A stretch of DNA of 58,437 nucleotides from assembly GCA_044376435.1 (NCBI GenBank), contig JBILKX010000002.1:1-58437 (forward strand). The letters run 5' to 3'. Source of the DNA: Alphaproteobacteria bacterium (GTDB lineage Bacteria > Pseudomonadota > Alphaproteobacteria > JBILKX01). Below the pieces are notes generated by a model that saw nothing but the letters and a program-made list of their open reading frames with translations, had not been told where the DNA came from and ran no database searches. Numbering within the stretch: position 1 is the first letter of the stretch; each line of letters begins with the position of its first letter. This document shows, piece by piece, positions 1 to 58,437 of the stretch. Made by a program: the position numbers and the translations under genes.

Positions 1-6933: not shown

Positions 6934-8376
6934 TCAGCGTTCTCCTTGGGACTTCGTATAGGTTGGCCCACTATCCCAAACCATGAGCTTTTCCAGGTGC
7001 ATCCAGTTATGTTTTGTGCTGATTTTATCAAGCAAGGCAAACATCTCGGCATCGGACATTTGTGTTCCGCCATCTCGCAGCATAAAGCGGGCGCGCCAAT
7101 GATCAATTACATCTGGCGATACCCCTGCTGACGGGTATACCTGCACCCCACGATTAGAGATTAATTTGAGCACAAAGCCTGTATCAGCTGTCAGCTGCTC
7201 TAAGCTACGCCCCAGATCATCTGAGGCAAGACCAGACTCAATGAACACATCCACACCGACGACATCGCGCTTTTTTGAGCTCACCTGCACGGGCGACCGA
7301 TCAACAGTTGGCAGTTTAATAGGCTTATAATCACGCTTTTTAAACCCATCATAGGTTTTACCAAGGTTACTAATAATGGCATCTGTCAAGGCTGTGGTTG
7401 AGCACGGGTTATGTGGCGCCACGTCGCGCGTCAAGAACTGCTTAGACGCTAATGTTACCAACAATGCCTGATCAATTGTATTCGCAGCTTCAAATTCCCC
7501 AATATGCCGCAACATCATTAATCCTGAAAGCAATACTGCAATGGGATTGATCACGTTTTTTCCAGCATATTTTGGCGCGGATCCATGCACAGCTTCAAAG
7601 ATTGATACCTCGTTGCCAATATTAGCACCTGGGGCAAATCCTAGGCCGCCAATAAGCGCAGAACTTAGATCGCTGATGATATCTCCGTTCATATTCGTGG
7701 TGACGATCACGTCAAACTGGCTGGGTTTCTTTACAAGCTGGTGCGCGGTATTATCGATGATGATATGGTTAGATTCAATATCTGGATACTCAGGCGCAAT
7801 ACGCTCAAAGGTTCGCTTTAATGTCCCTTCACTAAATTTCATGATATTGGCTTTTGTCGCACAATGAACGCGCTTACGCCCTTCTGAACGCGCAAATTCA
7901 AAAGCAAGACGCACAATCTTTTCGCAGCCTTTAGATGAGATCAATTTTAATGACAGAGCTGTCCCAGGAGTTTGCATATACTCAATACCCGCGTAGAGAT
8001 CTTCAACATTCTCCCGCACAATCACTAGGTCAACCCCCGTCCCTGAGTAAGGCGTTGTAATACCTGGAAATTCTTTGACGGGCCGAATGTTGCCAAAGGT
8101 CTCGAATAACTTACGCAAAGTTACGTTTGCACTCTTTTCACCAAAGCCTATAGGTGTTTCTAAGGGCCCCTTTAACGCGACTTTGTTCCGCGCGATAGAG
8201 TCCATCGTCTCTTGAGGCACGCCTGTCTCAAGCCCCTTCTTGAAAACTTCGGCTCCAGCCTCACACATCTCCCAATCAATGGAGACACCAGCTGCATCAA
8301 TAATTTTACGCGTGGCTGTTGTAACTTCTGGACCAATACCGTCCCCAGAAATTAAGGATATTTTATGCTTTGCCAT
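6934..8376 (-). CDS. icd: Isocitrate dehydrogenase (long about 480-aa form with C-terminal extension)
   Basis: GDGIGPEV N-terminus, IVRENVEDLYAG, and NMNGDIISD, the signature of the isocitrate/isopropylmalate dehydrogenase family. An extra C-terminal domain of about 130 aa matches the roughly 480-aa alphaproteobacterial type. Confidence 0.88.
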   Translation of the reverse strand: MAKHKISLISGDGIGPEVTTATRKIIDAAGVSIDWEMCEAGAEVFKKGLETGVPQETMDSIARNKVALKGPLETPIGFGEKSANVTLRKLFETFGNIRPVKEFPGITTPYSGTGVDLVIVRENVEDLYAGIEYMQTPGTALSLKLISSKGCEKIVRLAFEFARSEGRKRVHCATKANIMKFSEGTLKRTFERIAPEYPDIESNHIIIDNTAHQLVKKPSQFDVIVTTNMNGDIISDLSSALIGGLGFAPGANIGNEVSIFEAVHGSAPKYAGKNVINPIAVLLSGLMMLRHIGEFEAANTIDQALLVTLASKQFLTRDVAPHNPCSTTALTDAIISNLGKTYDGFKKRDYKPIKLPTVDRSPVQVSSKKRDVVGVDVFIESGLASDDLGRSLEQLTADTGFVLKLISNRGVQVYPSAGVSPDVIDHWRARFMLRDGGTQMSDAEMFALLDKISTKHNWMHLEKLMVWDSGPTYTKSQGER

Positions 8377-8498
8377 ATGTCCCTGTTCCTTCTATGTTAG
8401 AATTTCACTGTATAGTTTATCAACAAATGGTTGCCAAAACATTGCATAAATATTAAAAAAGTGTAAATATCTTCTTTCGAGGGCCAGGATAACCATTG

Positions 8499-10799
8499 AT
8501 GAAACTTTGTTTTTTTATACGTAAGATTTTGCGCACGTTCGGCATGGTGGTGGTTGTGACCTTCCCCCTATCTATGCACGCTAGTGAATTACATCTTAAT
8601 GCCTCTGAACCTGTCAATCTACAAGCCAATGAGATCCTCTATGACCAAGAGCTTGGATTGATGATCGCCCGAGGCGATGTTGAAATCCATCAGCATGCGC
8701 AACACTTATATGCAGATACTGTCACATATAATCAGAAATTAGATCGGGTTACGGCATCAGGTAGTGTGCGTTTACATGACGCGAAAGGCAATATCGCGCA
8801 TACTTCTTACGCAGAATTAAGCGGTGATCTTAAAGAGGGTTTTATCAAGGAGGTGCGCATCCGCGCTAAAGATGAATCGCGATTTCGAGCGGCTCAAGGT
8901 GCCCGTCAAAACTCCGGGGTGACCGTGTTAGAGCGCGTGTACTATACCCCCTGCCGTGAATGTAGCACTGATCCTAATCTACCGGTAACTTGGCACATTA
9001 CGGCGAAAAAAATGATCTGGGATGACGTCAGTGAGAACGTTCAGTATCATAATGCTGTCTTGCACATCCGCGACCTGCCCATCCTTCCAGTGCCATTTCT
9101 GACACACCCCGCCCCAACTGTACATCGGCGGAGTGGTTTTCTTACCCCTACCGCTCGACAAAACAATATGTTTGGCCTCTCGTTTGGCATTCCGTATTTT
9201 ATCGACGTCAGTCCAAGTCAGAATCTTACCGTACAACCTTTCTTCTTTACACGCGAAACTCCCATGCTCTCTGCGGAATATCATCACCAGCTCAAAAACG
9301 CATTTTTTAAGATTCAAGGGAGCGCCGCTCATCCTAAGCACGTCAAAGGCTTACGCCGCAAGGTACAAGATAACACCGTGGTTATGGCGCCAAGCGATCG
9401 GCCACGATGGCACCTCAAGAGTACAGCGCAATGGAATATCGATCCAACTTGGCGTATGACGCTCAAAGGCAATCGGTTAAGCGACCGTACATATTATCGA
9501 CATTACAACTTCTTTGGCCATCAGCAAGATACTTCACTTGTCTCCAACCTTGACTTAGAAGGATTTTGGTCGCGCAGCTACGCCTTGATCCGCACCCAAG
9601 CCTTCCAAAGCCTAGCGCAAGATACATCTGTTACTATTAGCCCCTATGTTCTGCCTTTGATGCGCTGGAATATGCGGACAACGCCTAACGACTATGGTCA
9701 ATGGCTAGGATTCGATCTTAACTCTGCTGTTATCTATCGTCGCCAAGGGATCAACACCCAGCGCCTCTCCACACGCAGCTCATGGTATGCGCCGTGGCGG
9801 TGTCACGGACATGAATTTAGCCTCCAAGGACAAATTCAAGCCGACACTTATCACTCGCGTTTTGAAGAGAATCGCTTCATTGACCCGAGCGTCCCACGAC
9901 CTATCGTAGGCTCCCAAGGGCGCATGGCGCCCAAAGCCGCGGTGACATGGCGTTATCCTCAGTTATTCCATAGCGCAGGTGGTCCGTGGCTTCTTCAGCC
10001 AACCGCTATGTTTATTGCCGCACCAGGACAGCGCCCCTGGCAGCGTATTCCCAATGAAGATAGCCGTGACTTTCAGGCGTTTGATGATACGCATCTTTTC
10101 CACCTCGATCGTTTCCCAGGCGTAGATCGGATTGATAGTGGCAGCCGCACTGATTACGGCATGGAATTGTTCCATCTGGGGCCGCGACCGTCCTCCGTGT
10201 TTCTTGGCCAAACTTATACATTCAAGCCGCAAAGTTTCCTAGGCACTGTCTCAGGGTTTAATCGTCATCGCTCTGATTATGTCGCCCGTGCCACCATCAC
10301 ACCGACCGACAATTTGAATGTTCATTATCGCTCGCGCTTTGCGCGCCAAAATTGGCACACGCGTTGGCGCGAAATCAGTGTGAACACCTTAACTGGCCCG
10401 CTACATCTTACCACATCCTATCTGTTTTTTGCCCGCAATGCTAACTCGCAAAGCCATAGTAAACTTCACATGATTCATCAATCCATTGATATGCAAGTGG
10501 CGAAACAATGGTCAAGTGGCATTGGGTTTAGTCGAAATCTGCACCGTGGGCATCAGCTGAATCACAGTGCGACGATTAAATATAAGGATGATTGTTTAGA
10601 AGCCAGTGCTAGCCTCCGTCGCAGTTTTTACGAAATTCCCGGATTTAAGCCCGGCTTGACAGTGTCATTTAATTTAAATTTCAAGAATCTTGGCGATGTT
10701 TCTTACCAAAACACCCTTACCCGTCCCGCAAGCACCGCCCTCCTTGGGAGCGACGACACGCAACCTACTGAGTCAAAAAGCTCTTTGGGGAATTCTTGA
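8499..10799 (+). CDS. lptD: LPS-assembly outer-membrane protein LptD
   Basis: Signal peptide and an OstA-like N-terminal domain (ANEILYDQELGLMIARGDVEI ... ADTVTYN ... ASGSVRL). The long C-terminal region is aromatic/Gly-rich and barrel-like. ATG 8499 follows the TTG used in the track. Confidence 0.85.
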   Translation: MKLCFFIRKILRTFGMVVVVTFPLSMHASELHLNASEPVNLQANEILYDQELGLMIARGDVEIHQHAQHLYADTVTYNQKLDRVTASGSVRLHDAKGNIAHTSYAELSGDLKEGFIKEVRIRAKDESRFRAAQGARQNSGVTVLERVYYTPCRECSTDPNLPVTWHITAKKMIWDDVSENVQYHNAVLHIRDLPILPVPFLTHPAPTVHRRSGFLTPTARQNNMFGLSFGIPYFIDVSPSQNLTVQPFFFTRETPMLSAEYHHQLKNAFFKIQGSAAHPKHVKGLRRKVQDNTVVMAPSDRPRWHLKSTAQWNIDPTWRMTLKGNRLSDRTYYRHYNFFGHQQDTSLVSNLDLEGFWSRSYALIRTQAFQSLAQDTSVTISPYVLPLMRWNMRTTPNDYGQWLGFDLNSAVIYRRQGINTQRLSTRSSWYAPWRCHGHEFSLQGQIQADTYHSRFEENRFIDPSVPRPIVGSQGRMAPKAAVTWRYPQLFHSAGGPWLLQPTAMFIAAPGQRPWQRIPNEDSRDFQAFDDTHLFHLDRFPGVDRIDSGSRTDYGMELFHLGPRPSSVFLGQTYTFKPQSFLGTVSGFNRHRSDYVARATITPTDNLNVHYRSRFARQNWHTRWREISVNTLTGPLHLTTSYLFFARNANSQSHSKLHMIHQSIDMQVAKQWSSGIGFSRNLHRGHQLNHSATIKYKDDCLEASASLRRSFYEIPGFKPGLTVSFNLNFKNLGDVSYQNTLTRPASTALLGSDDTQPTESKSSLGNS

Positions 10800-11267
10800 G
10801 AAGCAACGATTTAACTGATCCAAGCGCTCTGCCCAATCGTCACTCGCCTGCTCACACGTGAAGGTTAGCTGCCGCCCTTGCTCTAAGGACTCAAGTTTAC
10901 ACCACAATGCCGTCTTAGGCATCGTCGCGCCAAGACGCTCGGGCCACTCAATCAGGCTCACACCTTCGGCAAAGGCTTCTTCAATCCCAAGATCCCATAC
11001 TTCTTCAGCAGCATTTAGCCGGTAGAGATCAAAATGCCATACTGGTGGCGTGAGGTGGTCATACACTTGGACGAGGGTATATGTGGGACTCGGCACACTA
11101 ATCGCCTGCCCAGCGATTGTTTGAATCAAACTACGGGCAAGCGTACTTTTACCCGCGCCCAAGGGTCCTTGCAAGGCCAGAATATCGCCGGGGCGTACAA
11201 TCCCAGCGAGTACGGCACCGACAGCTTGGGTATCTGTTTCCTGGGGCAACTCGAGGACTAAATGCAT
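10773..11267 (-). CDS. tsaE: tRNA t6A37 biosynthesis ATPase TsaE (YjeE)
   Basis: P-loop GPLGAGKST, PSPTYTLVQVY and HFDLYRL motifs. The 3' end overlaps the lptD 3' end by 27 nt (convergent). Confidence 0.85.
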   Translation of the reverse strand: MHLVLELPQETDTQAVGAVLAGIVRPGDILALQGPLGAGKSTLARSLIQTIAGQAISVPSPTYTLVQVYDHLTPPVWHFDLYRLNAAEEVWDLGIEEAFAEGVSLIEWPERLGATMPKTALWCKLESLEQGRQLTFTCEQASDDWAERLDQLNRCFSRIPQRAF

Positions 11268-11268
11268 T

Positions 11269-12105
11269 TTATGCTAGGTTTATGGGGTGTGCTTTCGCAA
11301 GCTGGTCAAATTGCTGGAGCACCCTCAGGAGGTTCTCGAGCTCTGCCAGACGCACCATGTTCGGGCCATCACTCGGCGCGTTATCAGGATCTTGGTGTGT
11401 CTCAATAAAGACACCAGCCACACCCACAGCTAAGGCTGCACGCGCTAATACCGGCACGAATTCACGCTGTCCCCCACTACGGTCGCCGGCGCCACCTGGC
11501 TGTTGCACCGAGTGGGTGGCATCAAAGATAACCGGAAAGCCTGTGGCCGCCATAATCGGTAAGGCGCGCATATCTGAGACAAGCGTATTGTAGCCAAACG
11601 ATACGCCACGCTCGCAGAGCATAACCTGCTCATTCCCGAAAGCGACCATCTTTTGGGCGACATTTTTCATATCCCAAGGCGCTAAGAATTGCCCTTTCTT
11701 GATATGCACCGCCTTGCCGGTTGCCGCTGCCGCCGCCAACAAATCCGTCTGTCGGCACAAAAACGCCGGGATTTGCAACACATCCACAACCTGGCCTACA
11801 ACCGCACACTGCTCGGCATCATGGACGTCCGTTAGCACCGGACACCCAAATTTCGTGCGAACTTGCGTCAGAATATCCAAGCCTTGGGTCACCCCAATCC
11901 CACGCGCAGCGGCGGCACTGGTGCGATTCGCTTTATCGAAAGAACTTTTGTAGATAAACGGAATACCAAGTTTCGTGGTAATCTCGCTGATCGCCTGCGC
12001 CATTTCCATGGCATGGGCTAAGCTTTCAATAGCGCAAGGACCGGCAATTAAGGTAAATGGTAGGTTATTAGCAACGGATAAGTGTCTGATACGAACTGTT
12101 TTCAT
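11269..12105 (-). CDS. kdsA: 3-deoxy-8-phosphooctulonate (KDO8P) synthase
   Basis: Motifs [21 protein letters not shown] and [15 protein letters not shown] 12105 is preceded by GAGGAG at 5-nt spacing; the track start at 12117 is a TTG. Confidence 0.92.
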
Positions 12106-12203
12106 AATGCTCCTCAATAGGTTCTAGCTTCTAGATTTCGAATTCTCTATTATCACCTCGTGGGTTGAATAGCAAGATTTTTAGGACCTGCGGTCGAGAA
12201 TGA

Positions 12204-13859
12204 CTATCTTGTTTTCTGCGCTAACGCTGCTTTGACAAAGCCTAAAAATAGGGGGTGCGCAGCAAATGGTCGCGATTTAAACTCTGGGTGGTACTGCACC
12301 GCCACGAACCATGGGTGGTCCTTAAGTTCAATCACCTCTGTGAGCAGCCCATCGGGTGAGCGCCCACTAATGTACAACCCCTGTACCTCTAGGCCTGGCA
12401 GGTATTCCGGGTTTACCTCATAGCGATGGCGATGACGTTCCGTAATCGTCTTGGCCTGATAGGCTTCTGCAGCACGTGAGCCTTCTTCCAGCACACACTC
12501 ATATGCCCCCAACCGCAATGTCCCACCGAGATTACCATCAGACTGGCGTTCCTGACGCACATCACCCTGGCGCCACTCGGTCATGAGCGATATAATCGGC
12601 TCTGGCGTCGGCCCAAATTCTGTGGAGTTCGCCTGCGCAATACCCTCAACATGACGGGCATACTCGACAACTGCAAGCTGCATCCCAAGGCAGATCCCAA
12701 AGAATGGTACTTTGTGCTCGCGTGCCCAGCGGATCGCCTGAATTTTGCCTTCAATCCCACGCACGCCGAAACCACCGGGAACCAAAACACCAGCAACTCC
12801 GTCTAACGCCTTGGTATCGATTTCTTCGGCATTGATCCAGCGAATCTCCACCTGCGTATTGGTCGCAATACCGGCATGAACAAGCGCCTGAATCAATGAC
12901 TTATAGCAGTCTAAGTAGCCGACATATTTCGCCACCACTGCAATCTCGACTTTATGTTCCGGGTGCAAGCAGCGGTGCGCAATTTCACGCCACGCGGGAA
13001 CATTAGCCATGTGACTCCGCAACGCTTTAGCATTGCCATAGGCACCATGGAAAGGCAGATCGAAATACGCACAGACGCGCGCATCCAGCTCCACTTCATG
13101 AAACCACACCGGCACTTGGTAAATATTTGCGACATCTACAGCCTCGAAGACACGATCCGGACGTATATTACAAAATGTGGCGATTTTGGATTTCACATCT
13201 TCAGGAAGGGGCCGATCACAGCGGCACAGAATCATATCTGGCTGAATACCAAGACTGCTCAATTCCTTCACAGAATGTTGCGTTGGCTTGGTTTTGAGCT
13301 CGTGGGCAGAGGCAATATAGGGCACCAGCGTCAAGTGTATATATAAGACCCGCTCCCGACCAACATCGTTGCCAAACTGCCGGATTGCTTCTATAAACGG
13401 TAGCCCCTCAATGTCGCCAACCGTGCCGCCAATCTCACATAGGACGAAATCTTCATCGGTGATATCATGACTAATGAATTGCTTGATGGCATCTGTGACA
13501 TGGGGAATCACCTGGACCGTACGCCCCAGATAATCACCGCGGCGTTCCTTGGCGATCACGTGCGAGTAAATTTTCCCCGCTGTTGTTGTGTCATCACAGG
13601 TGCTCGAAACGCCGGTAAAGCGCTCGTAATGACCAAGATCTAAGTCGGTCTCGGTCCCATCATCGGTGACAAACACTTCCCCATGCTGAAAAGGACTCAT
13701 GGTCCCAGGATCAACATTGAGATACGGATCTAGCTTGCGCAGGCGCACTTTGTAGCCTTGCGCCTGCAGAAGCGCCGCCAGCGAGGCGGCGGCCAACCCT
13801 TTTCCGAGTGAGGAGAGAACCCCGCCAGTAATAAAGATATATCGGGTGGCAGCACTCAT
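12204..13859 (-). CDS. pyrG: CTP synthase
   Basis: [15 protein letters not shown] and GGTVGDIE motifs. The C-terminal glutamine amidotransferase domain carries GICLGMQ and YHPEF. Confidence 0.96.
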
Positions 13860-13868
13860 GAATTAAAA

Positions 13869-14231
13869 CTATTGAGCGGCTTTGGTAGGCGTACCTTGAT
13901 CAGCTTTCGCTGCGGTATTGTCTGGCGTTGCAGCCGGCGCGGCAGGCTCAACCATTTGCAAGGAAGCTGAGGCTTTCTCCAAAGGATCAAGAATGGTCTT
14001 AGCCTTGGTATAGCCGCCAGCCAAAATGGCCAGAACAAGGCTATTAGCGAAAAAACACGCCGCCAAAATCGCTGTCGCTCGAGTCAGCAAGTTGGCTTGA
14101 CCGCGCGCAGATACTAATCCGCCGCCGCTTGAGCCCCCCACCAGGCCACCGCCTTCGCTCCGCTGCACCAAAATCAACGCAACGATTAATAAGCAAATAA
14201 TCCCGTGTAAAACCATGAAAAACGTGTACAT
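13869..14231 (-). CDS. secG: Preprotein translocase subunit SecG
   Basis: MYTFFMVLHGIICLLIVALILVQRSEGGG..., two TM segments and a Gly-rich loop. AAGGA lies 7 nt upstream of ATG 14231. The secG-pyrG-kdsA order is conserved. Confidence 0.85.
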   Translation of the reverse strand: MYTFFMVLHGIICLLIVALILVQRSEGGGLVGGSSGGGLVSARGQANLLTRATAILAACFFANSLVLAILAGGYTKAKTILDPLEKASASLQMVEPAAPAATPDNTAAKADQGTPTKAAQ

Positions 14232-14321
14232 ACTGCATCCTTTTAATAGCAAAATTTCCGGTGATTATACCTGTTACCTCTTGGTTTTTCAACCAAAAAC
14301 TCGCTTAAGGCGTGAGAGAAC

Positions 14322-15497
14322 TTAGCCCCACATCTGGTAGACGGTACCAACGCCACGCGCCAGCAGGATTGCCCCCAGAGGCAACCCATAGGTCCACGCG
14401 CTTTGGGCGGTCGACAGCGCTGAGAATGTCGTCATTCCCCCTAAGCTCCGTAACGCCTGCACGCTCTTCACCAGCGCCAGTGCGCCCCCCAGCATCATCG
14501 ATGCCCCGGCGCCTGCTTGCACAGGACCGCCGACATATTCACCGCGTATCACACGCGTGAGCTTAGCCGACACCGACTCTGCCTTCTGTGCGGCTGGCGG
14601 CGGCGTTACCTCAGCTTGCCGAGCCTGGATCGGATGCGCGCCTAACCACCGCATCAGATTCCATCCGACAACAACCATCGCGCCATTGACGCCAAGACGC
14701 TTCACCAATTTAACCCCCGACATCGGCACTTGTTTGTAGGACCAGCACATCTTATACCCATACCGATTAGCAGTCAGTGTCTCCTCTGTTTCTGACTTTT
14801 TCTCTACGCCCATGAAGTCTACAGAAAATTGATATGTTTGGGGGCCGTCGCTGCTTTGCGCGGGCTTGACCTGTAGAAGAAGCCGTTGATTATCTCTCAG
14901 GTAGAAATAATTTTGAGCCATGTATTGGGAATAATTTCTTAACGTCTCATGATCAACGGAAGGATTCTTGTCTCTCACATAGGCTAATAATTTTTCTTTA
15001 CGATGGTTAAGACCTTCATTTGCGAAAAATTTTAAACCACTGTCTACAAGCTCTGAGCATGATTGTCGAGCAAGATTACCGAACGTCCCCTCAAGCATAC
15101 TCCACGGTTTTATACTTCCATCATTATCATAAACACACACGGCAGCTGTTGCATCTTCCCCTTGAGATTTATAGAATCCCTTCTCATCCAGTGAGCTCTT
15201 ATTACGTGCACCACTGCCACTGGACTCACCCCCGCCAACCGTATCAAGACGCCACTCTTGCTTCCACAAATAATCCCTGACAGCCTTGACCATGCCAGAA
15301 ACACCCAGCCCACATGTCGCCCCCGCAAGGCCCCGATTCAAGCCATTGATGAGCGTAAGCGGCATGGAAGCTTTTGCAGCTCCCACCCCTTGGGACAGCT
15401 TTCCAGCCTCTCCAGCTTGATCAACTTGTGGCAATGCTATGCCTTGGCAGGCTATGCCTACCCAAATACTCAGAGCAACCTTTAATCCAATACGCAT
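14322..15497 (-). CDS. Hypothetical secreted/membrane protein, tandem paralog A (constant ends, variable centre)
   Basis: 391-aa ORF with SD AAGGAAGG upstream. The signal-like N-terminus and the Gly/Ala-rich hydrophobic N- and C-terminal modules are nearly identical to 15585-16766. The central region of about 165 aa is divergent. Confidence 0.75.
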   Translation of the reverse strand: MRIGLKVALSIWVGIACQGIALPQVDQAGEAGKLSQGVGAAKASMPLTLINGLNRGLAGATCGLGVSGMVKAVRDYLWKQEWRLDTVGGGESSGSGARNKSSLDEKGFYKSQGEDATAAVCVYDNDGSIKPWSMLEGTFGNLARQSCSELVDSGLKFFANEGLNHRKEKLLAYVRDKNPSVDHETLRNYSQYMAQNYFYLRDNQRLLLQVKPAQSSDGPQTYQFSVDFMGVEKKSETEETLTANRYGYKMCWSYKQVPMSGVKLVKRLGVNGAMVVVGWNLMRWLGAHPIQARQAEVTPPPAAQKAESVSAKLTRVIRGEYVGGPVQAGAGASMMLGGALALVKSVQALRSLGGMTTFSALSTAQSAWTYGLPLGAILLARGVGTVYQMWG

Positions 15498-15584
15498 GGT
15501 ACCTTCCTTATCCTTATAATAAAACCTTATGATGATACTATAGACATTATCGCCGCCTCGTCAAGAGCGCTGTTATGAGAGAAC

Positions 15585-16766
15585 TTAGCCCCACATCTGA
15601 TAAATGGTACCAACGCCACGCGCCAGCAAGATCGCCCCCAAGGGCAGCCCATAGGTCCACGCGCTTTGGGCGGTCGCCAGCGCCGAGAATGTTGTCATCC
15701 CCTCTAAGCTCCGTAAAGCTTGCACGCTCTTCACCAGCGCCAAACTGCCCACCAGCACCATCGACGCCCCGGCGCCCGCTTGCAGAAGCCCGCCGACATA
15801 GTCACCGCGTATCACACGCGTGAGCTTAGCCGGCACCGACTCTGCCTTCTGTGCGGCTGGCGGCGGCGTTACCTCAGCTTGCCGAGCCTGGATCGGATGC
15901 GCGCCCAACCACCGCAGCAGCTTCCATCCGACGACAGCCATCGCGCCATTGACGCCAAGACGCTTCACCAATTCAATGCCCGACATCGGCACTTGTTTGT
16001 AGGACCAGAACAGATCATATCGATCCCGGCACTCTCGGCTTTTTCCGTCTGTGTCTACCGTTTTCAATCCACCGTTCCATCTTACAAAGAATTTATACGC
16101 TTGCACGCTATCACTAGACTCACTTTCAGGGGCAATACCTAACTTAAGCTCTTCTCCTGATTTGAGGTAAAAGTATTTTTGGGCCTTATTAGTATCACTC
16201 ACAAGGGGATTATTTTGAGGATGATGTTTTTCCATAAAGTAGTCGATGAATGCCTTTTTTTGAGCCTGAAAAACTTCATCCGGCTCGTCGAAAAACTGAA
16301 AACCGGCCGTTAAAAGCTCTGGACATATTCGATCAGCAAGCTCCAAGAAATCCTCTTGAAGACCACTCCATAGCTTAGAAGCATAGGAATAATAGCGGGT
16401 GCAAACAAGTAAATCACTATTCTTTGGTCCCCAGGCTTTTTCATTCTTCTCGGGAGCTACCCCATCCGCACCCGATAGAACGGTCTCAGTTGATTGACCA
16501 CCTATTCCCTGCACAAAGCGCCACTCTTGCTTCCACAGATACTCCCTAACGGCCTTGACCATGCCAGAAACACCCAACCCACACGTCGCCCCCGCAAGGC
16601 CGCGATTTAAGCCATTGATGAGAGCCAGCGGCATGGAAGCTTTTGCAGCTCCCACCCCTTGGGACAGCTTTCCAGCCTCTCCAGCTTGATCAACTTGTGG
16701 CAATGCTATGCCTTGGCAGGCTATGCCTACCCAAACACTCAGAGCAACCTTTAATCCAATACGCAT
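15585..16766 (-). CDS. Hypothetical secreted/membrane protein, tandem paralog B
   Basis: 393-aa ORF with the same upstream region and RBS as paralog A. About the first 83 and last 140 residues are conserved; the centre is divergent. Confidence 0.75.
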   Translation of the reverse strand: MRIGLKVALSVWVGIACQGIALPQVDQAGEAGKLSQGVGAAKASMPLALINGLNRGLAGATCGLGVSGMVKAVREYLWKQEWRFVQGIGGQSTETVLSGADGVAPEKNEKAWGPKNSDLLVCTRYYSYASKLWSGLQEDFLELADRICPELLTAGFQFFDEPDEVFQAQKKAFIDYFMEKHHPQNNPLVSDTNKAQKYFYLKSGEELKLGIAPESESSDSVQAYKFFVRWNGGLKTVDTDGKSRECRDRYDLFWSYKQVPMSGIELVKRLGVNGAMAVVGWKLLRWLGAHPIQARQAEVTPPPAAQKAESVPAKLTRVIRGDYVGGLLQAGAGASMVLVGSLALVKSVQALRSLEGMTTFSALATAQSAWTYGLPLGAILLARGVGTIYQMWG

Positions 16767-16951
16767 GGTACCTTCCTTATCCTAATAATAAAACCTGATG
16801 ATGATACTATAGGTATTATCGCCGCCCCGTCAAGAGCGCTGCAGTCCCCCACCCCATTTCATCTTGGTATCGATCGCCACAACTAATCCTTGCAACCTTT
16901 AGGGTTTTCGCATAGGTTAAGGAGATATAAAAACTAAAGATTTTTTGGAAA

Positions 16952-19201
16952 ATGTCGAACCCCTTAGATCGTATTGAGCTTGTTGATTTTGAATCCGCTT
17001 TAAGCCAGCGCTACCTTGCGTATGCGCTTTCAACCATTGTAGCGCGGTCGCTGCCTGATGTGCGAGATGGCCTGAAGCCTGTGCATCGACGCCTCCTGTT
17101 TGCGATGGAGCAACTTAAGCTTGATCCGAAGTCTGGCTACAAAAAATGCGCCCGCGTTGTCGGCGACGTCATCGGTAAGTTCCACCCCCATGGAGATACG
17201 GCCGTCTACGATGCCATGGTGCGCCTAGCGCAAGATTTTGCCGTACGCTACCCATTGGTCGATGGCCACGGCAACTTTGGGAACATCGACGGCGATAACG
17301 CCGCGGCCATGCGCTATACTGAGGCCAAACTAACGCTTGTAGCAAAATACCTCCTGCAGGGCCTTGATCGCAATGCGGTTGATTTTCGCGCCACTTACGA
17401 TGGTGAAGGGCAAGAGCCTGTGGTGATGCCAGCGGCTTTCCCGAATCTGCTCGCGAATGGCGCCACTGGTATTGCCGTTGGCATGGCCACCAGCATCCCC
17501 CCGCACAATGTGGCGGAGATCTGCACCGCTCTTGAGACCATTATTGAAGAAAAACTCTCCACACCCAACGCTGAGAGCGTCCAACGGCTTCTCCAAATTC
17601 TCCCCGGCCCTGACTTCCCAACCGGTGGCATTATTGTTGAGTCCCCAGAAACGATCGCGCATGCCTACATCACTGGACGCGGCAGCCTCCGCATTCGCGC
17701 GCGCTGGGAGGTTGAAAAACTGAAGAACGGTAGCTACCAAATCGTTGTCACAGAAATTCCTTATCAGGTTCTCAAAAGCCGGCTGATCGAGAAAATCGCC
17801 GAGCTGATGATCGCCAAAAAACTGCCTTTACTCGGTGATATTCACGATGAATCGACCGATACTGTGCGCCTGATTTTAGAACCAAAGACACGCCAAGTCG
17901 ATCCGGAAGTGCTGATGGAGTCGCTCTTCCGCATGACCGAACTTGAGAGTCGGTTCTCTCTGAACCTCAATGTTCTTGACGCTCGTGGCGTGCCACAGGT
18001 CATGAATCTCCATCAACTCTTGCTCGCTTACCTTGATCACCGTGTGGAGGTCTTGCAACGCGTTACACGTTTCCGTCTTGATGAGATCGCAAATCGCCTT
18101 GAGCTCTTGAACGGGTATTTAATCGCCTACCTCAATCTCGATGAGGTGATTCGCATTATCCGCGAAGAGGATGACTCCAAGGCTGAGCTCATGCAGCGCT
18201 TTAGCCTCACAGACCGCCAGGCTGAGGGCATTCTCAACATGCGCCTGCGTTCTTTACGCAAACTTGAGGAAATTGAGATCCGCCAGGAAACCCAAGCTCT
18301 CGAAAAAGAACAGCGCCAGCTGAATAAGCTGCTAGAATCTCCCAGTCACCAAATGCAGGCAATCCGCAGCGAGATTCAAGCCGTGCGGCAACATTTTGGT
18401 CAAGACACGCCTTTGGGCGCGCGACGCACCACTTTCGCCACCCCAAGTACGGCTGTGATTGTGCCAATCGAAACCTTTATCGAGCGCGAACCCGTGACCA
18501 TTGTATGCTCTGAAAAAACCTGGATCCGCGCGTTTAAGGGCCATACCGTTGAACCGATTGAGGTCAAGTACAAAGATGGTGATCAGCACCAGTTTTTCCT
18601 CCGTGCTCACACCACAGATCGACTACTCGTGTTTAGCAGCAAGGGTAAATTCTACACCATCGGGGTTGATAAACTTGCAGGCGGCAAGGGCTTTGGCGAG
18701 CCGATGCGTTTATATATTGATCTCGCCCAAGATGAGGAAATTATCACCCTCTTGACCTACGCCCCTAGTACCTCTGAAGACGCAAAATTCTTAATCGCCG
18801 CCGAGGACGGGCGCGGCTTCATGGTGCCGCAATCACAAGTGCTCGCGCAGACAAAATCCGGCAAGCAAGTCCTCACGCCACGCGACGGCACACGGGCGGC
18901 GGTATGCGTCCCTGTTGAGGGCGACCATGTTGCAGTTGTTGGGAATAATCGCAAACTCTTGGTATTTCCTCTCGCGGATGTGCCGCTGATGAATCGTGGT
19001 CAAGGAGTGATGCTGCAGAAGTATAAAGACGCTCGTCTTTCCGATATAACGACATTTACGCTTGCCAGTGGCCTATCCTGGCGCATTCTTGATCGTCAAC
19101 GCACCGAGCGCGACCTCAGTTCCTGGCTCGGGCAACGTGGCCAAGTGGGCCGCTTCCCACCTGTGGGCTTCCCGCGTACGAATAAATTTATTGTGGGTTA
19201 A
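16952..19201 (+). CDS. parC: DNA topoisomerase IV subunit A
   Basis: RSLPDVRDGLKPVHRRLL, HPHGD and AAMRYTEAKL (active-site Tyr region). The 749-aa length is typical of alphaproteobacterial ParC rather than GyrA. Confidence 0.85.
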   Translation: MSNPLDRIELVDFESALSQRYLAYALSTIVARSLPDVRDGLKPVHRRLLFAMEQLKLDPKSGYKKCARVVGDVIGKFHPHGDTAVYDAMVRLAQDFAVRYPLVDGHGNFGNIDGDNAAAMRYTEAKLTLVAKYLLQGLDRNAVDFRATYDGEGQEPVVMPAAFPNLLANGATGIAVGMATSIPPHNVAEICTALETIIEEKLSTPNAESVQRLLQILPGPDFPTGGIIVESPETIAHAYITGRGSLRIRARWEVEKLKNGSYQIVVTEIPYQVLKSRLIEKIAELMIAKKLPLLGDIHDESTDTVRLILEPKTRQVDPEVLMESLFRMTELESRFSLNLNVLDARGVPQVMNLHQLLLAYLDHRVEVLQRVTRFRLDEIANRLELLNGYLIAYLNLDEVIRIIREEDDSKAELMQRFSLTDRQAEGILNMRLRSLRKLEEIEIRQETQALEKEQRQLNKLLESPSHQMQAIRSEIQAVRQHFGQDTPLGARRTTFATPSTAVIVPIETFIEREPVTIVCSEKTWIRAFKGHTVEPIEVKYKDGDQHQFFLRAHTTDRLLVFSSKGKFYTIGVDKLAGGKGFGEPMRLYIDLAQDEEIITLLTYAPSTSEDAKFLIAAEDGRGFMVPQSQVLAQTKSGKQVLTPRDGTRAAVCVPVEGDHVAVVGNNRKLLVFPLADVPLMNRGQGVMLQKYKDARLSDITTFTLASGLSWRILDRQRTERDLSSWLGQRGQVGRFPPVGFPRTNKFIVG

Positions 19202-19244
19202 CCGCACCCTCGCTTTAAATGATATCGCGGCTTCTTAAACTACC

Positions 19245-19592
19245 TCAGTGAATGGGGTTGTTTTTATTCAGATCCTCGTACTGCTCAATCGCCTGAAGCT
19301 CAAGATCATTCTCGAATAAAGCGATCAAAGCACTGGTACTAAATAGAACTCCTGAGGCAATAAAGCCACAACTTTCAACAGCACTTGAAAAAACTCTCCA
19401 AGCTCCCCCCTGACCCCATTTCATCATTGAAAACATATTGATACCATCAATGAAATATCCACAGCTAAACCCCATAAATCCGATAAATTTCAGCATAGCT
19501 TTTATGCTGCGCGATGACACTTCTAAGACATCAACAGGTGTTTTGTGTGTCTGAGGTGATTGAAATTTTAAGAGCGAATAGCACACGATCAT
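19245..19592 (-). CDS. Hypothetical small membrane protein (uncertain)
   Basis: 115-aa ORF with two hydrophobic segments. No recognisable family and no clear RBS. It lies just downstream of MITE-like copy 19640-19805. Confidence 0.3.
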   Translation of the reverse strand: MIVCYSLLKFQSPQTHKTPVDVLEVSSRSIKAMLKFIGFMGFSCGYFIDGINMFSMMKWGQGGAWRVFSSAVESCGFIASGVLFSTSALIALFENDLELQAIEQYEDLNKNNPIH

Positions 19593-19639
19593 GAGCGCAT
19601 GTGAGAATATATACCAACTATCCTTTGACTCCTTCCAGT

Positions 19640-19805
19640 TATACCCAATGCAAGTGGAAAAGGGGAGAATTTGAGAGAGGGAATTTGGCTCAATACCAAG
19701 CTTGAAAAACCGCCCATATCGTGAGATACGGAAGGCTTTTTCAAGCGCTGGTGGTGGGTCATAATTCCCCGCTCAAAAATCCACTTTTTCATTTGGATTG
19801 GGTAT
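19640..19805 (-). mobile_element. MITE-like non-autonomous element, full-length copy (166 bp)
   Basis: Termini are TATACCCAAT...ATTGGGTAT(C). The reverse complement aligns end-to-end with 23210-23379 at about 85-90 % by eye. The whole element is a long imperfect palindrome with the internal pair GCTTGAAAAAGCC / GGTTTTTCAAGC. No ORF is conserved between the copies. Confidence 0.8.
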
Positions 19806-20048
19806 CATAGAAAATATGTCTTTGTAGTGGCGACAATTTACTAAAGCATCGAAGATAGCCACAATTCCAGCGCCCTGTCGAATTTTATAGGCTAAAGACA
19901 AATGTTGAGGGACCGCCTGCGTGACAACAGTCTGCACAGAAACCTGGAATTGCGATGGACCGTCATTATTAAGGGATTCGTTTGCCTCTGCTTGAAAAAC
20001 ACAACAATGTATAATGAGCATAAAACTTAAACTTAGGATCTTTTTCAT
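19773..20048 (-). CDS. Small secreted protein whose start and stop codons are supplied by repeat elements
   Basis: The signal peptide MKKILSLSFMLIIHCCVFQAEA begins at an ATG lying in the element loop sequence (half copy 20040-20062). The C-terminus ...IPNPNEKVDF and the stop lie inside element 19640-19805. Confidence 0.5.
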   Translation of the reverse strand: MKKILSLSFMLIIHCCVFQAEANESLNNDGPSQFQVSVQTVVTQAVPQHLSLAYKIRQGAGIVAIFDALVNCRHYKDIFSMIPNPNEKVDF

Positions 20049-20062
20049 TTGGATTGGGTATA
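20040..20062 (-). repeat. Half copy (one arm plus loop) of the repeat family
   Basis: The minus strand reads TATACCCAATCCAAATGAAAAAG and similarity then stops. It supplies the ATG AAA AAG start of ORF 19773-20048. Confidence 0.75.
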
Positions 20063-20210
20063 ACTTTCTTGAGAGCTTAAAATTTAACACACGAGCATTA
20101 TAGCTTACTGCGCGGACTCCTGCTAGAACTCACACCAGGCCTTAACTTAGGTTTCCGGTCTAAAATCCTGCATGTATTTACTCTAATACTGAGAGCGTGT
20201 CTAGAATAAT

Positions 20211-21482
20211 TTACGAATTTGGCGGCAATATACGTACGAGCGTGATTTGATTGCGCTGACGTCGCATCACTTCAAACGTGTAGCCATAGAGCACAAATTC
20301 TTGCCCCACTTCGGGGATCTGACGCGATTCATGCAGCAAGAGCCCAGCCACTGTTGTCGCACTATCATCGGGAAGATGCCACCCTAATTGACGATTGACA
20401 TCACGAATGGGCATTGAGCCATCCACCAGTGTCCACCCATCAGGCTGCTGACGTAGCTCACCCGTAGTGATGTCATGCTCATCTGTGATCTCGCCCACAA
20501 TTTCTTCCAAGATATCCTCTAAGGTGACGACGCCTAACAGCGCGCCATATTCATCAACAACTAAAGCAAAGTGCTCATGACGTTCCCTGAAGGCTTGCAG
20601 CTGCTGTGTTAGCGGCGTGGACTCTGGAATAAACCATGGCGAACTCGCGATTGACCGAATATCGAGCTCATCAATCGGCCCTGAGTGCAGACGCACGGCA
20701 CGCAGTAGATCTTTGGCATGAATGACACCAATCACATTGTCTTGATCATCTTGCCATAGGGGGACACGTGTATAAGGCGAGGCGAGAATTTGATCCAAAA
20801 TCTGCGAAGGTTTTTCATCAGCATTAATCATATGCACATATTTGCGATGCTTCATCACCTGAGCCACTTCAAGATCTGGCAGATCCAAAATGCTTCTCAA
20901 CATGAGTTGCGCGCCAGTACGTGCACCTCCAGACTCTTGAGCATGGAGATCTATAGCGCCTTTGAGCTCCTCAACGGCATTGATCGATCCTCGCCGTGGC
21001 GACATCTTGCCCGGGAATAAGAGTGCCAAGTGCTTCTTCGCAAACCAGTCAATCGTGTAGGTGATGGGGCTAAACACCCAAATGATCATCCGCAAAGCCG
21101 GCGCCAGTGATAAGGCCAGAGCTTCAGCACTATTGACAGCAATAATTTTTGGCAACACTTCAGCGTACACCACCACCAGCAGGCCAATAAACATGGTGAC
21201 GTAGGCAACCCCGGAGTCCCCAAACAGATTAATTGCAAAAACAGTCCCAAGGGAAGAGACTGACATATTAAGCAAGGTGTTACACAGGAGCAACGTGCTA
21301 ATAGCATGACCAATATTTTGCTGCAATTGACGGACAATGACAGCGTGCTTATTATTGGTGACGGCTAAATGATGGATACGGGCTTTTGATGCTGCCAGTA
21401 GCGCTGTTTCAGAGGCACTAAAGAAGGCTGAAAGCAAGATAAGGGTGACGATAAACATCAGAGGAACAAGAGCCAGGATCAT
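20211..21482 (-). CDS. HlyC/CorC-family transporter (DUF21-CBS-CorC_HlyC; TlyC-like)
   Basis: 423 aa with an N-terminal 4-TM DUF21-like region, a tandem CBS region (VIGVIHAKDLL ..., LLGVVTLEDILEEIVGEI) and a C-terminal CorC/HlyC-like domain. Confidence 0.85.
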   Translation of the reverse strand: MILALVPLMFIVTLILLSAFFSASETALLAASKARIHHLAVTNNKHAVIVRQLQQNIGHAISTLLLCNTLLNMSVSSLGTVFAINLFGDSGVAYVTMFIGLLVVVYAEVLPKIIAVNSAEALALSLAPALRMIIWVFSPITYTIDWFAKKHLALLFPGKMSPRRGSINAVEELKGAIDLHAQESGGARTGAQLMLRSILDLPDLEVAQVMKHRKYVHMINADEKPSQILDQILASPYTRVPLWQDDQDNVIGVIHAKDLLRAVRLHSGPIDELDIRSIASSPWFIPESTPLTQQLQAFRERHEHFALVVDEYGALLGVVTLEDILEEIVGEITDEHDITTGELRQQPDGWTLVDGSMPIRDVNRQLGWHLPDDSATTVAGLLLHESRQIPEVGQEFVLYGYTFEVMRRQRNQITLVRILPPNS

Positions 21483-21722
21483 AAAAAACTTTACTTACAA
21501 TTAGATTTAAGCCAATATTTAATGCGCCGTGAGTGCAAAAGTGTTACTAAAAAATAGTGATTTCGCATCAAGGCACACTTTAGGAAATTTACCAAAGTTT
21601 TTTAATTTATCCAACTTGAAAATAACGATTCGCAATTCAGATGCACAGTGGAGGACTTGGGTTGGTCATTATTGCCCCCTGTCTGCACTTAGACTAGGTA
21701 CAAAACTTTAAGGAACTCAACA

Positions 21723-21905
21723 ATGAACTCAAAATCCAATGACACCGTTAAACAGATTAAAACCATTGCCGCTGCAATCGGCCTTGTCGCCATTATTGCT
21801 GCTGTTATCATGGTTCCCTCATTAATCAGCCCGCAAATCAAGATGGTTGAGCGTGATATTCCCAAAAGTGAGCTTGTAGGGTTAAGCACTCATGGCGAGG
21901 ACTAA
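21723..21905 (+). CDS. Possible small single-TM protein (uncertain)
   Basis: 60-aa ORF with one clear TM segment (IAAAIGLVAIIAAVIMVPSLI). It overlaps the annotated xerD start by 14 nt. No homology recognisable. Confidence 0.25.
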   Translation: MNSKSNDTVKQIKTIAAAIGLVAIIAAVIMVPSLISPQIKMVERDIPKSELVGLSTHGED

Positions 21906-22938
21906 GGCTCCTTCTCCGCCGATATCTTCAACCCAAAGCGCGAAAAATATGATTTCGGCCCCCCCCTATCCCGAGCAGAAAAAAACCGTAAAGCAAAATG
22001 TCAGCCTATCGACATCTGCTTGCCCCCCAGTTGTAGAGCGCTTTGTTGAGATGTTGATTGCCGAGCGTGGCGCCTCCAGTAACACCATCAGCTCTTATCA
22101 ACTTGATTTACAAGTGCTACAGAATTTTCTAGGCGCCCTACCACTCGAGGATGCTGCACCCACCGACCTACACGCTTTCTTTAAAGCTGCTGCTCAGGAT
22201 AAACCGACCACCCAAGCCAGGCGCCTTTCCTCGTTTCGTCAGTTTTACCAATTTCTCATTGAAGAAGACTATCGTAAAGATAATCCAACAACGTTAATAG
22301 AACGTCCTCGACTTACAAAGGCACTCCCCAAGATTTTAACAGAGGCAGATATAAACTCTCTTCTAAATGCCGCTCAACATTGGCCTGGCCCCGAAGGACT
22401 GCGACTCGAAGCTATGTTGGAAGTGATGTATGCAACCGGCATACGTGTTTCTGAGTTATTAACGCTCCCTTGGCGTCCAGGCGCTTGGGAACAGCCAACT
22501 ACGGATACCTTAGTGCCAATCACCATTCTCGGCAAAGGCCAAAAAGAACGAGTCGTCCCTCTGACACCCGCCGCAAATGCAGCTATACACGCTTATATCA
22601 AAGTACGCCCCTATTTTCTGGCCAAGTACCGTCGCACTGATAGTCCCTGGCTGTTTCCATCTGGCGGCCAAGGGCCCAACCACCACTTAACACGCCAGCG
22701 TTTTTATCAACTATTGCGTGAGTTAGCTCTACGCATTGGCATGGCTCCCGAAAAAGTTTCTCCCCATGTTATCCGGCATGCCTTTGCAACACACCTTCTT
22801 AATCATGGCGCTGATCTGCGTAGCGTCCAACAATTTCTTGGGCATGCCACGATTGGCACAACGCAAATCTATACCCATGTGGCCACAGACCACCTCACCG
22901 AGGTGGTCCAGACTTACCATCCACTGGCAAAGAAGTAG
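21892..22938 (+). CDS. xerD: Tyrosine recombinase XerD (start uncertain)
   Basis: The C-terminal catalytic region HVIRHAFATHLLNHGADLRSVQQFLGHATIGTTQIYTHV carries the R..HxxR..Y set. The N-terminal core-binding region starts near VERFVEMLIAERG. About the first 45 residues have no counterpart in typical XerD; an alternative ATG is at 21949. Confidence 0.85.
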   Translation: MARTKAPSPPISSTQSAKNMISAPPYPEQKKTVKQNVSLSTSACPPVVERFVEMLIAERGASSNTISSYQLDLQVLQNFLGALPLEDAAPTDLHAFFKAAAQDKPTTQARRLSSFRQFYQFLIEEDYRKDNPTTLIERPRLTKALPKILTEADINSLLNAAQHWPGPEGLRLEAMLEVMYATGIRVSELLTLPWRPGAWEQPTTDTLVPITILGKGQKERVVPLTPAANAAIHAYIKVRPYFLAKYRRTDSPWLFPSGGQGPNHHLTRQRFYQLLRELALRIGMAPEKVSPHVIRHAFATHLLNHGADLRSVQQFLGHATIGTTQIYTHVATDHLTEVVQTYHPLAKK

Positions 22939-23209
22939 CGAATTTGTATACAAACAAAAAATATTTCCATCCCCTGAATCAGCGCTATACATTTACACAA
23001 TGATCGCTTAAAATGAGCCGCAAAGAATTGAATAATCGCCATACAATTCTTGGAGCGAGAGCAACTTTACACGTGATAACGGGAATACCTAGCTCCAGAC
23101 AAAAATAGGCGATATAGTTAAATGTGAACAACACTTTCGAGGGCTGCTCAAATATAACGTACTGAGATGCCACAGCTGAACTCTGAAGTGACTTTTTCAC
23201 GGAAGACGA

Positions 23210-23379
23210 TATACACCCAATCCAAATGAAAAAGTGGATTTTTGAGTGGGTAATTATGACTCTCGACCTGCGCTTGAAAAAGCCTTTTGTATCTAGTCGA
23301 TACGAGCAGTTTTTCAAGCTTGATGTTGAACCAAATTCCCTCTCGCAAATTCTCCCCTTTTCCACTTGCATTGGGTATA
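23210..23379 (+). mobile_element. MITE-like non-autonomous element, full-length copy (170 bp)
   Basis: TATACACCCAATCCAAATGAAAAAGTGGATTTTTGAG ... CCACTTGCATTGGGTATA, in the xerD-pgk spacer. It aligns with the reverse complement of 19640-19805. Confidence 0.8.
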
Positions 23380-23413
23380 ATGATAATCACTAGTAATAGA
23401 GAGGTTGTGTACT

Positions 23414-24607
23414 ATGGAGTTTAAAACAATTGAAAAGCTGTCTTGCTACAATCAGCGTGTACTTCTCAGACTTGATTTGAATGTCCCCATTAGTGATGGC
23501 GTCATCACGGACCCTACCCGTATAGAGCGCAGCTGCGCCACGGTCAAAGCCCTCATGGAAAAAGGGGCAAAAATCATTATCCTAACCCACTTAGGTCGAC
23601 CCCAAGGTCGCGATTTAAAGTGGTCGACTCAATGCCTTCTCCCCGCTTTAGAGCGTATACTAAAAACTGAAGTTGCGTTCCTCACTGACCTTGTCGGCCC
23701 CGAATCAATAGCCTTTAGTCGCAATTTACTGCCAGGTCAAGTCGCTTTAGCAGAGAATGTGCGCTTTTACGCTGGAGAATCAATCAATGACAGCGCGTTT
23801 GCGCGCTCCCTTGCAGAGCTTGGGGACTTTTATGTGAATGATGCCTTCTCCGCATCTCATCGCGCCCATGCAACCACATGCGGACTTGCACATATCCTTC
23901 CCTGTGCGGCAGGAATTTTAATGACTGAAGAGTTAATTGCCCTCGAAAAAGCCCTTGGCAATCCCAAGCGCCCTTTGATGGCTATTGTTGGCGGCTCCAA
24001 AGTCTCTACTAAATTACGGTTGCTCAATAACCTTGTCACTAAAGTGAATCATTTGGTTGTTGGCGGTGGCATGGCTAATACATTCTTGCTGGCCGAAGGC
24101 AAGTCTATTGGATTTTCTTTAGCGGAACCTGATTTGGTGCCTGAAGTTAAACATATTGTGAACAATGCGTTACTCCATAGATGCAATATCATCATTCCCC
24201 ACGATGTGCTGGTCCAGCGTGACAATGGTTTTGCGGACACCGCTCATGTGGATCATATCTCTAATACTGACCGTATTCTTGACTTTGGTCCAGAAAGTGT
24301 GGAGCAAGTAATTAATGTTTTGAAAACTTGTTCAACCGTGGTTTGGAACGGCCCTGTAGGTATGTTTGAGCAAAAACCCTTTGATACTGGCACGCAAGCG
24401 ATTGCTATGGCTATTGCTGCCCAAACCCAGCAGCGCACCCTCTTAAGCATCGCTGGAGGGGGTGATACTGTTGCCGCCCTCAACCAGGCAGGATGCGGCC
24501 ATCAATTCACTTACGTGTCTACAGCTGGTGGTGCGTTTCTTGAATGGATGGAGGGCGACGACCTTCCAGGGGTTTTGGCTTTAGATCAAGGAAAGCCCGC
24601 CACGTGA
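23414..24607 (+). CDS. pgk: Phosphoglycerate kinase
   Basis: Motifs RLDLNVP, VGGGMANTFL and VSTAGGAFLEWMEG. ATG 23414 is preferred over the TTG at 23405. Confidence 0.94.
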   Translation: MEFKTIEKLSCYNQRVLLRLDLNVPISDGVITDPTRIERSCATVKALMEKGAKIIILTHLGRPQGRDLKWSTQCLLPALERILKTEVAFLTDLVGPESIAFSRNLLPGQVALAENVRFYAGESINDSAFARSLAELGDFYVNDAFSASHRAHATTCGLAHILPCAAGILMTEELIALEKALGNPKRPLMAIVGGSKVSTKLRLLNNLVTKVNHLVVGGGMANTFLLAEGKSIGFSLAEPDLVPEVKHIVNNALLHRCNIIIPHDVLVQRDNGFADTAHVDHISNTDRILDFGPESVEQVINVLKTCSTVVWNGPVGMFEQKPFDTGTQAIAMAIAAQTQQRTLLSIAGGGDTVAALNQAGCGHQFTYVSTAGGAFLEWMEGDDLPGVLALDQGKPAT

Positions 24608-25545
24608 TTGCGCTGAATAACAAAAAAGTCTGGGTTGCCGGGGCTGACGGCATGGTAGGGCAAGCAGTTGTCCGACGGTTACAAACAGAAGCCTGCGCTA
24701 TTCTAGCTACCAATCGTAGAGCTGTTGATCTTACGGATCAGAATGCTACTCGCCATTGGATTCAGACACAGCAGCCCGATATGATTATCCTTGCAGCTGC
24801 ACGTGTCGGTGGTATTCTTGCAAATGCGACCTACCCGGCACAATTTATTTATGAAAACCTTCAAATCCAGAATAACGTTATTCATGCTGCTCATGAGCAT
24901 GGCATCGAACGACTATTATTCTTAGGATCATCGTGTATCTACCCGCGCCTCGCGCCTCAGCCAATTCCAGAATCTGCATTGCTCTCAGGACCTCTTGAGG
25001 ATACCAACCAGTGGTATGCCCTTGCAAAAATTGCTGGGATCAAGATGTGCCAAGCCTATCGCCAGCAGTACGGACGCGCTTACATTGCGGCAATGCCCAC
25101 CAATTTATACGGCCCTGGGGATACTTATCATCTAGAGCATAGCCATGTGATTCCGGCGTTAATCATGAAAATCCACAACGCAAAAATACATCGCTTGCCC
25201 ACCGTCACTGTGTGGGGCAGTGGACAAGCACGACGAGAATTCTTATTTGTCAATGATCTTGCTGATGCCCTTGTCTTTTTATTACAAAATTATAATGGCG
25301 AAGAGATTATCAATGTTGGCACAGGTATCGACCTCACGATCGCTGAGCTTGCCGAGAAGATTGCTCGCGTTGTCGACTATCCCGGTACCTTCGTCTATGA
25401 TGCAACAAAGCCGGATGGCACCCCACGTAAACTCCTCGATGTGACCCACCTAACCGCTTTGGGGTGGGTGGCATCAACATCTCTTGAAGACGGCTTACAC
25501 CACGCCTATCACGCCTTCTTACGCCAACACGAGGCAGCCGCATGA
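24604..25545 (+). CDS. fcl: GDP-L-fucose synthase (GDP-4-keto-6-deoxymannose 3,5-epimerase/4-reductase)
   Basis: Rossmann motif VAGADGMVGQA, SSCIYP, YALAKIAG (YxxxK) and MPTNLYGPGD. The likely GTG start at 24604 overlaps the pgk stop (GTGA). Confidence 0.85.
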   Translation: MIALNNKKVWVAGADGMVGQAVVRRLQTEACAILATNRRAVDLTDQNATRHWIQTQQPDMIILAAARVGGILANATYPAQFIYENLQIQNNVIHAAHEHGIERLLFLGSSCIYPRLAPQPIPESALLSGPLEDTNQWYALAKIAGIKMCQAYRQQYGRAYIAAMPTNLYGPGDTYHLEHSHVIPALIMKIHNAKIHRLPTVTVWGSGQARREFLFVNDLADALVFLLQNYNGEEIINVGTGIDLTIAELAEKIARVVDYPGTFVYDATKPDGTPRKLLDVTHLTALGWVASTSLEDGLHHAYHAFLRQHEAAA

Positions 25546-26678
25546 GTAAAATTCAGCCGATTATTTTATCTGGAGGGGCCGGCACACGCCTATGGCCAAT
25601 ATCGCGCCCCGCAACCCCTAAGCAGTTTGTCAACCTCCTGGGAACTCAGCCGTTATTTCAACAAGCCCTCGCGCGGGCTCAATCCATCCCAGGTGCGTCA
25701 CTTCCTTGGGTTATTTGCAATGAGGACCACCGTTTTTTAGTGGCCGAGCAAGCGCGTCACGCTGGCGGCGTAGAGCGTATTATCCTTGAGCCGATTGCCC
25801 GTAATACCGCGCCTGCCATTACGGCTGCGGCCCTCATGGCGGCGCCTGATACCATTCTCATCGTGCTGCCCGCAGATCATGTTATTGCGAATCAAGCCGC
25901 CTTCTTATCGGCAACACAACAAGCAATCGCTGTCGCCCAGACAGGGGCTCTTGCTACTTTTGGCATCATGCCAACGATGCCGGAAACCGGCTATGGATAT
26001 ATTCGGCTTGGGCAAAGTATTGATACAATTCCAGGGGCTTACCGTATTGCTCAATTTCTTGAGAAACCTTCACACGCGGCGGCTGAAGCCATGATTAATG
26101 CCGGCGGCTATGTTTGGAACAGCGGCATGTTTGTCATGACAGCCCAGCGTCTTCTTGAAGAAATGCAGACGTATCAGCCTGAAGTTCTCAGTGCCTGTCA
26201 ATCGGCCATCGATCATCAAGTTGTTGATCATGACTTTGTGCGCCTGGACGCTATAGAATTTGCCAAGTCTCCCGCTATTTCCATGGATTACGCAGTCATG
26301 GAGCATACGCGTCATGCTACTGTTGTCCCCGTTGACATGGGGTGGGCAGACTTAGGCACATGGCAATCCCTATGGCAGCATAGCCCCCAGGATGAGCACG
26401 GTAATGTTATCCGTGGCACTGTCATTGCTGAGGACGTCAAGAACAGCTATATCTGCAGCACGGATACCCTTGTGGCTGTGACTGGGTGCGATGATCTTGT
26501 CGTGGTTGCCCTGCCCGATCTGGTAATGGTTGCGCCACGAGCTCATAGCCAAGCCGTACAGAAGCTTGCCCAGGCGGCTCAGACAGCCCAAGACACCCCG
26601 GCAGTCTCCGCACCGCGCTTGCCCGACTTTGCGGCGACTCGCCACCCCATCAAGCAATCCCAAGGAGGCACTGAATGA
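25542..26678 (+). CDS. manC: Mannose-1-phosphate guanylyltransferase (nucleotidyltransferase domain only)
   Basis: N-terminus ILSGGAGTRLWPISRPATPKQF. At 378 aa it lacks the C-terminal cupin/PMI domain of the about 470-aa bifunctional enzymes. ATGA overlap with the fcl stop. Confidence 0.82.
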   Translation: MSKIQPIILSGGAGTRLWPISRPATPKQFVNLLGTQPLFQQALARAQSIPGASLPWVICNEDHRFLVAEQARHAGGVERIILEPIARNTAPAITAAALMAAPDTILIVLPADHVIANQAAFLSATQQAIAVAQTGALATFGIMPTMPETGYGYIRLGQSIDTIPGAYRIAQFLEKPSHAAAEAMINAGGYVWNSGMFVMTAQRLLEEMQTYQPEVLSACQSAIDHQVVDHDFVRLDAIEFAKSPAISMDYAVMEHTRHATVVPVDMGWADLGTWQSLWQHSPQDEHGNVIRGTVIAEDVKNSYICSTDTLVAVTGCDDLVVVALPDLVMVAPRAHSQAVQKLAQAAQTAQDTPAVSAPRLPDFAATRHPIKQSQGGTE

Positions 26679-27922
26679 GTATACCGCCACTCCAGCCCGT
26701 ACGGGGCACCCACGACCTAATCGGTCAAGACTACGACCACTTCACCTATGTTGAAGCAACCGCTCGCCACCTTGCGGCGCGGTATGGGTTTCGTCCGATT
26801 GCTACCCCCATCTTCGAGTTTTCGCGTTTGTTTAAGCGTAGTCTTGGCGATGAGTCTGATGTGGTTTCAAAAGAGATGTATACCTTCACCGATCGCAACG
26901 GTGAAGAGCTGACCCTACGCCCGGAAGGCACGGCCCCCGTTGCTCGTGCGCTTATTTCTAATAAGCTTGCCTATGAAATGCCCCAGAAGTTCTATTACTC
27001 GGGGCCGATGTTTCGTTATGAGCGGCCGCAAAAAGGCCGGATGCGTCAATTTCATCAGCTCGCCGCTGAGTTGTTTGGTGTTTTTGAGCCTACTGGCGAT
27101 GTCGAAGTGATTGCCCTCGCTGCCCATGTGCTGGCGGACTTAAAAATTTTAGATCAGGTGACACTCGAGCTTAACACGCTTGGGGATACTGACAGTCGCA
27201 CTCGCTACCGTGACGCCTTGGTGAACTACCTCACACGCCATCAAGATCAATTATCCGCTGATAGCCAGCGCCGTCTCCTTGTCAATCCGCTCCGGATTCT
27301 AGACTCTAAGGCCCCTGAAGATAAAGCCATCGTTGCTGAGGCGCCGCGTTTATCTGATTACCTTACGGATGACTCACGGATATTCTTTGAGCACGTTTGT
27401 CAGGGGTTAGACCAGCTCGGCATTGCGTATGTGGTCAATCCACTGATTGTCCGAGGCTTGGATTACTACTGTCATACAACCTTTGAATTTGTCACCACTG
27501 CCCTTGGCGCCCAGGGAACTGTTCTCGCTGGTGGCCGTTATAATGGTCTAGTCTCCGCCCTTGGCGGGCCCGATGTTCCAGGTGTCGGCTGGGCTGCAGG
27601 GATTGAGCGACTGATGGCGCTTGCACCGGCCTCAGATCAACACCCCGTACTTGTGTCCGTTATTCCTGTAGATGAGGTCAGTGAGCCTTTGGTAATGCCT
27701 TGGGCCCAGAAATTACGTCAGGCCGGTATTCATGTTGACATGGCCTACACCGGCAATGGCAGCAAACGCTTAAAGCGTGCCAATAAAGCCGGGGCCACGT
27801 TTGTTGTACTGGTGAGCAGTGAGCACACATCCCGTGGCGAAGTGGTGCTGAAATCAATGCATGACGGCACGCAACAAGTGATTCCAGCCACTGATCTCGT
27901 TGCCAAGATACGCGCCCTGTAG
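26675..27922 (+). CDS. hisS: Histidine--tRNA ligase
   Basis: PVRGTHD, LRPEGTAPVARA and AGGRYNGL motifs of class II HisRS. ATGA overlap with the manC stop. Confidence 0.94.
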   Translation: MSIPPLQPVRGTHDLIGQDYDHFTYVEATARHLAARYGFRPIATPIFEFSRLFKRSLGDESDVVSKEMYTFTDRNGEELTLRPEGTAPVARALISNKLAYEMPQKFYYSGPMFRYERPQKGRMRQFHQLAAELFGVFEPTGDVEVIALAAHVLADLKILDQVTLELNTLGDTDSRTRYRDALVNYLTRHQDQLSADSQRRLLVNPLRILDSKAPEDKAIVAEAPRLSDYLTDDSRIFFEHVCQGLDQLGIAYVVNPLIVRGLDYYCHTTFEFVTTALGAQGTVLAGGRYNGLVSALGGPDVPGVGWAAGIERLMALAPASDQHPVLVSVIPVDEVSEPLVMPWAQKLRQAGIHVDMAYTGNGSKRLKRANKAGATFVVLVSSEHTSRGEVVLKSMHDGTQQVIPATDLVAKIRAL

Positions 27923-27953
27923 CGATACTTGGTTTCTTGAATACTTGACGAGG

Positions 27954-28613
27954 ATGATGACCCAACTCTTTATACTACTTTTAGCCCTATCTCTCCCCAC
28001 TAGAGTAATCCATAGCCAAGAAGACTTAAGCGCTATACGTTCTCAACAGGCTTGTTTACCGGAAGGTGATCTAAAGCACATCTCTTATGTACAGCAACTC
28101 ATTCACACGATGTCTCAGCTTGATCAACAAGCCCGCAGTGCTTGGAGTGCGCATAAACGCAGCGAGAACCAAGACCAGCTGCTCGCAGACATAGATCGCT
28201 TCCATACCGATAAAATGAAGCAAATCCTTGCGATCCATGGTTGGGTTAAGATCTCAAAGTTTGGCGCGCCTACTGATCATGAAGCCTGGCTTTTAGTTCA
28301 GCATGCGGATCATGATCCCTGCTTTCAAGCCGGATGTTTAATCATCCTGTCTCACCTGGTGCCTCAAGGTGAAACCGATGCCAAGAATTTTGCTTATCTT
28401 TATGATCGTGTTGCTGGGCACTTTTCAACTCTTGGTATGAAACAGCGTTACGGGACGCAAGTGCGTTTCTCGCCTCAAGGTGAAGCTTCTCTCCAACCTT
28501 ATGAAGGCACATTGATGGAGGTTAATCAACGTCGCGCACAACTTGGCTTAGAGACCGTTGAACATTATCTTGCGACTATCTCTAATATCTACCAACATGA
28601 TATTATTTCTTAG
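27954..28613 (+). CDS. Hypothetical secreted protein
   Basis: Signal-like MMTQLFILLLALSLPTRVIHS, then a soluble domain (EAWLLVQHADHD ... YLYDRV ... QRYGTQ). The start is taken at the internal ATG; the track ORF begins at 27900, inside hisS. Confidence 0.6.
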   Translation: MMTQLFILLLALSLPTRVIHSQEDLSAIRSQQACLPEGDLKHISYVQQLIHTMSQLDQQARSAWSAHKRSENQDQLLADIDRFHTDKMKQILAIHGWVKISKFGAPTDHEAWLLVQHADHDPCFQAGCLIILSHLVPQGETDAKNFAYLYDRVAGHFSTLGMKQRYGTQVRFSPQGEASLQPYEGTLMEVNQRRAQLGLETVEHYLATISNIYQHDIIS

Positions 28614-28788
28614 AGTATTACAGTGTCGCCTTCTGATACGTCGCCGTGTTGAGTTCTGTGATGAACTACGCGTTGAAATTTGTTCAAAACCGTAGTATGG
28701 TAACAACAGTTTTTGAGAATGAAATTTTACAAATAACTTAAAAAAATCAGAACTTACAACCTACCAAAAAACAAGAAAGAATAATGGT

Positions 28789-30054
28789 ATGGGAAGTCAT
28801 AAAAAAAGTATTGCGATTATTGGATCAGGGGCTGCTGGGTTAGCCGCGGCTTACCATTTATATAAAACGTGTTCGATCACGGTCTTTGAAGCCAACCAGT
28901 ATATTGGCGGCCACGCCAATACAGTTTCCGTCCCTACCCCTGATGGATCAATCGACGTTGACACCGGGTTTATTGTTTTTAACCATCGCAATTACCCGAC
29001 CCTTGTCGAGGCTTTTTCTGCCTTAGAAATCCCCACTGTTGCCACCCCTATGTCCTTTTCTGTCAGCTGTGATCAAGGAGCGTTTGAATTTTCGAGCGTT
29101 ATTCCCTTTGGTATTTTTGCTCAGCTGCGCAATCTTGTCAGCGTTAAACACTGGACCTTCATCCGTGAAATTTTGCGCTTTAATACTCAGGCTAAAGAGT
29201 GGCTGGATACGCATACCACCTCATCGGCAACCTTGGAAGCATTATTGGATGATCTTCACATGTCCCAAACCTTCCGCACGCGGTATCTTCTGCCGATGGC
29301 TGCCGCAATCTGGTCAGCACCAGTTGAAGAGATTATCAAATTTCCTGCAGTGTCATTTTTACGCTTTTATGATAACCACGGCCTCCTGAGTGTCTCTGAA
29401 CAACCGCAATGGCATACCGTGCACGGTGGCAGCAAGCAATATATAAAAAAGATCACTGACCTTTTCCAATCCCGCATTCGCCTCGATATTAAAATTACCA
29501 ATATCCAGCCTGCACCCACTTTAGGCGAGAAAGTTCTCATATGGGATGAGCATGGTCAATCCTATAGCTTTGATGCGGTCATTATTGCCACTCACGCGGA
29601 CCAAGCCCTGAAGATGTTACAGGCGCCAACCCCCGCACATCAAGACATTCTAGGTGCCTTCCGCTATCAGCGTAACCATACAGTCCTCCATCAAGATCCT
29701 CTTCTGATGCCTAAACGCCGCCGCGCTTGGGCAAGCTGGAATTATATCTCAAATGGAGAGCACCGCTTCGTCACCTATTGGATGAATCATCTCCAACATT
29801 TACCGCCGCAGTTTCCTTTGTTTGTCACCTTGAATTATCCGCATCCGATTACCAAACCGCTTGCGAGTTTTATCTATGAGCATCCTTTATTTGATTCTGC
29901 CGCTTTACAGGCCCAAAGTCGTTTACCTAAATTACAAGGGCTGGGAGGCTTATGGTTTTGTGGCAGTTACACCGGCTATGGATTTCATGAGGATGCTTTT
30001 AAGTCTGGCAAAGCCGCTGCCGCCAATATTCTGAAAAGGCTCGTCAATGCATAA
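28789..30054 (+). CDS. FAD/NAD(P)-binding amine-oxidase-like oxidoreductase
   Basis: N-terminal dinucleotide fold IAIIGSGAAGLAAAYHL. It is the first gene of the widely conserved flavoprotein-DUF1365-CFA synthase trio. Confidence 0.8.
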   Translation: MGSHKKSIAIIGSGAAGLAAAYHLYKTCSITVFEANQYIGGHANTVSVPTPDGSIDVDTGFIVFNHRNYPTLVEAFSALEIPTVATPMSFSVSCDQGAFEFSSVIPFGIFAQLRNLVSVKHWTFIREILRFNTQAKEWLDTHTTSSATLEALLDDLHMSQTFRTRYLLPMAAAIWSAPVEEIIKFPAVSFLRFYDNHGLLSVSEQPQWHTVHGGSKQYIKKITDLFQSRIRLDIKITNIQPAPTLGEKVLIWDEHGQSYSFDAVIIATHADQALKMLQAPTPAHQDILGAFRYQRNHTVLHQDPLLMPKRRRAWASWNYISNGEHRFVTYWMNHLQHLPPQFPLFVTLNYPHPITKPLASFIYEHPLFDSAALQAQSRLPKLQGLGGLWFCGSYTGYGFHEDAFKSGKAAAANILKRLVNA

Positions 30055-30838
30055 AGCCGGGATTATGCAAGTGTTCCACGGACGCACGACCCCGGCGGTC
30101 AATCAGTTCACCTACGGTGTTCCTTGTTTATTACTCAACGTTGCGACGCTCGAGCCCGAGAGTATTGGCGTGGTTGGTCTAGACACCACCCGTCCCATCA
30201 GTTTTCGCACCTCTGATCATGTGACCAGCGAGCACAGTTTATGGACATGGATCAATAACATCACTCAGCGCCATGCCGGATGGTCAGCAGCCTCTGTTGA
30301 GCTTTTAACCATCCCAAGATATTGGGGGTATGCCTTCAAGCCCGTAAGCTTTTGGTTATGTTGGCGCGACTCTGATCATCTCGGCGGTGTCTTGGCAGAG
30401 GTAAACAATACCTTTGGCGAGCGCCACCTCTACTGGGTGCAACATCCTGATGGCCGCCCAATTAAGGCTGAAGAATGGCTTTGTGCTGAAAAAATTTTTC
30501 ATGTTTCACCCTTCTTTGAAACAAAGGGTGAGTACCGTTTTCGCTTTAAACTTAGTGAAAACTTTATTGACATTCGTGTCGATTATTGGGTGGATGGTGT
30601 ACGCATGCTGAAGACTGGCCTTGCTGGTCAAGTGCGTCTCTTGACACCCGCTTTCGGATGGCGTGCGTTATGCACGTATCCCCTCGCAACTTTTAAAATT
30701 ATAACCACTATCCATTATCAAGCAGGTAAGTTATGGCTCAAAAACGTTCCATGGTTTCGCAAACCCACTCCACCCAGCACATCACTCTCTCTGAGCTCGT
30801 CGCTCCCTCCCTCTCTTGGGCAGCACGACAATTCCTAA
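30047..30838 (+). CDS. DUF1365-family protein
   Basis: N-terminus VFHGRTTPAVNQFTYGVPCLLLNV fits the DUF1365 H.R..P....F.Y pattern. Its position between the flavoprotein and the cfa-like gene supports the call. 8-nt overlap with the upstream gene. Confidence 0.7.
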   Translation: MHKAGIMQVFHGRTTPAVNQFTYGVPCLLLNVATLEPESIGVVGLDTTRPISFRTSDHVTSEHSLWTWINNITQRHAGWSAASVELLTIPRYWGYAFKPVSFWLCWRDSDHLGGVLAEVNNTFGERHLYWVQHPDGRPIKAEEWLCAEKIFHVSPFFETKGEYRFRFKLSENFIDIRVDYWVDGVRMLKTGLAGQVRLLTPAFGWRALCTYPLATFKIITTIHYQAGKLWLKNVPWFRKPTPPSTSLSLSSSLPPSLGQHDNS

Positions 30839-31977
30839 ATGCCCTTGATCATTGCCGCTGTGGTGAGCTCATCCTCCAGCTTCCCACAGGAAATTCCCTA
30901 AGTTTTGCCGGAGCTCATGCAGGACCCAAAGTGGTTTGGACCGTCCATGATTGGGGTGCCCTTGAGATGATTGCTAAAACTTCTGATATTGGATTTTTTG
31001 AGGGCTATCATGCCGGCCTGTGGGATGCCGACGACATCCCGGGGCTCTTGGTATTCTTTCTAATCAATGAAACAGCCATGACGGATTACCTATTTTCAAA
31101 AGGCATTATAAGAGTTGTCAACTGGCTCCGCCATTTATTCCGTCCCAATACGCGCCGAGGTAGCCGTCGCAATATTATTGCCCACTATGACCTTGGCAAC
31201 GATTTTTATCAGCACTGGCTTGATGGCTCTATGACCTACTCTGCAGGTCTGTATACCCAGCCCGACATGACCCTTGAATCGGCACAAAATGCTAAATATC
31301 AGGCAATACTTGATGATCTTAACTTACCTACGGGGAGCCACATCTTAGAAATTGGGTGCGGTTGGGGAGGTTTTGCAATTTATGCCGCCCATCAAGGGTA
31401 TCATATCACTGCCATCACCATTTCACCTGCGCAGCATGCGTTTGCTCAGGAAAGAATCGAAGCACAAAAACTTGAAGACCGCATTACGTTACAAAGTTGT
31501 GACTATCGCGAATTAGAGGGACAGTATGATGGCATTGTGTCAATTGAGATGTTTGAAGCTGTCGGCAAAGCGTACTGGGGGAAATTCTTTCAGACTGTAA
31601 AGCGGTGTCTGAAACCTAATCGAAGCGCGATTATCCAGACCATCACCATTGCTGAAGAGAATTTCCAAAGCTACATCCGTAACGTTGATTTTATTCAACT
31701 CTATATTTTTCCAGGTGGTCTCCTCCCCAGTCCTGAGAGGTTTTGCCGGGCAGCCCTTAACGAAGGCCTTAAAGTCGAGAACCGGCGATCTTTTGGTCCC
31801 AGCTACACCCAGACCTTGGAACAATGGCGTGCCAGGTTTCAGCTGAGCTGGCCTAAAATCATGAAACTGGGTTTTGACGAGTCGTTCTATAGGTTGTGGG
31901 ATTATTACCTGAGCTATTGTATCGCTGGCTTCCGGACAGAGCGTATTGATGTTGTGCATTTTCAGTTAACGCGATAA
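30733..31977 (+). CDS. cfa: Cyclopropane-fatty-acyl-phospholipid synthase family SAM methyltransferase
   Basis: HYDLGNDFY and the SAM motif LEIGCGWGG. The annotated start overlaps DUF1365 by 106 nt, so the start is uncertain. Confidence 0.88.
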   Translation: MAQKRSMVSQTHSTQHITLSELVAPSLSWAARQFLNALDHCRCGELILQLPTGNSLSFAGAHAGPKVVWTVHDWGALEMIAKTSDIGFFEGYHAGLWDADDIPGLLVFFLINETAMTDYLFSKGIIRVVNWLRHLFRPNTRRGSRRNIIAHYDLGNDFYQHWLDGSMTYSAGLYTQPDMTLESAQNAKYQAILDDLNLPTGSHILEIGCGWGGFAIYAAHQGYHITAITISPAQHAFAQERIEAQKLEDRITLQSCDYRELEGQYDGIVSIEMFEAVGKAYWGKFFQTVKRCLKPNRSAIIQTITIAEENFQSYIRNVDFIQLYIFPGGLLPSPERFCRAALNEGLKVENRRSFGPSYTQTLEQWRARFQLSWPKIMKLGFDESFYRLWDYYLSYCIAGFRTERIDVVHFQLTR

Positions 31978-32025
31978 CCGATGACCAGAGAAAGCTCAGT
32001 GTTGGGTGATGATTAAATTTTCTTA

Positions 32026-32053
32026 TTGACAATTCTCTGTTGATTCCTATACC
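32026..32053 (+). promoter_or_regulatory. Candidate promoter of duplicated gene X1
   Basis: TTGACA (32026-32031), 16-nt spacer, TATACC (32048-32053). The same arrangement is conserved at 33168-33195. Confidence 0.35.
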
Positions 32054-32079
32054 ATATCAATGCTTCGTTAGGTTATTTA

Positions 32080-32868
32080 ATGAAAAAAAGTTTTTTCAAT
32101 TCACTCAAGGACAATTCCTTCATGCGTCAGATTTCCGTCATCGTCTTATGCGCTAGTTTATCTCTGAATCCCTTAGCCGGCTTGGCTTGGGCAGCTGATA
32201 TAATGGCGCCCACTGTAGACTCCCAAGGCACCTTAGCGGCGCCACAAAAGCTGGTAAAGGCCCCTGTTGTACCCCCACACCAAGACCCTGTAAAAAAGTC
32301 TCAGGCTACACAAACACGGTGGTTCTGGCCACTGGTCGCTGGTATCGGTACTGTCGTCGCTGTGGTCGGCGGGCTTGCTGTATGGTTTTTCTCACAAAAG
32401 TCAACCCCTAGCACAAGTCCATTGAGTGACAATCCAGGGTTAGATAACTCAAAGCTCTTGGATAAAATGCGCGCGCGTTTATCTGAACTCAACGCAAAAT
32501 ATCAGACTATGGATAGTGATTTAAAGATAATTCAACAAGTGGCTATTAACCCAGTGCAAAATCTAGAGACTCTTACCACAATAAAAGGGGGCGGGTTGAC
32601 TCTGAAGGACTATGAATTCCTAGGTGAAATCTTCGCATCACAAACTCACGAGGAGCTAAAAGCACAACTCTTGAACCTGCAACCGTATGCTATTCAATAC
32701 ATCCAGTCAACAGTAGCGCTTTTACCCTCAATAAAGGCAACATTGACTTCATTTGTTGAGCGCGCCGACACCACATCTGATCCCATATCTTGGGGAATGC
32801 TTATAAAAGAGGCTTTGGAAAAGAAGAAAAGCACACCTGCGCCGTCAGAATCTTTAATTACATCGTGA
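32080..32868 (+). CDS. Hypothetical signal-peptide/TM protein X1 (short paralog)
   Basis: 262 aa. About the first 117 residues are nearly identical to X2, including signal-like MRQISVIVLCASLSLNPLAGLAWA and the TM segment WFWPLVAGIGTVVAVVGGLAVWFF. An alternative start at ATG 32122 has AAGGA 10 nt upstream. Confidence 0.7.
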   Translation: MKKSFFNSLKDNSFMRQISVIVLCASLSLNPLAGLAWAADIMAPTVDSQGTLAAPQKLVKAPVVPPHQDPVKKSQATQTRWFWPLVAGIGTVVAVVGGLAVWFFSQKSTPSTSPLSDNPGLDNSKLLDKMRARLSELNAKYQTMDSDLKIIQQVAINPVQNLETLTTIKGGGLTLKDYEFLGEIFASQTHEELKAQLLNLQPYAIQYIQSTVALLPSIKATLTSFVERADTTSDPISWGMLIKEALEKKKSTPAPSESLITS

Positions 32869-32937
32869 AAAGGTAGAATTTTTCTGACTTACACCGCTTA
32901 GTGTGACAAAACGCACTAAAGGTATAGCTTAAACGAC

Positions 32938-33037
32938 CATAGTGCACAGCCGCTTTGAGAAACAAGATCGGCGCCGACCAAAACCAGGGCAGCTCATGGT
33001 TTAAGACCCAATGATAATGTTGGTCTATGCAACTGGT
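32938..33037 (-). pseudogene. Fragment of the GT2 glycosyltransferase gene 3' region (copy of 35781-35903)
   Basis: CCATAGTGCAC.GCCGC.TTGAGAAACAA.ATCGGCGCCGACCAAAACCAG.GCAGCTCATGGTTTAAGACCCAATGATAAT...GGTCTATGCA.CTGG matches the intact gene, with a deletion of about 24 bp. Confidence 0.8.
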
Positions 33038-33057
33038 GGGGTATCATTACTCATCCA

Positions 33058-33116
33058 GCGCTGGCTTGGATAGCTCTATCCCCTATATTGATGTTGTGCA
33101 TTTTCAGTTAACGCGA
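33058..33116 (+). pseudogene. Fragment of the cfa 3' end (copy of about 31923-31974)
   Basis: CGCTGGCTT ... TATTGATGTTGTGCATTTTCAGTTAACGCGA reproduces the last codons of cfa without its stop. The duplicated intergenic region follows. Confidence 0.8.
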
Positions 33117-33167
33117 CAGCCGGCGACCAAAGGCAACGCAGCATTGCGTGATGATTGCGTTTTCTTA

Positions 33168-33195
33168 TTGACAATTCTCCGTTGATTCCTATAGC
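33168..33195 (+). promoter_or_regulatory. Candidate promoter of duplicated gene X2
   Basis: TTGACA (33168-33173), 16-nt spacer, TATAGC (33190-33195). Paralogous to 32026-32053. Confidence 0.35.
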
Positions 33196-33220
33196 ATTTA
33201 GTGTTTCGTTACGTTATTTA

Positions 33221-35551
33221 ATGAACGAAAATTTTTTCAATTCACTCAAGGACAATTCCTTCATGCGTCAGATTTCCGCCATCGTCTTATGCGCTAGTTT
33301 ATCTCTGAATCCCTTAGCCGGCTTGGCTTGGGCAGCTGATATAATGGCGCCCACTGTAGACGCCCAAGGCACCTTAGCGGCGCCACAGAAGCTGGCAAAG
33401 ACCCAGGTTGTACCCCCACACCAAGACCCTGCAAAAAACTCTCAGGCTACACAAACACGGTGGTTCTGGCCACTGGTCGCTGGTATCGGTACTGTCGTCG
33501 CTGTGGTCGGCGGGCTTGCTGTATGGTTTTTCTCACAAAAGTCAACCCCTAGCACAAATCCATTGAGTGAAAAGTCAGACTTCGACCCCATTCCATTGGG
33601 TGAAAAGCCAGAATTCGACCCCATTCCATTGGGTGAAGAGCCAGGTTCTAGTGTTTCACACGCTTTCGACAACGGCACCCGCAATCCACAACCATACCCA
33701 CTAAATCCAAACCAGGATGACGTTCCCACCAAAGAGACCTTAGGCGACAATCGTGACCAACGGTTCACGCTTCATGATGACATACTGACAGAGCAGGCCC
33801 CATTTCCTGAACTTAAAAACCACAGCACTCAAGCGACCGGAACGCCAACAACACCAACGCCAGAGACGGTAGTAACAGAACAGTCACTCACACCTGTACC
33901 GGCAAAGACGGAGGAAAAGATCTCCATAAACGAAGAGACAAAGCCGCAAGGATCAAAGTTGCTTAGCTTAAAGGACCTTCACATTGTGAGTCACCAATTG
34001 AGAAACGCATCTATCCTAGAAGAGCTTTATTTGAAAAAGGAACATCTAGTAGAAACAGAAAATCCTAACGCTATTAAAGAGGAACTCAAAACCCACACGC
34101 ATCAGAACGGCCAGGAGTTTATCAATCATGACAGAACATTATTTCACTATCTTGCGCTCGCGAACGAGGTACATAAATATTCCAAGGTATTTGAGAAAGC
34201 CACACTAAAACTAAACCAGGACAAACTCTATCAGGGTCTAATCAAGTCGGCAGCTTATCTGAGAGATAACGTGCACACGGGGTTAGGTGGCAATCCTGAA
34301 CATAAAGACATGTTATCCAAGATTCACGATCACTTGGTGGAGGAGGAGAAGCAATGTCTTCAAGATCCAAAACACAGTATTAAATATCCCATAGAGCCCT
34401 CGACACCAGGGCCAGAGATGGCAGTAAAGACGCCAATAGTACCACCACAGCCGACCAAGATAGAGGCACTCGAGTTAACTCAAAATGAAGAGACAAAGCT
34501 ACAAGCATCAAAACTGCTTAGCTTACCGGACCTTATCCCTCTTAGTCAGAAATTGGAAACATTATCTTGGGAAAGAAAGCTTTGTTTGAAAAAAGATTCT
34601 GACGCTGTTCTTGATCAACGAACAGCGCCCATGAAAGATAATCCGGAAGCCAAGAAATTTAAGAGGTACGAATTGAACTTATTTCTATATCTTGCAAAGG
34701 CGAGCGATGCAGATCGTCATTCCAAGTTTTTTGAGACCGGAAAACAAGCACTACATGAGCAGGGAATGTACCCGGAGCTCATCACGGCCGCAGCTTATCT
34801 GAGAGATAACGTTAACACCAACACTGAATTAGGTGGCGATCCTGAACATAAAGACATGTTATCCAAGATTCACGATCACTTGGTGGAGGAGAAGAAGCAA
34901 TTTCTTCAAGATCCAAAACACAGTATTAAATATCCCATAGAGCCCTCGACACCAGGGCCAGAGATGGCAGTAAAGACGCCAATAGTACCACCACAGCCGA
35001 CCAAGATAGAGGCACTCGAGTTAACTCAAAAGGAAGAGACAAAGCCGCAAGCCGAAAAACTACTTAGCTTAAATGAACTTATTAATGTTACTAAGGCATT
35101 GAAAGAGTTATCTAATAAACCTTTATCTTCTGTAGAAAAGCTTTATTTGAAAAAGGACGTTCTTCAAGCGTCGCCCGACGATTCTCAGGCTATTCGCACT
35201 GAATTACTCAATCACATTTATAATACTGATGAAGGCAAAATTTTTACTTCTCATAAGTTGATATTATATAAATATCTTGTAAGGGCGAGCGTTGTAGGTG
35301 ATGATCCCGAGTTTTTTGAGACCAGAAAACGAGAACTATATAAGAAGCCAGGCTACGAAGCTCTAATCAACGCCGCAGCTCATCTGAGAGATAACATTCA
35401 CACAGGGGTAGGAGGTAGCGATCCTAAATATAAAGACATGTTATCCAAGATTCACGATCACTTGGTGGAGGAGGAGAAGATACTTCTCAATTCTAAAGAG
35501 CTCACGACACCGGCGCCAGAGCTAAAGACAGAAGTACCCGTAAAGACATAG
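33221..35551 (+). CDS. Hypothetical signal-peptide/TM protein X2 (long paralog with three repeats of about 185 aa)
   Basis: The start is taken at ATG 33221 by analogy with X1; the track uses TTG 33155, and 33263 is an alternative. It shares its N-terminal module with X1, then has a Pro/Thr-rich linker and three large repeats, each ending in AAYLRDN...PEHKDMLSKIHDHLVEE. Confidence 0.72.
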   Translation: MNENFFNSLKDNSFMRQISAIVLCASLSLNPLAGLAWAADIMAPTVDAQGTLAAPQKLAKTQVVPPHQDPAKNSQATQTRWFWPLVAGIGTVVAVVGGLAVWFFSQKSTPSTNPLSEKSDFDPIPLGEKPEFDPIPLGEEPGSSVSHAFDNGTRNPQPYPLNPNQDDVPTKETLGDNRDQRFTLHDDILTEQAPFPELKNHSTQATGTPTTPTPETVVTEQSLTPVPAKTEEKISINEETKPQGSKLLSLKDLHIVSHQLRNASILEELYLKKEHLVETENPNAIKEELKTHTHQNGQEFINHDRTLFHYLALANEVHKYSKVFEKATLKLNQDKLYQGLIKSAAYLRDNVHTGLGGNPEHKDMLSKIHDHLVEEEKQCLQDPKHSIKYPIEPSTPGPEMAVKTPIVPPQPTKIEALELTQNEETKLQASKLLSLPDLIPLSQKLETLSWERKLCLKKDSDAVLDQRTAPMKDNPEAKKFKRYELNLFLYLAKASDADRHSKFFETGKQALHEQGMYPELITAAAYLRDNVNTNTELGGDPEHKDMLSKIHDHLVEEKKQFLQDPKHSIKYPIEPSTPGPEMAVKTPIVPPQPTKIEALELTQKEETKPQAEKLLSLNELINVTKALKELSNKPLSSVEKLYLKKDVLQASPDDSQAIRTELLNHIYNTDEGKIFTSHKLILYKYLVRASVVGDDPEFFETRKRELYKKPGYEALINAAAHLRDNIHTGVGGSDPKYKDMLSKIHDHLVEEEKILLNSKELTTPAPELKTEVPVKT
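33902..35548 (+). repeat. Three tandem coding repeats (about 546-549 bp each) inside X2
   Basis: Repeat landmarks NEETKPQGSKLLSL, NEETKLQASKLLSL and KEETKPQAEKLLSL sit at residues 259, 444 and 626 of the track ORF. Blocks 34295-34498 and 34841-35044 are nearly identical. Confidence 0.85.
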
Positions 35552-35650
35552 GCAGAGACAGAAACATCGACACAGTCAACCCCGCGTGCAAGTCCATTGA
35601 GTGACAGTCCACCCTTTCCCCCTAAGATAAAATGATGGAGGCTGGGTTGT

Positions 35651-36553
35651 CTAGCGTTTACCCTTGAGGACGACACCTAGATTGAGTACAAATCCAATCG
35701 CCCATAGTGTTTTGGCGAGACTTGTCGTCAAGGCGGCCCATTGATGGCGCATGGGGATTCCCAGGCAACGGCTCAAGCGCCCATAGTGCACGGCCGCCTT
35801 GAGAAACAATATCGGCGCCGACCAAAACCAGTGCAGCTCATGGTTTAAGACCCAATGATAATACAGCTGCCGACCGGCCGCATGGGTTGGTCTATGCAGC
35901 TGGCGCGATAAATTATTAGGCTGTTCGTCCACGTAGTAAATACGTAAAATCGTATTACAGCAATACAACTGATACTGTTGGGCAATGCGTTGCCATAGGT
36001 AACTCTCGGGGATAAATTTACATGGCCGCAGATCTGGAAATAAAAATTGTTTCAGAATATCCGTCCGGTGAAATCCCCATTTTTCACCAGCGACCTGGTA
36101 GCGATAGGCTAATTCCGATGAAGTCGCCCTGAGACCATCTTGCGGGAAAGGATCCCCGCAGAGCTTCCCGTATTGATCTTCACATAACACACAGACGCCA
36201 CTAAATGTAGGACGTTGCGCCACGGGGATTTCTTCCCAGCGTGCCGTAAACTCTGCAAGAGCTGTTGGCACGCACGCATCGTCGGCATCTAAAGGCACCA
36301 AGAACTCGCCCTCAGCAGCCTGAATGCCCGTATTCAGAGCCCAGTATTTGCCTTGATTTTCCTGGGATATATAGCGAATCGGTATGATCGCTGCTTCTTG
36401 CCACGCGCGCACTAAGGTGGCTGTCTCATCTGTCGAGCCATCATCAACAATCAGCCATTCAAAATCTTTTTCGGTTTGATTCTGTAAACTATGATATACC
36501 CGTGGCAGTGTATGAGCGGCATTATAGGTTGGTGTTAAGATCGTAAACTGCAT
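35651..36553 (-). CDS. Family 2 glycosyltransferase
   Basis: FTILTPTYNAAHTL ... FEWLIVDDGSTDET and the DADD motif. ATG 36553 (MQFTILTP) is preferred over the track start at 36592. Confidence 0.85.
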   Translation of the reverse strand: MQFTILTPTYNAAHTLPRVYHSLQNQTEKDFEWLIVDDGSTDETATLVRAWQEAAIIPIRYISQENQGKYWALNTGIQAAEGEFLVPLDADDACVPTALAEFTARWEEIPVAQRPTFSGVCVLCEDQYGKLCGDPFPQDGLRATSSELAYRYQVAGEKWGFHRTDILKQFLFPDLRPCKFIPESYLWQRIAQQYQLYCCNTILRIYYVDEQPNNLSRQLHRPTHAAGRQLYYHWVLNHELHWFWSAPILFLKAAVHYGRLSRCLGIPMRHQWAALTTSLAKTLWAIGFVLNLGVVLKGKR

Positions 36554-37383
36554 ACATAATTCCTGAGATACTGCATCACAACTTGGGGGCAATATTTATA
36601 AGCGTGCCATAAATATCTGAGCATGGTGCCCCACTGCCGCAGACGACGCGCTTCACCAGCGCCTTGCAACCAGAGCTGGCCTAATCCTCGCCGTCCAGAA
36701 GCGCCTAGGTTTCCTAAAGTTTGCGCGTGCCTTTTACTAAATATCGGGACAGCTGCAAGTGTTGAGCGGCTCGCCGCTCCCCTATTCGTATAGATGCGGG
36801 CGCAAATTTCTGGCACCGTTGCACACTTACCTCCAGCCACAGCATACCGCAGCAGCCAATCCCAATCCTCAAAGCGTTGTAAGGTTGTATCCATCAGCCC
36901 AATGTCGTTGATCACCTCTCGTTTTATCATCAAGGTTGAGCCTGGGCTTAAGTCACACCCCTGACTAATAGCATCAAGAAAACGAGCGATCATCGGAACA
37001 TGTGTGTTCACCTTACCATCAACATGCCACTCAAACGCCGTCACACTGATCCCGCTAGAATTCTGCTGCATCACCTCAAGCTGCCGAGAGAGCTTATCGG
37101 GCAGCCACTCATCGTCAGAGTCGAGAAAGGCAATAAACGGCGATGTGCCCTGCCTCATACCAGTGTTACGGGCGGCTGCCGCCCCTTGGTTCATCTCATG
37201 CCGACAATAGCGAATCCGCGGATCCTGATACTCAGCAACGACAGCCTCGGTAGCATCCTGGGAGGCATCATCAATGATCCATAATCGCCACTCTTGATAG
37301 GTTTGTGCCCGGACACTCTCGATCGCCCGACGGATTAAATGCGCCCGATTGTAGGTTGGGATAATAATATCTACCTGTGACAC
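36535..37383 (-). CDS. Family 2 glycosyltransferase
   Basis: VDIIIPTYNRAHLI ... WIIDDASQDAT ... FLDSDDEW. Confidence 0.85.
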   Translation of the reverse strand: MSQVDIIIPTYNRAHLIRRAIESVRAQTYQEWRLWIIDDASQDATEAVVAEYQDPRIRYCRHEMNQGAAAARNTGMRQGTSPFIAFLDSDDEWLPDKLSRQLEVMQQNSSGISVTAFEWHVDGKVNTHVPMIARFLDAISQGCDLSPGSTLMIKREVINDIGLMDTTLQRFEDWDWLLRYAVAGGKCATVPEICARIYTNRGAASRSTLAAVPIFSKRHAQTLGNLGASGRRGLGQLWLQGAGEARRLRQWGTMLRYLWHAYKYCPQVVMQYLRNYVCSLRS

Positions 37384-38270
37384 TTAGACACCCACCTACA
37401 CACCAACTGCCATGGAAACCGCCACCACCATCCTGCATCCCACAATAATCCTTCTAACATAAAACGCCATGCCTCTCGGAAAGCTCTCGCCCGAAAACAC
37501 TGGGATGCTTGGTACCCGGCTTCCCAACTGTGCCAGGCTCGACAAGCGTGCTTTAAGAGACGCCGCGTATCCGGCGCGATCATGAATTGACGCGCAATCG
37601 CCATGTATTCAGGGAGTTTACGGGCTTTATAACTCGCCTGTGGATTAAAGGTTAACGACCCCTCATGCTGGTAATATCGGTAAACAAGTGGATCCAGTGC
37701 CTCAGTGCGCATACCCCTATTCCAAGCGCGCAACAAAAATTCTCGATCTGCCGCGATCCGATACTGAGGTTTATATACGCCAGCACGCTCATAAACCCGC
37801 CGATGAAAAAACCGGGCATTTGTTATCGGCACCCCAATCGTTGCATCCCATAATCGCAGTACCTTGATGGCGGAGTCATTGATCACGCCCTGTGTGTGTC
37901 CATGGGCATCGGTCATCTCTACCCCGCCACACACGGAATCAACGAGCGGATTTTCGGCAAATTTCTCAATCACCGCTGCGAACACATTGGGCATATACGC
38001 ATCATCACTATTCAGATGCCCGATGACTGTGCCCTGCGCTCGCGCAATGCCTTTGTTGATGGCATCGTATAAACCGTCATCAGGTTCTGAGATCACCACC
38101 AGGTGAGGATACCGCCGCAAGACGTCTAACGTCCCATCGGTTGAGCCCCCATCAACGATAATATGCTCGACGTGGGGATAATCTTGCTGCAACACGCTCT
38201 CGATGGCAGTGGCAATAAACGCTGCACGATTCAAGCAGGGGGTAATAATTGTCAGCAACGGCTTAGACAT
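37371..38270 (-). CDS. Family 2 glycosyltransferase
   Basis: LTIITPCLNRAAFI ... HIIVDGGSTDGT ... HLNSDDAY. Confidence 0.85.
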   Translation of the reverse strand: MSKPLLTIITPCLNRAAFIATAIESVLQQDYPHVEHIIVDGGSTDGTLDVLRRYPHLVVISEPDDGLYDAINKGIARAQGTVIGHLNSDDAYMPNVFAAVIEKFAENPLVDSVCGGVEMTDAHGHTQGVINDSAIKVLRLWDATIGVPITNARFFHRRVYERAGVYKPQYRIAADREFLLRAWNRGMRTEALDPLVYRYYQHEGSLTFNPQASYKARKLPEYMAIARQFMIAPDTRRLLKHACRAWHSWEAGYQASQCFRARAFREAWRFMLEGLLWDAGWWWRFPWQLVCRWVSKCHR

Positions 38271-39300
38271 TCATAAAATACTCAAGGTACCACTCAACGG
38301 TTGACTGGAGGGCTGACGCAAATTCATGCTGTGGTGCGTATCCAAGCTGCTGGTTCGCTTTGTCGCAGTTGATTGCATAGCGCTGGTCATGACCTTTACG
38401 GTCATTAACGAAGCTGATCAGGTCGCGACTACGGCCACCCTTGAAGCAACGGGCGTTGACGTAGTGATGAGCGTATTGAGGTGTGCTCTTTAAAACCTGG
38501 TCAACAGTATCGCACAGCGTCTCTATAAGCTCAAGGTTCGTCCAAGCGACTCCCCCGCCTATATTGTAAACCTCTCCCATCTTACCCTGGGTCAAAATAA
38601 GCTCTAACCCGTAACAATGGTCGCGCACGTATAACCAATCACGGATATTTTGGCCGGTGCCATAAATCGGGATAGACTCCCCAGACACCATTCGATGGAT
38701 GGCTAAAGGCATCAGCTTTTCCTCATACTGATACGCTCCAAAATTATTTGAGCAATGACTGATGGTCACCGGGATCTTGTAGGTTTGCCCATAAGCCCGC
38801 ACAAGATGATCACTGCCGGCTTTGCTCGCCGCATAAGGCGAATTGGGAGCATAGCGATCTAATTCCGTGGTTGGGGCTGCCGCCGGCTCGAGGCTTCCAT
38901 ACACCTCATCTGTCGATACATGATGAAAGCGATACCGCGCAGGATCCGCTGCCTCTCCCCAAAATTGGAGGGCTGCCTTTAGCAACGTGTGTGTCCCGAG
39001 AATATTTGTGGTGACAAAAATATCTGGACCTTCTATCGACCGATCAACATGCGATTCAGCTGCAAAATGTACAACACGCTCAACGGCTTTATCTTGAAAT
39101 ATTTCCGTTACCAGTGTCTCGTCGCGTATGTCCCCTTTGATGAAATCGATCTTCCCAAGGACACCGCCCAGATTCTCACGTCGGCCCGCATAGGTTAATG
39201 CATCAAGAACCACCAACTGATCCTCGGGATATTTATCCAACCAATAATGCACAAAATTTGCGCCAATAAATCCAGCCCCGCCAGTGATTAATATTGTCAT
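38263..39300 (-). CDS. rfbB: dTDP-glucose 4,6-dehydratase
   Basis: ILITGGAGFIGANF, STDEVYG and YAASKAGSD (YxxxK). Typical RmlB length of 345 aa. Confidence 0.9.
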   Translation of the reverse strand: MTILITGGAGFIGANFVHYWLDKYPEDQLVVLDALTYAGRRENLGGVLGKIDFIKGDIRDETLVTEIFQDKAVERVVHFAAESHVDRSIEGPDIFVTTNILGTHTLLKAALQFWGEAADPARYRFHHVSTDEVYGSLEPAAAPTTELDRYAPNSPYAASKAGSDHLVRAYGQTYKIPVTISHCSNNFGAYQYEEKLMPLAIHRMVSGESIPIYGTGQNIRDWLYVRDHCYGLELILTQGKMGEVYNIGGGVAWTNLELIETLCDTVDQVLKSTPQYAHHYVNARCFKGGRSRDLISFVNDRKGHDQRYAINCDKANQQLGYAPQHEFASALQSTVEWYLEYFMNV

Positions 39301-39302
39301 TG

Positions 39303-41228
39303 TTATTCTTCCTTATGCTTTTCCACCCATACCTGAAACATGAGAACAGCCCATAAAATTGCACTCCAGTTACGCTGCCCATGTTGATGCTGTTGCCATA
39401 ACTGATCATAGACTATTTTTTCATTAAATATACCTTGATATTTTAGACGTGACGGCGACAAATAATCTTCTGCCCATGACCGCAAAGGCCCGCGCAACCA
39501 ATGGGCTAATGGCACACCAAATCCCATTTTAGGTCTATTAATTAAGGTAGATGGCAGATGGGAGGCGAGGATTTGGCGTAAAGCCCACTTGCTCTTCCCA
39601 TCCCGATACTTGTAAGCAAGTGGCAATCGCCAAGCCATCGTTGCCAAGCGATGATCCAGGAGCGGCACTCTCACCTCTAATCCAACGGCCATTGAAGCGC
39701 GGTCCACTTTTGTCAGGACATCATCTGGCATATAACTCATAATATCCCATGCCTGGAACTGATCCATCAGCACACCAGTTGTGGAGGCAGGCCAGTCTAT
39801 TGGCGACGGCTGGGCTGTGAGGATCGAAGAACCATCCGTCGGCAACGCGACGAGACTTTGATAGACTGCCTCGGCACTTGCAGCTGGCAGTAAAGCGGCA
39901 AATTTGTGGATCTTATCACCTAACTGAGGCATCATCGCTGGCAGCCAACGATCATAGTGCTCTGGAGATAAGAGCTTCAGACCGCACGCCAAGGCTTGCC
40001 GACCAAGCCTTGGGATCCACGCCATGCGACGCCAAAGCTTTGCTGCTAATTGATAGCGATTATATCCAGCAAAAAACTCGTCACCTCCGTCCCCTGACAA
40101 TGCCACTGTCACATGCTCTTTGGCGAGCTTTGCAACGAGGTACGTCGGGATTTGCGAGGAGTCAGCAAATGGCTCGTCGTAGACATGAGCAATCATCTGT
40201 GCGGTTTCAAGCGCCTGCGCATCAGTGATGTACAGCTCAGTATGGTTCGTCTGTAAATGGTGGGCAATAGCGCGGGCATAGGGTGCTTCGTCAAAGCTTG
40301 GATCTTCAAACCCAATTGAGAAAGTACGGACTTGTTGGGCGCTGTGCTTTTGCATCAACGCCACGACCAAGCTACTATCAATGCCACCGGATAAAAACGC
40401 TCCTACTGGCACATCTGCCATGAGCTGGCGTTTTACCGCATCATTGAGAAGCGTCTCTAGCGACTGGAGAATGAGTGGCTCCGGCCGTGTTTCAAGGTCG
40501 CGCGCGCGGATACCGTCCGTGATCATGGTTTCTGTATGCCAGTAACGCTGCACCTGGGCCTCTGATGTGTCTGACGTCAGAACGACATACCCTCCCGGGG
40601 GTAACTTATACAGACCATCATAAATGCTCGAGGCACCAAGGATATATCCCCGCTGAGCATATGAACGTAAGGCCTCAGCGGAGAAAGATAGCGGCTGGCT
40701 TGCGAACATACGCACACTTTTAAGCTCTGATGCAAAAACCCAGCGCTGCCCGATGAATCCATAGTATAAAGGCTTGACTCCAAAGCGATCGCGAACAAGG
40801 GTTAGGGTGTTTTTATGGGTGTCCCATATCCCCATGGCGAACATGCCAATCAGCTTTGTCACTGTCTCGTTAATACCCCAGTGACTTATGGCTTCAAGAA
40901 TGACTTCTGTATCAGAGTGACCGCGAAATTGCGCACCAAGTCCTTTGAGTTGTTCTGCAAGTTCGGGGGCATTAAACACTTCGCCATTATAGACCATAAC
41001 GTAGCGCCCATTATGACTGATCATAGGTTGATCGCCCGTGGGAGAGAGATCCACGATCGCCAAGCGTCGATGTGCGAGGGCAATGCCAGTGCTCGCATCA
41101 ACCCATACCCCATCGCCGTCTGGGCCACGATGCGCTATCGCATCAGACATCGAGCGCACTTGCGTTTCAAGATCTGTGCGTGTTATCCCAGTCCGTGATG
41201 TTGTTAAGAAGCCTGCAATTCCGCACAT
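39303..41228 (-). CDS. asnB: Asparagine synthase (glutamine-hydrolysing) family amidotransferase
   Basis: MCGIAGF N-terminal Cys nucleophile and the PP-loop SGGIDSS. 641 aa. Its location in a polysaccharide operon suggests a sugar-amidating role of the WbpS type. Confidence 0.85.
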   Translation of the reverse strand: MCGIAGFLTTSRTGITRTDLETQVRSMSDAIAHRGPDGDGVWVDASTGIALAHRRLAIVDLSPTGDQPMISHNGRYVMVYNGEVFNAPELAEQLKGLGAQFRGHSDTEVILEAISHWGINETVTKLIGMFAMGIWDTHKNTLTLVRDRFGVKPLYYGFIGQRWVFASELKSVRMFASQPLSFSAEALRSYAQRGYILGASSIYDGLYKLPPGGYVVLTSDTSEAQVQRYWHTETMITDGIRARDLETRPEPLILQSLETLLNDAVKRQLMADVPVGAFLSGGIDSSLVVALMQKHSAQQVRTFSIGFEDPSFDEAPYARAIAHHLQTNHTELYITDAQALETAQMIAHVYDEPFADSSQIPTYLVAKLAKEHVTVALSGDGGDEFFAGYNRYQLAAKLWRRMAWIPRLGRQALACGLKLLSPEHYDRWLPAMMPQLGDKIHKFAALLPAASAEAVYQSLVALPTDGSSILTAQPSPIDWPASTTGVLMDQFQAWDIMSYMPDDVLTKVDRASMAVGLEVRVPLLDHRLATMAWRLPLAYKYRDGKSKWALRQILASHLPSTLINRPKMGFGVPLAHWLRGPLRSWAEDYLSPSRLKYQGIFNEKIVYDQLWQQHQHGQRNWSAILWAVLMFQVWVEKHKEE

Positions 41229-42274
41229 AACTGCTCTCGTAATTTTTCAAGGATATTGCTGCTGATTTCATGATACGCTTGGGCACCAGGCGATGTGGGG
41301 GCGGCCAGCATGACAGGCGTCCCTGCATCCGATTGTACCCGTACCGCAATATCTAGGGGCACTGCCCCCAAAAACGGCACTTGATAAGTATGGGCATGAT
41401 CTGCAGCCCCGCCATGCCCAAAAATATCGTTTCTATGACCACAATGGAGACACGTAAACTGTGACATTGTTTCAATGATCCCAAGCACTGGGATCCCCAC
41501 CCGCTCGAACATCTTTAAAGCTTTATGGGCATCAATAAGCGCCACATCTTGGGGCGTTGAGACAATGATTCCAGCGGTGACTTGGATCTGTTGAGATAAG
41601 GTCAGCTGCGCATCCCCTGTCCCTGGTGGCAGGTCTAAAACTAACAGATCGAGAGGACCTAACGACGTGCCATCCCACGCAACATCTTGCAGCAGTTGCT
41701 TCACGGCACTCTGGACCATGAGACCACGCCAAATGACAGGCGACTGCAATGGCACCATCATGCCGATCGAAAGACACGCGACACCATGGGCCAACACCGG
41801 CACCAGCTTCTTATCAGCGGTCACATCAGGTTTTGCTGTAATTGCCATCATTGTTGGTATTGAAGGGCCGTAGACATCAAGATCCACTAAGCCAACTTTA
41901 TAGCCTTGCTGTGCGCACGCCACCGCTAAATTCACGGCAGTTGTAGATTTGCCAACGCCGCCTTTACCGGAAGCGACTGCAATTGTTGCCTTCACACCAG
42001 AGATACGCGCTTTAGGCGACGATTTATCTGATACTGTTTCGGCCTTCGACTTATGGCTTGAGATGAGAATCTGCGCCTCAGCGCCCGCTTCTTTAAGTGC
42101 TTGTGTAACATGTGCGTGCAGGGCTGGGCCGTGACGCATCATAGCTTCTGGGAACTCAATGATGAGTTGGGGGCTAGGTTGGTCTTGGATATGCTTCACC
42201 CAGCCAGTGGATAAAAGATCTCCACCGCCAAGCGAGGCGGGCAATTTAAGCTGCTTTAGGATGTTACGAATCAT
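41204..42274 (-). CDS. apbC: Mrp/ApbC/NBP35-family Fe-S cluster carrier ATPase
   Basis: Deviant Walker A ASGKGGVGKST and CLHCGH (CxxC). N-terminal DUF59-like region. Confidence 0.88.
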   Translation of the reverse strand: MIRNILKQLKLPASLGGGDLLSTGWVKHIQDQPSPQLIIEFPEAMMRHGPALHAHVTQALKEAGAEAQILISSHKSKAETVSDKSSPKARISGVKATIAVASGKGGVGKSTTAVNLAVACAQQGYKVGLVDLDVYGPSIPTMMAITAKPDVTADKKLVPVLAHGVACLSIGMMVPLQSPVIWRGLMVQSAVKQLLQDVAWDGTSLGPLDLLVLDLPPGTGDAQLTLSQQIQVTAGIIVSTPQDVALIDAHKALKMFERVGIPVLGIIETMSQFTCLHCGHRNDIFGHGGAADHAHTYQVPFLGAVPLDIAVRVQSDAGTPVMLAAPTSPGAQAYHEISSNILEKLREQLCAELQAS

Positions 42275-42318
42275 ATGATTGCAACAGTAGAGGATTTAGG
42301 TACAGACTTCAAGGAAGA

Positions 42319-58437: not shown

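Follow-up and report, generated by a model that had tools for sequence, protein, structure and literature searches.

Tandem genes with near-identical ends and a strongly divergent centre in an uncultured alphaproteobacterium

An uncultured alphaproteobacterium carries two adjacent, co-oriented genes, A and B, which are nearly identical at both ends and strongly divergent in between. This mosaic requires recombination between the copies. Its probable history, in our opinion, is a tandem duplication followed by repeated gene conversion or unequal crossing-over, which would have homogenised the ends while the middle domain diverged. All positions given below refer to the window, i.e., the whole stretch of 58,437 nucleotides that was analysed, and all features of the pair lie on its minus strand.

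Organisation of the gene pair

In genes A and B, a unit of 1.26 kb that comprises promoter, ribosome-binding site (RBS), open reading frame (ORF) and ~10 nt is duplicated head to tail. A repeat search of the window detected direct repeats at spacings of 1269 and 1263 nt; together with the limits of homology, they define unit B, the upstream copy (15576..16841, with promoter-like site, RBS, ORF B and ~10 nt past the stop codon), and unit A, the downstream copy (14313..15572). The gap between the units is just 3 nt (15573-15575), and the arrangement is therefore a true head-to-tail duplication, as the first-pass annotation of this DNA had proposed. Gene B (15585..16766), an ORF that was also found on independent contigs, encodes a protein of 393 aa with a signal-peptide-like N-terminus, an N-module, a central domain and a C-module. 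Its paralogue, gene A (14322..15497), encodes 391 aa and shares ~63% amino acid identity with B overall.

The left edge of the duplicated unit is located 8 nt upstream of a promoter-like site (TTGACG, 16 nt, TATAGT) that is present in both units. It is predicted at 16806..16833 for B, where it matches the consensus at 10 of 12 positions, and, with the same hexamers and spacing, at 15537..15564 for A. In A, this site is followed by AAGGAAGG 4 nt ahead of the ATG. Antisense ORFs within the GC-rich 3' parts of the units (14312-14560, 15575-15823 and others) were discarded as by-products of GC-rich sequence.

Near-identical ends and a divergent centre

In pairwise MAFFT alignments, the 5' conserved block of A (15250..15572; partner in B, 16519-16841), which consists of 75 nt of upstream sequence and codons 1-83, is identical to its partner at 306 of 323 nucleotides (94.7%). 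The 3' conserved block of A (14312..14748; partner in B, 15575-16011), comprising the last 140 codons and ~10 nt, is identical at 399 of 437 (91.3%). The central regions of A (14749..15249, ~168 codons) and B (16012..16518, ~170 codons) align at ~46% identity over 513 columns, which is near the level of force-aligned, weakly related DNA. The borders are sharp and the divergence is not uniform, confirming the mosaic described in the first-pass annotation. As proteins, the two centres share 31% amino acid identity over 122 aa (E=4e-15); judged by this match they are still homologous, and they are equal in length, so that the earlier idea of a cassette replaced by unrelated sequence is not borne out.

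The divergence falls into three tiers. The lowest is a tract in the 5' block (15358..15514; 16627-16783 in B) with a single mismatch in 157 nt; about 150 bp around the start codon had been described as identical, and near-identity does extend over the whole tract, but the longest perfect run is 109 nt. This tract, whose codons 1-45 lack any synonymous change, is a candidate for a recent conversion tract. The rest of the end blocks differs at 8-10% of positions, and the centre forms the third tier. Repeated events explain such a pattern better than a single one. Indeed, the 5' block is uneven, with 1 mismatch in 157 nt and then 11 in 108 nt. Of its 13 coding differences, 3 are nonsynonymous and 10 synonymous; all of the latter fall in codons 46-83 and none in codons 1-45 (hand counts), a distribution that fits repeated conversion tracts. 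The 3' block contains a run of 72 nt with perfect identity (14571..14642; 15834-15905 in B) and 36 coding differences (20 synonymous, 16 nonsynonymous; hand count). Its differences per 60 nt are 3, 5, 1, 7, 9, 6 and 5, which is not clearly over-dispersed, and the evidence for repeated tracts therefore comes from the 5' block alone.

We thus propose a tandem duplication of a lineage-specific gene along with its own promoter, after which homologous recombination between the copies, by gene conversion, unequal crossing-over or both, homogenised time and again the stretch from the promoter to codon 83 (5' block) as well as the last 140 codons (3' block). By now, the middle domain would be too diverged to serve as a recombination substrate, and it would be under relaxed or diversifying selection. 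The outcome would be two co-oriented isoforms with a common promoter-like site, RBS and anchoring modules and with distinct middle domains. A and B would probably be co-expressed, and the isoforms may differ in function.

Base composition follows the mosaic in part. GC content is 0.60-0.67 in the 3' blocks, 0.54-0.58 in the coding portions of the 5' blocks and 0.36-0.45 in the centres (window average, 0.48). The AT-rich centre and GC-rich ends noted in the first-pass annotation thus hold for overall GC, but GC at third codon positions (GC3) does not follow a plain high-low-high course: in gene A, codons 1-45 have a GC3 of 0.38 and codons 46-83 one of 0.63, against 0.39 for the centre and 0.69 for the C-module (hand count). 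On such hand counts, GC-biased conversion, which had been suggested along with this pattern, was dismissed as the chief source of the GC-rich ends, as GC3 is only 0.38 in the tract that was probably homogenised last. Furthermore, in a short homologue that has no tandem partner (P0003), the C-module is GC3-rich as well (0.57 vs 0.32 in its own N-module; hand count).

A different history would be that the duplication is fairly recent, the synonymous divergence of the ends (dS ~0.15-0.2) dating it, and that homologous recombination, with the conserved ends as arms, later supplied one copy with a divergent middle-domain allele of another strain or a paralogue, in a single cassette swap. The sharp borders on either side of the centre would agree with this, as would its low GC3, which is unlike that of the C-module. 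The centre is, moreover, a discrete module that is missing from P0003, with the 3' border shared, and exchange of modules is known in the family: P0009, a variant of P0003, bears the signal peptide of a neighbouring gene family. However, there is no donor, since no other carrier of the centre was found in a profile search of 1.84 billion protein representatives; no close relative of the organism has been sampled, and nothing in the collection exceeds 65% identity to its ParC; and a single swap does not explain the uneven 5' block. We infer conversion as a process rather than a single swap, and consider the replacement of one centre rather unlikely. Note that the collections searched contained no A or B allele of another strain or species; for want of such an outgroup allele, conversion of the ends and replacement of one centre are not separable.

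Synonymous differences and selection

At degenerate positions where A and B encode the same amino acid, the codons differ in 17 of 37 cases (46%) in the centre and in 27 of 189 (14%) in the ends. Synonymous differences at unchanged residues are thus ~3 times commoner in the centre (chi-square ~20; a hand count on the alignments, with only 37 codons in the centre). Therefore, stronger purifying selection on the ends cannot explain the mosaic alone, and recombination is required.

Ordinary divergence of paralogues without recombination, with ends that are merely under much stronger purifying selection, would find some support in the low dN/dS of the ends (~0.1 in the N block and ~0.25 in the C block, roughly estimated from raw difference counts) and in the many replacements tolerated by the centre. 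Indeed, ~70% of residues are replaced between A and B in the centre vs 4-11% in the ends, and the centre evolves far faster at the protein level. Selection on the protein does not, however, account for the synonymous contrast between centre and ends, for the 93% identity of the 75 non-coding nucleotides upstream of the two genes or for the complete lack of synonymous change in codons 1-45, which makes this explanation very improbable.

Comparison with known recombining genes

In Helicobacter pylori, chimeric genes arise from babA, babB and babC when gene conversion within the genome acts on their 5' and 3' homology regions (PMC4552749; PMC3444412). A and B resemble the bab paralogues in block architecture and in the process proposed here: near-identical ends enclose a divergent homologous middle, and, by the hand count, synonymous divergence is lower in the ends than in the middle. 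The bab genes, however, encode outer-membrane beta-barrel adhesins of the Hop family, are dispersed over several loci and undergo phase variation through CT repeats, whereas A and B are adjacent, possess no simple-sequence switch and match no outer-membrane protein family.

A second parallel is provided by tufA and tufB, where RecA-dependent intrachromosomal conversion keeps the duplicates far more alike than the age of the duplication predicts. Duplicated sequence is homogenised in both cases, but in tuf this concerns the whole gene, whereas the central 500 bp of A and B escape (~31% amino acid identity).

The systems of Anaplasma (msp2/p44), Neisseria (pilE/pilS) and Borrelia (vlsE) combine one expressed site with many promoterless donors. 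Conserved flanks that act as recombination anchors around a variable middle are common to them and to A and B, and programmed variation of an exposed domain, through an expression site with donor cassettes or through a diversity-generating retroelement, makes use of such an architecture; a possible hybrid allele in one sample (L086, see below) could be seen in the same light. Yet both A and B are complete genes with an identical promoter-like site and RBS, and tblastn with A and B against the whole window revealed no other full, partial or silent copy. The contigs of three samples are identical or one SNP apart, with no sign of rapid switching, and the sole integrase-like gene nearby encodes a recombinase of the XerC/D type, 5 kb away. 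As for a retroelement, the differences between the centres involve all bases as well as indels and are not restricted to adenines, unlike the product of adenine mutagenesis, and no reverse transcriptase was detected among the window ORFs scanned (a subset of all ORFs). Programmed variation is therefore hardly to be expected here, and the suggestion of a variable surface or effector system made in the first-pass annotation is not supported.

Independent contigs and a hybrid allele

Across the A/B pair, a contig of 18.7 kb from another JGI metagenome shows 100% identity, and a third sample yielded B and the start of A with one SNP. The arrangement is thus not an artefact of one assembly. The placing of two strain variants of one gene side by side, by the kind of mis-joining of repeats that occurs in metagenome assemblies and of which L086 may be an odd instance, is extremely improbable, as the B-to-A junction was recovered in three independent samples with A- and B-specific variants on either side, and the units have a defined 3-nt spacer and different outer flanks (the parC side and the secG side).

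L086 (protein P0007) is a 1051-nt metagenome contig from another sample and an exact A-to-B hybrid. It follows A exactly up to the 72-nt run (A 14571-14642), and then B exactly, through the B-A spacer into the 5' end of A. Unequal crossing-over or a long conversion tract would be expected to give such a product, but it may also be a chimeric assembly at the 72-nt repeat.

Predicted properties of the proteins

The proteins possess an N-terminal hydrophobic h-region behind Arg/Lys and two hydrophobic segments at the C-terminus. From these features, we infer that they are exported and membrane-associated. A signal peptide would be followed by a small N-module rich in Gly and Ala, then by a middle domain of ~170 aa with alpha/beta structure, and finally by a C-module that contains two hydrophobic helices. 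Given the positively charged stretch behind the first hydrophobic helix, even a cytoplasmic centre would be possible. The border of the C-module (W-S/Y-Y-K) coincides with that of the indel in P0003, and the blocks therefore act as discrete modules. A Cys residue is conserved at the end of the signal sequence after small residues (VGIA-C17 in A and B, IGMS-C17 in P0003), which we take, by eye, to match a loose PROSITE-style lipobox rule. This lipobox is atypical in having Gly at -3, and it is followed by a GIA/GMA site for signal peptidase I.

The hydrophobic modules had been assigned to the glycine-zipper type. SlyB and YfgH are outer-membrane glycine-zipper lipoproteins according to two preprints (bioRxiv 10.64898/2026.06.08.730324, 10.64898/2025.12.22.696046). 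A and B are similar to SlyB/Pcp and YfgH in the signal sequence ending in a conserved Cys (C17) and in the Gly/Ala-rich hydrophobic helices. Unlike them, they have an atypical lipobox; neither A, B nor the isolated modules matched a glycine-zipper family of Pfam or NCBIfam even at E<=10, and A, B and P0003 do not share a conserved small-xxx-small (GxxxG) spacing. The assignment thus could not be upheld.

AlphaFold2 modelled B from an alignment of three sequences with a pLDDT of 44 (55-76 in the centre) and the centre alone with a pLDDT of 42, so that confidence in both models is low. Foldseek searches of the models against PDB gave no match below E=0.05; the best similarities, to volvatoxin/Cyt toxins, SecB and START-like proteins, had TM-scores of ~0.2 and were regarded as noise.

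An orphan family

No match below curated thresholds was found for A, B, P0003 or the isolated modules in Pfam, NCBIfam, PADLOC, PHROGs or PDB sequences, in agreement with the first-pass annotation, which had recognised no family. A phage or defence-system protein was rejected as well (no PHROGs or PADLOC match, not on viral contigs in IMG/VR). An exhaustive HMMER search of the 1.84 billion representatives, standing for ~15 billion proteins, returned just the pair and the short form without the centre (P0003 and its variant P0009), which probably originates from the same genome. GTDB representative genomes, JGI metagenome contigs and IMG/VR contained nothing beyond the pair and P0003, although the negative result for the metagenome contigs carries little weight, as that collection evidently lacks the source samples. 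Among the representatives searched, the family is thus an orphan confined to one uncultured lineage.

The genomic neighbourhood offers no point of comparison either. The pair had been described as inserted between conserved secG and parC; however, neither secG nor pyrG is present within 6 kb of parC in any of the 50 closest ParC loci (alphaproteobacterial, L005-L054), so that the secG-parC adjacency is not conserved among them and there is no "empty site" for comparison.

Possible significance

The process proposed here, in which the ends of paralogues evolve in concert around a middle that diverges, is already textbook knowledge. The novelty lies in the family: among the representatives of ~15 billion proteins, it has no detectable relative beyond a single uncultured lineage. 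At present, the pair is a clean case of recombination-shaped paralogues, chiefly of value for annotation of this metagenome-assembled genome.

A more far-reaching interpretation, which we regard as doubtful, is that the pair belongs to a lineage-specific, recombination-shuffled system of envelope proteins with a variable exposed or effector repertoire in a deep-branching uncultured alphaproteobacterium. The constant promoter/signal-peptide and membrane-anchor modules would be the arms for recombination, and between them a domain of 170 aa with a new fold could be inserted, deleted or exchanged, giving long forms (A and B) and short forms (P0003 and P0009, the latter with its swapped signal peptide). 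Unequal crossing-over would then yield array variants as well as hybrids in natural populations (L086). If the centre is exposed and the hybrid contig real, the pair would represent a compact natural case of modular envelope-protein diversification in an environmental, non-pathogenic bacterium, with the middle domain as a candidate for a new fold.

The P0003 locus is flanked by a family, "X", that shows no link to A and B (BLASTP E=0.22) and whose motifs are absent from the window. The same locus contains a second orphan gene pair with a mosaic of the same kind, which speaks for the process proposed for A and B: the proteins are 77% identical overall, and identity at the DNA level is 98% over the first 300 nt at the 5' end, upstream region included, and 88% over a stretch of 89 nt near the 3' end.

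Organization of the tandem pair

Genes A and B (14322-15497 and 15585-16766, both on the minus strand) are ORFs of 391 and 393 amino acids, flanked on the A side by secG (13869-14252, minus strand), which adjoins pyrG (12204-13859, minus strand), and on the B side by parC (16952-19201, plus strand). A repeat search of the region returned two direct repeat families of 300 nt each, whose copies lie 1269 and 1263 nt apart. When the units are aligned, homology stops at 15576 in unit B and begins at 15572 in unit A; the units thus lie head to tail with a 3-nt gap. Both start 8 nt upstream of a promoter-like site, TTGACG-16-TATAGT (16833-16806 and 15564-15537), carry AAGGAAGG 4 nt before the ATG and finish ~10 nt past the stop codon, so that the duplicated piece is a complete expression unit. 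A strong promoter-like site for secG (TTGAAA-17-TATAAT, 11 of 12 positions) is located at 14264-14292, immediately downstream of gene A, and no terminator-like site was found between A and secG.

An assembly artefact as the source of the pair was rejected, as independent contigs from JGI samples 3300044637 and 3300044618 carry it in full or in part. The 18.7-kb contig of the former contains pyrG-secG-A-B-parC and matches the window at 100% identity across 2761 nt. The 1380-nt contig of the latter (L004) comprises B, the spacer and the start of A in its A-specific form. It shows one difference, a G-to-T change at its position 374 (~16351 in the window), which is nonsynonymous (D to Y) and falls in the centre of B, within the LQEDF motif. 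No other between-sample polymorphism was seen across the pair.

Three-block mosaic and recombination

Aligning the two units globally, and each block separately, confirmed the near-identical ends and divergent centre described in the first-pass annotation. The 5' blocks (A 15250-15572, B 16519-16841) share 306 of 323 positions (94.7%) and the 3' blocks (A 14312-14748, B 15575-16011) 399 of 437 (91.3%), whereas the centres (A 14749-15249, B 16012-16518) reach about 46% over 513 alignment columns. The change is abrupt at either border: the last 19 bases of the 5' block are identical before the alignment collapses, and a single mismatch precedes the 30 identical bases that open the 3' block. The centre proteins nevertheless match in BLASTP (31% identity over 122 aa, E=4e-15); they are therefore homologous and of near-equal length rather than unrelated inserts.

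Substitution classes were assigned by hand from the alignments. The 13 differences in codons 1-83 (N block) comprise 10 synonymous and 3 nonsynonymous ones (I11V, T48A, D75E), and the 36 in the 140 codons of the C block comprise 20 synonymous and 16 nonsynonymous ones, giving 15 amino-acid changes; rough dN/dS values from raw difference counts are about 0.1 and about 0.25, respectively. Where A and B have the same residue and it has degenerate codons, different codons are used at 17 of 37 positions in the centre and at 27 of 189 in the two ends taken together (hand count; chi-square about 20). As selection on the protein cannot shift synonymous divergence so far, ends and centre must differ in history, and the mosaic, judged from these counts and the abrupt borders, must have involved recombination, as had been proposed earlier. 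The 5' block is itself heterogeneous: a tract of 157 nt (A 15358-15514, beginning 17 nt before the ATG and running through codon 46) contains a single mismatch and no synonymous change, and the following 38 codons contain 10 synonymous changes. There are thus at least three divergence levels between A and B, which repeated conversion tracts would fit better than one event. Of the centre's residues about 70% are replaced, and synonymous change there is high, short of full saturation; this indicates relaxed or diversifying selection.

The centres are indeed AT-richer (GC 0.36-0.45) than the coding part of the 5' blocks (0.54-0.58) and the 3' blocks (0.60-0.67). GC-biased conversion, suggested as a possible cause, is disfavoured as the main one. 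The most recently homogenised tract is not rich in third-position GC (GC3, counted by hand: 0.38 in A codons 1-45, 0.63 in codons 46-83, 0.39 in the centre and 0.69 in the C-module of A; 0.53 in secG), and the C-module is GC3-rich also in P0003, a short homologue without a partner (0.57; N-module 0.32). Part of the total GC difference is explained by the Gly/Ala/Pro/Arg-rich protein sequence.

A further protein in the 90% clusters of A and B, P0007, is encoded by a 1051-nt contig (L086) from sample 3300042522. This contig has the exact sequence of A for the centre and the initial third of the 3' block, switches to exact B inside the 72-nt perfect run shared by the two copies, and continues through B sequence and the B-A spacer into A's 5' end. 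It is a possible natural recombinant of A and B: unequal crossing-over would give such a contig from an array B, A/B hybrid, A, and a long conversion of B by A would do so too. The same sequence would also be expected if a short-read assembler had resolved the repeat wrongly.

The orphan family and module exchange at a second locus

A word-indexed search of 5.8 billion protein clusters matched three clusters and a HMMER profile search, run exhaustively on 1.84 billion representatives, matched two; together they yielded only the two window proteins and P0003 as family members. P0003 (217 aa) lacks the centre, its N-module being fused straight to the C-module, which starts at W-(S/Y)-Y-K, the motif that also opens the 3' block of A and B. 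The conservation blocks thus coincide with modules that a protein may have or lack. P0003 shares the pentapeptide LQEDF with B, where it stands at the beginning of the centre; this hints weakly at an origin of P0003 by internal deletion.

P0003 is flanked by obg and addB, with the gene of an orphan membrane protein, X1, before it and X2, a paralogue of X1, after it (ENA ERZ27272045 contig L001:9310-11419; 205 and 217 aa, each with a signal peptide and several hydrophobic helices). The 1-nt gap from the X1 stop codon to the P0003 start suggests co-transcription. X1 and X2 are 98% identical over 300 nt at the 5' end, 72 of them upstream, and 88% identical over an 89-nt stretch close to the 3' end; as proteins they agree at 77 of the first 78 residues and have an overall identity of 77%. 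To judge from these alignments, this mosaic is the same in kind as that of A and B. In a variant, P0009 (1997-nt contig, JGI/NCBI sample 3300059473; same 90%-identity cluster as P0003), the P0003 body is joined in-frame to an X-family signal peptide at MKRIIASLILSGVLASAHAMS/CQG... (...AHAMS/CQG...), a 5'-module exchange between two unrelated gene families. Taken with the X1/X2 mosaic, it makes shuffling of 5' modules by recombination seem common in this organism.

The P0003 contig and the window probably belong to one genome, because both occur in JGI sample 3300044637 and in the source collections NCBI, JGI and ENA, have the same GC (0.48) and no single-copy gene in common, and no second ParC of the lineage is present in the protein collection. 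The window ParC reaches a best identity of 65% in the 5.8 billion clusters and GTDB representative genomes (best hits: uncultured Alphaproteobacteria, Kiloniellaceae, Dongia, Pelagibius, Micavibrio), which places the window in an isolated, uncultured alphaproteobacterial lineage. Insertion of the pair between conserved secG and parC cannot be claimed, as these genes are adjacent in none of the 50 closest alphaproteobacterial loci fetched.

The A and B proteins

By eye, the N-terminus, MRIGLKVALSIWVGIAC-QGIA-LPQVD, resembles a Sec signal peptide: it has two basic residues, a hydrophobic core of 10 residues and the conserved Cys17. It would be cleavable either at an atypical lipobox or by signal peptidase I at GIA. 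A Kyte-Doolittle scan shows, besides the signal sequence, one clear hydrophobic segment (~325-346); the last 20 residues are weaker, and the matching helices are more hydrophobic in P0003. The proteins matched nothing in Pfam, NCBIfam, PADLOC, PHROG or PDB sequences, and neither did the isolated modules at E<=10, which leaves the proposed glycine-zipper type unsupported; the glycine-zipper lipoproteins SlyB and YfgH show at most a loose resemblance. AlphaFold2 gave poor models (pLDDT 44 and 42), in which the N- and C-modules look helical and the centre looks alpha/beta; Foldseek found nothing meaningful with them. We go no further than to predict export and membrane association for a protein whose middle domain is variable. 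The suggested surface or effector role is not supported. A cytoplasmic middle domain would also be compatible with the Lys/Arg-rich stretch past the first Gly-rich helix.

The process proposed here is the same as for the bab paralogues of Helicobacter pylori (PMC4552749), but A and B belong to another protein family, lie in tandem and have no phase-variation repeat. A cassette system with silent donors and a diversity-generating retroelement were also tested; judged from the 58-kb window, A and B correspond to neither. The pair adds an orphan family of a poorly sampled lineage to the examples of an evolutionary pattern already known; population-level hybrids, or an exposed centre with a new fold, would, if true, raise its weight.

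Other orphan genes in the window

Two more orphan ORFs (262 and 798 aa) lie at 32080-35551; no Pfam domain scores above threshold, and the sub-threshold match of both is to the same transmembrane family, Trp_oprn_chp. Three successive genes at 2320-4820 (281, 250 and 282 aa) are orphans as well: none matches a Pfam family, and their starts resemble signal peptides. The first shares 27% identity and the motifs KLPxEKQRLW and APxVLEFVQxN with the third, which makes this another locally duplicated lineage-specific family. Positions 5062-6828 encode a 588-aa leucine-rich-repeat protein with weak Pfam hits to LRR_4/LRR_8/LRR_14; such proteins are frequent in bacteria interacting with eukaryotic hosts.

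What the first reader, a model, noticed from the sequence alone, without database searches (positions are those of the whole stretch)
19640..19805. MITE-like non-autonomous element family with TATACCCAAT termini (at least six copies in 58 kb)
A 166-bp segment is bounded by the inverted termini TATACCCAAT ... ATTGGGTAT. It folds as one long imperfect palindrome: the left arm CCAATCCAAATGAAAAAGTGGATTTTTGAG pairs with the right arm CTCAAATTCTCCCCTTTTCCACTTGCATTGG, and there is an inner pair GCTTGAAAAAGCC/GGTTTTTCAAGC. The element recurs in opposite orientation at 23210-23379. Shorter forms lie at 195-230, 2168-2203 and 20040-20062, and a degenerate one at 43067-43101. No ORF is conserved between the copies and I see no transposase in the window. 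The density and structure recall MITEs or Rickettsia-type palindromic elements. I cannot assign this consensus to any named family.
Basis: seen in the sequence. Interest (0 to 1): 0.7.

Follow-up and report, generated by a model that had tools for sequence, protein, structure and literature searches.

The report
Small palindromic MITE-like repeat family
The flagged segment is one copy of a real family of about 165-bp, non-coding, hairpin-forming repeats with inverted ends, scattered through the genome of an uncultured alphaproteobacterium; this is an undescribed member of an ordinary, well-known kind of small bacterial mobile DNA.

Summary
Window 19640-19805 and 23210-23379 are two 166-170-bp copies, 89-91% identical in inverted orientation. 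Each is a long imperfect palindrome. Derivatives lie at 193-230 and 2168-2203 (37-nt hairpins), 20040-20062 (truncated end) and 43067-43101 (decayed).

I found further full-length copies of the same family outside the window, in contigs of the same organism:
- one at the very start of the source contig, 1.1 kb left of the window;
- the same locus in a strain about 4% diverged;
- one between two unrelated genes on another contig;
- one read through as the false N-terminus of an F-box/LRR protein.

The two least decayed copies have perfect 23-nt inverted termini (TATACCCAATCCAAATGGAAAAG). All copies are bracketed by TA. None conserves a reading frame, and none matches Rfam.

It has the architecture of a bacterial MITE, closest in design to Correia, RUP and ERIC elements. 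Transposition itself is not shown. No empty site exists in the available data, the TA duplication cannot be told apart from the inverted ends, and the two insertion sequences I could sample (IS982 and IS5 families) have unrelated ends.

Verdict: a new member of a known kind, of modest interest.

The parts
19640..19805 (-). Full-length copy A (166 bp). Read L end to R end on the minus strand. The R end (TATACCCAATGCAAGTGGAAAAG) is at 19640 and the L end (rc ATACCCAATCCAAATGAAAAAG) at 19805. Partly decayed inverted termini.
   Evidence: nhmmer 198.8 bits; fold -70 / -86 kcal/mol. The R end lies 47 nt upstream of the ATG (19592) of a 115-aa minus-strand ORF. The L end supplies the last 11 codons and the stop of the 91-aa ORF 20048..19773.
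23210..23379 (+). Full-length copy B (170 bp), L end to R end on the plus strand. It is the most decayed full copy.
   Evidence: (192.7 bits). It lies between the xerD-like stop (22938) and the pgk start (23414). The R end is 34 nt upstream of the pgk ATG. A weak promoter-like match, TTTCCA-17-GATAAT, spans the R end and its flank.
193..230 (+). Short form: a 37-38-nt hairpin made of L-end bases 1-29 plus the last 7-8 bases of the R end. Perfect 13-bp stem, 10-nt loop.
   Evidence: D8, I5, I12; DNA fold -13.2 kcal/mol, z -6.6. The first 31 nt are identical to the L end of copy B. It lies 66 nt right of the IS982-family element and 87 nt upstream of tRNA-Arg.
2168..2203 (+). Short form with the same junction (...AAAAGTGGATT|GGGTATA). 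12 of 13 stem pairs.
   Evidence: z -5.4. It encodes the last 12 codons and the stop of the MFS-transporter ORF 897-2204. A Logan contig (L029) breaks exactly here.
20040..20062 (-). Truncated L end (23 nt, TATACCCAATCCAAATGAAAAAG), followed by unrelated sequence. It is a 100% direct repeat of the L end of copy A, 256 bp away.
   Evidence: (D17, I11-I14). Its ATGAAAAAG is the called start codon (MKK...) of the 91-aa signal-peptide-like ORF. It has no fold of its own.
43067..43101 (+). Decayed short form (about 80% identical to the 37-nt hairpin by my own base count) that no longer folds. It is fused on its left to a copy of another short repeat (43032-43066).
   Evidence: D8, D9; E 0.09; z 0.02. 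It sits in the intergenic region downstream of rpoC.

Best explanation
This is a lineage-specific family of non-autonomous, MITE-type mobile DNA in an uncultured, deep-branching alphaproteobacterium.

**The element.**
- The intact element is about 163-166 bp.
- It is bounded by 23-27-bp terminal inverted repeats (TATACCCAATCCAAATGGAAAAG).
- It is nearly palindromic over its whole length.
- It encodes nothing.
- It sits in intergenic DNA or clips the ends of genes.

**Proposed mechanism (inferred).** A transposase encoded elsewhere in the genome binds the two inverted termini and inserts the element at TA dinucleotides, duplicating the TA. This is how IS630/Tc1-mariner-mobilised RUP and the Correia elements behave. 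After insertion the copies decay neutrally: copies C and D are nearly perfect, A and B are eroded.

**The short forms (inferred).** The 37-nt hairpins are internal-deletion derivatives. The motif TGGATT occurs once near the L end and once near the R end. Slippage between the two, favoured by the long hairpin, would remove the roughly 130-bp core and leave exactly TATACCCAATCCAAATGRAAAAG-TGGATT-GGGTATA.

**Side effects (sequence shown, function inferred).** Copies supply stop codons, a start codon, and possibly promoter elements to neighbouring genes.

**Shown:** repeat family, dispersal, inverted termini, TA ends, palindromic fold, lack of coding, decay series.

**Inferred:** transposition, TA duplication, identity of the transposase, origin of the short forms by deletion.
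For: - **Full-length copies at four independent loci.** A, B, C and D/E share 81-90% identity between loci and 96% between strains at the D/E locus.
- **A fifth locus seen only as protein.** The P0121 N-terminus matches an element frame at 86% identity, E = 2.8e-11.
- **Density.** That is about 4 full and 5 partial copies in roughly 70 kb of sampled genome.
- **Termini.** The inverted termini are perfect over 23 nt in C and D, 26 of 27 in D.
- **TA flanks.** TA lies immediately outside TACCC...GGGTA on 7 of 8 flanks at the four loci.
- **Fold.** The hairpin energy is -88 to -91 kcal/mol in C and D on both strands, with no strand bias. That fits a DNA-level palindrome rather than an oriented RNA gene.
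- **No coding.** No reading frame is shared; a 1-nt indel shifts the frame between A and B. There is no Rfam family.
- **Composition.** Element GC is 41-46% against 47.7% for the window.
- **Assembly breaks.** Independent assemblies break inside copies, as expected for a multi-copy repeat: L004 at both ends, L029, and the start of the ENA contig.
- **Short forms.** All three share the same junction, which is the one predicted by deletion between the TGGATT repeats.
- **Published definitions.** Size below 500 bp, inverted termini of 4-30 bp, AT-rich, stable stem-loop, and 5'-TA-3' termini are the published defining traits of bacterial MITEs (PMC10969869 section 2.1; PMC2229807 Introduction and Table 1).
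Against: - No empty site or insertion polymorphism was seen. Every locus is filled in every assembly retrieved.
- The TA...TA flanks are themselves an inverted repeat. They may simply be the outermost bases of the termini, so no target-site duplication is demonstrated.
- No transposase with matching ends was found. The IS982-family and IS5-family elements of this organism have termini no more similar to the element's than shuffled sequence. Only about 70 kb of the genome was accessible, however.
- Covariation is minimal (2 of 64 pairs, 4 sequences), so it says nothing either way about structure.
- The exact-pattern scans found the family only in this organism: once in the metagenome collection (L042), plus one chance hit among 185,579 species genomes. 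The age and host range of the family are therefore unknown.
Confidence: 0.65

Rival explanations
1. It is a palindromic repeat that spreads, or once spread, by a mechanism other than a DDE transposase acting on inverted termini. One version is a REPIN-like doublet moved as single-stranded hairpin DNA by a RAYT/HUH (IS200/IS605-type) enzyme, with the 37-nt hairpins as REP-like singlets. Another is an RPE-like ancient selfish palindrome with no target duplication.
For: - Each end contains its own small hairpin (AATCCA-N10-TGGATT).
- The whole element is a foldback, and singlet hairpins coexist with doublet-like long forms. This is the REP/REPIN pattern described in PMC3337134.
- No target-site duplication can be demonstrated.
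- The host is an alphaproteobacterium, like the RPE-bearing Rickettsia.
- Some copies run into ORFs.
Against: - The ends lack the GTAG or CGTC head that defines the two REP superfamilies (PMC3733652; read directly from the sequence).
- The short form is not one of two repeated units of the long form. It is the L end plus 8 nt of the R end, which fits a deletion better.
- There is no Y1/HUH transposase among the genes listed in any retrieved locus.
- Unlike RPEs, no peptide frame is conserved between copies.
Confidence: 0.13
2. It is a domesticated regulatory cassette. The repeats persist because they act on neighbouring genes, for example as an outward promoter or 5'-end module at the R end, or as an RNA hairpin controlling mRNA stability or processing (Correia- or ERIC-like function). 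On this view they are not mainly selfish DNA.
For: - The R end lies 34-47 nt upstream of a start codon, pointing into the gene, in 3 of 4 informative copies: A to the 115-aa ORF, B to pgk, and the P0121 copy to the F-box gene.
- A weak -35/-10-like match spans the R end of B.
- The L end provides ATGAAAAAG as a called start codon, and provides stop codons for two ORFs.
- Correia and ERIC are precedents for promoter, RNase III and RNase E effects (PMC10969869 section 4.1; PMC2229807).
Against: - Three cases out of four is not statistics, and copy C does not follow the pattern.
- A TA-seeking element would land in AT-rich promoter regions anyway.
- Promoter-like sites in the region are no more frequent than in shuffles (10 against 7.2 +/- 2.5).
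- The hairpins lack T-tracts, so they are not intrinsic terminators.
- Copies A and B are decaying, with broken pairs, which argues against selection on the structure.
Confidence: 0.1
3. It is a family of small structured non-coding RNA genes (sRNA-like), not mobile DNA.
For: The predicted folds are very stable, with z-scores of -5 to -7. Two compensatory pairs occur in the apical stem. In A and B one strand folds better than the other.
Against: - No Rfam hit.
- The intact copies C and D fold equally on both strands.
- There is no promoter or terminator framing the element.
- Copies occur in both orientations relative to neighbouring genes and overlap ORF ends.
- Truncated and deleted derivatives are typical of decaying repeats.
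Confidence: 0.05
4. Copies A and B are functionally tied to the xerD-like recombinase they bracket. The 3.4-kb segment 19806-23209 would then be an invertible or mobile cassette (a composite transposon or recombinase substrate) bounded by 170-bp inverted repeats.
For: A and B are in inverted orientation and flank xerD-like, corC-like and two small ORFs. A Logan contig (L004) spans exactly the stretch between the two copies.
Against: - Other copies sit at loci with no recombinase.
- The recombinase passes the NCBIfam tyrosine-recombinase subfamily cut-off. It scores 299 bits on the XerD equivalog model against a cut-off of 330.
- Its homologues are ordinary chromosomal XerD.
- ENA and JGI assemblies show the same single orientation at 99.99% identity.
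- The GC content of the segment is unremarkable.
- The Logan break is explained by shared 31-mers with other copies.
Confidence: 0.03

Closest known systems
Correia elements (CREE/NEMIS) of Neisseria
   Same: - Small (about 100-155 bp) and non-coding.
- About 24-26-bp terminal inverted repeats beginning TATA.
- TA at both termini.
- The whole element folds into a long hairpin.
- Full-length and internally deleted size classes coexist.
- Often sit just upstream of genes, where the ends contribute promoter elements.
- No autonomous partner known.

Sources: PMC2229807 Table 1; PMC10969869 sections 3.1 and 4.1.
   Different: - The host is an uncultured alphaproteobacterium, not Neisseria.
- From my memory of the Correia consensus, there is no sequence relationship beyond the TATA start and a GGATT motif; this was not tested with a tool.
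- No IHF site was recognised.
- TA duplication, promoter activity and RNase III processing are all demonstrated for Correia and only conjectured here.
RUP of Streptococcus pneumoniae (IS630-Spn1-mobilised MITE)
   Same: About 107 bp and non-coding, with inverted termini and insertion at TA. It tends to lie next to or inside IS elements (PMC2229807). Here copy D and the hairpin at 193-230 bracket an IS982-family element, and an IS5-family element sits 7 bp from copy E.
   Different: RUP termini match those of a resident IS630 member. No IS with matching ends was found here, and no IS630-family gene appears in the sampled loci.
ERIC/IRU and YPAL (RU-2, 168 bp) of enterobacteria
   Same: They are imperfect palindromes of 127-168 bp in intergenic DNA. 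They are co-transcribed with neighbouring genes, occasionally add peptide tails to ORFs, and exist as shorter and longer variants (PMC2229807; PMC2759123).
   Different: ERIC has only about 7-bp perfect termini, and YPAL has internal repeats and no TA ends. The present family has long perfect termini and TA ends. It is unrelated in sequence and host.
Rickettsia palindromic elements (RPE)
   Same: The host is an alphaproteobacterium with an apparently host-associated lifestyle. The elements are 105-150-bp palindromes, and some copies are fused to ORFs (PMC2229807; PMC10969869 section 4.2).
   Different: RPEs are typically inserted in frame inside conserved genes and each family encodes a conserved peptide. 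Here no frame is conserved and copies only clip gene ends. The termini are twice as long as the 12 bp given for RPEs.
QMITE1/QMITE2 of Coxiella burnetii
   Same: QMITE2 has 23-29-bp inverted termini, a 113-145-bp core, a very stable predicted hairpin, and a gradient from full-length to short decayed copies (PMC10969869 Fig. 2 and section 2.2; PMC5896051).
   Different: QMITE2 has 7-9-bp direct repeats, and none are seen here beyond TA. The host is a gammaproteobacterium. No sequence relationship was tested.

Membership tests
Prokaryotic MITE (generic definition, PMC10969869 sec. 2.1; PMC2229807) | Length below about 500 bp with no transposase or other conserved coding capacity | tested here: met
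   163-166 bp. Six-frame translations share no frame across copies, and a 1-nt indel shifts the frame between A and B.
Prokaryotic MITE (generic definition) | Terminal inverted repeats | tested here: met
   Perfect over 23 nt in copies C and D, 26 of 27 in D, and eroded in A, B and E.
Prokaryotic MITE (generic definition) | Multiple dispersed copies in one genome | tested here: met
   Full copies at four loci with DNA (A, B, C, D/E), one more seen as protein (P0121), and five partial or short copies, all in about 70 kb sampled.
Prokaryotic MITE (generic definition) | Target-site duplication flanking the element | tested here: inconclusive
   TA lies outside TACCC...GGGTA on 7 of 8 flanks. TA is self-complementary, so it may instead be part of the inverted termini. 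No longer direct repeat is present.
Prokaryotic MITE (generic definition) | Evidence of mobility: empty versus filled sites between strains or relatives | not testable with these tools
   All retrievable assemblies are the same strain (99.7-100% identical) or share the filled D/E locus. The nearest other organisms are only about 53% identical in XerD. The MAG GCA_041443065.1 could not be downloaded.
Prokaryotic MITE (generic definition) | AT-rich relative to the genome; stable stem-loop | tested here: met
   Element GC 41-46% against 47.7% for the window. Fold z -5 to -7; -88 to -91 kcal/mol for C and D.
Type I MITE (derived from a resident IS) | Termini or internal sequence shared with an autonomous IS of the same genome | tested here: not met
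   The termini of the IS982-family element (L028 272-1262) and the IS5-family element (L017 1240-2091; L042) score no better than shuffles against the element's ends. Only two IS types could be sampled, so a partner elsewhere is not excluded.
IS630/Tc1-mariner-mobilised MITE (RUP-like) | TA target duplication plus termini matching an IS630-family element | tested here: inconclusive
   The TA flanks are compatible.
REP/REPIN mobilised by RAYT | GTAG or CGTC tetranucleotide head on a 20-40-nt palindrome; two inverted REPs forming the REPIN; a RAYT gene flanked by REPs | tested here: not met
   The ends read TATACCCAAT, with no GTAG or CGTC head. The short hairpin is the L end plus 8 nt of the R end, not a unit repeated twice in the long form. 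No Y1 transposase appears in the gene tables of the retrieved loci.
Rickettsia palindromic elements | A conserved peptide frame, with in-frame insertion inside conserved genes | tested here: not met
   No conserved frame. Copies overlap only the last 11-12 codons or the first codons of ORFs.
Correia element | Neisseria-specific consensus sequence; IHF site in the long form; TA duplication | not tested
   No Correia sequence is available in the tools. From memory, the consensus (TATAGTGGATTAA...) differs. The resemblance is one of design only.
Any curated RNA family (Rfam 15) | Covariance-model match | tested here: not met
   No match at the gathering thresholds in the window except RNase P RNA and two tRNAs. 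No match at E up to 1 around either long copy.

The most novel reading that the evidence does not exclude
The family may be a still-active orphan MITE that doubles as a portable gene-end module in an uncultured, probably protist-associated alphaproteobacterium.

- Its R end would deliver promoter or 5'-UTR sequence. It lies 34-47 nt upstream of start codons in 3 of 4 informative copies, including pgk and an F-box/LRR effector gene.
- Its L end would deliver start (ATGAAAAAG) and stop codons.
- It would be mobilised by a transposase whose ends match none of the resident IS982 or IS5 elements.

On this reading the repeats would be rewiring the expression and termini of effector-like genes rather than being inert.
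Probability: 0.1. Interest if true: 0.45.

Novelty: new member of a known kind. Interest (0 to 1): 0.25.

Why it matters
Practically, the family explains why assemblies of this organism fragment. The source contig starts in a copy, and Logan contigs stop in copies.

It also warns annotators that several called gene ends are repeat-derived:
- the tail of the MFS transporter;
- the start and tail of the 91-aa ORF;
- the 58-aa N-terminal extension of the F-box/LRR protein P0121.

Biologically, it adds one more example of Correia/RUP-style palindromic MITEs. This one is in a deep-branching alphaproteobacterial lineage that carries eukaryote-like F-box/LRR genes and at least two multi-copy insertion sequences, one of them polymorphic between strains. 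If complete genomes of two strains become available, it offers a clean small system for asking which transposase moves an orphan MITE. It does not open a new kind of biology.

Tried and rejected
**1. Exact-pattern scans for the termini.**
- Among 185,579 species genomes there was one hit, inside a coding-looking region of a Saprospiraceae MAG with no palindromic partner. I took it as chance.
- JGI metagenomes gave none.
- IMG/VR gave 12 hits, none continuing into the element, so all chance.
- A second pattern from the invariant core found one real copy, L042, and none in viral contigs.

**2. Empty-site test through relatives.** XerD homologues stop at 53% identity, so no syntenic relative exists in the databases.

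**3. Six-frame peptide search for ORF-embedded copies.** A concatenated query gave only P0121. Its contig, in GCA_041443065.1 and JGI 3300059473, could not be downloaded.

**4. Paralogue fishing with the F-box/LRR protein.** There are no close paralogues. P0129 turned out to belong to an unrelated 21%-GC organism.

**5. Autonomous partner.** The IS982-family and IS5-family termini show no significant similarity to the element's ends. An initial impression of a shared ACCC...TGGAnAAG motif with IS982 did not survive the shuffle test.

**6. RNA gene.** No Rfam match, no strand bias in the intact copies, and only 2 compensatory pairs among 64.

**7. Intrinsic terminator role.** The hairpins have no T-tract. 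The one terminator-like hit, inside copy A, is the apical stem followed by GGTTTTTC, and the region's count equals the shuffle expectation.

**8. XerD-linked invertible cassette.** Rejected because copies occur at recombinase-free loci and the assemblies agree on a single orientation.

Full report
**Checking the observation**

- The sequence at 19640-19805 reads TATACCCAAT...ATTGGGTAT, and the segment at 23210-23379 is its inverted counterpart.
- The two align end to end at 89-91% identity.
- Each folds as a single long hairpin far more stable than dinucleotide shuffles: z = -5.1 and -6.9, with 0 of 200 shuffles as good.
- The 10-mer with at most 1 mismatch occurs 21 times in the window against 3.4 expected.
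- An nhmmer profile of the two long copies finds four further places in the window and nothing else at E below 0.1:
  - 195-228 and 2168-2196 are 37-nt hairpins with 12-13-bp stems.
  - 20040-20062 is a bare 23-nt L end.
  - 43066-43098 is a decayed short form that no longer folds.
The 'six copies' are two full elements and four derivatives.

**Where the window comes from**

- Looking up window proteins shows that the window is bases 1136-59572 of a 59.6-kb ENA metagenome contig, ERZ27272045 k141_1224461.
- The same sequence is present at 99.99-100% identity in JGI and Logan assemblies of other samples.
- The XerD-type recombinase in the window has no homologue above 53% identity among 5.8 billion proteins. 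Its named hits are alphaproteobacterial: Azospirillum, Hyphococcus and Rhodospirillaceae MAGs.
- Linked contigs carry GapR, flagellar genes and F-box/LRR proteins.
- The host is therefore an uncultured, deep-branching alphaproteobacterium with eukaryote-like effector genes. No relative is close enough for synteny-based empty-site tests.

**More copies outside the window**

- **Copy D.** The ENA contig begins with a full copy (L028 1-171), 1.1 kb left of the window, with termini matching at 26 of 27 positions.
- **Copy E.** The same locus occurs in a different strain, JACCDH011201523.1 (L042 48-228). It is 96% identical across the element and supplies the missing left flank.
- **Copy C.** Another full copy lies between two hypothetical genes on a different contig (L018 5097-5264; also L043 and L044). 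It has perfect 23-nt termini.
- **P0121 copy.** A six-frame peptide query retrieved one protein, P0121. Its first roughly 44 residues are a translated element copy placed in front of an F-box/LRR gene. Other cluster members start at MELYP or MLRRT and lack the extension.
- **Truncated end.** A 40-nt L end lies at L017 2240-2279.
- **Assembly breaks.** Logan contigs L004 and L029 and the ENA contig all terminate inside copies. This is the usual signature of a multi-copy repeat.
- **Density.** About 70 kb of accessible genome holds 4 full loci, plus one more seen as protein, and 5 partial copies. By my own extrapolation that would mean on the order of a hundred copies in a genome of a few megabases.

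**Anatomy**

- The consensus element is TA|TACCCAATCCAAATGGAAAAGTGGATTTTTGAG ... core ... CTCAAATTCTCCSCTTTTCCATTTGGATTGGGTA|TA.
- It is 163-166 bp between the flanking TAs and has 41-46% GC, against 47.7% for the window.
- Copies C and D are almost perfect foldbacks, at -88 to -91 kcal/mol as RNA and about -50 as DNA, equal on both strands. A and B have accumulated mismatches (-51 to -86).
- Pairs that vary mostly break. Only two pairs in the apical stem show compensatory change.
- This is the pattern of a DNA palindrome decaying after insertion, not of an oriented, selected RNA.
- No reading frame is shared, because a 1-nt indel in the centre shifts the frame between A and B.
- Rfam has nothing.

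**The short forms**

- All three short forms have the same junction: L-end bases 1-29 (ending ...AAAAGTGGATT) joined to GGGTRTA.
- In intact copies, TGGATT occurs at L-end positions 24-29 and again at the R end (CCATTTGGATTGGGTATA).
- Deleting between the two TGGATT repeats gives exactly the 37-nt hairpin. This is the kind of slippage that long hairpins provoke.
- I therefore read the short forms as internal-deletion derivatives, comparable to the short class of Correia elements. They keep 13 bp of each terminus, so they might still be mobilisable. That is inference.

**Flanks and possible partners**

- TA lies outside TACCC...GGGTA on 7 of 8 flanks. TA ends are typical of bacterial MITEs (PMC2229807).
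- Because TA is its own complement, I cannot tell a TA target duplication from two extra terminal bases without an empty site.
- Two insertion sequences of this organism were recovered:
  - An IS982-family element (L028 272-1262; its last 127 bp are the start of the window) sits between copy D and the hairpin at 193-230. It is multi-copy.
  - An IS5-family element duplicates TA and is polymorphic between strains. It is present 7 bp from copy E in L042, absent at the same spot in L028, and also truncates an F-box gene in L017.
- Neither has termini resembling the element's ends. The element is, for now, an orphan.

**Context and effects on genes**

- Copy A: the R end is 47 nt upstream of a 115-aa ORF. 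The L end provides the last 11 codons and the stop of a 91-aa ORF, whose start codon lies in the truncated L end at 20040-20062.
- Copy B: the R end is 34 nt upstream of pgk.
- P0121 copy: the R end is about 42 nt upstream of the MELYP start.
- The hairpin at 2168-2203 supplies the last 12 codons and the stop of an MFS transporter gene.
- These are the usual collateral effects of MITEs. The 3-of-4 association of the R end with gene starts is suggestive, but too few cases to test. The promoter scan is at background level.
- The inverted pair A/B brackets xerD-like and corC-like genes. I consider that coincidental: other copies have no recombinase nearby, the recombinase looks like ordinary chromosomal XerD, and the assemblies agree on one orientation.

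**Comparison with known families**

- By design, the family matches the published description of bacterial MITEs (PMC10969869 section 2.1; PMC2229807 Table 1).
- It is closest to Correia (24-bp termini, TA ends, long and short classes, promoter-proximal positions, no known transposase) and to RUP (TA insertion, association with IS elements).
- It differs from RPEs (no conserved peptide frame), from REP/REPIN (no GTAG or CGTC head, no RAYT gene seen), and from ERIC and YPAL (much longer perfect termini, TA ends).
- It is not a member of any named family I could test.

**Verdict**

- It is a new member of a known kind of element, in a poorly sampled lineage.
- Transposition, the TA duplication and the transposase remain to be shown.
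- The decisive data are a complete genome, or the two strains compared locus by locus.

Noticed in passing
window 1-127 (continues to the left: L028 272-1262): This is the right end of a 991-bp IS982-family insertion sequence with termini ACCCGAGTTTTGGATAAGAGA. Its transposase gene ends at window base 124. The IS is multi-copy, with at least five different flanks in JGI and Logan contigs. It sits between element copy D and the hairpin at 193-230.
   Followed up: yes
L042 229-1068 versus L028 172-180; also L017 1240-2091: An IS5-family element (IS427/IS1031-like, termini GGTTCTGTG[A/C]AC, TA duplicated) is present 7 bp from the element copy in strain JACCDH01 but absent at the same site in the ENA strain. 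It also truncates an F-box gene in L017. This is a real insertion polymorphism in this lineage, but of a different element.
   Followed up: partly
window 4828-4889, 6850-6911, 43032-43093: A second short repeat family: GAGTCnCCyGTTAA..AG.C.CTCTG.GGCC-N4-TATACCTAATkAAGA. The first two copies are 98% alike, and each lies just after a stop codon. The third is fused to the decayed short hairpin. All three share a TATACCTAAT motif resembling the element terminus.
   Followed up: partly
window 14322-16766 and 32061-35551: Two ORFan genes of 391 and 393 aa lie in tandem at 91-94% nucleotide identity. Two genes share a 95%-identical 5' part (32061-32360 and 33202-33501). The 798-aa ORF 33155-35551 contains 546-585-nt internal tandem repeats. 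None has a Pfam match.
   Followed up: no
window 3862-3895: A 34-nt indel distinguishes the JGI 3300044637 contig L030 from the window, at the 3' end of the 250-aa ORF. The two sequences are otherwise 99.96-100% identical.
   Followed up: no
window 21892-22938: The XerD-type recombinase has a roughly 45-residue N-terminal extension, and its best non-self homologue is only 53% identical. A 60-aa ORF (21723-21905) overlaps its start.
   Followed up: partly
L018 1656-3842; P0121/P0122/P0125 (other contigs of the same organism): F-box plus leucine-rich-repeat proteins (eukaryote-like effectors) exist as at least two paralogous loci. These are about 99% identical overall but have diverged 5' ends and different upstream neighbours. 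One has an element copy in front, and one is cut by the IS5-family element.
   Followed up: partly
window 465-840 and 317-393: RNase P RNA (class A, 328 bits) and tRNA-Arg(ACG) lie directly downstream of the hairpin at 193-230. The MFS ORF as listed (897-2204) starts just after the RNase P RNA.
   Followed up: no
window 58200-58437 and L022 1-236: Seven independent assemblies all break within about 240 nt beyond the right edge of the window. Three Logan contigs break at the identical base. This points to another repeat, not this family, at that end of the contig.
   Followed up: no

What the first reader, a model, noticed from the sequence alone, without database searches (positions are those of the whole stretch)
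31923..35903. Tandem segmental duplication caught by its junction: a GT 3' fragment abutting a cfa 3' fragment
The last about 50 nt of cfa, the downstream spacer with a candidate promoter, and the first about 350 nt of the next gene (31944-32430) are repeated at 33086-33570, at about 93 % identity by eye. Immediately left of that second copy sits a fragment of about 100 bp (32938-33037). It matches the 3' coding region of the minus-strand glycosyltransferase at 35781-35903, apart from a deletion of about 24 bp. The order is cfa - X1 - [GT fragment][cfa fragment] - X2 - GT. That is exactly what one tandem duplication of a unit running from inside cfa to inside the GT gene would give, with the junction at about 33038-33057. 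The two resulting genes keep a common signal-peptide/TM N-terminal module but now have unrelated C-terminal domains (145 aa in X1, about 660 aa in X2).
Basis: seen in the sequence. Interest (0 to 1): 0.65.

Follow-up and report, generated by a model that had tools for sequence, protein, structure and literature searches.

The report
Old tandem duplication, orphan membrane genes
In an uncultured lake alphaproteobacterium, a stretch running from the end of a lipid-modifying gene to the end of a sugar-transferase gene was copied head-to-tail long ago. It left two dead gene stubs at the joint and two sister genes with the same membrane-anchor front half but unrelated back halves; the event is real but of an ordinary kind.

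Summary
31944-32444 repeats at 33086-33585 (91.8 %, E 3e-173). 32927-33043 repeats GT codons 215-261 at 35771-35910 (92 % and 84 %, with a 23-nt gap). The GT stub and the cfa stub lie within 14 nt of each other (33044-33057). cfa and GT are both intact.

The arrangement is not an assembly artefact. An independent ENA assembly is 100 % identical over 14 kb. Logan contigs from two runs span the joint. Copy-specific paths sit at about 10x and the shared 118-nt core at about 20x.

A single join-point tandem duplication is the best explanation, but it is old and no longer collinear. The interiors (490 versus 2185 nt) are unrelated, and copy 1 lacks GT's ancestral last 39 codons. At least one later replacement or deletion is therefore needed.

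X1 and X2 belong to a lineage-specific family with no Pfam, NCBIfam or PDB match. The family has a Sec signal peptide, a short segment, a glycine-rich TM helix and variable helical C-terminal domains. Paralogs are dispersed, apparently in the same genome. X2 carries three copies of a 180-aa six-helix unit with no known fold match. No relative retaining a single copy was found.

This is an ordinary mechanism acting on an uncharacterised gene family. Interest is low to moderate.

The parts
30733..31977 (+). cfa (cyclopropane-fatty-acyl-phospholipid synthase family), intact. It is the last gene of an amine-oxidase - DUF1365 - CMAS trio.
   Evidence: Pfam PF02353 E 6.4e-82, profile positions 6-273 of 273. 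JGI calls the gene from 30931.
31925..32444 (+). Repeat copy 1 (parental). It holds the last about 53 nt of cfa, the spacer, a promoter-like site, the 5' UTR and the X1 N-module up to the linker.
   Evidence: Self-blastn 91.8 % to 33086-33585.
32026..32055 (+). Promoter-like site TTGACA-18-TACCAT upstream of X1.
   Evidence: Consensus scan, 10 of 12 matches. It is 28/30 conserved in copy 2, while the adjacent spacer is only 35/48 conserved. Function is not shown.
32122..32868 (+). X1, 248 aa from M15 (the ORF opens at 32080). It has a Sec-type signal peptide (..LAWA|AD), a segment of about 42 aa, a glycine-rich TM helix, the linker STPSTSPLSD and an X1-type helical C-domain of about 143 aa.
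   Evidence: No Pfam or NCBIfam match. Paralogs P0138, P0140 and P0141 share the N-module and a W-G-x-I-x-x-A-A C-terminal motif. The AF2 model has pLDDT 41 and is all-helical.
32445..32926 (+). Copy-1-specific interior: the X1 C-domain coding region plus 58 nt downstream. It has no counterpart in copy 2.
   Evidence: blastn finds only itself in the window. hhalign against the X2 domain gives probability 0.1 %.
32927..33043 (-). Dead GT stub. It matches GT codons 215-261, with a frame-breaking 23-nt deletion, and lacks GT's last 39 codons.
   Evidence: 92.4 % and 84 % to 35771-35862 and 35886-35910.
33044..33057 (.). Join point of the duplication. These 14 nt are assignable to neither parent, or are decayed GT sequence reaching a possible 2-nt CG microhomology at 33057/33058.
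   Evidence: Global alignments. Logan contigs 32387-33115 (run X1) and 32524-33115 (run X2) span it with 0 differences.
33058..33119 (+). Dead cfa stub, matching the last about 53 nt of cfa. It carries two insertions and the stop codon is lost (TAA to CAG).
   Evidence: Alignment: 46/51 identical plus indels.
33058..33585 (+). Repeat copy 2: cfa stub, spacer, promoter-like site, 5' UTR and the X2 N-module up to the linker.
33168..33197 (+). Promoter-like site TTGACA-18-TAGCAT upstream of X2.
33263..35551 (+). X2, 762 aa from M15 (the ORF opens at 33155). It has the same N-module, then PL(S/G)E 11-aa repeats and a P/T-rich spacer, then three units of about 180 aa, and ends at TAG.
   Evidence: No family match. 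Exhaustive phmmer finds only 7 proteins.
33914..35548 (+). Three tandem X2 domain units: 33914-34447, 34448-34993 and 34994-35548. Each is a predicted six-helix bundle with the motif AAYLRDNVH..PEHKDMLSKIHDHLVEE. The inter-unit segments 34275-34567 and 34821-35113 are 90 % identical.
   Evidence: The AF2 model has pLDDT 80 and pTM 0.73. The best Foldseek PDB hit has E 0.49 and TM below 0.41.
35574..35611 (+). Third copy of the 38-nt linker motif. It lies after the X2 stop and in frame with it (..VKT*AETETSTQSTPRASPLSDSPPFPPKIK*).
   Evidence: 87 % to 32399-32436, E 5.5e-6. The frame was read from the sequence.
35651..36553 (-). GT, a family-2 glycosyltransferase, intact (300 aa). It is the first of three GT2 genes on the minus strand. 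The parental segment of the stub is 35771-35910.
   Evidence: Pfam PF00535 E 3e-29. It aligns end to end with homologs of 48-53 % identity, including the C-terminal tail.

Best explanation
SHOWN. The genome of an uncultured lake alphaproteobacterium really carries cfa - X1 - [GT stub | cfa stub] - X2 - GT.

INFERRED, origin. One unequal, essentially homology-free exchange joined a point about 53 nt before the cfa stop (about 31925) to a point in GT codon about 207-215 (about 35910-35933). This duplicated head-to-tail a unit holding the cfa tail, the spacer with its promoter, the whole X gene, the X-GT spacer and the GT tail. Both flanking genes stayed intact. The only scars are the two truncated stubs that meet at 33044-33057.

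INFERRED, later history.
(1) The event is old. The stubs have decayed, with 8-16 % mismatches, a 23-nt deletion and small insertions.
(2) The interior of at least one copy was then replaced or deleted. Copy 1 lost the GT tail and now carries the family-typical X1-type domain. Copy 2 carries an unrelated 180-aa helical-bundle domain that was itself triplicated in tandem. Which C-domain is ancestral cannot be decided.
(3) The 5' module was kept alike. The signal peptide and TM helix differ at 1 of 144 nt, and synonymous divergence is about 2 %. The causes are probably purifying selection plus gene conversion between the copies.

PRODUCTS (inferred, low confidence). X1 and X2 are Sec-exported, single-pass envelope proteins. 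The shared N-module acts as an address-and-anchor label, and the variable helical C-domain is the working part. Each copy has its own promoter-like site, so both are probably expressed.
For: Repeats and joint:
- Searches give E 3e-173 and 2e-27. The repeats are direct and collinear with their parents, and the stubs lie 14 nt or less apart.
- The parent genes are intact.

The arrangement is not an artefact:
- ENA MEGAHIT contig L082 is 100 % identical over window 28000-42000.
- A further JGI contig of 57,720 nt shows the same gene order, as does the 9,138-nt contig L081.
- Logan contigs 32387-33115 (run X1, 11.8x) and 32524-33115 (run X2) cross the joint without a difference.
- In run X1 the copy-1-specific path 32191-32328 has 10.3x and the copy-2-specific path 33332-33469 has 9.3x. 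The shared 118-nt core has 19.8x and the flanks about 10.5x.

Age and decay:
- Segment identities are 90 % (cfa stub), 73 % (spacer), 93 % (promoter-like site), 98.6 % (signal peptide) and 100 % (TM helix).
- Strains from different samples are 99.7-100 % identical to one another.

A later event is needed:
- The interiors are unrelated.
- The GT tail missing from copy 1 is conserved in homologs.

Homogenisation:
- pS is 0.02, against 0.095 in the stubs and 0.27 in the spacer. Fisher p is 0.11 against the stubs alone and 0.013 when the spacer is included.
- Contigs from runs X3 and X5 carry copy-1 bases at 9 of 9 and 1 of 9 differing sites within copy 2.

Family context:
- Paralogs P0138, P0140 and P0141 share the N-module at 39-47 % identity and have X1-type C-domains.
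- They come from the same samples, on contigs with matching GC and tetranucleotide use (r 0.89-0.90, against 0.92 between the two halves of the window).
Against: - No genome or contig retaining a single copy was found, so the ancestral state and the direction of change are not observed.
- One duplication alone does not reproduce the locus. The interiors differ, and 120 nt of GT that should lie inside the unit is absent from copy 1.
- The statistical support for gene conversion is weak. The run X3 and X5 mosaics come from low-depth (3.5-4.5x) de Bruijn contigs. The copies share identical runs of 47, 82 and 118 nt, all longer than k = 31, so path chimeras are possible.
- No long reads or RNA runs were available, so full-length linkage rests on short-read assemblies and expression is untested.
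- The topology of the proteins is uncertain. The segment before the TM helix carries more K/R than the segment after it, which fits a simple type I anchor poorly.
Confidence: 0.75

Rival explanations
1. Merodiploid by integration of a diverged allele. A fragment of the same locus from a related strain, running cfa tail - X(other allele) - GT part, circularised or was bridged during recombination. It integrated by one homologous crossover in the cfa/N-module region. This gives the same stub-to-stub joint. The two copies would have been about 8 % diverged and would have carried different C-domains from the start.
For: - The topology is identical to that of a tandem duplication.
- The model explains in one step why the interiors are unrelated and why the flanks are about 8-10 % diverged while the population is otherwise nearly clonal.
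- Transformation-generated merodiploids are documented in bacteria (PMC3784515, seen; abstract only).
Against: - No donor-like lineage or second allele of cfa or GT appears in any sample searched. The closest GT is 53 % identical and the closest cfa 48 %.
- The GT stub still lacks the gene's tail, so an extra deletion is needed here too.
- The N-module is much more alike (98.6-100 % in the signal peptide and TM helix) than the stubs. This needs later homogenisation in either model.
Confidence: 0.12
2. There was no single duplication. X1 and X2 are ancient neighbouring paralogs of the dispersed family. The shared 5' region and the two stubs arose by separate ectopic recombination or gene-conversion events.
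For: - X1-type and X2-type C-domains each have distant relatives elsewhere (P0138, P0140 and P0141 for X1-type; P0139 for X2-type), so both domain types are older than the 92 %-identical repeat.
- Possible ongoing conversion between the copies.
Against: - Conversion tracts need homology on both sides. None exists left of 33058 or right of 33043.
- Two independent events would have had to place a GT fragment and a cfa fragment within 14 nt of each other, in the right order and orientation.
- Other paralog loci (L166, L171) show no such stubs.
Confidence: 0.08
3. Assembly artefact: a chimeric or mis-joined metagenome contig that merges two strains or two loci.
For: The region is repetitive, and Logan contigs break at every repeat boundary. 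One contig (L081) differs by two clean deletions.
Against: - Three to four independent assemblies from different samples and different assemblers give the same order.
- Contigs from two runs cross the joint with 0 differences.
- Copy-specific paths each sit at flank depth and the shared core at twice that depth.
Confidence: 0.02

Closest known systems
Join-point tandem duplication in bacterial chromosomes, by unequal exchange at little or no homology. This is the general mechanism described in the gene duplication and amplification literature (own knowledge: Reams & Roth 2015; Andersson & Hughes 2009). Related papers are listed.
   Same: Direct head-to-tail repeats. One novel joint fuses the distal breakpoint (inside GT) to the proximal breakpoint (inside cfa). 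The flanking genes are intact and only the joint carries truncated gene pieces. The copies remain substrates for recombination.
   Different: Laboratory duplications are recent, identical and unstable. This one is fixed, 8-27 % diverged in neutral parts and no longer collinear inside. The breakpoint microhomology can no longer be read with confidence (at most 2 nt, CG).
Staphylococcus aureus lpl tandem paralog cluster (Tsuru & Kobayashi 2008, PMC2568036; abstract read).
   Same: Tandem paralogs in which a conserved stretch inside the ORFs coexists with variable parts. The conserved evolutionary unit runs from the 3' end of one ORF through the intergenic region into the 5' end of the next. Recombination at the conserved stretch shuffles the variable parts. 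The products are exported envelope proteins of unknown function.
   Different: There are only two copies here. The upstream 3' piece is a dead stub of an unrelated gene (cfa), not of a paralog. There is no lipobox cysteine (the site is LAWA|AD), so the products are not lipoproteins. Shuffling between strains is not demonstrated.
Constant N-terminus with exchangeable C-terminus genes that leave displaced tails, as in CdiA/Rhs-type polymorphic toxins (own knowledge).
   Same: A constant N-terminal part is followed by a short conserved boundary motif (the 38-nt STPSxSPLSD linker) and then unrelated C-terminal domains. A further copy of the boundary motif plus a short tail lies just after the X2 stop, in frame. 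It resembles a displaced original tail.
   Different: There is no toxin, immunity, Rhs/YD, VENN or PT-motif signal in Pfam, NCBIfam or PDB. No small downstream immunity-like ORF is present. The proteins are short, and the motif is also part of an 11-aa PL(S/G)(D/E) repeat. The resemblance is formal only.

Membership tests
Join-point tandem segmental duplication | Two copies of a segment in direct orientation, adjacent to each other | tested here: met
   31925-32444 / 33058-33585 and 32927-33043 / 35771-35910, all on the same strand and in the same order.
Join-point tandem segmental duplication | A single novel joint that fuses the downstream breakpoint to the upstream breakpoint, while both parental genes remain intact | tested here: met
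   The GT stub ends at 33043 and the cfa stub starts at 33058. The joint is unique in the window. cfa and GT are full length.
Join-point tandem segmental duplication | The two units are collinear over their whole length | tested here: not met
   The interiors 32445-32926 and 33586-35770 share nothing (hhalign probability 0.1 %). Copy 1 lacks GT's last 39 codons. A secondary event has to be assumed.
Join-point tandem segmental duplication | The arrangement exists in the DNA of the organism (read or assembly support, and copy-number-consistent depth) | tested here: met
   Independent assemblies, joint-spanning Logan contigs, and 1x / 1x / 2x depth. No long reads were available.
Join-point tandem segmental duplication | A single-copy ancestral state is seen in relatives | not testable with these tools
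   No relative was found in any collection:
- No X1 relative in GTDB representative genomes.
- Best cfa match 48 % and best GT match 53 %.
- The 90 % clusters of RpoB and RpoC hold only this lineage.
- Metagenome-contig scans returned nothing.
lpl-like tandem paralog cluster that diversifies by recombination at a conserved intragenic region | Several tandem paralogs share a conserved intragenic stretch flanked by variable regions | tested here: inconclusive
   There are only two paralogs. They share a conserved 5' module (92 %) and have unrelated 3' parts.
lpl-like tandem paralog cluster that diversifies by recombination at a conserved intragenic region | Lipoprotein signal peptide (lipobox with Cys at +1) | tested here: not met
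   The signal peptide ends ..NPLAGLAWA|ADIM, with no cysteine at or near the cleavage site (sequence).
lpl-like tandem paralog cluster that diversifies by recombination at a conserved intragenic region | Rearrangements between strains that map to the conserved region | tested here: inconclusive
   Copy-1-type bases appear in copy 2 in runs X3 and X5. L081 lacks 129 nt of X1 and one X2 unit. All of this comes from short-read contigs.
Polymorphic toxin (CdiA/Rhs-like) with C-terminal displacement | A recognisable toxin or delivery domain, and a cognate immunity gene downstream | tested here: not met
   No Pfam or NCBIfam match for X1 or X2. No ORF lies between the X2 stop and the GT stop.
CMAS / cyclopropane fatty acid synthase (flanking gene cfa) | Full-length match to PF02353 above the gathering score | tested here: met
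   275 bits against a cut-off of 27, profile positions 6-273 of 273. Enzyme activity was not tested.
Glycosyltransferase family 2 (flanking gene GT) | Match to PF00535 above the gathering score, with the DxD region conserved | tested here: met
   102.6 bits against a cut-off of 23.3. D89, D91 and D92 are invariant in the alignment with homologs.

The most novel reading that the evidence does not exclude
The duplication may be one visible step in the growth of a lineage-specific, modular envelope or host-interaction protein system.

Two kinds of constant 'address' module exist, each made of a Sec signal peptide, a short exposed segment and a glycine-rich TM helix. They are type A (MRQIS...) and type B (MHQTPSLWL...). 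Both are combined with interchangeable helical C-domains. The X2-type six-helix unit, which has no known fold match, occurs behind both module types.

The genes sit in tandem arrays. Their address modules evolve in concert. The domains vary in copy number between strains (3 versus 2 units; a 43-aa in-frame deletion in X1).

Taken together, this would be a domain-shuffling, contingency-like surface or effector family in an uncultured alphaproteobacterium.
Probability: 0.2. Interest if true: 0.55.

Novelty: new member of a known kind. Interest (0 to 1): 0.3.

Why it matters
The locus is a clean natural example of how a bacterial gene family grows. The duplication joint is still readable: two dead gene stubs lie back to back. 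It can be compared directly with what happened afterwards. The neutral parts decayed, the promoter and membrane-anchor module were kept nearly identical, the working domain was swapped wholesale, and one copy expanded internally.

It also flags an uncharacterised protein family, and a confidently predicted helical domain with no known structural relative, in a lake alphaproteobacterium that has no close sequenced relative.

It does not reveal a new mechanism.

Tried and rejected
Searches for a relative with a single copy, all without result:
- X1 against GTDB representative genomes found no relative.
- cfa and GT neighbours reach at most 48 % and 53 % identity, too distant for synteny comparison.
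- The N-module profile and an exact 37-nt N-module pattern found nothing in metagenome contigs.

Function by homology, all negative:
- Pfam, NCBIfam and PDB sequence profiles gave no match.
- The AF2 model of X1 is too poor to search with (pLDDT 41).
- The X2-unit model is good, but Foldseek against PDB gave nothing better than E 0.49.

Tests of homology between the two copies' interiors:
- A remote relation between X1-type and X2-type C-domains is rejected (hhalign probability 0.1 %).
- Homology of the 58 nt after X1, or of the X1 3' end, to the X2-GT spacer or the GT tail was not found.

Sequencing data:
- No RNA runs could be listed, so expression is untested.
- No Nanopore or PacBio runs could be listed.
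- No deletion joints were seen in eight runs.

Other points considered:
- The organism could not be named. 
- The neighbouring ParA-like gene (41204-42274) was considered as a polysaccharide tyrosine kinase. It is an ApbC/Mrp Fe-S carrier.
- The dN/dS contrast in the N-module is not significant (pN/pS about 1.7-2.6, Fisher p = 1).
Full report
OBSERVATION

The region was read directly and compared with itself. Two pairs of direct repeats exist.
- 31944-32444 matches 33086-33585 at 91.8 % over 501 columns with one gap (E 3e-173).
- 32927-33018 matches 35771-35862 at 92.4 % (E 2e-27). After a 23-nt gap in the left copy, 33019-33043 matches 35886-35910 at 84 %.

A global alignment carries the first repeat left to about 33058 (CGCTGGCTT) with two small insertions. 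The GT-derived piece and the cfa-derived piece are therefore separated by at most 14 nt (33044-33057). That joint sequence occurs nowhere else in the window.

Pfam confirms the flanking genes. 30733-31977 is a full-length CMAS-family methyltransferase (PF02353, E 6e-82). It sits behind an amine oxidase and a DUF1365 gene. 35651-36553 on the minus strand is a family-2 glycosyltransferase (PF00535, E 3e-29), the first of three. Both are intact. The GT aligns end to end with homologs of 48-53 % identity.

IS IT REAL DNA?

The same order of genes appears in four assemblies from different samples:
- the window itself;
- a JGI contig of 57,720 nt;
- an ENA MEGAHIT contig of 59,614 nt, which is 100 % identical to window 28000-42000 (L082);
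- a JGI contig of 9,138 nt (L081).

Logan contigs of public lake-water runs break at every repeat boundary, as expected. One contig of run X1 (32387-33115) and one of run X2 (32524-33115) nevertheless run from X1-specific sequence through the GT stub and the joint into the cfa stub without a single difference.

Depth in run X1 fits two copies per genome. The copy-1-specific path 32191-32328 has 10.3x. The copy-2-specific path 33332-33469 has 9.3x. The 118-nt stretch identical in both copies has 19.8x. The flanks have about 10.5x.

An assembly artefact is therefore very unlikely. No long-read or RNA runs could be listed.

WHAT KIND OF EVENT

Two truncated gene pieces abut each other. Each is collinear with an intact parent a few kb away, on the same strand, in the order distal-breakpoint then proximal-breakpoint. 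This is the signature of a single join-point tandem duplication. Separate conversion or insertion events would have had to place the two pieces within 14 nt of each other by chance, with no flanking homology to guide them.

The breakpoints are about 31925 (53 nt before the cfa stop) and about 35910-35933 (GT codons about 207-215). At most 2 nt of microhomology (CG) can still be read.

The locus is not what one duplication alone would give. The interiors of the two units, 32445-32926 (490 nt) and 33586-35770 (2185 nt), share nothing at DNA level. They share nothing at profile level either (hhalign probability 0.1 %).

The GT stub covers only codons 215-261. The last 39 codons of GT must have been inside the duplicated unit, and they are conserved in GT homologs. 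They are missing from copy 1. At least one later replacement or deletion is needed, and its direction cannot be decided without an outgroup.

A variant model gives the same topology: a diverged allele from another strain integrates by one crossover, forming a merodiploid. It would explain the different interiors in one step. No donor-like lineage is visible, however, and it needs the same extra deletion.

AGE AND LATER EVOLUTION

Segment by segment, the identity between the copies is as follows:
- cfa stub: 90 %, plus indels
- spacer upstream of the promoter-like site: 73 %
- TTGACA-18-TA(C/G)CAT site: 93 %
- 5' UTR: 89 %
- signal peptide: 98.6 %
- segment between signal peptide and TM helix: 93.7 %
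- TM helix: 100 %
- linker: 87 %

By contrast, contigs from different samples differ from one another by 0-0.3 %. The duplication is therefore old and fixed, not recent.

Synonymous divergence in the shared coding part is about 2 %. It is 9.5 % in the dead stubs and 27 % in the spacer. Fisher p is 0.11 against the stubs alone and 0.013 when the spacer is included. This suggests the 5' module was homogenised after the duplication.

In line with this, a contig of run X3 carries copy-2 upstream sequence followed by the copy-1 base at all nine sites that distinguish the copies between 33279 and 33439. A contig of run X5 carries the copy-1 base at one of these sites. These are low-depth de Bruijn contigs, and the copies share identical runs longer than k = 31. 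Path chimeras cannot be excluded, so gene conversion is suggested rather than shown.

Eight of the nine differences in the module are non-synonymous and cluster in the segment between the signal peptide and the TM helix. The dN/dS contrast is not significant.

THE TWO GENES

X1 and X2 have no Pfam, NCBIfam or PDB-sequence match. A word-indexed search of 5.8 billion proteins found only their own strain variants.

An exhaustive phmmer search of 1.84 billion representatives with X2 found seven proteins.
- P0137, P0138, P0140 and P0141 share the N-module from MRQI... at 39-55 % identity.
- P0138, P0140 and P0141 also have X1-type C-domains ending in a W-G-x-I-x-x-A-A motif.
- P0139 carries one X2-type unit at 36 % identity.

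P0138 to P0141 come from the same samples as the window. P0137 is known only from a 516-nt contig of an NCBI assembly. The larger contigs holding P0138 and P0141 (L166, L171) match the window in GC (46.7-48.2 % against 47.7 %). They also match in tetranucleotide use (r 0.89-0.90, against 0.92 between the two halves of the window). These paralogs are thus most likely dispersed in the same genome. This is an inference.

All paralogs start at MRQ, and an AGGA-like motif lies about 11 nt upstream in each. The real start codons are therefore probably 32122 and 33263, giving 248 and 762 aa. The ENA gene calls agree.

The N-module reads as follows. A Sec signal peptide (..NPLAGLAWA|AD, no lipobox) is followed by about 42 residues, then a glycine-rich TM helix (WFWPLVAGIGTVVAVVGGLAVWFF), then the linker STPSTSPLSD. 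A simple reading is a type I anchor with the C-domain in the cytoplasm. However, the K/R-rich stretch lies before the helix rather than after it, so the topology is open.

X2 carries three tandem units of about 180 aa (33914-35548). AlphaFold2 on the four-sequence alignment gives a confident six-helix bundle (pLDDT 80, pTM 0.73). It has no Foldseek match in the PDB better than E 0.49. The X1 model is poor (pLDDT 41).

The 38-nt linker motif occurs a third time just after the X2 stop codon, in frame (35574-35611; ..VKT*AETETSTQSTPRASPLSDSPPFPPKIK*). It could be the displaced tail of a shorter ancestral gene, or part of a domain border cut off by a recent nonsense mutation. The data do not decide between these.

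VARIATION

Contig L081 is 99.7 % identical to the window in the flanks. It lacks 129 nt of X1 (32393-32521, residues S105-D147, in frame, with 1-nt microhomology). It also lacks exactly one X2 unit (546 nt). The unit loss lies between two 293-nt segments of 90 % identity, so it could be an unequal crossover or an assembly collapse. The X1 deletion has no repeat that would explain a collapse. Neither could be verified in the runs available.

ORGANISM

The 90 % clusters of RpoB and RpoC hold only this lineage. All runs that hold the locus are lake-water or freshwater metagenomes. No genome close enough for synteny comparison was found.

COMPARISON WITH KNOWN SYSTEMS

The mechanism is the ordinary join-point tandem duplication of bacterial genetics. 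The after-history is a conserved 5' unit running from the previous gene's 3' end through the spacer into the next ORF, combined with unrelated variable parts. It most resembles the S. aureus lpl tandem paralog cluster (PMC2568036). Here, though, there are only two copies, there is no lipobox, and there is no demonstrated shuffling between strains. The constant-N / variable-C layout with a possible displaced tail formally recalls polymorphic toxin loci, but no toxin or immunity feature is present.

VERDICT

This is a new example of a known kind of event, involving an uncharacterised, lineage-restricted protein family. Interest is about 0.3.

Noticed in passing
window 14313-16841 (minus-strand ORFs 14322-15497 and 15585-16766): This is a second head-to-tail duplication. 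14313-15572 matches 15576-16841 at 76 % (unit 1263 nt, copies abutting). The two proteins (391 and 393 aa, no Pfam or NCBIfam match) are about 95 % identical in the first 85 or so and last 140 or so residues, but only about 30 % identical in the middle 150 or so. The pattern of conserved ends and a variable middle is the same as at the X1/X2 locus.
   Followed up: partly
L169 1-2032 and L170 1-1752 (JGI samples 3300044637 and 3300044618): These contigs hold a tandem array of at least three genes with a different address module: MHQTPSLWLIIILMG..AYAGRPSAAP.., then a P/S/T/N-rich stretch, then a TM helix. The C-termini are variable. One gene (P0139, true length 320 aa from ATG at L170:44) carries a single X2-type unit. 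The X2 domain therefore occurs behind two unrelated N-modules. Whether these short contigs belong to the same genome is uncertain.
   Followed up: partly
window 35549-35635: The X2 stop codon TAG is followed, in frame, by 27 more codons (AETETSTQSTPRASPLSDSPPFPPKIK) that include a third copy of the linker motif. The next stop lies 15 nt from the GT stop. This could be a recent nonsense mutation or a displaced ancestral tail.
   Followed up: partly
window 32393-32521 and about 34358-34903, compared with L081: One JGI contig of the same strain lacks 129 nt of X1 (43 aa, in frame, no flanking repeat). It also lacks exactly one 546-nt X2 unit. This may be population copy-number variation, or in part assembly collapse.
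   Followed up: partly
window 36713-36753, compared with L085: A JGI contig from sample 3300044618 lacks 41 nt inside the second GT2 gene (36535-37383). The deletion is frame-breaking. The gene is called at 268 aa there instead of 282 aa.
   Followed up: no
window 33540-33640: The juxtamembrane linker of X2 is a short 33-nt / 11-aa tandem repeat: STNPLSEKSDF / DPIPLGEKPEF / DPIPLGEEPGS. The same PL(S/G)(D/E) unit occurs once in X1 and once after the X2 stop.
   Followed up: no
L166 1297-3664: Paralog P0138 (N-module plus X1-type domain with a long coiled-coil-like tail) lies next to a FliI/T3SS-type ATPase gene (PF00006 + PF18269) and a response regulator. The ORF upstream (L166 2-571) encodes a perfect EDKTVVAKTEPEGTP repeat.
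   Followed up: no
window 2320-3165 and 3972-4820; window 5062-6828: Two further ORFs with no Pfam match, 281 and 282 aa and one gene apart, are distant paralogs (26 % identity, E 5e-13). The next ORF encodes a 588-aa protein with a leucine-rich-repeat match (PF12799).
   Followed up: no
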